From contig JBIKWQ010000023.1 of the NCBI GenBank assembly GCA_044356215.1, positions 1-44,324 on the forward strand: a DNA stretch of 44,324 bases, in the 5' to 3' direction. Below the pieces are notes generated by a model. That model was not told the origin of the DNA. It saw nothing but the letters and a program-made list of their open reading frames with translations, and searched no databases. The DNA is from Bdellovibrionota bacterium (GTDB taxonomy: Bacteria > Bdellovibrionota_C > UBA2361 > OMII01). Shown here piece by piece: positions 1 to 44,324 of this stretch. Position 1 is the first letter of the stretch; each line of letters starts with the position of its first letter. Both the position numbers and the translations under genes were made by a program.

Positions 1-1233
1 TCCATTCTTGCGGGTCTCAAAATAAAAATTTCTGCCTTTTGAGTCTGCCTGAGCTGTCACACCTACTACATCGCGCCTGTTCACTAGATCGCCCTGCTTT
101 ACTAAGCTCTTTCCTAATCTTCCATAGAGCGAATAACTCCGCTCTCCGTGGTCGATGATAACTACCGTGTCGTATCCCGGCATCTCTCCTGCAAAGGCTA
201 CGCGCCCTCCTAATACCGCGCGCACCTGACTCCCTTCGGCTGTCTTATACTCCAGCCCCTTACTGAAGATCATATCAGCGAAGCTAGTAACTTTTGTTTT
301 GCCGAACTTTTGGACTATTTCACCTGTCACCGGATACGAGATCTTCGCCGTTAGCGCGAAAAGTCCCCCAGGATGCATCACATCCGCGGCTCTCTGGATA
401 GATTTTGGCGTGACTACTAGCTCCACGTCACCTTGCGAATCCTTGGGCTCCTCAGGTGTTGGCTCGACTTGCTCCTTAGGCGCCACGACTTGCGGGGTCT
501 CGGCGCTCATAATCGCTCTCATCAACTCCTCAAGCTTCGCGGCCTCGACCGTTAGGGTCTCTAGCGATCTCTTGGCTGCCTGCTGCCGCTCCTGAATCTG
601 TTGTAGAACGAGCTGAAGTTTGGACTTCTTTTCTTCAAGGCTTGTTCGATTAACCCGCAACCTCTCCTGAACAGATTTCCCCTCCTCAAGGGTCCGCTCA
701 AGGGTCCTACGCGTCTCTAATAACTCCTCAACAGCTTTCTCGACTGTATCAAAACGCGCCTGATCTGAGCGGCGCAATGCGCTCGCATAGACCGCTATGC
801 GCTCAAGCTGACCAGACTGCGCCGCGCGAAAAACTATTGAGCGATCACTCACCGATGCGTTCATATAGAGCACTTTTAGTCGCTCACTTATAAGTCGCTG
901 TTGCTCGGACACCCTCTGCTCCGCCGCGCGCAAATCGAGCGCTAGCTTCTCTTTCTGTCGAGCTACCGCGGTACTTCGCTCAAGAAGCTGCTGTTCCTCA
1001 TCCGCTAGGCGCTTCATCTCATCTTCAAGTTTGCGCTCGTCTTTCTTTAGCTTTGAAAATTCCGCTTTCAGGTCCGCGATAATCTTCTCGGTCGAAACAA
1101 CTTCAGCACGGATCTTAGTTAACTTGGCGGCTAGCTCGCCAGTTTGAGCCTCGCAGAACGGCGCTAGTGCTCCCGAAAGAAACAGAACAATCAGTAGCGC
1201 GTAAACACAGTATTTGAGGGAAACTGGCGACAT
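1..1233 (-). CDS. envC: Murein hydrolase activator EnvC-like protein (coiled coil plus degenerate M23 domain); 3' end runs off the window
   Basis: Not in the ORF track. ATG at 1233 abuts the ftsX stop. Manual translation gives a signal peptide (MSPVSLKYCVYALLIVLFLSGALAPFCEA), a long coiled coil and an M23-like end (GGRVAFAGEMPGYDTVVIIDHG...NFYFETRKNG) lacking the HxH zinc motif. ftsEX-envC synteny. Confidence 0.85.
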   Translation of the reverse strand, partial: MSPVSLKYCVYALLIVLFLSGALAPFCEAQTGELAAKLTKIRAEVVSTEKIIADLKAEFSKLKKDERKLEDEMKRLADEEQQLLERSTAVARQKEKLALDLRAAEQRVSEQQRLISERLKVLYMNASVSDRSIVFRAAQSGQLERIAVYASALRRSDQARFDTVEKAVEELLETRRTLERTLEEGKSVQERLRVNRTSLEEKKSKLQLVLQQIQERQQAAKRSLETLTVEAAKLEELMRAIMSAETPQVVAPKEQVEPTPEEPKDSQGDVELVVTPKSIQRAADVMHPGGLFALTAKISYPVTGEIVQKFGKTKVTSFADMIFSKGLEYKTAEGSQVRAVLGGRVAFAGEMPGYDTVVIIDHGERSYSLYGRLGKSLVKQGDLVNRRDVVGVTAQADSKGRNFYFETRKNG

Positions 1234-2217
1234 TTACCCCTCCTGCAGGAACTTTCGCACCGCCAAAAAGCTTCCCACGAACCCGACGAGAGCACCCGCT
1301 ACCAAGATCGCCACCAGATGAGCTATTGGAATAAACGTGAAGGTCGGCATTATTACCTTTAAGAACTCCGCCTCGCCGATAAAACTCCTTAAGACTAGGA
1401 AAATAATAAACACCCCAGCTAACCCGACTGCCGCGCCTGTAACACCCTGCAAGAATCCCTCGATCATGTATGGAACGTAGATCGATGGGCGTTTCGCGCC
1501 GACTAGCTGCATGATCTCTACTTCGATCCGGTGATTATAGAGCGCTAGCTTTATCGTGTTAGCGATAATAAATCCAGCGATGATAAAGAGGAAAAACATC
1601 CCGACTCCGCCAAGTACGCGAGTCAGATTAATCATCTTTCTTATCTGCTGAGCGCCACTCCGGCTGTATCTTACACTCTCAACCTTCGCCGAATCGGCGA
1701 GACGTCGCGATATCTTTCCGTAAACAGACTCCGCCTCCTCCGCTGTCGATAATCTCACCTGTAACGATGCTGGTAATGGATTATCGGCGTCTAGCCCTTC
1801 AAGTATTCGCGCGTCATCACCTAACGATGCTCTGAAATACTGCAAAGCTTGGCCCTTATCGATATATGTAACCGACTGACCTCCAGAGAAGTCGTGCATC
1901 TGCCTAGAAAGAGAATCTATCTCAGCTTGAGAGGTTCCATCTTTCAAAAAAACCATGACGGTCATTTCAGCAGTGCCCTTAGAAACCGCGTTGCCGGCGT
2001 TCTGGACGCAGAGTAGAAACAGCCCCAGCAAAAAAATGGCGACCGAGATCGTAATCACGGTAAGTAAGGATGTGATTGAAGATCTCCTCACATTTTCAAA
2101 TGCCTGCCTCAAACAGTGTCCGGCTAGGGCAAAGAGCGAGACCTTCTCAACAGCATCACCCTCTCCCCAGATCGCCGTGATCCCTATCGAGGAGCGCTCG
2201 TCGTTGTAGCTACTCAT
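1234..2217 (-). CDS. ftsX: Cell division permease FtsX
   Basis: 4-TM topology, DNPLPASL, NTIKLALYNHRIEVEIMQLVGA and PYMIEG motifs; 4-nt overlap with ftsE. Confidence 0.93.
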   Translation of the reverse strand: MSSYNDERSSIGITAIWGEGDAVEKVSLFALAGHCLRQAFENVRRSSITSLLTVITISVAIFLLGLFLLCVQNAGNAVSKGTAEMTVMVFLKDGTSQAEIDSLSRQMHDFSGGQSVTYIDKGQALQYFRASLGDDARILEGLDADNPLPASLQVRLSTAEEAESVYGKISRRLADSAKVESVRYSRSGAQQIRKMINLTRVLGGVGMFFLFIIAGFIIANTIKLALYNHRIEVEIMQLVGAKRPSIYVPYMIEGFLQGVTGAAVGLAGVFIIFLVLRSFIGEAEFLKVIMPTFTFIPIAHLVAILVAGALVGFVGSFLAVRKFLQEG

Positions 2218-2906
2218 AATCCGACCCCTCTAACACCACTAGCGCGCGAGAAATCGCCGATCATCTTGCCCCGATCTAAGACAACAGTACGCTTGTTTAA
2301 CTCTTCAATGATCGAAAGGTTGTGCGTCGCTACCACCACTGTTACTCCGGCTGCGTTTGCCTCAAGTAAGAGATCGAACACACGACGGCTCATCTCTTGA
2401 TCTAGATTCCCCGTCGGCTCGTCGGCTAATATCAGCCTCGGCTTGCGAATCAGCGCCCGTGCTACGGCAACACGCTGCTGCTCTCCTCCTGATAAAGTGA
2501 CCGGATAAGCGTCGGCCCTGTCCTGCAAACCCATCGCGTGCAGCAACAGCATGGCTAACCTCCGCCGCTCACGAACGCTAACCCCGAGAACCTCTAAACC
2601 GTAAGCCACGTTATCCAAAACACTCCGCCGCGGGAGGAGCTTGTAGTCCTGAAAGATAACCCCGATCTCGCGCCTTAAAGAGGCGATCCCATCGCGCCCG
2701 ACAGATGATAAATTACGTTGTCCGACCAGAACTTCTCCGTTTGTGCAGCGCTCCGCCCCAAAGAGTAATTTTAACAAAGAGCTCTTACCAGCTCCGCTTG
2801 CTCCAGCGATGAATAGAAAGTCTCCTTGCTCAACACGCAGGTCGATTCCACGCAGGGCAGCCTGGTCAGGTGGATAGATCTTTGAGACTCCGTGTAGATG
2901 GATCAT
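2214..2906 (-). CDS. ftsE: Cell division ATP-binding protein FtsE
   Basis: [40 protein letters not shown]; directly upstream of ftsX. Confidence 0.95.
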
Positions 2907-2972
2907 ACTCTCGAGGACTAATTACAACCTAAAATAACACCTTCAAATCCCCCATACCTAGCAAAGCTACTG

Positions 2973-3581
2973 TTGCGTCAGGTTTTTCCGATGAGGTACG
3001 ATGCGCCGGTGATAAGTAATTTTTATTCCGTATTTAAACATACTGCCAGTGCCTGTTTTTTGAGCTCGGTCCTCTTGGCGTGCTCATCTACCCCAGCGCC
3101 AACCACCGTTCCTCTGGAGAGCGTAGCACTCAAGGCTGACGCCTGCTCGAAGATCTCTGGGCCTCTAGCTACTCCAGTTCTTTACCGCTGTAAGGACGGT
3201 GACGAGGAGATATTCGTAACTTCACTCAAGGATTGTTCTATCCCTGAGAAGTTTACCTTTCAAACCACCACCAGGCAGCTCTTTATTGGGCTATTAGGAT
3301 TAAAAGTTATCAGCCAAGACCCTGTAGCACTTGGAGAGACGAAAGCGCTGCAAACCGTAGTGACCGGTACCCTCGACGCAGAGCCGGTTATCATGTCGGC
3401 TTTCACCTTCAGACGAAACAAGTGTGTCACAGATATAGTCCTCTGGAGATCCGTTGCATCTGTTGACCCTGGGGCCGATTCTGTATCGCGATTTACGAAT
3501 TCATCAAAACAGATAACCGCCTCTCTCTTTAACGAGCCTTTAACGGTGCCAGATGCTGCAGCTATCACAAGTCAGGGATAA
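2973..3581 (+). CDS. Hypothetical lipoprotein (start uncertain, possibly ATG 2991)
   Basis: Hydrophobic stretch ending in a lipobox-like LLAC-S; overlaps the mlaE start, so likely co-transcribed. Confidence 0.6.
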   Translation: MRQVFPMRYDAPVISNFYSVFKHTASACFLSSVLLACSSTPAPTTVPLESVALKADACSKISGPLATPVLYRCKDGDEEIFVTSLKDCSIPEKFTFQTTTRQLFIGLLGLKVISQDPVALGETKALQTVVTGTLDAEPVIMSAFTFRRNKCVTDIVLWRSVASVDPGADSVSRFTNSSKQITASLFNEPLTVPDAAAITSQG

Positions 3582-4323
3582 CCTGCGCGCCTTTGGCGGC
3601 TATGCACACATGCTATGGGATGTGATCCGAGGAATCCGCCGACACGGGATCGACCTCAAGGAGATCACCAGACACGTCGTTGTTATCGGCGTTGGATCCC
3701 TGCCGATTGTGCTACTGACTGCCGTCTTTACCGGAATGGTTTTAGCGTTACAAACCGCCTATGGACTACAGAGATTCGGAGCGAAGAATTACGTAGGAAA
3801 CCTGGTAGGACTGGCTCTTTCGCGCGAATTGGGGCCGGTTTTGACAGCAGTGATGGTTTGTGGACGGGTTGGTGCGGGGATCGCCGCGGAGCTCGCGTCA
3901 ATGGTTGTAACCGAACAGGTGGACGCCATACGCGCTCTTGGAGGAGACCCGATCCGCAGACTGGTCACTCCTCGCCTAATCGCCGGAACTATATCGATGC
4001 CACTGTTATCTGGGTTGGCGCTCTTGATTGGGGTCTGGGGTGGATTGATCGTCGCCGTTGGCGAGCTTGGTATCTCCGCTCACCAATACTATCGCTCTTA
4101 CCTATATGCCGTTCAGATCCGCGATGTAATAGATGGACTAATCAAGAGCTGTGCCTTCGGCGTTATCGTAGTCTCAATCGCCTGCTATAAAGGCTTAACC
4201 TGCCGCGGAGGAACCGAGGGGGTTGGCCGAACAACTACTTCCGCCGTAGTCACGGGCTCTCTCGCCGTATTTATCTCTAATTTCTTTATTACTAAACTGC
4301 TTATTATCCTTAACTTCAAGTGA
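3553..4323 (+). CDS. mlaE: MlaE-family ABC permease
   Basis: RELGPVLTAVMVCGRVGAGIAAELASMVVTEQVDAIRALG, LVTPRL, GGTEGVGRTTTSAVV. Confidence 0.93.
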   Translation: MLQLSQVRDNLRAFGGYAHMLWDVIRGIRRHGIDLKEITRHVVVIGVGSLPIVLLTAVFTGMVLALQTAYGLQRFGAKNYVGNLVGLALSRELGPVLTAVMVCGRVGAGIAAELASMVVTEQVDAIRALGGDPIRRLVTPRLIAGTISMPLLSGLALLIGVWGGLIVAVGELGISAHQYYRSYLYAVQIRDVIDGLIKSCAFGVIVVSIACYKGLTCRGGTEGVGRTTTSAVVTGSLAVFISNFFITKLLIILNFK

Positions 4324-5072
4324 ACCAGCAGAGCCCAACAGTCGAATTTATTGATGTTCACACCGCCTTTGGTGCCAATCATGTGCACCGTGGGCTAAAC
4401 TTCTCTTTAAAGCCTGGTGAGGTTACTACCCTGCTTGGGCCAAGCGGCGCGGGAAAGACTATTATCTTAAAGCTCATCATGGGGCTAACCTGGGCCAAGT
4501 CTGGAACTGTAAAAGTGATGGGCCGCGACATGAATACGATCACCGAAACAGGTCTGAATGAGCTGCGGGTTGATATCGGGATGCTCTTTCAAGGCGCGGC
4601 GCTCTTTGATTCCCTCTCTGTTTTTGAGAATATCGCTTATGGCTTACGTGAGCGTGGGGAGGATGACGAGGAGAAGATCCGAACAATTGTCGAGAGTAGA
4701 TTAGAGATGGTTGGGCTCCTCGGCATTGAGCAAAAAGTTCCATCGCAGCTATCTGGCGGTCAGAAAAAGAGGATTGGATTGGCGCGAGCGTTGGCGTCCT
4801 CTCCTAAGATCATGCTTTACGATGAGCCAACAACGGGGCTAGATCCGACATCGACTCGCAAGATCGACGACCTGATAGTAAAATTCGCCAAGGAATCAGG
4901 GATGACGTCGCTTGTTGTTACACATGACATTCAGAGCGCGATGAGGATCTCAGATCGTTTGATGCTTCTAAGCAAGGGCGTTATATCAGCCGATGGCCCT
5001 GCAAGTAGCCTACCGACTAGCAGCCCTTTAGTGGCCGATTTTGTTTCAGGACAGTGGAAGGATGAACTATGA
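4320..5072 (+). CDS. mlaF: MlaF-family ABC ATPase
   Basis: GPSGAGKT, MLFQGAALFDSLSVFENIA, LSGGQKKRIGLARAL, YDEPTTGLDP; GTGA overlap with mlaE. Confidence 0.93.
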   Translation: MNQQSPTVEFIDVHTAFGANHVHRGLNFSLKPGEVTTLLGPSGAGKTIILKLIMGLTWAKSGTVKVMGRDMNTITETGLNELRVDIGMLFQGAALFDSLSVFENIAYGLRERGEDDEEKIRTIVESRLEMVGLLGIEQKVPSQLSGGQKKRIGLARALASSPKIMLYDEPTTGLDPTSTRKIDDLIVKFAKESGMTSLVVTHDIQSAMRISDRLMLLSKGVISADGPASSLPTSSPLVADFVSGQWKDEL

Positions 5073-6145
5073 AGCTACGTAATGAAGTAAAGGCTGGAAC
5101 GTTCGTTTTGGTATCGCTGGTACTCGTTGCCGCCCTAATTCTTATTATGGGACGCGAGCGGCAGATCTTCGCCAAGCAGAGTAAATTTCACGCTTTTTTT
5201 AAGGATGTGAAGGGACTCTCGGCTGGAGCGCCGGTAAGAATGGGAGGAATTCCAGTGGGCCGGGTTGATAAAGTGGGGTTCTCTGAAGCTCCACTAGATC
5301 AGAAGGTTCAAGTGACCCTTCTGATTAACTCAAACTATCTTGAGCGAGTCAGAAAGGATTCAGTTGTGTCGATCGATACGCAAGGCCTTTTAGGAGATCG
5401 GTTCGTTAGCCTATCGAGTGGTGTCGACCCTGTGGCGGTACCCGCTAATAGCACCCTGCGCTCTGTTGAGATATCAGATATACAACAGGTGATGCACAGG
5501 GCCCAAGCTGCTGTTGACAACACCTCGCAGATAACCGAGCGGATTAACCTCGCGCTAGAGGGGCTCTCTCCCGATACGTTCCGAAACGTAGCATCAGCGT
5601 CGCAAAGCATAGCTGAGATATTTAAGGCGATAAAAACCGAGGAAGGCTTTATGCACCGCTTGATCTATTCTGAGGCGGAGGGAAAGAAGCTAGTGGAAAG
5701 TATCGCTTCGACCTCGAAGGATATAGCTGATTTGGCGAAGGAGGTTCGCTCAGGACATGGAGTGCTGCACGCTCTAGTTTACTCAGATGGTGGCGAGCGC
5801 GCTGTTCAGCGACTATTCGACGCGTCTGACAGCGTTGCATCAGCGAGTGATAATCTATCGAACCTTCTTTTGCAGGCCAAAAACGGCAAAGGATTACTGC
5901 ATGATCTAATCTATACCGATATTGAACCTGGAGTTGTCGCTAAAAGGATCGAGCAGGTTCTAGTTTCTTTAGCGACTATGGCAACTAATCTGAAGGTCAC
6001 TTCGGATTCGTTGGTGCAGGGAACTGGAACTCTCGGGGCTCTGATTCTTGATCCTAAGCTGTATGATAACTTAGTCGAAGTAACAGACGGGGCGAAACGC
6101 AGCTTTATCCTTAGACAAGCTATAAGGAGTTCGTTAAAGAATTAG
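5069..6145 (+). CDS. mlaD: MlaD/MCE-domain protein with long helical C-terminal region
   Basis: N-terminal TM, MCE motifs (GLSAGAPVRMGGIPVGRV, TQGLLGDRFV), followed by helical repeats. Confidence 0.88.
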   Translation: MKLRNEVKAGTFVLVSLVLVAALILIMGRERQIFAKQSKFHAFFKDVKGLSAGAPVRMGGIPVGRVDKVGFSEAPLDQKVQVTLLINSNYLERVRKDSVVSIDTQGLLGDRFVSLSSGVDPVAVPANSTLRSVEISDIQQVMHRAQAAVDNTSQITERINLALEGLSPDTFRNVASASQSIAEIFKAIKTEEGFMHRLIYSEAEGKKLVESIASTSKDIADLAKEVRSGHGVLHALVYSDGGERAVQRLFDASDSVASASDNLSNLLLQAKNGKGLLHDLIYTDIEPGVVAKRIEQVLVSLATMATNLKVTSDSLVQGTGTLGALILDPKLYDNLVEVTDGAKRSFILRQAIRSSLKN

Positions 6146-6170
6146 TGGGAAGAGCGGAAAAAGATTGCGT

Positions 6171-6202
6171 CTGCGGCGCCGTCGAGCAAAAGCTCGCCTC
6201 AG
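6171..6202. terminator. Hairpin between convergent mlaD and mraY (possible bidirectional terminator)
   Basis: CGAGC-AAAA-GCTCG at 6183-6196; CTGCGGCG (6171-6178) can also pair imperfectly with CGCCTCAG (6195-6202). No strong U-tract. Confidence 0.4.
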
Positions 6203-6221
6203 CGAGATTTTGCCGGTTCTC

Positions 6222-7301
6222 CTACCTTATCTTCAACGACGTCAAAGCGATAATCGCGAAAACCACTGAGAGGATCCAAAACCGGACTATTATCTTAGGC
6301 TCAGACCAGCCTAACAACTCAAAGTGATGGTGAATCGGCGCCATACGGAAAACGCGTTTCTTGGTCGCCTTGTAGTAATAACGCTGAATCACCACAGATG
6401 CCGCCTCGATGACAAAGATTCCTCCTGCGATAACTAGTATTAGCTCCTGCTTGACCAAGACGGCGATAAAACCAAGAGTTCCACCAAGCGCCATAGAACC
6501 AGTGTCGCCCATAAAAACCTGGGCTGGGTACGTGTTATACCACAGGAAGCCCAGGCCAGCCGCGAACATGGCTGATAATATAATAGCTACCTCGCCTGCC
6601 CCTGGGACATGGTGAACACCTAGGTAATCAGCATAAATTGAATTGCCCGCTAGATAGGCAAAAACCCCGTAGGTGAAAGCGACTGTCATGACTGGACCGA
6701 TCGCTAGGCCGTCCAAGCCATCGGTGAAATTTACCGCGTTTGAAGTTGCCGTTAGCACAAACGCTGCGAAGACAACAAAACCAATTACACCAAGATGTAT
6801 AGTCACGTTTTTCAGGAACGGAACATATAGATCTGTCGAGCCTCCAAGCCAAACCAGAACCCCCGCTGAAAACGCACCGATACCAACCTGCGATATAAGC
6901 TTTCCACGCTCTGATAGCCCCTTTGAATCCTGCTTGGTGATCTTTTTCCAATCATCGATAAATCCAAGGTACGCGAAGCCACACATTACAAGCATCGTCA
7001 GCCAGACCTTGGCGTTGGCAAGATCAGCCAAAAGAAGAGTAGCCAACAACACCGCCACAACAACTACCAAGCCCCCCATCGTTGGGGTCCCACGCTTCCC
7101 TTCGTGCGCTTTTGGGCCATCATCACGAATCGGCTGACCCTTTACTCCACGTTGTTGCAACCAACGTATAAATACCGGTTGAAATACCAGAACAAACACA
7201 AATGAGAACAGGAACGCCAGCATCGCCCTGAAGGTCTGGTACTTAAAGAGATTGAATCCGCTGAATAGATCCTGAAGAGATGTAAATAAGTGATACAGCA
7301 C
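6222..7301 (-). CDS. mraY: Phospho-N-acetylmuramoyl-pentapeptide transferase
   Basis: KRGTPTMGG, GFIDD, NAVNFTDGLDGL, PAQVFMGDTGS, FRMAPIHHHFEL. Confidence 0.97.
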   Translation of the reverse strand: MLYHLFTSLQDLFSGFNLFKYQTFRAMLAFLFSFVFVLVFQPVFIRWLQQRGVKGQPIRDDGPKAHEGKRGTPTMGGLVVVVAVLLATLLLADLANAKVWLTMLVMCGFAYLGFIDDWKKITKQDSKGLSERGKLISQVGIGAFSAGVLVWLGGSTDLYVPFLKNVTIHLGVIGFVVFAAFVLTATSNAVNFTDGLDGLAIGPVMTVAFTYGVFAYLAGNSIYADYLGVHHVPGAGEVAIILSAMFAAGLGFLWYNTYPAQVFMGDTGSMALGGTLGFIAVLVKQELILVIAGGIFVIEAASVVIQRYYYKATKKRVFRMAPIHHHFELLGWSEPKIIVRFWILSVVFAIIALTSLKIR

Positions 7302-7482
7302 AGTTCGAGGCCCCGTAGGTTAAATCTTCTGTGGAAGACTACTACAGGACACTGCTTTTAAGACAGGGGTAACTAATCAGCAAAGGTGCTCGAAAATATG
7401 AGCGGCATTTTCTTTACCCCTTTTTATTCCGTGGCTTACCCCTTATACTATAAGTGTTATTAATTAGATAAGACAAAGTAAG

Positions 7483-7704
7483 ATGAATGAGACAGGCGTA
7501 AGCCGGATCAAGATTCTGGGTGAAATGCTTGAATTCGCCGAACACGCCCTGCGAAAGCAATTGCTAGCGCAAAATAAGCTTGCCACTGAGGCAGAGATTG
7601 AAGCGCGGATATCTGAGTGGTACTCATCTCCAGTAGTTATCCCCGAAGGTCAGAGGCCTAGGATAGAGGAGGTTAGAAGAGGCCGCGGACCTCATGGCAA
7701 TTAA
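7483..7704 (+). CDS. Small hypothetical helical protein
   Basis: 73-aa ATG ORF in the mraY-dxs gap, behind an AT-rich promoter-like region. Confidence 0.5.
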   Translation: MNETGVSRIKILGEMLEFAEHALRKQLLAQNKLATEAEIEARISEWYSSPVVIPEGQRPRIEEVRRGRGPHGN

Positions 7705-7905
7705 CATTCTCAAACACAAGCTAAACTGTCCGGCACTACTATTCACTTCACACTAAAAACTGCCGAAATTACCACCTCTTGCCAATCTCAAGTACCTGGA
7801 TTGACCTGCTAAAGAGTCTGGATAACAATGCTGGTGGTTTATTTACCCAACGGTTTGTTGCACTTATTTGATTGCCGTCCCCGCCTACATGTATGCTAGG
7901 AGCTT

Positions 7906-9870
7906 ATGGAACAACGATTGATCGACACCCTTAAGCTCCCAGAAGACCTAAGGTCCATATCCCCAGAGGAGCTTAAGCAGGTCGCAGGCGAGCTAAGAAA
8001 CGAATTAATCGACACGGTCAGTCGCTCCGGTGGCCATTTCGCCTCAAGCCTCGGAACCACCGAGATATCTGTCGCCTTACACAGAGTTTTTGACACTCCA
8101 CACGACCGATTGATCTGGGATGTCGGACACCAAGCGTACATCCACAAGATGCTCACAGGGCGCCGCCAACAGATGGCTGGAATCCGAACTCTTAGTGGTA
8201 TCTCAGGTTTTCTCAAACGCTCAGAGAGTCCGTTCGATGCTTTCGGCGCTGGGCATGCGGGTACAAGTATCTCAGCCGCCGTGGGAATGCGAGTAGCTCT
8301 CGACTCAATCGCCCCTGAGAGATACGTAGCCGCGATTATCGGTGATGGATCGCTTACGTCTGGAATGGCTTTTGAGGCGCTTAATCACGCCGGCGATCTT
8401 AGATTAAAGCGCTTCGTTGTTGTGCTCAACGACAACGAGATGTCGATCTCAAAAAATGTCGGTGCTTTAAGTTGGCTATTCTCACGCGCTGTTACCGGCG
8501 AAACATCCTCACGCGCGCGCGATACCTTTAAACGACTTCATGAACGTGGCTACATCCCTGACCTAATATACCGTGCGGTGGATCGCGCTGAAGAGGCGGC
8601 TCAGGGTTTCTTCTCGTCTCCAGCGATGTTATTTGAAGCTTTCGGGTTTCGTTACATCGGTCCGGTTGATGGACACGACCTGCCGTCCTTAATACAGGCT
8701 TTAGAGAACGCCAAGCGCCAAGACATTCCAGTTATAGTCCACTGCCACACGGTAAAGGGCAAAGGGTACGAGCCCGCGGAGGAAGACCCGATACTCTGGC
8801 ACGGGGTTGTGCCTTTCGATCGCTCTAAAGGAGTTTTTAATCAGAGCTCTGCAGCTCCAGTGGTTAATCAAACGCCCAAGAAACTCCCTTCTTATACGGG
8901 GGTATTCGCCGATACGGTAGCGGAGATAGCCGCTAAGGATCGCTCTGTCGTAGCTATCACAGCGGCAATGCCTAGTGGTACCGGACTAGATAAGGTTATC
9001 AACAAACTCCCAGAACAGGTCTTTGATGTTGGGATCTGCGAGCAGCACGCTGTAACATACGCGGCTGGTCTCGCGTGTGAGGGATTCAAGCCAATCACAG
9101 CGATCTATTCCACATTTCTGCAACGCGGCTATGACCAGATAGTGCATGACGTCTGTATTCAGAACCTTCCAGTTACATTCGCGATCGATCGAGGTGGAGT
9201 TGTCGGTAACGATGGTGAGACTCATCAAGGCGTTTTCGATATCGCCTACCTAAGAGCTATCCCTAACATGACTATCATGTCGCCAAAGGATGAGAACGAA
9301 CTGCGGCACATGCTTTATACCTCGGTACAATTAGGATCGCCCGCTGCTGTCAGATATCCACGTGGAAACGGGCTCGGAGTAACTCTAGACCCTGAATTAA
9401 AAAAGTTACCGGTTGGCCGAGGCGAGGTCCTGCGGACCGGAACAGATGCCTTAGTCATCGGTTTTGGACCTATTGTAAACTATGCGCTGGAGGCAGCCGC
9501 GACCTTATCGCGCGATCACGGCATCGAGTGCACGGTCATTAACGCCCGTTTCGCCAAGCCGCTCGACCAGGAGCTCCTCGCTGCTGAACTTCCTAAGTAC
9601 AGCGTCATCTGCACCGTAGAGGACCACGCATTGGCAGGAGGATTCGGTTCGGCCGTAATTGAGTTCGCGAACGATAAGAACATCAGCTTAAGAGGTTCAA
9701 TCAAGCGATTCGGCGTAGAGGATTCCTTCGTTCCACACGGCTCTCAAGCTGAGCAGCACAAGATGAACGGCTACGATGCGGCAAGCATAATACAGTACAT
9801 CAGAGCAAAAGCGGCGAAGCCTCGCTACCGTGATGCTGCGCTAGAAAACGGCCGCGTTTGCGCTTCTTAG
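7906..9870 (+). CDS. dxs: 1-deoxy-D-xylulose-5-phosphate synthase
   Basis: GGHFASSLG, WDVGHQAY, GDGSLTSGMAFEALN, NDNEMSI, DVGICEQH, YSTFLQRGYDQ, DGETHQG; AGGAG RBS. Confidence 0.97.
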   Translation: MEQRLIDTLKLPEDLRSISPEELKQVAGELRNELIDTVSRSGGHFASSLGTTEISVALHRVFDTPHDRLIWDVGHQAYIHKMLTGRRQQMAGIRTLSGISGFLKRSESPFDAFGAGHAGTSISAAVGMRVALDSIAPERYVAAIIGDGSLTSGMAFEALNHAGDLRLKRFVVVLNDNEMSISKNVGALSWLFSRAVTGETSSRARDTFKRLHERGYIPDLIYRAVDRAEEAAQGFFSSPAMLFEAFGFRYIGPVDGHDLPSLIQALENAKRQDIPVIVHCHTVKGKGYEPAEEDPILWHGVVPFDRSKGVFNQSSAAPVVNQTPKKLPSYTGVFADTVAEIAAKDRSVVAITAAMPSGTGLDKVINKLPEQVFDVGICEQHAVTYAAGLACEGFKPITAIYSTFLQRGYDQIVHDVCIQNLPVTFAIDRGGVVGNDGETHQGVFDIAYLRAIPNMTIMSPKDENELRHMLYTSVQLGSPAAVRYPRGNGLGVTLDPELKKLPVGRGEVLRTGTDALVIGFGPIVNYALEAAATLSRDHGIECTVINARFAKPLDQELLAAELPKYSVICTVEDHALAGGFGSAVIEFANDKNISLRGSIKRFGVEDSFVPHGSQAEQHKMNGYDAASIIQYIRAKAAKPRYRDAALENGRVCAS

Positions 9871-10025
9871 GGAGTTGCTGCACTGGCCGAGACTATTCGC
9901 TTATGAGGACACCGTCCTAATTCAGGTCACCTGGCCCATGCTCAATGGTGCCTATTTTCAGCTACTTATCGTCGGCACAGAAACTGCTGTTTATCTGATC
10001 AAATCCTGAAGCAGAGAGGTTTAAT

Positions 10026-10571
10026 ATGCGGATATATGATCAAGACGGTGAGTTGAATTCACTACTAGGTTTTTCTATCGAAACGGGTTTACTGGGAGTC
10101 ACGGAGATGAGCTGGTCACAGGGCGGAAATTTTACAAGGAATTTGTTGAGCTTACAGCTTCAATTGCAAACTCTTTTAGAGGGGGTCGGAGGAGAAGGCA
10201 CCGCCTCTCTTTTGGACCGTTTAGCTCAATTAAACGACTCTGAACGCAAGCGAATAATCCCCCTACTTTCACGGGTTGTTGGCAGGATCCTCCAAGGGGA
10301 CAAGCGGATGGTTTCAGCCGAGGACAAAGAGCTTCAAGAGTTTGAGGATTCATTGTTCGACAGTATTATGTCAGCGCTTGGACAGAGCGCCAACGACGAC
10401 CGCGTTGAGGCTAACCCCGAGCGCAAACTAGAGATTGTCCCTGGCGGTAAGGGTGAACAGGCGACCAAAGTCCGCCGCAAGCCTGTAAAGGTTCCATCCC
10501 TGATAGATCTTGCTAAGGCTCGTGAGCATAGAAGGCAGCGCTTTGATGCCCCGCCGCACGAGGTAAGCTAA
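10026..10571 (+). CDS. Hypothetical protein (start uncertain)
   Basis: 181-aa ORF with GAGG upstream; helical core and charged, probably disordered C-tail. Confidence 0.6.
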   Translation: MRIYDQDGELNSLLGFSIETGLLGVTEMSWSQGGNFTRNLLSLQLQLQTLLEGVGGEGTASLLDRLAQLNDSERKRIIPLLSRVVGRILQGDKRMVSAEDKELQEFEDSLFDSIMSALGQSANDDRVEANPERKLEIVPGGKGEQATKVRRKPVKVPSLIDLAKAREHRRQRFDAPPHEVS

Positions 10572-10610
10572 GACGTGCCAGCTAGGTTGCGGTTTTATCG
10601 ATAGCACAAC

Positions 10611-10639
10611 TTGATTGCGGCTGATATAATTACTATAAA
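10611..10639 (+). promoter_or_regulatory. Sigma70-type promoter for the Thr/Pro-repeat gene
   Basis: Perfect extended -10 TGnTATAAT at 10622-10630; alternatively TTGATT-17 nt-TATAAA (10611-10639). Confidence 0.55.
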
Positions 10640-10666
10640 GTCCCGGTAGTAGTAACAGATTCCCGC

Positions 10667-11350
10667 ATGGCTAAAAAAACATCCAAAAGCCGACCTAGCT
10701 TAAGCGCTTTATTGCGCGACGTGTCCGCTTTGGACGTGATTACCTCTATCGCATTGGCTGGAATCGCGGTTACAGCTCTGGTCACTATATGGAACTCTCG
10801 CGGAGCTTACGCCCAGCAGCCGCCGGAGCCTCCTCTTTATGACGCCTCGTGCGTTTGCCCCCCTCTTGCGGAATGTAATCAGCAACAGTGTCCAAGCGAC
10901 CATCTTAGTCAGGGATGCTTTGACTGCAACCAGGTCCTGGGCAGCGCGAACTGCGCTGGTCAAGTCGAGGCCCTCGCGGCGAGCTGTGGCTGCTATCCAG
11001 CAGGATCGGCACCAACGGCGACTAATACTCCGGTGAATACACCGACGAATACGCCGGTCGATACCCCAACGAACACGCCTGTTAATACTCCGACGAATAC
11101 GCCGGTTAATACTCCAACGAACACGCCTGTTAATACTCCGACGAATACACCGGTTAATACCCCAACGAACACTCCTGTTAACACTCCGACAAATACGCCG
11201 GTTAATACCCCAACGAACACGCCGAAGAACACACCTACCTTAGCACCAACTAACACGCCTACAGCGACACCATCGCATACGCCTAAATCCCTCGGTGGCG
11301 GAACTTCTAGCGGGGGAAGCAGCTCTGGAGGAGGATGGCCGCTTTTTTAG
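10667..11350 (+). CDS. Membrane-anchored or exported protein with a Cys-rich domain and Thr/Pro (TNTPVNTP) repeats
   Basis: N-terminal hydrophobic helix, 9 Cys in about 45 aa, in-frame repeat tract, Gly/Ser tail ending WPLF. Confidence 0.8.
11021..11236 (+). repeat. Coding tandem repeat: 9 x 24 nt with 48-nt higher-order periodicity
   Basis: Units alternate approximately ACGAACACGCCTGTTAATACTCCG / ACGAATACGCCGGTTAATACCCCA; units 3 and 5 are identical; differences are almost all synonymous. Confidence 0.95.
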
Positions 11351-11430
11351 GGTTTAGGTGATCCTAATGCACAAGTCACCTTGACGGGCGGACCTAACAG
11401 CGGCGCTTCTTATCGAATAACACTTCCCAA

Positions 11431-12291
11431 ATGAGCTCAATTTTAAAATCAAAGGCATTCGCCCCCGCTCGCATCACCGGATTCTTCATGATCTTCGAGG
11501 GTGGCTCCACTGGCTCAGGAGTAAACTTAGCTGATGGAGCTACCACTGAAGTAACAATCGGCGATGATAAAGGCGAGTTCGACATCACCGTAAACGGAGC
11601 CGACACGCAGGCAAAGGTATCGCGCAGGGTTTTTGAGGCTTTCGCATCGGATATTGATGGAAGGTCCGTTAGAGCAAAAACAGAGACCACTTTTCCGGTC
11701 GGATACGGACTCGGGATGAGCGGTGCTGGAGCGTTCTCGCTCTCACTGGCTCTTAATTCAACGCTTGGAGGAAAAAGATCGTATCAGCAATGCGCCCAGA
11801 TCGCCACCGAAGCTGAGATCTTCTGCGGAACAGGTTTGGGTACAGTGATGAACCAGCAGTTCTGTGGATTCTTAATCGGAAACGAGCCCTACCCAAGCAG
11901 GTCAGCCAGACAGATAATTTGCCCTGAGGATACGGTGGTGTGTTGCTTTCTTAATCCGATCGAAACTGGATCGATTATTAGGGATCCAGGCTGGAAAGAT
12001 CGGATCAACTCGATCGGTAAAGAGTGTATGTCAGAGATCAATCGAGATCCAAATATCCCTAACTTTACACTCCTCGCACGACACTTCGCGCTCTCAACCG
12101 GACTGGCGAACGACACCTTGCGAGCCATCATGGATGATGTCAAGGTAGCGTGTATGGCAATGCTAGGCCAAACGCTCTTCGCTGTTGTGCGCGGTGAGGA
12201 TGCTAACACCGTCGCGGAGCAATTTAGAAGGTACTCGCCGCGCGTACAGATATCGGGGCTCGGAGATCGTCCAGCCCTGGTGCTGGAGTAA
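11431..12291 (+). CDS. Archaeal-type pantoate kinase (PoK, GHMP kinase family)
   Basis: KAFAPARITGFF, GSTGSGV, GHMP ATP loop PVGYGLGMSGAGA, AEIFCGTGLG, ACMAMLGQTLF; adjacent to a PPS gene. Confidence 0.85.
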   Translation: MSSILKSKAFAPARITGFFMIFEGGSTGSGVNLADGATTEVTIGDDKGEFDITVNGADTQAKVSRRVFEAFASDIDGRSVRAKTETTFPVGYGLGMSGAGAFSLSLALNSTLGGKRSYQQCAQIATEAEIFCGTGLGTVMNQQFCGFLIGNEPYPSRSARQIICPEDTVVCCFLNPIETGSIIRDPGWKDRINSIGKECMSEINRDPNIPNFTLLARHFALSTGLANDTLRAIMDDVKVACMAMLGQTLFAVVRGEDANTVAEQFRRYSPRVQISGLGDRPALVLE

Positions 12292-12315
12292 TACGCACGT
12301 AAGAAAGGCCTCAAG

Positions 12316-13050
12316 ATGGGAATGGTTCCGAAGAGTCATCCACGATACAAGTCTCTCATGGCGCGCTACACAGTAGCCGAAGGTGTAAAAGCCGGTATTA
12401 CTACTATTACCGGCCTGACAGCGCACGGACGAGGCGAGGCATTTGACTATTTGCTTGGAGAACGGACCCATAAGTTTGCCGACCAGGCTGCCAAAGCCGC
12501 TGCGGCAGCATTATTACTCGCCGAACGTCCAGTTATATCGATTAACGGCAACACAGCCGTTCTGACCCCAAAGGAGATGCTCAGTCTAGCAAAGCGTTCG
12601 AAGGCGGCGCTTGAAGTCAACCTTTTCTACGACACAGGAAAACGCCGGAAGCTTATAGGTAAGCTGTTCAAGACCCGATATAAATATGAACTTTTAGGCG
12701 TTACTCCAGATTGCAGACTCTCTGGACTAAAGTCTCAACGAGCTCTCGTTGATTCTCGCGGAATTTACGCAGCTGACTTGGTGCTTGTTTCTCTTGAGGA
12801 TGGCGATAGAACCATGGCCCTTAAACAGGCCGGCAAACAGGTTATCGCGATCGATTTGAATCCGTTTTCGAGGACCCCTCAAACCGCTGATATCTCCATC
12901 ATCGACAATGCCCAGCGTGCTTTCCCGCTAATTGAGAAACACGTTAGCAAATTAAAAAATGCCTCCTCCGCTACACTGCGTGGGATTCTGAAGCGCTACA
13001 ACAATAAAAAGATCTTAAACGAAGCTATCGCCGCGATAAGAAATGGATAG
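12316..13050 (+). CDS. Archaeal-type phosphopantothenate synthetase (4-phosphopantoate--beta-alanine ligase, PPS)
   Basis: PKSHPRYKSL, GLTAHGRGEAFDYLLGE, PVISINGN, LEVNLFY, ADLVLVSLEDGDRT, VIAIDLNPFSRT: signature blocks of the archaeal family. Confidence 0.94.
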   Translation: MGMVPKSHPRYKSLMARYTVAEGVKAGITTITGLTAHGRGEAFDYLLGERTHKFADQAAKAAAAALLLAERPVISINGNTAVLTPKEMLSLAKRSKAALEVNLFYDTGKRRKLIGKLFKTRYKYELLGVTPDCRLSGLKSQRALVDSRGIYAADLVLVSLEDGDRTMALKQAGKQVIAIDLNPFSRTPQTADISIIDNAQRAFPLIEKHVSKLKNASSATLRGILKRYNNKKILNEAIAAIRNG

Positions 13051-13786
13051 GCGAATCAATACATCAGCAATGGTACTGTTTACTGGTCACTCGATCGCCT
13101 CGACTGCCGCGTCTCTTTTTCTCTGCGCGCTCTGCTTGTTACCCTCTGGGTGCTCTAGCAGTTCCGATCCTGAGCCGGAGCCAGAGGCCAAAGAGCTAAA
13201 GACATCTAAAGATTCTCAAGAGACTGATGCACCAGAAGCTGAGCTGGTTCAAACATCTAAAAAGCTCTATCAGATCGGGATGTATACAGTCGCTCGTGAT
13301 TCGTTTGCTTCACTCAAAGACAGGTATCCGCTCGGTGCCTACGCGAATTTTGCCGAGGTGAAGTACGCAGACTCTTTTTTCTTCAACCGAGAGTACAATG
13401 AGGCGGCTAAAGCATACGAGAGTATCATCAAAAACTACCCCGCGAGCCCCGACCTACCCTACATCAAATTACAGGCTGCTCGTTCTCACGTGGCATCGGC
13501 ACGCGATGCCGGACGAGACCGGCAACCTTGGGAACGGGGGCTTACTATCTACAGCGAAATCATCGCCGCATACCCCGGGTCGGATTATTCTAACCTGGCT
13601 AAAGCGGAGCGAGCTAAGGTCATAGAGGAGCTTTCTGCTTATGACCGCGAGATCATCGAATTTTACAGGCGTGAAGGCAACCAAGCAGCGGTTGACGCCA
13701 GGGAGGCTCGCTTTAAAGAGCGCTGGGGCTCGCTCATCACTGAGCCCTCACCAGCTCCTGAGGAGTCCATCGCCCCCCTACCCTAG
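13043..13786 (+). CDS. bamD: Outer membrane assembly lipoprotein BamD-like (start may be ATG 13070)
   Basis: Lipobox LPSGC, TPR-like helices, DRYPLGAYA..A, YP.SP..PY, RDQ-like RDRQ, IIEFY. Confidence 0.8.
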   Translation: MDRRINTSAMVLFTGHSIASTAASLFLCALCLLPSGCSSSSDPEPEPEAKELKTSKDSQETDAPEAELVQTSKKLYQIGMYTVARDSFASLKDRYPLGAYANFAEVKYADSFFFNREYNEAAKAYESIIKNYPASPDLPYIKLQAARSHVASARDAGRDRQPWERGLTIYSEIIAAYPGSDYSNLAKAERAKVIEELSAYDREIIEFYRREGNQAAVDAREARFKERWGSLITEPSPAPEESIAPLP

Positions 13787-13908
13787 ACAGCCACAACATC
13801 GTTTGTACAGCTTTCGCCCCCTCCCTCTCCTTGGTAGCTCTAGAGAGGGATTCGGAGCTCCAATGTATTTTTTGTAAGTTACTGGAATAATAAGCGAAAC
13901 TTCCTTGC

Positions 13909-13991
13909 CACAGAGGACCCAGAGGACACAGAGACAACTCCATAATTGCCAATAGAATGGCCTATTCTTTGTGTCATCTGCGTCCTCTCTG
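13909..13991. repeat. Intergenic inverted repeat built from CACAGAGGA-type units (REP-like)
   Basis: Left arm 13909-13933 CACAGAGGACCCAGAGGACACAGAG; right arm 13967-13991 matches its reverse complement at 21/25 positions; 33-nt spacer. Confidence 0.75.
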
Positions 13992-14190
13992 TTGAAAAAT
14001 TACTGCGGCGCCCTCTAGAGGAATTCCGCACCGGAATAACACCGTCCCATCATCTTATCACGTGAGGAATGAGTGTGTGAAACTAGCAGGCTCGCTTAAC
14101 GGCGCCAGGCAGGTCTTTAGTAAAGAGAGTCTCTGTCGCAAAGCTAGCTAGACATTTATCATTGGGCAGGATCAGTTAAGGCTTATTAGA

Positions 14191-15114
14191 GTGCGGCAGT
14201 TATTAAACATTCAGGACTTGAGGGGGTTGGACTACAACACCGTTCTTAGCCGTCTCATGCGGCGAGATAACATAGCGCGCTTGGTACGCTCAGTTAACCT
14301 CATCTGCTCAGTAGTAGTGGCTCTCTCGATTATCGTTCTGTTAATCGTTCTCGGCCAGGGAATCCTTGATCGAATGAGCGTCACCTCCAGGCTTCAGTCT
14401 CGAATCGCCGCGATAGCGTCCAAGTCCCAACAGGGAGCGGGAAGCCAACTCAGTTCAAGCTACGATTGGGGGGTAGTCAAGGATCGCAAACCTTTCGGGG
14501 CTATCGGCAAAGTAGCCGCTCCGGTGTCAGCAGCGCCGACCCCTCCACCCTCTCCTCTGATGTTATCTTTAATCGGAACGTTTGTTACGCAAGGACAGGA
14601 TCCATACGCAATCATCGAAGACAAAAAGAAAAATGATCAGGACATGTTCGTAATCGGCGATTCGATATTTGAGCAAGCGACCCTGAAAAAGATCTTCCTA
14701 GATCGTGTTGAGGTTGAACGTAACGGCAAGATTGAGATCTTACGCCTTGACGAGATCGGTGGAAACGCGGGAGCGGGCATAGTTTCATCCGGAGCTGATG
14801 ATTTCGTTGTTGAGGAGGCCGAGCTTGACAAGGGTCTTGAAAATCTGCCGCTCCTTTTAACTCAAGCGCGTGCTGTACCGTACTTCAAAGATGGCCGCTC
14901 TATCGGTCTCCGCCTATTCGCGATTAAAACCGGAAGCCTATATGAGAAGGTCGGCCTAAAGAACGGCGACATCCTCAAAACCATCAATGGCAACAACTTA
15001 GGGGATATCTCCCAGGCATTAAAACTTTTCGAACAGTTAAAACAGGAACGCTCAATTAATTTAACTCTAGAGCGTGATAAGCAGGAACGTGAATTTAAGT
15101 ATACGATAAGGTAA
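14191..15114 (+). CDS. gspC: Type II secretion protein C (HR plus PDZ)
   Basis: TM segment, LSLIGT...AIIED, C-terminal PDZ (IKTGSLYEKVGLKNGDILKTING); first gene of the gsp cluster. Confidence 0.9.
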   Translation: MRQLLNIQDLRGLDYNTVLSRLMRRDNIARLVRSVNLICSVVVALSIIVLLIVLGQGILDRMSVTSRLQSRIAAIASKSQQGAGSQLSSSYDWGVVKDRKPFGAIGKVAAPVSAAPTPPPSPLMLSLIGTFVTQGQDPYAIIEDKKKNDQDMFVIGDSIFEQATLKKIFLDRVEVERNGKIEILRLDEIGGNAGAGIVSSGADDFVVEEAELDKGLENLPLLLTQARAVPYFKDGRSIGLRLFAIKTGSLYEKVGLKNGDILKTINGNNLGDISQALKLFEQLKQERSINLTLERDKQEREFKYTIR

Positions 15115-15117
15115 GAC

Positions 15118-17985
15118 ATGAATTACAGGAACTACCTAAACTCATTCTTAGTGGCGGCGATGCTCTCTGGGGCGTTGGTTACCTCGCCTTTGTCATCGCA
15201 CGCGCAGACGCCAACAGATGGCGCTGGAGATGTAGCTAATGGCGACATCGGCAAGGACTCGAATACTGAGATCAACGTCAAGAACGCCGACATCTCGGCG
15301 ATTATAAGGATCTTCTCGCGCAAGACTAAAAGAAACTACATCCTCGACGAGAAGGTTCGTGGCAAAGTTTCAATCTATCTACCGGGTAAAGTTTCTTCTG
15401 AGGAGTCGCTTAGAATTCTCGATTCTGTGCTGGCTCTAAAAGGCTTTACAACGGTTCCAATCGGCGAGAACCTTTGGAAGATCGTTCCATCAAAAGAAGC
15501 TAGGCAGTCAACTATTCCGACGAGACTCGATGGGCGTACAAGCAATCCAACATCATCGGTTGTGACACGCTTAGTCACTCTGAAGTACGTTAGCGCTCAA
15601 GATGTTCAACAGATCGTCTCTCAACTTATTTCCGGCGACGGTTTGGTGAACGCCTATACAGGAACAAATTCGCTGATTTTGATCGACGCCGAGGATAACG
15701 TTGAGCGTCTGCTACGTATCATCGACCAGCTCGACGTGCCTTTCTCAAATAGAGAGATGACGATTATCCCTATACAGCACGCTGATGTGGAGGATATCAG
15801 TCAGAAGCTAAATGACATCCTTGGGGACGGAGCGAAGAAAGATGGCTCAAATGAGGCGGCTCGGGCGGCTCTTCGAGATCCGAACCAACCTGCTGCTATT
15901 CCGGCAGGTGGCGCCTCCCAGACAATTAGAGGCACTTCTGGCAAAACAATATCAGCTCGTGGACTTGAGCCAAAAATTATTCCTGACCAGCGCACTAACT
16001 CTCTGATTGTAGTCGCCGATGATGAGACCACCGCTCGTATACGCGCTCTTGTCGCCCAGTTAGATAGCCGAGTAGATCTCTCGGGAAATAAGTTTTACGT
16101 CTATCGATGTCAACACGCTAACGCCGAAGAGCTCTCTCAGGTATTAGCTGGCCTAGTAGGCGGTGGATCCGGAGGTACGTCTAGCGGTTTCGGGTCGACT
16201 TTCGGAAACCAAGGTGGCTCTGGAGGACTCTTTGACTCCTCTTCTGGGCTCGGTCAGAACAGAAGCTCACTTAATAACAGAAATTCATCGGGCTTTGGAC
16301 GAAACAACTCGTCTGGCGCTTCAGGCCTGGGCGGAGGAGGGTTTGGAAGTGGTGGTCGTGGCTCTGGACGATCTGGCGCTGGAAATCGCGGAACCGTATC
16401 TACTCAGCTAGGAGAAAACATCTCAATCACGGCGGACCCGGCTACGAACTCTCTTATCATCGCGGCAAGCAAACCGGATTATGAGAAGATTAAGGCTCTT
16501 TTAGCGCAGATCGATGTTAAGCGTCGTCAGGCTCTGGTTGAGGCAACGCTACTTGAGGTTTCTATTGATGACCGTATCCGTACAAGCACCAGCTTCCTGA
16601 CCTCAACAGGGGGAGCTGATGGAGGCGCTTTTGCTAGGAGTGAGTTCGCGGGAGAGAATTCACTTACCACTCTCTTCACAAACCCGACTAAGCTTCAAGG
16701 GTTAACACTCGCGGCTGCTAGCGCTGGATCGCTTAAGCTGCCTGGAGGGATCACGCTGCCGACTCAATCGATTCTGGTCAGCGCGGCCCAGCAGAATAAC
16801 AACGTAAACGTACTTAGCGCTCCGACTATCTTAGCGACAGATAATGAGGAAGCTCAGATCGTTGTCGGTCAGAACGTACCTTTCCTCGCCAGTACTGGAA
16901 CAAACGCGGTCAATCTTAACAACACATTCAATCAGGTAGATCGTCAAGATGTGGGAATTACCTTGCGTATTACTCCGCAGATAAGCTCACGCGATTACGT
17001 TACTTTAAGAGTTTATACTGAGGTTTCCGCGTTAGTTTTATCAACTGTCAACTCAGCATTAGGGCCGACAACAACTAAACGTCAGAGTGAAACTACGATT
17101 ATCGCCAAGGACGGTCAGATGATCGTTACAGGCGGATTGATCGCTGATGACGTTTCCGAGACCGATGAGGGCATTCCATACCTAAAGGATATACCGGTTC
17201 TCGGTCACGCGTTTAAGGCGAATTCACAGGCACGCGCTCAGAAAAACCTGCTGATATTCTTAACCCCAAGAATCATCAAAGACCAGTTCGACGCCCGCGA
17301 TTCAACGATTGAGAGCCGCGATAAGATGGAGGATGTGATCGCTCAATACGATGTTCAGCCAAAGAGGGAAGCGACTCTAAAAAACAGACGTATCGACCAG
17401 GTGGCTGAGTCCAATCCGTATGAAGGGCCAAAGCCTGGAACTATTCTTCCTCCAACTAAGGCAGGGAAGGAAGCGACCGCTCCTCGGCTGCCGATTAAGG
17501 AGCAAAAAGCCGCCGTTCTTGACGGATCAGCAGCGGGAATTCTTGATCTTGATTCCGCCGCAGCTCCTTCCGAGTCAGCGGGCAACGCTCCCGTTCTCGA
17601 CCTTAATGCTGTTCCGGCCAATCAACAGCAACCAAAAGCATCGCTCAAAGGTAATACAACAAAGGTGCTTCCCGCTCCTTTGGCTTCTTTCGTCGTAGCT
17701 GAGGTTACCAAGGGAACCGAGCTGCCATTTAATAACAAGAGGCCAGGAGAGCGTTTTGGATTGATCGTTCCAAGTGATAGCTCAATTGAGGCTAAGACCT
17801 TCTTCAGGGCCGGCAATACCTACAGCTACGGCGCCCCAGGATCGCAACGTGACATAGTAATAAAGGGATCTTTCTCCTCGCCCTCGGACGCTGAATCGCG
17901 GTATCCTGAGGTATCGGGCTCGTGGCATACCCTATCCACTGGAGAGGTTAAAAACCTCGGGCGTGTGCCTTGGACGCGTAAGTAA
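15118..17985 (+). CDS. gspD: Type II secretion secretin D with C-terminal extension
   Basis: N0-N3 repeats (TNSLI), LSAPTILATDNEEAQIVVGQNVPF, DVGITLRITPQI, GIPYLKDIPVLGHAF, NLLIFLTPRII. Confidence 0.95.
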   Translation: MNYRNYLNSFLVAAMLSGALVTSPLSSHAQTPTDGAGDVANGDIGKDSNTEINVKNADISAIIRIFSRKTKRNYILDEKVRGKVSIYLPGKVSSEESLRILDSVLALKGFTTVPIGENLWKIVPSKEARQSTIPTRLDGRTSNPTSSVVTRLVTLKYVSAQDVQQIVSQLISGDGLVNAYTGTNSLILIDAEDNVERLLRIIDQLDVPFSNREMTIIPIQHADVEDISQKLNDILGDGAKKDGSNEAARAALRDPNQPAAIPAGGASQTIRGTSGKTISARGLEPKIIPDQRTNSLIVVADDETTARIRALVAQLDSRVDLSGNKFYVYRCQHANAEELSQVLAGLVGGGSGGTSSGFGSTFGNQGGSGGLFDSSSGLGQNRSSLNNRNSSGFGRNNSSGASGLGGGGFGSGGRGSGRSGAGNRGTVSTQLGENISITADPATNSLIIAASKPDYEKIKALLAQIDVKRRQALVEATLLEVSIDDRIRTSTSFLTSTGGADGGAFARSEFAGENSLTTLFTNPTKLQGLTLAAASAGSLKLPGGITLPTQSILVSAAQQNNNVNVLSAPTILATDNEEAQIVVGQNVPFLASTGTNAVNLNNTFNQVDRQDVGITLRITPQISSRDYVTLRVYTEVSALVLSTVNSALGPTTTKRQSETTIIAKDGQMIVTGGLIADDVSETDEGIPYLKDIPVLGHAFKANSQARAQKNLLIFLTPRIIKDQFDARDSTIESRDKMEDVIAQYDVQPKREATLKNRRIDQVAESNPYEGPKPGTILPPTKAGKEATAPRLPIKEQKAAVLDGSAAGILDLDSAAAPSESAGNAPVLDLNAVPANQQQPKASLKGNTTKVLPAPLASFVVAEVTKGTELPFNNKRPGERFGLIVPSDSSIEAKTFFRAGNTYSYGAPGSQRDIVIKGSFSSPSDAESRYPEVSGSWHTLSTGEVKNLGRVPWTRK

Positions 17986-17996
17986 GGACTTAACTG

Positions 17997-19628
17997 ATGA
18001 ATAGCCCCGCTCCATCGCAAATAGCGACACCGACCACGGCGACCTCTGAGTCTGACAGTAGACTATTGTCACAGACTCTGGGATTAACCTACTTAGATCA
18101 ACTCCCGGATCCCCTTCCGCCTCGTAATCCAGTTCGTGGCGACTTTGACCGCATAGCTGGTTCGTGGGGAAGGCAGTTTCTTACTGTGCCGATCGGGGGC
18201 GATGACTCTCATGTAGTCGTGGCTACCGCTGACCCACTAAACATAGAGGCGATAGAGCAACTACGGGTCTGTTATGAGCGACCGATTAAGGTCGTTGTTA
18301 CCTCGGCTGCGCAAATTACAAAAGCGATCAACTCGATCCGCACCAGCCTGATGAGTGATAAAACAAGCTCTCTAGCTGATTCCGGCAAGAAAGAGGACGC
18401 GGAAGATTTATCAAATCAACTTAAGATTGACGTCACTGATTCTGATGATGATGACGCTCCGATTATTCGTTACGTAAACGCTATTATCTTTAAGGCTAGC
18501 TCTGAGCGCGCCTCAGACGTTCACATCGAGCCGTATGAAGATAAGCTCAAAGTTCGTTTCCGTGTTGACGGAGTGCTGTACGATGTGGCGAGTGAGGACA
18601 AAGCTTTCCAAGCTGCGATTATATCCCGTGTTAAGATCATGGCCGGACTCAACATCGCGGAGAAACGACTCCCTCAGGACGGTCGTATCGGCTTAAAGAT
18701 CGCTGGAAAAGAAGTAGACATCCGCGTATCAACAGTCCCAACTCAGTTTGGTGAACGTATTGTAATGCGTCTTCTGGACAAAACTGGAGCAGTGCTTGAT
18801 ATACATCAGCTAGGCATTGAGAAGCGTAACCTAGATATGATGGTGAAGCTTCTTGCCAAGCCAAACGGCATCATCCTAGTTACCGGACCTACCGGATCCG
18901 GAAAGACAACCACGCTTTACGCGTGTTTAACAAATATCAACAAACCTGACTTGAACATCCTGACCGTTGAGGATCCGATCGAGTACCAGCTCGATGGAAT
19001 CGGTCAGATGCAGGTAAATCCAAAGATCGACTTTACATTCGCCAGCGGTCTGCGCGCTATATTGCGACAAGACCCGGATGTGGTGATGGTGGGAGAAATT
19101 CGAGATACCGAGACAGCGGAGATAGCCATTCAGGCGTCTCTAACCGGACACTTAGTTCTCTCCACTCTACACACTAACGACTCTGCAGGTGCCGTGAGCC
19201 GATTACTCGACATGGGAGTTGAGCCTTTCTTAGTGTCATCGAGTCTTTTAGCGGTATTGGCGCAGAGGCTTGTAAGAAAGCTCTGCCCTGACTGCCGAGT
19301 TCCTTATGAGATCAGCGACGCTGAACTTAAGGAGCTAAGTTTAAACCCTGCTGAGGTGACCAATCGGCAAGCCTTTAAGGCTGGGGCAACTTCGTGTCCG
19401 CGGTGCCAAGGCACGGGATACTCAGGTCGACTTGGAATTCATGAGCTACTTATCATCGATGACGATGTGCGTAATCAGATCTTACAGCAGGTGGACTCAA
19501 ACACGATCAAGAACTCGGCGATTAAACGTGGCTTCGCGAGTTTGCGCGCCGATGGTGGACGCAAGGTTTTAGCTGGACTCACTTCAGTAGAAGAGGTTTT
19601 ACTCGCCAGCCACGACGACGCTAGCTAA
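17997..19628 (+). CDS. gspE: Type II secretion ATPase E
   Basis: [44 protein letters not shown], CxxC...CxxC. Confidence 0.96.
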
Positions 19629-19642
19629 GGGAATTTTAGAAG

Positions 19643-20866
19643 ATGCCTGTCTATGAATATTCCGCTCTTAATCAGAGCGGCAAGCAGATAAAGGGGTCAG
19701 TCGAGGCGGATAGCGTCCGCACTGCTCGCCAGAAACTGCGCGTTCAAAACATTTTCCCGACTGACATCAAGGAATCTCTTAAGGCCTCCGCTGAAAAGTC
19801 CAAAGACGTCAAAAAGCTGCTGACCAGTGACCGCGTATCACTCAAGCAGCTAACTCTGGCGACCAGACTTTTGGCGACCTTATCCAACGCTGGACTACCC
19901 CTAGTTGGCGCCCTTCTGGCTCTTTCTGACCAGGTCGACTCTCCGGCTCTTAAGCGAGTTATTGTGGACATCAAAGAACGCGTTGAGCAGGGTTCGTCTC
20001 TAGCAAAGGCTCTCGGCGTTTATCCAAAGATCTTTCCGCGTCTCTACATCAACATGGTTGCTTCAGGTGAGGCATCGGGAACTCTCGATACGGCGCTTGA
20101 GAACTTAGCTGATTATTACGAATCTCAGCTAGAGCTTCGCCGTAAAGTAACTAATGCCCTATTCTATCCAGTACTGATGTTTTTTTTCTGCATCCTGGTG
20201 GTTATCGCGCTGGTTGTATTTGTAGTGCCAAATATAGTTGAGATCTTTGTAAAGCAGAAGGTAACCTTACCTCTGCCCACACGATGCGTGATATTTATCT
20301 CCGATTTCGTGATTGGGTATTGGTGGCTAATGCTCGGCTCTATCGTTGCTCTGGTATTCTATGTAAAACAACGCTATGCCACACCTGCAGGCAAGGCATG
20401 GTTTGATAACTTCTTCTTGAAAATCCCGATCTACGGCTCGATCTACCGAAAGGTCTCCACCGCTCGAGTCGCTACCACCCTAGCTACCCTCCTAAACGGA
20501 GGTGTTGAGGTTCTTGCCGCGTTAGATATAGTCAAAAACATCATCGGAAATACTCACATGAAAAAGGCTCTGGAGGATGCTCGTGAGGGTGTCAAAGAGG
20601 GGCGCAGCCTAGCCAAGGAGATCTCTAAAAGTGGCTACTTCCCTAACCTCTTATCACAGATGGTGGCGATCGGCGAGAAGAGCGGTCGGCTAGAGCCGAT
20701 GCTCAACAAGGCTGGGAAAACCTTCTCCGCCGAGGCTAACTCGTCGATTGCCGGCCTAACTACCATTCTAGAGCCGCTGATGATTATTTTCCTAGGAGTC
20801 ATTGTTTTCGCCATAGTGATATCCGTTCTATTACCGATGGTTGAGCTGATGCAGATTGTCGGCTAG
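19643..20866 (+). CDS. gspF: Type II secretion inner membrane protein F
   Basis: MVASGEASGTLD, ALFYP, LPLPTR, MVAIGEKSGRL, LEPLMI. Confidence 0.95.
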   Translation: MPVYEYSALNQSGKQIKGSVEADSVRTARQKLRVQNIFPTDIKESLKASAEKSKDVKKLLTSDRVSLKQLTLATRLLATLSNAGLPLVGALLALSDQVDSPALKRVIVDIKERVEQGSSLAKALGVYPKIFPRLYINMVASGEASGTLDTALENLADYYESQLELRRKVTNALFYPVLMFFFCILVVIALVVFVVPNIVEIFVKQKVTLPLPTRCVIFISDFVIGYWWLMLGSIVALVFYVKQRYATPAGKAWFDNFFLKIPIYGSIYRKVSTARVATTLATLLNGGVEVLAALDIVKNIIGNTHMKKALEDAREGVKEGRSLAKEISKSGYFPNLLSQMVAIGEKSGRLEPMLNKAGKTFSAEANSSIAGLTTILEPLMIIFLGVIVFAIVISVLLPMVELMQIVG

Positions 20867-20958
20867 AGAAAAGGTTCAATATGGCGCTGTTTGGAAGAAA
20901 CTGAGATTATACATGTGTACGTTCAATTTTGGATTAAACAGAGCTTAAGGCTTAAGTT

Positions 20959-21378
20959 ATGAAAGACAGATTACTAACATTTATCGACCCGCGAATCGCG
21001 TTAAATATCCGCTCAGCTAAGGATGCATCGCAGCGTGGCTTAACTTTAATCGAGATTATCGTCGTGCTTATGATGGTTGGAATCATAGGCGCGTTTATCG
21101 GAGGCAAGGTTTTTAAGGCTGGAGATAAAGCTAAGGCCGAGCTCACAAGAGCCAAGCTAAATAGCCTAAAGGAGCCTATCTATATTTTTCAGATGAGAAA
21201 TAGCACCCTCCCCCAATCACTAGCCCAGGCTGAGGCAGATGACACTAAGGACGCTTGGGGCCGTGAGATCCAATTTCGTGTAATGGACGGAAGGGGCTAC
21301 GAGCTACGCTCACTCGGAGGCGATGGCCGAGATGGCGGCACTGGTGCCGACGCTGATATCATCGTTACCGGGCCATAA
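20959..21378 (+). CDS. gspG: Major pseudopilin G (short)
   Basis: QRG|LTLIEII prepilin motif; DAWGRE...YELRSLGGDGRDGGTGADADI C-terminal motif. Confidence 0.88.
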   Translation: MKDRLLTFIDPRIALNIRSAKDASQRGLTLIEIIVVLMMVGIIGAFIGGKVFKAGDKAKAELTRAKLNSLKEPIYIFQMRNSTLPQSLAQAEADDTKDAWGREIQFRVMDGRGYELRSLGGDGRDGGTGADADIIVTGP

Positions 21379-21389
21379 CAGAGCGCTTA

Positions 21390-22064
21390 ATGAAGTTGCC
21401 TTGTGCAGTACCCCATCAACGTGGTGGCGGGTTCACACTAATCGAACTCGTTCTTGTCATAGTTGTTGTTGGGTTGTCGATGGGACTCCTATCAGTACGT
21501 CTCGGAGCGGTAGATTTCTGGCGCGAGCAATCAACTCTCCGCAAGTTAACCGAGACGATCGTGCTTTTGAACAATCAAGCCATCCTCGACCAGCAGTTCT
21601 ATCGCATGGAGTTCGATCTGAAAGGGAACTCCTTCAAGGTTGGTGTAATGCGTCCAGATAACGCCGGTCTTGCGGGAACCTCTAATGGGAGACAGGCGGC
21701 TTTTAACCTCGATACTCTTGAGGAGGACCTGGCGCTGCTGTTGAGTCCGGAGTCATCATCCAGCGCGACTATGATCCCTCCGCCGAGTATGCCGTCACTG
21801 GCTGAAGCGACGAAATTAGGGGGGCGTTATGTATTACTCGATGTGGTAACTTCAGAGGGTAAATTTTCGCGAGATGCTGAGGATATCCCAAATCCGGCGA
21901 TTAGATTCTCTCCGAGGGGGGTCTCCGATTTTGGGGTTATACACATCAGCACAGGTGGAGAAACCGCGATTACGATCTTGGCTAATCCTTGGACAGGGTT
22001 GGCTGAAGTCTATCCTGGCTACAGGGATTTTAAATGGACTATGCCCCGACAAAGCGGCGATTAG
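21390..22064 (+). CDS. gspH: Minor pseudopilin H-like
   Basis: GG|FTLIELVLV prepilin motif; IRFSPRG; position after gspG. Confidence 0.75.
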   Translation: MKLPCAVPHQRGGGFTLIELVLVIVVVGLSMGLLSVRLGAVDFWREQSTLRKLTETIVLLNNQAILDQQFYRMEFDLKGNSFKVGVMRPDNAGLAGTSNGRQAAFNLDTLEEDLALLLSPESSSSATMIPPPSMPSLAEATKLGGRYVLLDVVTSEGKFSRDAEDIPNPAIRFSPRGVSDFGVIHISTGGETAITILANPWTGLAEVYPGYRDFKWTMPRQSGD

Positions 22065-22522
22065 CTGGCTCCTCGGCTGATAGCAACAGAGGCTTCACCT
22101 TTATTGAGGTAACGGTCGCTCTCGCCCTTCTAGCTGTCGCCGCGAGTATTCTAATTGGTATGCAAGGAGCCGCCGTCAGACGAACCCTCAGGGACACGAA
22201 TGCTCAAACGGCGATGCTTGTAGCACGTAGGATCATGGCATCAATCGAGATCCTTAATGACGCTGAATTCTCATTCCCCTCTCAGAGCAACGCCCCTGTT
22301 ATAGACTTAATGCAACAGTTAAACATAACAGGGCTCGGAGAGAAGGCGGAGTCCCCCGCGCTGAACAATATGACAGCCAATATCTCTGTAGAGGACATCG
22401 AGATACCTATCCCAACGAACGAATCAATTGAGCAGATGCGGCGGGTTATCTTAAAGCTGACGTGGGGTCCGGGTTATGACGAATCGATTCAGTTAGTGTA
22501 TCAGAGGCCTAGACAGCAGTAG
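22034..22522 (+). CDS. gspI: Minor pseudopilin I-like
   Basis: RG|FTFIEVTVALALLA prepilin motif; RRVILKLTW. Confidence 0.75.
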   Translation: MDYAPTKRRLAGSSADSNRGFTFIEVTVALALLAVAASILIGMQGAAVRRTLRDTNAQTAMLVARRIMASIEILNDAEFSFPSQSNAPVIDLMQQLNITGLGEKAESPALNNMTANISVEDIEIPIPTNESIEQMRRVILKLTWGPGYDESIQLVYQRPRQQ

Positions 22523-23254
22523 ATGAAACGGCCACCGATTTACAGATCAAAGCAGGGTGAGAATGGGCTCACATTAATAGAGGTGATCATAGCCATCGCG
22601 ATCTTGGCGGTCATGGTTACTCTCAATTATCAGATGTTACGTGGTATCGTAACGGCCAAGGAGCTTATAGAGGATCGTCGAGACGCGATGTATATCGCTA
22701 ATTCTCTCCTAACCAGACTTTCCCGTGAGCTACAATTAGCCGTTGCTATACCAGGTAGGAATATTTTCAACTGTCCTGACGGCCCAGTCGCCGCCCCACC
22801 TCCACAGAATCAGGGAGCGAGCCCAGCTAGATATCTCTCCGGTGAATCCGACGAAAGAGGAGCCACTATTCAGTTTATGGCTAAGGGTGCCGGTCAACAA
22901 ACAGCTGACGCTAGTGGTCAAACCGGAGTGGTTATGTTGAAGTATTCGATGCAGCAGGACCCAGAGCGTCGCTCAGAACGTGACGCGCCTCTAGCGTTAG
23001 TTCGCTCAGAAACCCCTTCATCTGGCCAAATTCTGCGAGACTGCGCTAAAGAGATCCATTTTCCGGTCACTAACAACCTAGTCGCATTTAGTCTCCGATT
23101 TTACGACAATAAAACTAAATCCTGGACCACTAATTGGGATGAACAAAGAGGCGGCAAGCTCCCGATAATAATTGAGTTCACAGTTTCGCTTTTAAGCCCA
23201 AAAGGCAATGTGATTACCGCGACCTCCGCGGTAAGGGTTACTTCAGCGGAATAG
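22523..23254 (+). CDS. gspJ: Minor pseudopilin J-like
   Basis: NG|LTLIEVIIAIAIL; FSLRFYD...W...W...LP..IEF C-terminal pattern. Confidence 0.8.
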   Translation: MKRPPIYRSKQGENGLTLIEVIIAIAILAVMVTLNYQMLRGIVTAKELIEDRRDAMYIANSLLTRLSRELQLAVAIPGRNIFNCPDGPVAAPPPQNQGASPARYLSGESDERGATIQFMAKGAGQQTADASGQTGVVMLKYSMQQDPERRSERDAPLALVRSETPSSGQILRDCAKEIHFPVTNNLVAFSLRFYDNKTKSWTTNWDEQRGGKLPIIIEFTVSLLSPKGNVITATSAVRVTSAE

Positions 23255-23260
23255 CGAGTG

Positions 23261-23983
23261 TCAAATCAACGGCCTGGCTAAAACAGCGCCGGTAATAATG
23301 TGTCCATCGTGAAAGCTGACCCCCACATCCATCTCTATCACACCTGATGACAACGCAGGCAGCCTGACAGAGGCTTTAAAGGCATCTTTTCCCGGCACCG
23401 GTGTGAGATGCGCGACATCGAAAGCAAACCACACGCGACGAAGCGGATACAACGCTTTAAAAACGCTCTCCTTCGCGGAAAACAATCTAACTGCGCGCTC
23501 GGTCCGTAAAGCAGGATCCGAGCGAACCCAGTCGAACTCATCTGGGTCAGCGAACCTTGCTATTAATTCATCCGTATAGCGTTCTTCAATCAGTTGAATA
23601 TCGACACCTATAGCTGGCACATCTTGCTGCCACGCCGTCGCGGCGATCCCGTACCCGGCGCAGTGCGCTATGGAACCGACAACACCAACGGGCCACAGCG
23701 GTTCTCTATGCTCGCCTCTTAGAATCGGAGTAATTACTGGGAAGCCCGTTAGACTGAGGGCTTTCCGGGCTGCTGCCCTACCGAGACGGAAATCTTTGCG
23801 GCGCTTTTCAGAAACTGCGGCACCTAGAGCCTCACGCTCCAAGGGATGAAGCTCAAAATCAGAGATCTCATTCTCTCCGCAGATAACAAAGGACACCGAA
23901 GAGTCCTGGGAGAAAGGTGAGCTATTTTGCCCCTCGTCAGTTAAAAACTTTCGGGCACACTGAGTACCAGTACAATCTTCCAC
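23261..23983 (-). CDS. 4'-phosphopantetheinyl transferase (EntD/Sfp-like; start uncertain)
   Basis: KRRKDFRLGRAAAR, EPLWPVGVVGSIAH, IGVDIQ, FSAKESVFKA. Confidence 0.9.
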   Translation of the reverse strand: MEDCTGTQCARKFLTDEGQNSSPFSQDSSVSFVICGENEISDFELHPLEREALGAAVSEKRRKDFRLGRAAARKALSLTGFPVITPILRGEHREPLWPVGVVGSIAHCAGYGIAATAWQQDVPAIGVDIQLIEERYTDELIARFADPDEFDWVRSDPALRTERAVRLFSAKESVFKALYPLRRVWFAFDVAHLTPVPGKDAFKASVRLPALSSGVIEMDVGVSFHDGHIITGAVLARPLI

Positions 23984-24174
23984 TACATCCTCCGGGAAAT
24001 AAGCCCCTGGTGATAAAATATTTACAACTTCTTTAAGAACATGAGACCAATAGCCGCAACTAAATAAGCGTAGCAGAAAGCGCGATCGTATGCAAAGTCT
24101 ATGAGCGCTCGCGAGTAGACAAAACAGATAAATTTCAATAGCTTATCGCGCCAGAGAGGCTTTTCCTCTACTAG

Positions 24175-24927
24175 CTAAACTGCTCCTACTGCCTTCTTTC
24201 CGAAATACACCTCTTGCAGCCGCTCGTCGGCGCAGACCCGCTCTGGCGTATCATCGAGCACAACCGTACCGCTCTCTAGGACTACGATCCGTTTGCAAAA
24301 TTTCTGAATGAAGGTGATATCGTGCTCTATAACCAAAACCGTTTTACCCATCGCCTGTACCTTAGTGATAAACGCCGCGACCTCCTCTTTCATGCGCGGC
24401 GAAACACCTGCAGTCGGCTCATCAAGAAGTAGCAAATTGGCGCCTGTAGCTAAAACTCTGACGATCTCTAAAAGGCGCATCTGGCCGCCTGAAAGGCTCC
24501 CGGCTTTCTGATTGGCGCGCGCCTCAAGATGAATCTCCTCTAAGAACTCCATAGCCTTAGCGCGACGAGCTTCTTTTTTCGCGCCCCATGGAATGAGCGC
24601 TTCGAAAATACTATTTCGTGCCTCGAGCGCCACCAGGAGGTTCTCCATCAAGGTCATCTCTTTAAATATTCCGAAGTTCTGAAAAACTCTCCCCATCCCC
24701 TTCTTCGCGCGGTCATCAGCGCTGACAGAGGTCACATCCTCACCATTGAGCTTTATCGTGCCTGCGCTAGGAGTAGCGAAACCTGAAAGGGTATTAAAAA
24801 AAGTGGTCTTACCACTTCCGTTTGGACCGATGATTCCAACTGTCTCACCAGACTCAACGGTGAGAGAGATCCCATTTAAGATCTTACTCTTTTGAAAGGC
24901 GACGTGAATATCAGATACATTAAGCAT
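24175..24927 (-). CDS. Branched-chain amino acid-type ABC ATPase (LivG-like)
   Basis: IIGPNGSGKTTFFN, GRVFQ, LSGGQMRLLEI, LDEPTAG, IEHD. Confidence 0.88.
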   Translation of the reverse strand: MLNVSDIHVAFQKSKILNGISLTVESGETVGIIGPNGSGKTTFFNTLSGFATPSAGTIKLNGEDVTSVSADDRAKKGMGRVFQNFGIFKEMTLMENLLVALEARNSIFEALIPWGAKKEARRAKAMEFLEEIHLEARANQKAGSLSGGQMRLLEIVRVLATGANLLLLDEPTAGVSPRMKEEVAAFITKVQAMGKTVLVIEHDITFIQKFCKRIVVLESGTVVLDDTPERVCADERLQEVYFGKKAVGAV

Positions 24928-24930
24928 ATT

Positions 24931-25827
24931 TTACACCTCTCTTTGTGGTGGAAAGAGTGACCTACGATTTATATAAACAACTGTGAATAGAATAACCGCC
25001 TGAAGAAGCTGCCTTGCTGGTCCAAGGTAAGCAGAGTCGATCTCGATGAAACGCAGCGGCTCAGGCAACAGAACCAGGAACGCCGTACCAAGAGTGACAC
25101 CCCAAAAAGATCCGGGTCGCCCCACTACAACGATAGTGAGAACAAAAACCATCTCGCTAAGCGAAAAGGACGACGGGTCGATATAGTTTAGATAATAAGC
25201 GAAAAAGCTGCCTGCTAATCCTGCGGTGGCCGATGAAAGAAGGAAGCTGATGTTCCTAACGAGTCCCGTATCGCGCCCGACCGCGAGCATCGCTTCATCA
25301 TACTCCGCTTGTCCTCGTAAAAATCTCCCGAAGCCGCCCCTATGAAGCATAAAGAAGAAGATCTGGGAGAGAACAGCGACCAGGAATATAAGAACTAAAA
25401 AATTAGTGTTGTTATAAAAATCAAAGCCAAAGATCTCAGGTCTGGGGATTCCTGGGATACCTAAAACTCCCCGCGTGAGGCTCTTCCAATTTATCAACAA
25501 GCTAGACACCACTGAACTAAACGCGAGAGTACCGATCGCGAAGTAATCCTGCGTCAGCCTTAGCGAAATTCCTCCGAGCAAAACAGCGAAGAGACCGCTG
25601 GTTAGCATGCTGGCCAAAACACAAACCAAAAATCCGGCCTCTGCCTCTACAGAAAGGAGAGCAGTCGCGTAAGCCCCGATAGCAAACGAGGCTACATGTG
25701 CCAGGTTAAAAAGTCGTCCAAGGCCAAAGGTGAGATTAAGACCCTGAGCCAGGATGACATACATACAAACTAGGATCGCCAGATGTATAACGTACTCTGA
25801 TGCGAGGAACTCAAGAACTGCGCCCAT
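24931..25827 (-). CDS. Branched-chain amino acid-type ABC permease (LivM-like)
   Basis: NLAHVASFAIGAY, LRLTQDYFAIGTL, LTRGVLGIPGIPRP, YIDPSSF, LPEPLRF. Confidence 0.88.
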   Translation of the reverse strand: MGAVLEFLASEYVIHLAILVCMYVILAQGLNLTFGLGRLFNLAHVASFAIGAYATALLSVEAEAGFLVCVLASMLTSGLFAVLLGGISLRLTQDYFAIGTLAFSSVVSSLLINWKSLTRGVLGIPGIPRPEIFGFDFYNNTNFLVLIFLVAVLSQIFFFMLHRGGFGRFLRGQAEYDEAMLAVGRDTGLVRNISFLLSSATAGLAGSFFAYYLNYIDPSSFSLSEMVFVLTIVVVGRPGSFWGVTLGTAFLVLLPEPLRFIEIDSAYLGPARQLLQAVILFTVVYINRRSLFPPQREV

Positions 25828-25832
25828 AACAA

Positions 25833-26723
25833 CTACGCGCTCCTCTTTTTAACACCAAACAGACCTTGTGGCCTGAAGAGTAAAACCAGTAAAATAATCA
25901 GAAAAGCGAAGGCATCTTTGTACCCAGCCGGGAGGGAGTATCCTCCAAAATCCAGGCCGATCGAGAGATTCTCAACGAGTCCCAGGATGTAAGACCCGAT
26001 AACTGTTCCCCAGATACTACCCAATCCACCGAGTATCATCGCCGCGAAGGCCTTAATCGTATATGCGTTGCCCATCGTCGGCTGGAGATTTGTCTCGTAA
26101 CCTACAAGAACACCAGCATACGCCGCTAATACCGTGCCGATGATAAATACTGTGTAGTTAATCCTCCGAGCCCCGATTCCGAGCGCCTGGGACGCATGCT
26201 GGTTCTCTGACAGAGCTCGAACCCGCCGCCCGACACCGGTGCCGTGAATAATCAATGCCATAGTCACTAAGATAACCAGGGCGCTTACAATAATGATGAT
26301 CTGAATCGGCGTGATAAATACCCCACCGAATTCCCAGCTTGTTAGCTCCTCGCCCGTCGAGAGAGATCTCACGTTTACTCCGAAGGCGATCGACACGATC
26401 GCCTCCAACATAGAGGCCAACGCCAAGGTCGTCACAAACGGCAAGAGCGGGCTAAAGCGCAAAAACGCCATCACAAAGACTGAGAGTATCACCGCGCCTA
26501 CTATACCCATCGCCACAAGCGCTAATACTCCAGCGGTGGGTAATGAATTCCCTAGATCGAGAGAAAAAAAGAGAAATATGTAAGCCCCAAGCATCATCAT
26601 GTGCCCGTGAGCGAAGTTCAATATCTTAAGTAGCGCGAACGAGAGACACAAACCCGAAGCGGCCAGGGCGTAGATACTGCCGGTAATAAGCGAGTTAACC
26701 AATAACTGCGGGAGGATATCCAT
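25833..26723 (-). CDS. Branched-chain amino acid-type ABC permease (LivH-like)
   Basis: Start reassigned to ATG 26723 (MDILPQLLVNSLITGSIYAL); NFAHG, KAFAAMILGGLGS, LLFRPQGLFG. Confidence 0.88.
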   Translation of the reverse strand: MDILPQLLVNSLITGSIYALAASGLCLSFALLKILNFAHGHMMMLGAYIFLFFSLDLGNSLPTAGVLALVAMGIVGAVILSVFVMAFLRFSPLLPFVTTLALASMLEAIVSIAFGVNVRSLSTGEELTSWEFGGVFITPIQIIIIVSALVILVTMALIIHGTGVGRRVRALSENQHASQALGIGARRINYTVFIIGTVLAAYAGVLVGYETNLQPTMGNAYTIKAFAAMILGGLGSIWGTVIGSYILGLVENLSIGLDFGGYSLPAGYKDAFAFLIILLVLLFRPQGLFGVKKRSA

Positions 26724-26837
26724 GACCCAGATGCTAACACTGAGGGCGGATAATAGCCAAGAGACTTCAGGAGGCACCACCCCCTCCCGGAGGATCCAAA
26801 GCCCGCTAAGAAAGAGCGGCAAAAATCCGGTGAGTAG

Positions 26838-27851
26838 TTACTGCGGATCTGCTTTAACTAACTCAGCTAGCCCCTGCTCTACTGAGTAAGCTGGTATGTA
26901 ACCGAGGGTCTCTCTTGCAAATGAGATATCAGCCAATGAATGGGCGATGTCACCCTGCCTAAATGGCTCAAACTGTGGAGATGGCAACGAATCAGGCGCC
27001 TTTTTAAGCGCGCTACCGACGGATGCCCGAAGCATCCTCTCAAGCTCGAGCAAACTAGTTGTCGCTCCACACGCTATATTCACCACAGAATTAATTGCTT
27101 TGCTATCGGGTGAGGCTGTCGCCGCCCTGATATTAGCGTCTAGTACGTTCGCGATGTAGCAAAAATCTCGAGACGTAGTGCCATCACCATAGATCGTAAC
27201 TGCCTCTCCGCGAGACATCGCGGCAAGCCACCTTGGTATCACCGCTGCATACGGACCATTTGGATCCTGACGGGGGCCGAAGACGTTAAAATATCTAAGT
27301 CCGACAGTCTCAAGTCCAAATGCGCGCCCGTAAACCTGCGCATATATCTCGTCGATCCTTTTAGTGGCGGCGTAGGGCGATAGACAGTTACCGATCCTCC
27401 CCTCAACCTTTGATTTATCAGAGATGTCTCCATAAACTGAGCTAGACGACGCGTACACAACGCGCTTTACTCCCCCTACTCGTGCTGCCTCAAGAAGATT
27501 GATAAAACCATCGACATTTGACTCGTGCGAAGAGATCGGATCAGCGATAGACCTCGGAACAGACCCGAGCGCCGCCTGGTGCAAAATGTAACGGGGCGAG
27601 TGCTGGCGAACCAGTTCCGTGAGACTAGACCGATCCCTAATATCTAACTCGAAAAAAGCCAGTTTTGCGGACTTTTCACTAGTTAACGCGGCCTTAACAG
27701 CATCGATGTTTTTTTGTGAGCCCGTCGAAAAATTATCGACTCCAATCACGCGGTGACCGAGATTAAGCAGCTTCTCAACTAGGTGCGAACCGATAAATCC
27801 AGCCGCCCCTGTTACCAACCACGTCCCGTGTCCTACTCGCTCTTCTACCAT
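26838..27851 (-). CDS. UDP-GlcNAc(A) 4-epimerase, TviC/WbpP-like
   Basis: TGAAGFIGS, HQAALGSVPRS, YASSSSVYG, SPYAATK, LRYFNVFGPRQDPNGPYAAVIP. Confidence 0.9.
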   Translation of the reverse strand: MVEERVGHGTWLVTGAAGFIGSHLVEKLLNLGHRVIGVDNFSTGSQKNIDAVKAALTSEKSAKLAFFELDIRDRSSLTELVRQHSPRYILHQAALGSVPRSIADPISSHESNVDGFINLLEAARVGGVKRVVYASSSSVYGDISDKSKVEGRIGNCLSPYAATKRIDEIYAQVYGRAFGLETVGLRYFNVFGPRQDPNGPYAAVIPRWLAAMSRGEAVTIYGDGTTSRDFCYIANVLDANIRAATASPDSKAINSVVNIACGATTSLLELERMLRASVGSALKKAPDSLPSPQFEPFRQGDIAHSLADISFARETLGYIPAYSVEQGLAELVKADPQ

Positions 27852-27854
27852 CTC

Positions 27855-29144
27855 TTACAGACTCCAATACGCTACGTGAGCTGGAACGTCACTCGGATTA
27901 AACAACGATTTTATATCAACGAAAACTCCGCCCGGGATTACACGCTCCGCGAGAGATGAGATGCCAGCTTCTCGGATCTGCCGATGCCCCACAGCTACTA
28001 TCAATCCCTCGAGCCCGTTTAGGTCCGCTAGCGGACTTAGCTCCAACCCATACTCATGACGCACCACCTCTGAGTCAGCCAAAGGATCGTGAATTACAGG
28101 CTCTATCCCAAACTCCTTTAGCTCATAAGCTATATCCGGAACGCGGCTGTTACGGGTGTCGGTCACATCCTCTTTGAAAGTCACACCGAGTATGCCGATT
28201 TTAGCGCCTTTTAGCGCTATTCCAGATTGAATCATTAACTTTACCGTTCTTTGCGCCACAAAGCGGCCCATATCATCGTTGATACGCCTTCCAGCAAGTA
28301 TCACCTGCGGATGGTAGCCAAGCTGCTGCGCCTTTGCTGTCAGATAATACGGGTCAACTCCGATACAATGCCCGCCGACGAGTCCGGGAGAGAACTTAAG
28401 GAAGTTCCACTTGGTCCCCGCCGCCTGCAAAACATCCGTTGTGCGGATCCCCATCCGATCAAAGATAATCGACAGCTCATTCATTAAGGCGATATTGAGA
28501 TCTCTTTGCGTGTTCTCAATTACCTTTGCTGCCTCAGCGACACGAATACTCGATGCTTTAAATAAACCGGCTTTAACGACCGCACCGTAAACCTGGGAAA
28601 TTTTCTCTGTTACCTCTGGATTCTCTCCAGCGATCACTTTAACGATCTTCTCTAAGGTATGCTCTTTATCTCCAGGATTGATTCGCTCTGGCGAGTACCC
28701 CAGAAAGAAATCAACACCTCTAACAAACCCCGACTCTTTTTCAATTATCGGACCGCAAACATCCTCTGTAACACCTGGGTATACTGTTGACTCAAACACT
28801 ACAACCGCGCCTCGCTTAATGTTTCTTCCCACTGACTGACTGGCTTTTACCAGAGGGGTTAGATCGGGCTGGCGGTTTTCATCTATCGGCGTGGGCACGG
28901 CCACTATTATTACATCAGCTTCACCTAGAGACGTCTCATCGGTGGTAAAACGCACCTGGGATTCCTTAACCTCACCTTCAAATCCGTCACATGTTGGGTC
29001 CTGACCTGACAGCAGCGCATTTACCTTGCTGTCGCTAACATCAAAGCCAATAGTTTGCGGAAACGCACGCCCTAAGGCCAACGCCAGCGGAAGCCCAACA
29101 TAGCCCAGACCCACTACTCCAACTTTGGTAGCCTGATTCACCAT
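27855..29144 (-). CDS. UDP-N-acetylhexosamine 6-dehydrogenase, TviB/WbpO-like
   Basis: GLGYVGLPLA, AVPTP, ESTVYPG, YSPERINPGD, AEAAKVIENTQRD, GLVGGHCIGVDPYYL. Confidence 0.93.
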   Translation of the reverse strand: MVNQATKVGVVGLGYVGLPLALALGRAFPQTIGFDVSDSKVNALLSGQDPTCDGFEGEVKESQVRFTTDETSLGEADVIIVAVPTPIDENRQPDLTPLVKASQSVGRNIKRGAVVVFESTVYPGVTEDVCGPIIEKESGFVRGVDFFLGYSPERINPGDKEHTLEKIVKVIAGENPEVTEKISQVYGAVVKAGLFKASSIRVAEAAKVIENTQRDLNIALMNELSIIFDRMGIRTTDVLQAAGTKWNFLKFSPGLVGGHCIGVDPYYLTAKAQQLGYHPQVILAGRRINDDMGRFVAQRTVKLMIQSGIALKGAKIGILGVTFKEDVTDTRNSRVPDIAYELKEFGIEPVIHDPLADSEVVRHEYGLELSPLADLNGLEGLIVAVGHRQIREAGISSLAERVIPGGVFVDIKSLFNPSDVPAHVAYWSL

Positions 29145-29364
29145 TTCTCCTCATCTGGAAGCGTCTCTAACGCCAGCGGGGCATCAAAACCGACGCAGTA
29201 AAAAGTGACGGAATTTTAGCACCTTCTGCCTAAAATCCAAAATCCTCGCTCTATAGCAGGCACTCACGCCAAATAGCCGTTACCCCTGTGCCAGGAATTT
29301 CCTGCTAAGCTAGCCTGACTCAGGGGTAGTTTGGTATGGTTTAAGACAGACTAGGGGGCAAACC

Positions 29365-30471
29365 GTGGAAAAAGCACGTGCAGGTTGGAGCATTAACGTT
29401 GGGAGTTTGGGTGGTATTCCTATTCGGATTCACCTAACCTTCTTGCTTCTTTTGATCTGGCTAGTCTTTGGAAGCGATAGTGGATCTCCGCTTAACGAGG
29501 CTCTATTTGTTTTAGCGGTTTTTGGGTGTGTGCTCCTCCATGAACTTGGACACGCGCTCGTGGCGAAACGATTTGGGATTCTAACCAGAGATATAACGCT
29601 TTACCCTTTTGGTGGTATAGCGGCTATCGTCTCACAACCCGCACCGCGGGCAGAGCTAATGATCTCAATCGCGGGCCCAGCGGTTAATATCGTTATAGCG
29701 GCGGCGATCTACCCATTTATCACCCTACCGGATATCTCTAAGCCCGAATCTATAGAGTTCACTTTTCTACTGAGACTTTTTCTAACCAATATAGCTTTAG
29801 CCACCTTTAACCTTCTTCCGGCTCTTCCTATGGATGGAGGACGGGTACTACGGGCGGTTCTAGGGCTCTGTAACGTTAAAAACGCGACAACGATCGCCGC
29901 TCGAATTAGTCAGGGAATCTGCCTTCTGCTGGCTATCGCGGCTGTCTACCTAGAGCAACCGGTTCTGTTCGCTATCGCTGTTATCATATTCCTCGGAGCG
30001 ATGCAGGAGCATGTAAGAGCCCAGACTAAAATGATCGCCAGCGCATTCTCAATCGAGGACGCGATGATCCCGATGGAGCGACTTCAGTTCTTTCCTCACG
30101 GAACAACTATCTCACGGGCTTTAAAGACTATCCTCACTTCGTGGCAGCCGCTATATCCCGTAATGAACGGTAATTCCCTTTTAGGGATCGTCACTCGTGA
30201 TGATATCCTCGAACATGCGGTGACACGAGCTGATGACTACGTTGGTGAGCTTATGCAGAGATCTATTCCTGAGATAGATGTAGCCGCATCCTTGGCTGAT
30301 GCTTATGCTCAGATGGAAAGTAGTGGCAATCAGGTACTAGCCGTTACCAAAGATGGCAGCTATCGTGGGATCCTAGCACTAGACCGATTGGCGGATTTTC
30401 TTATTATGCATGAATTACGGGCTAAGATGCCTAAGGATGATGATATGGAATGGACTGCGCCTAATATCTAA
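29365..30471 (+). CDS. Site-2 protease (M50) with CBS domains
   Basis: HELGH zinc motif, AGPAVN, FNLLPALPMDGGR, C-terminal CBS pair. Confidence 0.92.
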   Translation: MEKARAGWSINVGSLGGIPIRIHLTFLLLLIWLVFGSDSGSPLNEALFVLAVFGCVLLHELGHALVAKRFGILTRDITLYPFGGIAAIVSQPAPRAELMISIAGPAVNIVIAAAIYPFITLPDISKPESIEFTFLLRLFLTNIALATFNLLPALPMDGGRVLRAVLGLCNVKNATTIAARISQGICLLLAIAAVYLEQPVLFAIAVIIFLGAMQEHVRAQTKMIASAFSIEDAMIPMERLQFFPHGTTISRALKTILTSWQPLYPVMNGNSLLGIVTRDDILEHAVTRADDYVGELMQRSIPEIDVAASLADAYAQMESSGNQVLAVTKDGSYRGILALDRLADFLIMHELRAKMPKDDDMEWTAPNI

Positions 30472-30476
30472 CGTCA

Positions 30477-31862
30477 ATGAAAAATTCCAAAGCCCATCAG
30501 GCAATCATCAATCCAAAATCTAGTAGCAAAGTTGGGCGGAGATCCCTACTCTTATTCGCCAGGTTACTGAGCTACCTTCCTTACAGTGTACGCTCAGCTT
30601 TGGGATTAACCATCGGATATCTAGCTGGCCTGTTACCCATCAGAGAGAGACGTTTTGCTTCATTGCAGCTCCGAGCTTTTCTACCCGAGGCCCCGTGGCG
30701 GACTATTACTCCACGGGTATTCTCCAATGTTGGGCAAACGCTTCTTGAATCGTTGAATGTTAAGCCTATTCTAAAGCGCACAAGCAAACATATTACCTGT
30801 GAGAACTGGGATGAGATACAGGAGTGGGTATCAGACTCTAGACCCTTAATCACCCTGACTGGACACACTGGGAATTGGGACCTCTTAGCGGCATGGGTCA
30901 TATCGCGCGGAATCCCACTAACAACTATCGGAAGAGAAGCCAGAAGTCCTAGCGCGCAGGCCCTACTAAAAAAGATCCGCGAAGATTATGGGATAGAAAC
31001 GATCTGGAGATCTGACCGAGCCGGATTAAAACGGCTTATATCGTGCCTAAACGAGCGGCGGGTATTAGCTGCTCTGATCGATCAAGATACCCGAGTAGAC
31101 AGTATCGCTGTTCCCTTTTTTGGCTCACCCGCCAAAACCCCTGTGTCGCTAATCACCCTGGGGCAAAAGATGAACGCCAGGTTTGTCACTGCGTTTATAT
31201 TTAGGACAGGTTGGTTACGTTACTCTGTTTTTGCGTCTGAGATACCCGATCAAGTTAGCGAGGAAAAGGTTCTAGAGATATACAACCAACGGCTCGAGTC
31301 ACTGATACGCCAGTATCCGAGTCAGTGGGTGTGGTTTCACAAGAGGTGGCGCAGCCCAGATGGTAAGAACACTCTATCATCAAAGGAGTATGAGAGGTCG
31401 TTACTTTCGAGAGCCGGAGCACTTTGCGCGTTAATATCCCTTATCTTCTCCGCTTGTGCGTCTTCTCACCTAGCCGGATCGATAGAAGAGGCTGAAAGCC
31501 TCTCTGAGCAGGGCCGCTATGAAGACGCGATTAAGTCATACAGAGAGCACATCGACCAACGTTCTCTAGCTTCACGACCCGATTGGGAGAACCCCTATTT
31601 TTATCTGATTAGTATCTCGGAGCTTGAGCTTGAACTTGGGCGACCATATGAAGCTCTTAAAGCGTGTGCCGAAGCAGAGAGACAAGGCGTTGATTCAAGA
31701 TTAATATCAGATCGCTACCGAGCGATAGCCTCGTGGCACATTGAGCGTGGAGAGTCACAGCAGGCGTTTGAGATACTAAAGCAAAACAGAGAGCGTGATC
31801 CCCTCCTCTTTGACGCGTTGCTAGATCGGGTTGCGAGGGATATGGCGCGGGAGGGGGTTTAG
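30477..31862 (+). CDS. Lipid A late acyltransferase (LpxL/HtrB family) with fused lipoprotein/TPR-like C-terminal module
   Basis: HTGNWD (HX4D), LIDQD, VPFFG, PSQWVWFHKRW; then a hydrophobic stretch ending FSAC and TPR-like helices. Confidence 0.85.
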   Translation: MKNSKAHQAIINPKSSSKVGRRSLLLFARLLSYLPYSVRSALGLTIGYLAGLLPIRERRFASLQLRAFLPEAPWRTITPRVFSNVGQTLLESLNVKPILKRTSKHITCENWDEIQEWVSDSRPLITLTGHTGNWDLLAAWVISRGIPLTTIGREARSPSAQALLKKIREDYGIETIWRSDRAGLKRLISCLNERRVLAALIDQDTRVDSIAVPFFGSPAKTPVSLITLGQKMNARFVTAFIFRTGWLRYSVFASEIPDQVSEEKVLEIYNQRLESLIRQYPSQWVWFHKRWRSPDGKNTLSSKEYERSLLSRAGALCALISLIFSACASSHLAGSIEEAESLSEQGRYEDAIKSYREHIDQRSLASRPDWENPYFYLISISELELELGRPYEALKACAEAERQGVDSRLISDRYRAIASWHIERGESQQAFEILKQNRERDPLLFDALLDRVARDMAREGV

Positions 31863-31941
31863 GACGTTAAGGCATCAGTCGAGTATCTGATTATAGACAG
31901 CTACATCAAACATAGCCTCGAGTAGTAAACTAGAAAAGCTC

Positions 31942-32268
31942 CTACTCCCCATAAATAATCACCTCATCACGCCGCCACAATCCAAAAAGCGCCGACTGTC
32001 GCCGCGTCTCACACATATACACGGTTGATATACCATGATGTTTGGCTATATCTCCGATAGCTCGGGAATCCCACTCGGCACCAATATCAACGCGAGTCGT
32101 TGGAATCTCAATTCTCTTGGAGCTTCCAGATGCTCTCTTACTACCTAGCTCCGTCCCCCGAGCGTCCTTACATAGCGGCTGAACCGTATCTGTGTAAATT
32201 ATTCCGCGAGATATAACGCCGCACCCTGAGAGAGCGATGCATGCCACTATTGATAGAATCTTACTCAT
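31942..32268 (-). CDS. TRL-like lipoprotein
   Basis: Likely ATG at 32268; lipobox LSGC; TELGSK, IAKHHGISTV and C-terminal IIYGE resemble the neighbouring gene. Confidence 0.7.
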   Translation of the reverse strand: MSKILSIVACIALSGCGVISRGIIYTDTVQPLCKDARGTELGSKRASGSSKRIEIPTTRVDIGAEWDSRAIGDIAKHHGISTVYMCETRRQSALFGLWRRDEVIIYGE

Positions 32269-32289
32269 CAAAGGTTTGACTACCAAACT

Positions 32290-32577
32290 TTAGTTGCCGT
32301 AAACGATCGTATCGCGGCGTATATACGCGCCAAAAAAGTAGCTCTCGATACCCATGTCCATATGATTGATCGTCGAGATGCCTCCGTTCTCCGCGGCTTT
32401 CTTAACTCCCGCATCTCCCCAGGCAACAAGCCACAATATGGAGTAATTGGAAGAAACGCCAACTTTTGTTCCCAGTTCCGTCTTCCAGAGATCCTCATCT
32501 AGTGGAAAACGGATGTTGCTGTATACACATCCAGACAGGAGACTAATCAAAACGGCGCAAGCTATGAACTTTTTCAT
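32290..32577 (-). CDS. TRL-like lipoprotein
   Basis: Start reassigned to ATG 32577 (MKKFIACAVLISLLSGC); SILWLVAWGDAGVKKAAENGGISTINHMD...TIVYGN is typical of the TRL-like family. Confidence 0.8.
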   Translation of the reverse strand: MKKFIACAVLISLLSGCVYSNIRFPLDEDLWKTELGTKVGVSSNYSILWLVAWGDAGVKKAAENGGISTINHMDMGIESYFFGAYIRRDTIVYGN

Positions 32578-32668
32578 TGAGACCTCATTCAAGGGACAGA
32601 TGCATTTATTCTTGCCTTTTACCGTTTGCATAGCAAGCGCCATCTCTCTTCCGCACCGGAGGGGATTC

Positions 32669-34384
32669 TTATTTTGCGTGCTTAATAGTGCGGGAGGTAG
32701 CTACTCTTGCGCGTATCTTATCGCTCCAAAAGAAAGCTTCTCCGAGAGCTGTTTCGATGGCGGGAAGAGGCGAGTTGTCCTGCTCTACAAAAAAGACTCG
32801 ATCGCGGAATGGTTTGCGAAGGATATCGCTTACCCCCTTACTGACCAAACCAGGTCGAGATACAGCAATCGGATGTCCCCAGCGGGCGATTCTTAGATCT
32901 TGGATGGCATCCGGAGTAAAACCGTACTGGGGAAGGATTTCACCGGAAAGTTGATGCATCATCTCTGTGCGCACACTTTCATAGGCACCGTCGTGTAAGA
33001 GTTGTGCTCTAGCACCCCGATACGGATAGGCTCTATAAAGCGTCAGAACCGAAAAACCAGGTGCACCTTGCGCATAGTCACCCTTAACCACATCGGTAAC
33101 TCCACGAGCCGAGCTCTCCTGCTGAGCATTGGTTCCGCGGGCTTCTTTATCGCCAATCAGATACAGATCATACGCCGATATAGAAGAGGTCCCCTTCAAT
33201 AGCACGTTAGCGACGATATAGGCGCGGTACTCAAGCTCCTGAATAGCCGAGACGCGCGAGGGCTCTATGTCGTTAAGAATTTTAGCCACGACGAATTTTG
33301 GGCATGACATGACCACGGAAGAAGTCTCTATTGTAACTATCTGACCATCGCTATCAATATATGATACAAGAGCCGTGTCTCCTTGAACTCTTACATCAAT
33401 CACGGTCGCGTTTGCGCGTAAGGAGTTTGGTGGCAGCTGTGTATGTAGTTGTTCGCATAGCGCCTCAGCAACCGCTGAATTACCCCCAGGAAAAGTGGCA
33501 ATCGGACCGAACTCGGCGGCTAAGAAGTTAAGACCGGAAGCGGCACTTATCTCCGAGGCTGAAGCGGCAAATGACGACCAACAGTACTGCTCAATAATTG
33601 CTCCTAGCGTAGGGGATAGAGGCCCGACGACTCGTTCCAGATGATTTCGCAAAGACGAGTTATCAAGAAACTCAAAGCTCTTTCTTGCGGAACTTGCGAT
33701 GCGCAACGGATCAGGATACGGGAAGGTTTTCCCTTCAAGGATATCTTTTAAATAATGAACAAGCCTCTTAACCTGTTTGGCTTCCGCCTCTTCCAGATTG
33801 ACTCCCGACCAAAAGTCGCTAATAAGACCTCTTTTAGTCGCAACTAGACCTGCATCATCTGTCAAACGATAACGAGAGCTAAGCCCGATCTCTTGAAAGA
33901 GCCTGGCTGTTGGCGAGTTTGCCTCGGGCACGCAGAAATAAGCAGCGCCGATCGAATAATCCATTCCGCGCCAAGACTGCCCCTTTGAATTACCCCCCAA
34001 ACGCGATGCCTGCTCAAGGACTATCGGTGCCTGGTCGCGAAGAAGATATGCGGATGTAAGACCGGATATTCCCCCACCCACGACTACAATCGGCCGATAT
34101 TCGGAAGGCTTAGGAATTCCGCCCCGTTCGGCGAGGACTCGCGATTTATTCCAAAGTAGTGCGTGAGCTTTTGATGGAGTATCGCCAAAGAACTCGGCCC
34201 CTTCAGGGCCATCACCCAGGGAGCGGTCGATGGGTGATAACGACGAGAGAACAGAATTTAGCCCGAGTCCCGGAATCCATTGAGTAAGGGGGCTACACCC
34301 ACCAAATATAAAGGGGCTAGTATAAAAGACGGCCGATGTCTTCGAGATGAGAGAGAGTAATTCGCGCCGAGAAATAGTTGTCAT
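32669..34384 (-). CDS. Tat-exported FAD-dependent oxidoreductase (amine oxidase-like)
   Basis: SRRELL twin-arginine motif and possible lipobox FGGC; VVVGGGISGL, LEQASRLGGNS, GAAY, FPGGN, RWGH. Confidence 0.85.
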   Translation of the reverse strand: MTTISRRELLSLISKTSAVFYTSPFIFGGCSPLTQWIPGLGLNSVLSSLSPIDRSLGDGPEGAEFFGDTPSKAHALLWNKSRVLAERGGIPKPSEYRPIVVVGGGISGLTSAYLLRDQAPIVLEQASRLGGNSKGQSWRGMDYSIGAAYFCVPEANSPTARLFQEIGLSSRYRLTDDAGLVATKRGLISDFWSGVNLEEAEAKQVKRLVHYLKDILEGKTFPYPDPLRIASSARKSFEFLDNSSLRNHLERVVGPLSPTLGAIIEQYCWSSFAASASEISAASGLNFLAAEFGPIATFPGGNSAVAEALCEQLHTQLPPNSLRANATVIDVRVQGDTALVSYIDSDGQIVTIETSSVVMSCPKFVVAKILNDIEPSRVSAIQELEYRAYIVANVLLKGTSSISAYDLYLIGDKEARGTNAQQESSARGVTDVVKGDYAQGAPGFSVLTLYRAYPYRGARAQLLHDGAYESVRTEMMHQLSGEILPQYGFTPDAIQDLRIARWGHPIAVSRPGLVSKGVSDILRKPFRDRVFFVEQDNSPLPAIETALGEAFFWSDKIRARVATSRTIKHAK

Positions 34385-34478
34385 ATTGAGAAAGATAATG
34401 GGAACAGATCACTTTTTACAAGTAGCTGATTCGGCGCAGCAACATATGTTTGATACTCTGCCGAGTCTCCGAGTCTTT

Positions 34479-34491
34479 CTAGCCGGGCTAC
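34479..34491 (-). repeat. REP-like palindrome downstream of the transposase-like gene (inverted copy)
   Basis: Minus strand reads GTAGCCCGGCTAG, 12/13 identical to the two upstream copies. Confidence 0.7.
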
Positions 34492-34641
34492 AGGAACAGG
34501 CGACGGGCTGCTCGGAGGGTTAAGGCAGCACAAAAAAGCTAGAAAGCCCTGAAACAGGAACAAATAGAAACGAAAACCCCCAACAGTAGATACACCTCGG
34601 CGCTGCGAGTCAGAAGTCGCACTATGGGATATGAGAGGACT

Positions 34642-35607
34642 CTAGCAGCCTACAACATTGGCTAGCTTCGGAAACGACGGAGGGTACAGTCCAGGTGGAT
34701 ACACGGCGGTTCTATCGCCCATAATCCACTTGGCTCTAATCGCTTGACCTTGCTTTCGTAGTCCCTTTAACTTTTTTATGTACTGAATTCTTTTGGAGCG
34801 GTTATCCGAGAGGCACCACGTCTTCCGTCCCTTTCGGTCCGGCCTATAAGATGTATCTATCTTCTGCCGCTCTAGTCTTCGCCTTCCGATGACGGTCTTC
34901 TTCTCTCGTATTCGCTTCTCTGCAGCACGCTTCTCTAAGGTGCATACTCGCTCAACAATTCTATCGTTAATTCGTTTCTGTTGCTCAGGATCTCTTATCC
35001 CAAACGCTTCCATCCATGCATTGGGCTGGAGTGTGAATGTCTCAACCTCTGAAGAACCATCAAGGAGTCGCTGAGCCTCTTTTGTATAGCCTCTTAAGTT
35101 ATGGCTCTCTGGCTCAAGGCACCTAAACTGCGGACGTCTAAATCTCTTCCACCTCTTTGTTGTTTCACCAGATCTAAACATCTGCCAAGTTGAGAATCCT
35201 GGGTATTCCTCGATTGATGAAACGAGGTTGTCCTTTGCCGGGTTGCAGTAGGTATAAGATATGAGCGCTATCGCTTTAGATAGGGTCAGAACGCGTGGGC
35301 TATCGTATCCATCACACCACACGGTTCTCTTTTTTCTACCTAGTATTGCGTTAATCGCATGAGCTGACTCGGTTTTAAAGTGCCTAATGAATGCCTGCAC
35401 GTGATCTGGGTCTAAAACAGTAATCATAGAGTGAAAGTGCGTGGCCTCGGCGGTCATGTGAGATATCTTAATAGGATAAAGCTTTGACGCTGCGACGAGG
35501 CAGCTCTGTATGATAGCCGTACAAAGCGGGTTGGCTTGAAAAAGGAGACCTTCCTCAACAGAGGAGGTAATAAATAGCACACTGCCTTTTTGATGGTATT
35601 TTATCAT
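34642..35607 (-). mobile_element. REP-associated tyrosine transposase-like (RAYT / TnpA-Y1 HUH nuclease) with C-terminal extension
   Basis: FITS N-terminal strand, HUH motif THFH, VW..GY, putative catalytic Tyr in YTYCNPAKDNLV...EYPGFS; GGAGG RBS; flanking palindromes. Confidence 0.82.
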
Positions 35608-35716
35608 CAGAGAGCCTCCTTGGATCTGTATGTATTTAAAAGACGCTAATTATATCGCTCTAAGACGGGCGAGAGTTGCTCGCTGCTGGAAAGAAAGTGT
35701 GTTGGGGAGGAGAAGA

Positions 35717-35761
35717 ACTGGTAGCCCGGCTACAGGAGGTCTGACTAGTAGCCCGGCTACA
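35717..35761 (+). repeat. Two REP-like palindromes GTAGCCCGGCTAC upstream of the transposase-like gene
   Basis: Copies at 35721-35733 and 35748-35760, inside an 18-nt direct repeat ACT(G/A)GTAGCCCGGCTACA; arms GTAGCC/GGCTAC are perfectly complementary. Confidence 0.85.
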
Positions 35762-35860
35762 CCTGCTGTCTCCTTCAGGAGACTGAATAATCCTACGCAA
35801 CTTCCTCTCGTATAGCGCCGATTGTTCCCTGTAAAACTTATTTTCTCCAGGAGAAGATCT

Positions 35861-36589
35861 ATGACAACCTCTTTCTGCCTAAATGCGGCCCTCTCAAATT
35901 CCAGCCTATTTCCTCGCAACACAACCAGTCCCGACTTACAGGCCACCAGCCGATGCCACCACGGTTCAAGCAATCCGCTAAAAGTCAGCTTTGCTCAGCG
36001 AACCTTCGATGCTGAAGGAGTCGAAGCGCACGGGCGCTTCTTTAGTCGAGCAATATCGTGGCCGCGACTTGGGAACAGTGGCGTAACTATAGGTCGTGGT
36101 TACGATATGGGGCTACGCAAACCATCACAAATCATTCGCGAACTCTCTCTAGCCGGAATGTCAACTGAGGATGCGCGCTTTCTCTCAAAAGCCGCCTTTA
36201 AACGGGGAGCGGAGGCAGGAGAGTTTGTCCGAAGTTTCAAATCGTCAGCCCCTGTAATGTCACTCGAAGTTCAGCGCAATTTATTTGAGAAGGTAACAAC
36301 CCCAGAGATGATAAATGACATTAAGCGGATCTTTAACAAGCAAGATGTCGTCAGCACCTACGGCAGGACATCTTGGGATGAGCTATCTCCGGCAGCGCAG
36401 GAGCTCTTATTCGACCTCCGCTATCGAGGGGATTACACCCCAGCTACTCGTAAGGTTCTTCAAAGCTTCCTGGTAAACAAGGACTACGAAGGGCTCCGGT
36501 CCGTAATTAATGATTCAGCATATTGGCAGTCACGCGGCGTCCCTGCTGCTAGGATAAGAGAGCGACAAGAGCTCGCCAAGGAGCTTTAG
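35861..36589 (+). CDS. Pesticin C-terminal-like muramidase
   Basis: TFDAEG...FFSRAISWP...SGVTIGRGYDMG and LFDLRYRGDYT; ATG 35861 preceded by AGGAG; no signal peptide. Confidence 0.8.
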   Translation: MTTSFCLNAALSNSSLFPRNTTSPDLQATSRCHHGSSNPLKVSFAQRTFDAEGVEAHGRFFSRAISWPRLGNSGVTIGRGYDMGLRKPSQIIRELSLAGMSTEDARFLSKAAFKRGAEAGEFVRSFKSSAPVMSLEVQRNLFEKVTTPEMINDIKRIFNKQDVVSTYGRTSWDELSPAAQELLFDLRYRGDYTPATRKVLQSFLVNKDYEGLRSVINDSAYWQSRGVPAARIRERQELAKEL

Positions 36590-36834
36590 CCGAGCACATC
36601 ATTTAACAGCCGCTCCAGCTCCTTATTTTTCTTGATCTCGCGTATTCGGGAGTTAAACAGCGACCAAAAAAGAGGTTGAGGTAATCTCTCTCGATTACGC
36701 GCGAATTTAAGAATCTTATCTTGAAGATCCGCGATCTCCTTCGCGGTAGCTGATCGCTCATGCGGAGCACTCTCAAGACCTACATCCCCGCCATCTTCAG
36801 AATGTGCATAGTTAAGGTCGTCTTTTCTCGCCAT
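36586..36834 (-). CDS. Small hypothetical protein
   Basis: 82-aa ATG ORF 15 nt after the SLT stop; probably co-transcribed with it. Confidence 0.55.
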   Translation of the reverse strand: MARKDDLNYAHSEDGGDVGLESAPHERSATAKEIADLQDKILKFARNRERLPQPLFWSLFNSRIREIKKNKELERLLNDVLG

Positions 36835-36849
36835 TCGCAGATCTTAATG

Positions 36850-37923
36850 CTAAATCACCCCAGAGCGCCAGCGCTTATAATCTCCAAGGATCTTCAAAGC
36901 ATAGGTCATGCATTCTTTTGGAATCCTCCTCTTGCCACCCGTTGCTGAATCTACATGGCCCGGACCCCAGTTGTACGCCACAAGCGCGAACATACGATCT
37001 CCCTTGTAGGTTTCCACCAGCTCCTTTAAATAGGTAATTCCTACCTTAAGGTTATGACCAGGATCGGTTAATTTTCCACTTGGAAGATCATGCTTTTGCC
37101 TGAGCCAAGCTCCTGTCGCCGGCATAATTTGCATCAGACCCTGCGCTCCCTTATTAGAGCGCGCTGTGTTACTGAAGGTGCTCTCAGCCTTAATCACCGC
37201 CGCGACAAATAAAGGATCAACTCCCTGCCTCGAGCTCTCTTGAACTATCGCTTGAGCTAATATCGCTGGGGCTTTATGTTTTGGCGAATATTTTTTGATA
37301 ATCGAATGGACACGGCCAACCACTGCACGACTCCCATGCGGAATCGCGTCACTGGGCGAGCGAACCTCTCGCTGCTTGGGCATATTGCTAGACGCGGTCG
37401 GTATATCTCGTACTTCCGACTTATTGATTGCGGCTACCGAAAAACTAGCCAAACGCACCTGCTCAGGTGACCGCACTAACGGTAATTTCTCTAAGAGCGG
37501 ATCTATCTGCCTCTCCCCGCGCTCCATAATTATCGCTGTAGCGTGCGAGACATTCCGATCTCTCGGAGATAGCTTCTGCACCCTGACAGAATTGGCACTC
37601 GATGTACGCTCTATTCGAGCCAGATTTCCCTTCAAATTAGCCAATATCGCATTACCAAGGTCTTTATGTTTGTTGGTGTGAGTAAATGGACCCAATAAAG
37701 ACAAAGCAATACCACATACCAGACCAATACACGCCATGGTGTGCAAACCAAAGACTGGGATATTAGGACTTCCAGACTCTAAAATTAAATCCGCGTTAGC
37801 CGTTGCCACTTTGGGAATAATAGAATTACCAGAACTTTTTATAAGTCTGCCTGTCGGCGCCGATCGGGAAGCCCTACCTTTACTGGTCTTAATTGCGATC
37901 ACAGTGGCGGACGGTTTAGTCAT
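36850..37923 (-). CDS. Membrane-anchored lytic transglycosylase (SLT domain)
   Basis: VIKAESTF, SNKGAQGLMQIMPAT, ALVAYNWGPG; single TM near the N-terminus. Confidence 0.9.
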   Translation of the reverse strand: MTKPSATVIAIKTSKGRASRSAPTGRLIKSSGNSIIPKVATANADLILESGSPNIPVFGLHTMACIGLVCGIALSLLGPFTHTNKHKDLGNAILANLKGNLARIERTSSANSVRVQKLSPRDRNVSHATAIIMERGERQIDPLLEKLPLVRSPEQVRLASFSVAAINKSEVRDIPTASSNMPKQREVRSPSDAIPHGSRAVVGRVHSIIKKYSPKHKAPAILAQAIVQESSRQGVDPLFVAAVIKAESTFSNTARSNKGAQGLMQIMPATGAWLRQKHDLPSGKLTDPGHNLKVGITYLKELVETYKGDRMFALVAYNWGPGHVDSATGGKRRIPKECMTYALKILGDYKRWRSGVI

Positions 37924-38080
37924 TAGGCACCTTTTTTACGGCGTTTTGTTTGACCCCCTATAATCTGTAAAAACGCCGCGGCTGCTTCTGACTATTTCGC
38001 CACCTAACATGCTGATTTACCTATGCTTCCAGAAAAGCACGGAGCACATCGGGCCAATTCGCGTGTAGTGCCTCACCTCG

Positions 38081-41008
38081 CTAAGCTAATAGACTCATGA
38101 GCTCATCCCTAGAAAGGCTCAAAGTCCCCTCTCCTCCTAGCGCCGCGGCCATAAGAGCCCGCTTCTGCTCCTGAATCTTTAAGATACGTTCCTCAACCGT
38201 GTCTTTAGCCACGAGGCGATGAACGATAACTGAATTTCTCTGACCGATACGATAAGCTCGATCAGCCGCCTGATCCTCCGCGGCCGGGTTCCACCAAGGA
38301 TCGATGATATAGACGTGGTCGGCAGCGGTAAGAGTTAAACCAAGACCACCTGCCTTTAAAGATAGCAACATAACGTGTGGGCCATCGTCAGCCTGGAAAC
38401 GGTCAACAATATCACCACGACCCTCGGTAGAACCGTCAATTCTACTAAAGGAGATACCAACTTCATTAAGGCGAGGCTCGATGAAATCCAGCATCGCAGT
38501 CCACTGAGAAAAAACAAGCGCCCGATGGCCTTGCGCCCTCGAAGCAACTAAAGAATCCATCAGCAGATCCACTTTAGAAGAAGATACCACTTCACCGTGG
38601 CCAGGTAATAATCCCAAGTGGCAACTCGCCTGACGTAAACGCAGCAACGCCTCCAGCGCCGAAAAGACTCCACCGCCGGTGGCAAGAAGTTTATCAACTT
38701 GAGACTTAACCGCCCCTAAAATAGCCTGGTAAACAACCTTCTCTTTCTCTGACAACTCGCACTCAAGAATCACCTCTGTTTTAGGCGGCAACTCGGTAGC
38801 AACCTCTTTTTTTAACCTTCTGAGAACAAACGGCATTACCCGTTTTCTTAACTCGGCAGCCTGATGGATCGCTCCATTTTGAATCGGCGCGGCAAAGCGA
38901 GTTTGGAACTCATGATAAGAACCCAGCAAACCCGGATTAAGAAACTTAAATTGACTCCAGAGATCGTCAAGCGAGTTCTCTACAGGTGTTCCTGACAAGC
39001 TAATCTTCTTCTTTGCCTTTATTAGGTGCGCCGCCTGAGCAACCTGGCTTTCGGGATTGCGGATCATCTGAGCCTCATCAAGTACGACTAGCTCCCAATT
39101 ATTCTCAACGATCAGATCTATATCTCGTCTTAAGAGAGCATAAGAGGTAATCGTAATATCAGCATCCTTCTCTAACTCACGACGTGCCCCATGATACACA
39201 GAAACCGTTAGGCCGGGCCTAAATTTCTCAATCTGACTCTTCCAACTACCTAAAACCGACGTTGGACACACCACAAGAGTACGAGGTCCAGCCACACAAA
39301 GCGTTTGAAGCGTCTTTCCAAGACCCATATCGTCGGCTAACAGAGCACCCAGACCATTTCGCAGAAGAAAAGATAACCAATTCACTCCAACTCGTTGATA
39401 CGAGCGGAGCGTCGCCGTTAGGTCCGACGGGAGGTCGGCAGGAGGTATCGACTGCACATCCGCTAGTGCCTGCTTAAGACGGGTAAAATACTGCGGTGGT
39501 GGCACCCCAATAGATTCGCAGAGCTCACTAACATCGGAGATCAATTTAGCAGGAGCAGCTGCTTCTGAATCCTCCTTTGCCTCTAAGATCCTCTCTAAGG
39601 CAGCGGAATGCTCCCTCAACCACTCTCGCGGCAGAGCCCCCCATCCCGCATCTGCACCGAGGTGAATAAAAGAATCCCCTCTCTTCCACGCCGAAAGGAC
39701 CTCGTCAGCATTTAATTCAACAGCTTTGGCTTCCGCATCAGGCAGAGCAAATGAAAACTTAAGCGAGTCTCCAAGCAAGTCTAGCTTTGGAGTTAACACA
39801 CCTCTTGGCTTGAAAAATTTTGCGCCATCTCCACTGATCGACAAGCCCCGGAGCCTCCCAATAAAATCCACGGCACGCGCGCCGGCGATAATCGTTGCTT
39901 GGTTAATCTTTAACCCCAGCTTTAAAGAGAGATCCCTAACTAATCTCCCTTCCTCCGCCAACTCACGAATAGGCACCTCGCGGCGGTCTAGCAGTATTAG
40001 GTCGCCCTGCTCTACGCGGGCTATCTCAGGATCGCCGTAGACTACAGTTGGAACAACCGCCAGCGACGCTCCATCATTTACTGCGCGTAAGTCTATTACA
40101 ATTCTAGGAGCAACCCTGCGCGCTCTTGGTAACCGCTTACTGAGAACTCTTAGATCTATCTTTCCATTTAAACGCGGCAGTGCAACCGTTACTAGTTCAA
40201 GAGCACGGTCTTCTGAAAAGAAAGTTCCCGAATCCTTGATTAACTCCAACTCGTCAATTCGTAGAGCAGAATCCTCTACGGCTTGCAGGGCGCCATCGAC
40301 TAATGCGGCACTATTATCAAAATACTGCGTGATGTTTGACTCACGAGATCTCCTGAGACGATATCCACCTTCCTCATCTACAACCTCAGCCTTAACGATT
40401 AAAGGCTCAGGCCGCACCGCGACACGCTTTCCATCTAAAAGCACATTTGCGACTCTGGCTAAAGTCGGAATCAGATGCCTCATCGTCTTAGGATCTAATA
40501 ATCCTGTCTTCTGTTGAGGTAACGCGTAGTCAATACGGAGCTCCTCTTCTGTCGGAAACACTTTCCTTCCGGAGCGCTCAATAGCTGCCACAGATTGCAA
40601 GAGCGTTGTACCTACATCGAATCGTTCATCATCTGAAAAAGTGATGTAGCGCGCGAATTCTAGCGAGTTCCCCTTACGCGTGAACTCGTGGGTTATAACT
40701 CCAACTTTTGATAAGGAAGACACTGCACTCGACCTCTCCAAGCGCCCCTGTTTTACAGCGATAATAGTCGCTACTACGTGGCGACAAGGGTCCTCCTCGG
40801 CGGAGCAGCTACACTGCCAAAGTTCGCTCGCCTCAGAGATTGAAACCGAGACGACCTTATCCCTGGGTCCCTGCGCAACTCTAAATGTCCTCTCATCAGG
40901 ACTTGAAGATCCCTCTTCCTGAAAAATCCCATTTCTAGCTAGCTCTACTCCGGCCGACCAGGTCTTCGGCTCTGCCATCTCGCGTGCCAGTTCAAAGAGG
41001 GTTTCCAT
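38081..41008 (-). CDS. SWIM zinc finger plus SNF2-family helicase
   Basis: CSC...PCRH, LADDMGLGKT, VLDEAQ, LSGTPVEN, LRRLK, LVFSQW, SLKAGGLGLTL, DPWWNPAAEDQAADRAYRIGQ; likely ATG 41008. Confidence 0.93.
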   Translation of the reverse strand: METLFELAREMAEPKTWSAGVELARNGIFQEEGSSSPDERTFRVAQGPRDKVVSVSISEASELWQCSCSAEEDPCRHVVATIIAVKQGRLERSSAVSSLSKVGVITHEFTRKGNSLEFARYITFSDDERFDVGTTLLQSVAAIERSGRKVFPTEEELRIDYALPQQKTGLLDPKTMRHLIPTLARVANVLLDGKRVAVRPEPLIVKAEVVDEEGGYRLRRSRESNITQYFDNSAALVDGALQAVEDSALRIDELELIKDSGTFFSEDRALELVTVALPRLNGKIDLRVLSKRLPRARRVAPRIVIDLRAVNDGASLAVVPTVVYGDPEIARVEQGDLILLDRREVPIRELAEEGRLVRDLSLKLGLKINQATIIAGARAVDFIGRLRGLSISGDGAKFFKPRGVLTPKLDLLGDSLKFSFALPDAEAKAVELNADEVLSAWKRGDSFIHLGADAGWGALPREWLREHSAALERILEAKEDSEAAAPAKLISDVSELCESIGVPPPQYFTRLKQALADVQSIPPADLPSDLTATLRSYQRVGVNWLSFLLRNGLGALLADDMGLGKTLQTLCVAGPRTLVVCPTSVLGSWKSQIEKFRPGLTVSVYHGARRELEKDADITITSYALLRRDIDLIVENNWELVVLDEAQMIRNPESQVAQAAHLIKAKKKISLSGTPVENSLDDLWSQFKFLNPGLLGSYHEFQTRFAAPIQNGAIHQAAELRKRVMPFVLRRLKKEVATELPPKTEVILECELSEKEKVVYQAILGAVKSQVDKLLATGGGVFSALEALLRLRQASCHLGLLPGHGEVVSSSKVDLLMDSLVASRAQGHRALVFSQWTAMLDFIEPRLNEVGISFSRIDGSTEGRGDIVDRFQADDGPHVMLLSLKAGGLGLTLTAADHVYIIDPWWNPAAEDQAADRAYRIGQRNSVIVHRLVAKDTVEERILKIQEQKRALMAAALGGEGTLSLSRDELMSLLA

Positions 41009-41013
41009 CGCAG

Positions 41014-42027
41014 TTAAACTATACAATCCGCGCTAGTTAGATCCATTGGTAGTCGAGATATAATATCACTGAATTCTTTAGTATCCCGAGCTCGCTTAAC
41101 CTGATCAAAGCACCCGACCATTCCGCGCTTATGAGCGTAGTTAAGCCACTGCTTTATCCGTGACATGGTACGGCGATCAGACTCCATAGCGGCCCTAGAT
41201 TCAGCGGTTAATTCTCTTAACAAAGATCTCCAATCGGTATCTTCTGCGTCCTTAAGTGACTTCTCAATTCCTCGCGTATCAGTAATCCCAAGATAATCAG
41301 CGCATCTCTTAACTAGACTCGGATCCGCCAGAGCACCTCGACCGATCATAAAGTGCTCACATCCCGACTGCTCCTGACAAAGCTTGAGTTCATCAAGACT
41401 CCAGATCTCGCCGTTAGCGACCACTGGAACTCCAACAATCTTCCTGACTTCTCCGATAGGCTTCCAATAAGCTGGAGGAGTATAGCCCTGCATTTTAGTT
41501 CGGCCGTGAATTGTTATCCATGCAGCACCACCTCTTACCGCGCGCTCAGCATTTTGATAAATCGCCTTGGGATCGTCCCAGCCTAGCCTCAATTTAGCGG
41601 ATAACGGGATATGCTCAGGAAGCGCACTCCTTACGGCGCCGACTATACTTTCGATGCGTTCCGGAAACTTTAATAGCGTTGCGCCTCCATCGTGACGATT
41701 CACCGTGGGCGCCGGGCATCCAAAGTTAAGATCAATTACCTGTGCGCCAGCCTGAACGGCGACCAACGCGGATTGAGCCAAACGGTCCGGGTCGCCTCCA
41801 AGAAGTTGTACGACCACTGGAGCGCCAGAGGTCGTCCTGGCACCATTCCTAAGCTCCGGCACATCGTTGGTAAAGACGCGAGCAGGCGGAACTATCTGCG
41901 AGATCCTGATAAACTCAGACACGCAGAAACTAAATCGCATCCGTGCTGTCAGGAAACGGCGCATAAAAGCATCCGTGACTCCGTCCATAGGAGCAAGAAC
42001 CAGTGCTGGCTTACCGGCCGTGATCAT
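41014..42027 (-). CDS. dusC: tRNA-dihydrouridine synthase (DusC-like)
   Basis: LAPMDGV, VSEFIRI, VQLLG, IDLNFGCPAPTV, SAKLRLG, IHGRTK, ANGEI, MIGRG. Confidence 0.88.
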   Translation of the reverse strand: MITAGKPALVLAPMDGVTDAFMRRFLTARMRFSFCVSEFIRISQIVPPARVFTNDVPELRNGARTTSGAPVVVQLLGGDPDRLAQSALVAVQAGAQVIDLNFGCPAPTVNRHDGGATLLKFPERIESIVGAVRSALPEHIPLSAKLRLGWDDPKAIYQNAERAVRGGAAWITIHGRTKMQGYTPPAYWKPIGEVRKIVGVPVVANGEIWSLDELKLCQEQSGCEHFMIGRGALADPSLVKRCADYLGITDTRGIEKSLKDAEDTDWRSLLRELTAESRAAMESDRRTMSRIKQWLNYAHKRGMVGCFDQVKRARDTKEFSDIISRLPMDLTSADCIV

Positions 42028-42054
42028 CTTTCAAGAAAAAGTTACCGCGCTAAT

Positions 42055-42852
42055 TTACAGGACGCTACTCGTAAAAACCGAGCTTAAATTAGCCTTAACC
42101 AAAGGGGCTATCGCCTCCTTTGGTAAGTTAACTCGGGTCTCGCCTAGTGCATAAGGAGCGACCTCGTAGGGATTATACTGTATCTCAAGCCCTTTGTCGC
42201 TTAACGCGAAATTCTCTCCTATTGGAAGCTCCTGTCCAGGAAGGATAAAGAAACCAGCATCTTGAAGACTCTGACCAGCAGCTATCGAACGAGCCCTGCG
42301 AAATTCAGCCTCAAGTATGCGGTTAAGGGTTGGTCTTGAACTCTCTTCAACTAGGTCAGCCACCGTTAACCGCCGTCCTGATTTTGAGTCAAATGTCATT
42401 AGGGATCGATCCTTAAACCCGTGAGCACCTCCCAGATAGCCGATATTAGATATCTCGAAAGATGTTACTTTAGAATCGCTGAAGACCACCTTAGCGGTCC
42501 TTGTCAGCGACCAATCGATCTCAGCGTCACTAACTGAATCATACTCACGCATCCTCGCATCTATCTCGGCAATTAACGCGTCTCGAGATGGCTTCATGTT
42601 ATCAACATCAAGTAGCGCGTAGAGCACACGCTTAATCTCTGCCTCTATAGCTACTCTAGCATCTCCGGTAACCGAATGAGGGATTTCCGGAAGAGCCGCT
42701 ATATCAACCTCGACACATGGACTAGCAGCACAAGATCCTAAGCGAGCCTTTACAGCGCTAAAATCCTCTTTACCAAAGTTAAAGCTGAAACACCCACTAG
42801 CCACAAGGCAGAGGGCAAAGAGACAAACTTGATAGCGCGCAAAGTAACTCAT
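42055..42852 (-). CDS. DUF3298/DUF4163 (RsiV-like) lipoprotein
   Basis: Lipobox ASGC; YLGGAHG, FD..SG..L...DL, YNPYEVAPYALG. Confidence 0.82.
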   Translation of the reverse strand: MSYFARYQVCLFALCLVASGCFSFNFGKEDFSAVKARLGSCAASPCVEVDIAALPEIPHSVTGDARVAIEAEIKRVLYALLDVDNMKPSRDALIAEIDARMREYDSVSDAEIDWSLTRTAKVVFSDSKVTSFEISNIGYLGGAHGFKDRSLMTFDSKSGRRLTVADLVEESSRPTLNRILEAEFRRARSIAAGQSLQDAGFFILPGQELPIGENFALSDKGLEIQYNPYEVAPYALGETRVNLPKEAIAPLVKANLSSVFTSSVL

Positions 42853-42867
42853 AAATCTTCCTAGGAC

Positions 42868-43644
42868 CTACTGTGCCTGCATCTTGCCACGCAAGCTGAC
42901 TCCGCGTAACACAGTTGCCTTTACATAATCACGATTCATTCGAGTTATGTACTTAATGCTGATCCCCTTTGGACAAGCCTCTTGGCATTCACCGTGATTT
43001 GTACAGCCACCGAAATCTTCCTCATCCATCTGGTGTACCATGTTGGCCACTCGCTCAAATCGCTCTGGCTGCCCCTGCGGAAGGAGTCCCAGATGGGCTA
43101 CCTTCGCGGCAGTGAATAACATAGCCGAACCGTTTGGACACGCGGCAACGCAAGCTCCACAACCTATACAAGCAGCGGCGTCGAAAGCCTCATCCGCATG
43201 CTCTTTCTCAATAGGAGTAGCGTTAGCTTCTGGGGCAGCTCCGGTCGACACAGAGATATATCCACCCGCCTGCTGAATCCTGTCAAACGCTCCTCTATCA
43301 GTAACCAGATCCTTTATAACCGGGAAGGATTTAGCTCTAAATGGCTCTATGTAGATAGTGTCACCATCCTTGAAATTCCGCATATGGAGCTGACACGCCG
43401 TAGTCAATCTCTTAGGTCCGTGAGGACGTCCGTTAATCGACATCGAGCAAGACCCGCAGATTCCCTCACGACAATCATGCTCAAAAGCCACAGGGCGCTT
43501 CCCCTGCTCGACTAACGTTTCGTTGAGATAATCAAGCATCTCTAAAAACGAGGAGTCCTCGCTAACGTTTTTTAACTCATGCTGCTCAAAAGCCCCCTCA
43601 GAAGCGGCATTCTGCTGGCGCCAAACAAATAGTTTAAGATTCAT
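42868..43644 (-). CDS. sdhB: Succinate dehydrogenase/fumarate reductase iron-sulfur subunit
   Basis: [45 protein letters not shown] favours ATG 43644. Confidence 0.95.
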
Positions 43645-43670
43645 AACCACTCCTTACTAATAACTCGTCG

Positions 43671-44324
43671 CTACTTATAGCTTCGTGTCGACAACTGCAC
43701 GTTGTCAAACGCTAAGGGTTCCTTTGTTAAATCGTGACCGGAGCCATCTTCTTTTTGGCTCCAGACCGCGCTGTAGCAATAATCGCTGTCGTTCCTCGCG
43801 GCCTCTCCATCTGGAGTTTGATACTCCTCACGGAAATGGCCACCACAGGACTCGTTCCTATTAAGCGCGTCTAGACACATCAGCTCGGCGAACTCAAAGA
43901 AATCAGCCACACGGCCGGCCTTCTCTAGCTCCTGATTAAGCTCATTCCCAGTGCCACCTACGAAGGCGTTAGCGTAGAACTCCTCTTTAAGCTCGGGTAT
44001 GCGCTTAAGAGCATCCTTAAGCCCAGCCTCAGTTCGGGACATTCCGCACTTGTCCCACATGATTCTTCCTAGAACTCTGTGGAAGTGATCAACCGGCTTC
44101 TTGCCCTTCATAGAGAGAAAAACCTGTTGGCGCTTCGCGACACGCTCCTCGGCAGCCTTAACAGATGGATGATCAAGCGATACCGCCCCTGGCTTCTGAG
44201 AGGCCAAATAATTACCGATAGTGTAAGGAATCACGAAGTAACCATCCGCTAACCCCTGCATTAGCGCGCTCGCCCCAAGACGATTCGCCCCGTGATCTGA
44301 GAAGTTAGCCTCTCCCGCTGCGAA
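43671..44324 (-). CDS. sdhA: Succinate dehydrogenase/fumarate reductase flavoprotein subunit (5' part outside the window)
   Basis: Frame open to the window edge: [28 protein letters not shown]...[10 protein letters not shown]...RSYK. Confidence 0.95.

What the first reader, a model, noticed from the sequence alone, without database searches (positions are those of the whole stretch)
11431..13050. Archaeal-type CoA pathway (pantoate kinase plus phosphopantothenate synthetase) in a Gram-negative bacterium
Seen: two adjacent co-directional genes, 24 nt apart, carrying PoK (AFAP.ITGFF, GHMP loop) and PPS (SHPRY.SL, AHGRGEAFDYLLGE, EDGDR, IDLNP.SRT) signatures, among clearly bacterial genes (dxs, bamD, T2SS, mraY). 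Established: bacteria normally use PanC then CoaA/CoaX/CoaW, whereas most archaea phosphorylate pantoate first (PoK) and then ligate beta-alanine (PPS). As I recall, bacterial PoK/PPS has been noted in very few lineages (e.g. Ca. Poribacteria). Inference: inter-domain transfer that may have replaced panC and pantothenate kinase in this lineage.
Basis: partly seen in the sequence, partly recalled or inferred. Interest (0 to 1): 0.88.

Follow-up and report, generated by a model that had tools for sequence, protein, structure and literature searches.

The report
Archaeal-type CoA gene pair replacing panC
A freshwater Bdellovibrionota bacterium makes the coenzyme A precursor phosphopantothenate with the two "archaeal" enzymes, pantoate kinase and phosphopantothenate synthetase, and the pair sits in the spot where its closest relatives carry the usual bacterial gene panC; the gene call is right, but bacteria with this pair have been published before.

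Summary
Two co-directional ORFs, 11431-12291 and 12316-13050, lie 24 nt apart. They encode a pantoate kinase (PoK) and a 4-phosphopantoate--beta-alanine ligase (PPS).

- **PPS:** it passes the curated cut-offs of PF02006 and NF010324 and aligns end to end with the solved Thermococcus PPS.
- **PoK:** it is more diverged, but PoK models are its best family hits, 6jbc is its only PDB sequence hit and 6jbc is by far its best fold match.
- **Own genome (96.5% complete):** no panC, coaX or coaA was found. panB, panD, ilvC, coaBC, coaD and coaE are present.
- **Phylum (124 genomes):** 12 have PPS, 90 have PanC, 0 have both and 22 have neither.
- **Position:** in 19 of 20 PanC-bearing congeners, panC lies directly beside bamD, pointing away from it. 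In the window and three other carriers, PoK-PPS fill that slot.
- **History:** on a dxs tree the carriers form one clade nested inside the genus, so the pair is derived there.
- **Source:** the pair belongs to a clade shared with other families of the same phylum. Its nearest named archaeal relatives are DPANN (Diapherotrites) MAGs. The immediate donor was therefore probably bacterial and the ultimate one archaeal.
- **Assembly:** contigs from independent runs bridge every junction.

This is a new lineage for a kind already published for Poribacteria in 2020, with an unusually clear panC displacement.

The parts
11431..12291 (+). pantoate kinase (PoK), a GHMP-family kinase of 286 aa
   Evidence: PF00288 scores 35.2 bits (cut-off 22.3). 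The best NCBIfam models are pantoate kinase, NF040725 at 102.8 and NF041122 at 91.1 bits; both are below their equivalog cut-offs, and other GHMP types score 21 bits or less. The only PDB sequence hit is 6jbc pantoate kinase at 78 bits. The AF2 model has pLDDT 95. The top Foldseek hit is 6jbc at E 3e-24 and TM 0.86/0.83; the next hits have TM about 0.7.
12292..12315 (+). 24-nt spacer with a purine-rich AAGAAAGG (12301-12308) 7 nt before the PPS ATG
   Evidence: Sequence printed. Nitrosopumilaceae loci show the same PoK-then-PPS order with a gap of about 20 nt.
12316..13050 (+). 4-phosphopantoate--beta-alanine ligase (phosphopantothenate synthetase, PPS), 244 aa
   Evidence: PF02006 scores 222.2 bits (cut-off 26.4) and NF010324 scores 332.7 (cut-off 227). 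NF041123 scores 287.9, just under its cut-off of 300. It scores 240 bits over residues 3-243 against the T. kodakarensis PPS structures 4mb0/3wdk. It carries the consensus residue at all 57 columns that are at least 93% conserved in the 85 rows used for the consensus.
13043..13786 (+). bamD (outer-membrane assembly lipoprotein); its first ATG overlaps the PPS stop by 8 nt
   Evidence: TIGR03302 at 107.7 bits and PF13525 at 65 bits. The overlap ATGGATAG is read from the sequence. This is the right-hand border of the replaced slot.
10667..11350 (+). non-conserved ORF with a PTNTPVNT tandem repeat; part of the variable stretch left of the pair
   Evidence: No Pfam family. A 24/48-nt tandem array lies at 11019-11229. 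At E 1e-5, no ORF of the other carriers or of the further loci compared matches it.
10026..10571 (+). conserved ORF of unknown function; left-hand border of the slot
   Evidence: Homologues at 47-76% identity lie next to dxs in carriers and non-carriers alike.
7906..9870 (+). dxs, a conserved flank gene used for the genus tree
   Evidence: TIGR00204 at 807 bits.

Best explanation
The two genes are a working PoK-PPS operon. PoK phosphorylates pantoate with ATP to give 4-phosphopantoate. PPS then ligates beta-alanine to give 4'-phosphopantothenate, which enters the ordinary bacterial CoaBC, CoaD and CoaE steps. Pantoate would come from PanB plus a ketopantoate reductase (probably IlvC), and beta-alanine from PanD. 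In this subclade of an uncultured freshwater Bdellovibrionota genus, the pair has displaced pantothenate synthetase (panC) in the variable stretch directly upstream of bamD, and is probably co-transcribed with bamD. The cassette most likely came from another bacterium of the same phylum and was acquired earlier from an archaeon, possibly DPANN-like. Shown here: gene identities, pathway complement, mutual exclusivity with panC, shared slot, and nested position of the carriers. Inferred: enzyme activities, co-transcription, and the direction and source of the transfers.
For: Identity.

Pathway in G000 (96.46% complete, 1.23% contamination):
- panC PF02569: none.
- coaX PF03309: none.
- coaA TIGR00554: only a 38-bit hit, which is a uridine kinase cut short at 121 aa.
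- tblastn with PanC of two relatives and CoaX of two relatives against the whole assembly: no hit at E<=0.01.
- Present: coaBC 435 bits, panB 366, panD 137, coaD 184, coaE 175, ilvC 324.

Exclusivity:
- Of 41 relatives, 6 have PPS, 34 have PanC and 1 has neither.
- Of 124 genomes of the phylum, 12 have PPS, 90 PanC, 0 both and 22 neither.
- The PoK model scores at least 94 bits in 10 of the 12 PPS carriers and at most 38 bits in every other genome.

Slot:
- panC lies within 500 nt of bamD, pointing away from it, in 19 of 20 PanC-bearing congeners and in 5 of 14 other families.
- The order dxs / ORF10026 homologue / panC(-) / bamD / gspC is seen in G017, G002, G001, G024 and, apart from dxs, G012; G025 (another family) has dxs-panC-bamD-gspC without the ORF10026 homologue. 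In G001 and G024 one extra ORF lies between the ORF10026 homologue and panC.
- The order PoK / PPS / bamD / gspC is seen in G000, G004 and G006. In G110, PPS-bamD-gspC-gspD start one contig and PoK ends another.

History:
- On the dxs tree of 31 rows, the 5 carriers form one clade (SH-aLRT 99) nested among panC-bearers.
- The PPS branching order within the genus matches the dxs order.

Source:
- The PPS tree of 87 rows has a 40-row clade (98) that joins the genus with G051, G068, G047 and unnamed metagenome proteins.
- In those three genomes PoK, at 39-47% identity, lies directly upstream of PPS.
- On the PoK tree this bacterial clade shares a 91-supported node with a group holding both Diapherotrites-named proteins, apart from Nitrososphaerota and Asgard rows.

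Not an assembly artefact:
- Contigs of other runs bridge 11119-12609, 12627-13574 and 12810-13972 with 0 differences, and 11603-13020 with 19 differences.
- GC3 of the pair (0.544 and 0.486) is like that of its neighbours (0.49-0.55).
Against: - PoK scores 102.8 bits against an equivalog cut-off of 380, and PPS scores 287.9 against 300 for the archaeal equivalog. By NCBI's own thresholds, neither qualifies as the archaeal equivalog.
- No activity or expression data exist. The one RNA run laid covers only 10019-10665 and 13676-13821.
- The assembly has 131 contigs and is 3.5% incomplete, so a missing panC or PanK cannot be fully excluded. The type II PanK search had a silent control.
- No dedicated panE was found above the cut-off.
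- The slot argument has exceptions. In carrier G003 the pair lies elsewhere, and bamD sits at a contig end. In G106, a panC-bearer of the sister group, the slot is empty and panC is on another contig. In G007 the pair sits alone on a 2.9-kb contig.
- dxs is a neighbour of the locus, so it is not an independent species marker.
- Trees are quick searches with SH-aLRT support only and midpoint roots. The archaeal donor is not resolved on the PPS tree.
Confidence: 0.85

Rival explanations
1. Both routes were present in an ancestor of the phylum, and today's patchwork comes from differential loss. On this reading there was no transfer of the pair into this genus.
For: PoK-PPS pairs of one clade occur in four distant families of the phylum. 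The pair shows no compositional anomaly.
Against: None of 124 genomes holds both routes. The panC-bamD arrangement is shared by 19 of 20 PanC-bearing congeners and 5 other families. The carriers are a single nested clade. This reading would therefore need long coexistence followed by many parallel losses.
Confidence: 0.08
2. The GHMP kinase is not a pantoate kinase, and the pair, or the kinase alone, acts on another hydroxy acid. The CoA precursor would then be salvaged from prey or from the environment.
For: PoK is far below the equivalog cut-offs. Bdellovibrionota include predators, and 22 of 124 genomes of the phylum have neither PanC nor PPS.
Against: PoK models are the best hits by more than 80 bits. 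6jbc is the only PDB sequence hit and the top fold match, at TM 0.86 against about 0.7 for the rest. The kinase keeps the archaeal adjacency to PPS. panB, panD and coaBC are retained, which makes sense only if pantoate and beta-alanine are used.
Confidence: 0.05
3. panC and a PanK do exist in this organism but lie in the unassembled part, so the pair is redundant.
For: The assembly has 131 contigs and is 96.46% complete.
Against: The same absence is seen in all 12 PPS carriers of the phylum. In this genome panC's usual slot is assembled and is occupied by the pair.
Confidence: 0.04
4. The pair is archaeal DNA joined to a bacterial contig by mis-assembly or mis-binning.
For: None found.
Against: Contigs of independent runs bridge all junctions. 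The same PoK-PPS-bamD-gspC order is seen in two other species-level genomes, and PPS-bamD-gspC in a third. Composition matches the flanks.
Confidence: 0.01

Closest known systems
PoK (TK2141, PDB 6jbc/6jbd) and PPS (TK1686, PDB 3wdk-3wdm; related structure 4mb0) of Thermococcus: the characterised archaeal route
   Same: Same two families and the same predicted chemistry, with phosphorylation before condensation. PPS aligns over its full length at 240 bits. The PoK fold matches at TM 0.86. All 57 highly conserved PPS columns are kept. The TK gene numbers are recalled and come from no call.
   Different: The host is a diderm bacterium. The downstream steps are the bacterial CoaD and CoaE, not the archaeal PPAT and GTP-dependent DPCK. 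PoK shares only about 28% identity with 6jbc. The pair sits in an operon-like run with bamD.
PoK/PPS of sponge-associated Candidatus Poribacteria (Thomes and Lescure 2020, PMC7883664; main text parts 1 and 2 of 3 read, supplements not seen)
   Same: It is a bacterial lineage in which PoK/PPS and PS/PanK are mutually exclusive between related groups. It has bacterial DPCK and no classical KPR, with KARI/IlvC as the proposed substitute. The window's genome shows all of these.
   Different: The phylum and habitat differ (freshwater). Here the split lies inside one genus, and the pair sits in panC's own slot. No tree relating the two bacterial groups could be built, because no Poribacteria sequences were fetched.
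PoK-PPS gene pairs of Nitrosopumilaceae and of Diapherotrites-named DPANN MAGs
   Same: They share the gene order and the gap of about 20 nt. They are the nearest named relatives. PPS is 50-56% identical to Nitrosopumilaceae and 58-59% to Diapherotrites-named proteins. PoK is 47% and 38% identical to the two Diapherotrites-named proteins.
   Different: PoK is only about 30% identical to the Nitrosopumilaceae proteins. Neither group is shown to be the donor. On the PPS tree the bacterial clade stands apart from all sampled archaea.

Membership tests
Phosphopantothenate synthetase (PF02006 / NF010324; 4-phosphopantoate--beta-alanine ligase) | Scores above the curated family cut-offs | tested here: met
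   PF02006 scores 222.2 bits against 26.4, and NF010324 scores 332.7 against 227.
Phosphopantothenate synthetase (PF02006 / NF010324; 4-phosphopantoate--beta-alanine ligase) | Scores above NCBI's archaeal equivalog cut-off (NF041123) | tested here: not met
   287.9 bits against a cut-off of 300. It falls just short, as expected for a diverged bacterial branch.
Phosphopantothenate synthetase (PF02006 / NF010324; 4-phosphopantoate--beta-alanine ligase) | Full-length likeness to a solved PPS, with the family's conserved residues kept | tested here: met
   It scores 240 bits over residues 3-243 against 4mb0/3wdk. It carries the consensus residue at 57 of 57 columns that are at least 93% conserved. 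Which of these residues bind substrate was not looked up.
Phosphopantothenate synthetase (PF02006 / NF010324; 4-phosphopantoate--beta-alanine ligase) | Ligates 4-phosphopantoate, not pantoate, with beta-alanine | not testable with these tools
   This needs an enzyme assay.
Pantoate kinase (GHMP superfamily; NF040725 / NF041122) | GHMP kinase N-terminal domain and motifs | tested here: met
   PF00288 scores 35.2 bits against 22.3. P89, G93, G95 and S97 of the phosphate-binding loop are invariant in a 40-sequence alignment.
Pantoate kinase (GHMP superfamily; NF040725 / NF041122) | Scores above the equivalog cut-offs | tested here: not met
   102.8 bits against 380, and 91.1 against 500. These are still the best models by more than 80 bits. 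None of the four archaeal control genomes that matched reached the cut-off either, so the cut-off is narrow.
Pantoate kinase (GHMP superfamily; NF040725 / NF041122) | Closest solved relative, by sequence and by fold, is pantoate kinase | tested here: met
   6jbc is the only PDB hit at E<=0.01, at 78 bits. The top Foldseek hit is 6jbc at E 3e-24 and TM 0.86/0.83, rmsd 2.7; the next hit has E 3e-16 and TM 0.73.
Pantoate kinase (GHMP superfamily; NF040725 / NF041122) | Lies directly upstream of PPS, as in archaea | tested here: met
   The gap here is 24 nt. The same order, with a gap of about 20 nt, is seen in Nitrosopumilaceae, Njordarchaeota, Hodarchaeota and Thermoproteota loci.
Pantoate kinase (GHMP superfamily; NF040725 / NF041122) | ATP-dependent phosphorylation of pantoate | not testable with these tools
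   This needs an enzyme assay.
PoK/PPS route standing in for PS/PanK in a bacterium (as in Entoporibacteria) | No PanC and no PanK of type I, II or III in the genome | tested here: met
   The type II searches found nothing, but their control rang nowhere. Completeness is 96.46%.
PoK/PPS route standing in for PS/PanK in a bacterium (as in Entoporibacteria) | The rest of the pathway is present | tested here: met
   panB, panD, coaBC, coaD, coaE and ilvC are present. panE is not found above the cut-off.
PoK/PPS route standing in for PS/PanK in a bacterium (as in Entoporibacteria) | Mutually exclusive with PanC among relatives | tested here: met
   None of 124 genomes has both; 12 have PPS and 90 have PanC.

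The most novel reading that the evidence does not exclude
In this phylum the step from pantoate to phosphopantothenate is a swappable module with at least three solutions, and two of them are not yet understood. (a) A 1.6-kb PoK-PPS cassette moves between bacteria and displaces panC at panC's own locus. (b) In two genomes (G059, G062) a PF02006 protein lies in an operon with a true type III pantothenate kinase and no PoK. Either a PF02006 enzyme works there as a pantothenate synthetase, or CoaX works as a pantoate kinase. (c) The 20 sampled panC-bearing species of the genus (G001-G024, less the four carriers) have no recognisable PanK of type I or III, and a type II search of all 35 genomes of the genus found none. 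They must therefore use an undescribed kinase, whose earlier arrival or loss may have set the stage for the PoK-PPS takeover.
Probability: 0.3. Interest if true: 0.65.

Novelty: new member of a known kind. Interest (0 to 1): 0.5.

Why it matters
PoK/PPS against PS/PanK has been treated as a marker that separates archaea from bacteria and eukaryotes (PMC6650551, passages read; PMC7883664). This case adds a free-living freshwater diderm lineage to the exceptions. It shows the swap at species-level resolution within one genus and places the incoming pair in the outgoing gene's slot. That makes it one of the cleaner natural examples of non-orthologous gene displacement in an essential cofactor pathway. 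It also flags annotation gaps: the PanK step in the panC-bearing congeners and the PF02006+CoaX operons.

Tried and rejected
- **Remnant of panC in the window:** tblastn with the PanC of G017 gave nothing better than E 1.4.
- **Promoters and terminators, 9800-14300:** 5 promoter-like and 5 terminator-like sites were found, against 3.7 and 3.8 expected. This is uninformative.
- **Rfam (9800-14300) and tRNA scan of the whole window:** nothing found.
- **Expression:** the single RNA run laid (X15) has contigs only at 10019-10665 and 13676-13821, so nothing can be said about PoK or PPS.
- **AU test that the 12 PF02006 proteins of the phylum form one clade:** rejected at p 5e-59. The test was badly posed, because unnamed metagenome proteins that may belong to the same phylum interleave with them. 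I draw nothing from it.
- **Names for ten unnamed PPS relatives:** The listing of cluster members returned none.
- **Metagenome scan with an alignment of the bacterial PPS clade:** the aim was to see the immediate donor's gene context. The question stays open.
- **coaA-like hits in the genus:** they are uridine kinases; the four scanned (G010, G021, G015, G019) score 220-226 bits on NF004018 against a cut-off of 180. They are not PanK.
- **ORFs downstream of panC in G001, G024 and G010:** they are not homologous to one another. Only the G010 ORF is a P-loop kinase, in the PRK family at 35 bits.
- **Shared substitutions in the CoaX-linked PF02006 proteins:** none at 57 conserved columns, so sequence gives no hint of a changed substrate.
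- **Earlier notes of this scan for this genome or this sequence:** none found.
Full report
**Observation.** One search lists two co-directional ORFs, 11431-12291 (286 aa) and 12316-13050 (244 aa), separated by 24 nt. The neighbours are plainly bacterial:
- dxs at 7906-9870;
- bamD at 13043-13786;
- a type II secretion cluster (gspC, D, E, F, G and pseudopilins) at 14191-23251;
- an Mla transporter at 3553-6145;
- an MraY/WecA-type transferase at 6222-7301.

The first ATG of bamD overlaps the PPS stop by 8 nt. A purine-rich AAGAAAGG lies 7 nt before the PPS start (sequence printed).

**What the two proteins are.** ORF2 is a phosphopantothenate synthetase.
- PF02006 scores 222 bits (cut-off 26.4) and NF010324 scores 332.7 (cut-off 227).
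- The archaeal equivalog NF041123 scores 287.9, just under its cut-off of 300.
- It aligns over residues 3-243 with the solved Thermococcus enzymes 4mb0 and 3wdk at 240 bits.
- It carries the consensus residue at all 57 columns that are at least 93% conserved across 85 relatives.

ORF1 is more diverged.
- It has a GHMP kinase domain (PF00288, 35 bits).
- Its best NCBIfam models are the two pantoate kinase models, at 102.8 and 91.1 bits. Both are far under their equivalog cut-offs of 380 and 500. All other GHMP kinase types score 21 bits or less.
- Its only PDB sequence hit at E<=0.01 is pantoate kinase 6jbc, at 78 bits.
- An AlphaFold2 model built on a 40-sequence alignment has mean pLDDT 95.
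- Its top Foldseek match in the PDB is 6jbc (E 3e-24, TM 0.86/0.83, rmsd 2.7). Mevalonate diphosphate decarboxylases and homoserine kinases follow at TM about 0.7 and E about 1e-15 to 1e-16.
- The order PoK then PPS, with a gap of about 20 nt, recurs in the Nitrosopumilaceae, Njordarchaeota, Hodarchaeota and Thermoproteota loci fetched.

**Pathway complement of the genome.** The window is contig C37 of a 3.24-Mb assembly. It has 131 contigs, 96.46% completeness and 1.23% contamination.

Not found:
- PanC.
- Type III PanK.
- Type I PanK. The single 38-bit hit is a uridine kinase gene cut off at 121 aa by a TAG.
- Type II PanK. The control for that family rang in no genome, so this negative is weak.
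- Any tblastn hit at E<=0.01 for PanC of two relatives and CoaX of two relatives against the whole assembly.

Present:
- coaBC at 435 bits, panB at 366 and panD at 137.
- Bacterial coaD at 184 bits and coaE at 175.
- ilvC at 324 bits. IlvC could supply ketopantoate reductase activity, as proposed for Poribacteria (PMC7883664).
- No panE scored above its cut-off.

**Relatives.** Record titles of the closest PPS loci name uncultured Bdellovibrionota. Runs that hold half or more of the sampled words of the stretch are lake, river and other aquatic metagenomes.
- Among 41 genomes (25 of the genus, 16 other families of the order), 6 have PPS and 34 have PanC. The two sets are exact complements, apart from one small genome with neither.
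- Across all 124 genomes held for the phylum, 12 have PPS, 90 PanC, 0 both and 22 neither.
- The PoK model scores at least 94 bits in 10 of the 12 PPS carriers and at most 38 bits everywhere else.

**The pair sits in panC's slot.**
- In 19 of 20 PanC-bearing congeners, and in 5 of 14 PanC-bearing genomes of other families, panC lies within 500 nt of bamD on the opposite strand.
- Fetched regions show dxs(+), a conserved ORF (homologue of 10026-10571), panC(-), bamD(+), gspC(+) in G017, G002, G001 and G024. G001 and G024 each have one extra ORF between the conserved ORF and panC. G012 shows the same order except that no dxs was matched in the fetched stretch. G025, from another family, has dxs-panC-bamD-gspC without the conserved ORF.
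- Carriers G000, G006 and G004 show the same left and right flanks, but with a non-conserved ORF or ORFs, then PoK(+), PPS(+), bamD(+), gspC(+).
- In G110, PPS-bamD-gspC-gspD start one contig and PoK ends another.
- The stretch between the conserved ORF and bamD is variable in general. G010 and G018 carry several extra genes there.

Exceptions:
- In carrier G003 the pair lies in another context, and bamD is at a contig end.
- In G007 the pair is alone on a 2.9-kb contig.
- In G022, panC and bamD are on different contigs.
- In G106, a panC-bearer of the carriers' sister group, the slot is empty (141 nt) and panC lies on another contig.
- G101 has neither gene, and an unassignable 275-aa ORF sits at the slot.

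The takeover may therefore have passed through intermediate states rather than one clean exchange.

**History.**
- A dxs tree was built from 30 genomes of the genus plus G025 as outgroup. The five carriers form one clade (SH-aLRT 99). That clade is nested in the genus and is sister to G106, G022, G002 and G017; the joint clade also has support 99.
- dxs is a neighbour of the locus, so this is suggestive rather than independent.
- The PPS branching order among the carriers matches the dxs order. This fits one acquisition followed by vertical descent.
- There is no panC remnant and no compositional anomaly, so the event is not recent.

**Source.**
- On a PPS tree of 87 rows, a 40-row clade (SH-aLRT 98) unites the genus clade (11 rows, support 100) with G051, G068 and G047. 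These three belong to other orders of the same class. The clade also holds unnamed metagenome proteins. The 87 rows came from 212 after dereplication at 82% identity; the search was quick and the root is at the midpoint.
- All named archaea lie on the other side of that tree.
- In G051, G068 and G047, PoK (39-47% identical to the window's) lies directly upstream of PPS (50-55% identical), but not beside bamD.
- On a PoK tree of 44 rows (from 137, dereplicated at 75%), the bacterial clade (25 rows, support 84) sits in a polytomy (91). The polytomy also holds an 8-row group containing both proteins named 'Candidatus Diapherotrites archaeon'. This larger set (97) stands apart from Nitrososphaerota, Thermoproteota and Asgard rows.

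I read this as an older entry from archaea, possibly DPANN-like, followed by spread among bacteria of the phylum. The donor is not resolved.

**Assembly check.** Contigs assembled from other public runs bridge every junction.
- 11119-12609 (upstream ORF, PoK and the start of PPS), 0 differences.
- 12627-13574 and 12810-13972 (PPS into bamD), 0 differences.
- 11603-13020, 19 differences, from a river sample.

Together with the conserved order in three other species-level genomes, this excludes a chimera.

**Mechanism proposed.**
- PanB and a reductase (probably IlvC) make pantoate.
- PoK phosphorylates pantoate.
- PPS adds the beta-alanine made by PanD.
- CoaBC, CoaD and CoaE finish CoA.
- The tight spacing, and the overlap with bamD, suggest one transcript with an essential envelope gene. 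This is inferred, not shown.

**Known or new.** The library searches returned one paper that reports bacterial PoK/PPS: Thomes and Lescure 2020 on Poribacteria (PMC7883664, main text parts 1 and 2 of 3 read; supplements not seen).
- No paper among the 20 best-ranked of 793 holds 'phosphopantoate' together with Bdellovibrio or Oligoflexia terms.
- Nine papers since 2020 hold 'pantoate kinase'. Only this one of the eight listed concerns bacteria.
- Shimosaka et al. 2019 (PMC6650551, passages read) still call the two enzymes unique to archaea.
- JGI's and NCBI's pipelines already name the close relatives 'pantoate kinase' and '4-phosphopantoate--beta-alanine ligase'.
- Earlier notes of this scan, which are unchecked AI notes, report such pairs in CPR bacteria, Spirochaetota, Latescibacterota and Poribacteria.

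This is therefore a new lineage of a known kind. What this case adds is the within-genus resolution and the shared slot.

**Unexplained.**
- Type III PanK was not found in any of the 25 sampled genomes of the genus, but was found in 13 of 16 other families of the order.
- No type I PanK passes its cut-off in any of the 41 genomes.
- No type II PanK was found in 35 genomes of the genus, with a silent control.
- So the 20 sampled panC-bearing congeners have no recognisable PanK.
- Two PPS carriers without PoK (G059, G062) have a true type III PanK next to their PF02006 gene, touching or overlapping it. The PanK scores 305 and 295 bits on NF009855, against a cut-off of 233.
- Their PF02006 proteins lie on the archaeal side of the PPS tree, together with that of G036, and keep the conserved residues.

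Noticed in passing
L135 5835-7629 (G062) and L136 2566-4168 (G059): A PF02006 (PPS/PS family) gene lies in an operon with a true type III pantothenate kinase. The kinase scores 305 and 295 bits on NF009855 (cut-off 233). These genomes have no PoK and no PanC. This suggests a hybrid route: either PF02006 acts as a pantothenate synthetase, or CoaX acts on pantoate. The gene order differs between the two genomes.
   Followed up: partly
genomes G001-G024 (genus of the window): The panC-bearing congeners have no recognisable pantothenate kinase. CoaX was found in 0 of 25 sampled genomes of the genus, no type I PanK passes its cut-off (the weak hits are uridine kinases), and the type II search found none, with a silent control. 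The enzyme for this essential step is unidentified.
   Followed up: partly
window 13909-13991: An imperfect palindromic element of about 81 nt lies in the bamD-gspC spacer, with 35-nt arms that are 77% complementary. blastn-short finds 231 hits across the genome's contigs. Metagenome contig depth jumps from about 4 to 80-116 over it. It looks like a MITE- or REP-type repeat.
   Followed up: partly
window 10667-11350: This ORF has an N-terminal hydrophobic segment, a Cys-rich stretch and about 8.6 tandem 24-nt repeats (11019-11224) encoding PTNTPVNT. It has no Pfam family and is not conserved in relatives. Contigs of other runs break inside the repeat.
   Followed up: partly
L002 1501-1866 (G000 contig C20): The genome's uridine kinase gene is cut to 121 aa by a TAG. 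It scores 132 bits on NF004018 against a cut-off of 180. Congeners have full-length copies of 206-255 aa. This is either a pseudogene or a sequencing error.
   Followed up: partly
L176 5582-6409 (G101) and L177 6474-6616 (G106): G101 has neither PanC nor PPS. A 275-aa ORF with no Pfam or NCBIfam family sits where panC normally lies. In G106 the slot is empty (141 nt) and panC lies on another contig. The site upstream of bamD appears prone to rearrangement.
   Followed up: partly
L170 15-818 (G036 contig C9) and L137 8942-9640 (G036 contig C241): G036 has the highest-scoring PoK of the phylum (150.8 bits) at one contig edge and its PPS at another contig edge. The orientations would make them adjacent if the two contigs join. 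Both proteins are of a different, more archaeal-like type than the window's.
   Followed up: no
window 23264-23983 (-): A Sfp-type 4'-phosphopantetheinyl transferase (PF17837 + PF01648), which consumes CoA, lies 10 kb downstream of the pair, just after the T2SS pseudopilin genes. There is no evident link to the pair.
   Followed up: no
window 34645-36586: A 321-aa ORF has a weak IS200-like Y1 transposase match (22 bits, below the cut-off). Next to it is a 255-aa ORF with a lysozyme-like 'Pesticin C-terminal' domain (26 bits).
   Followed up: no
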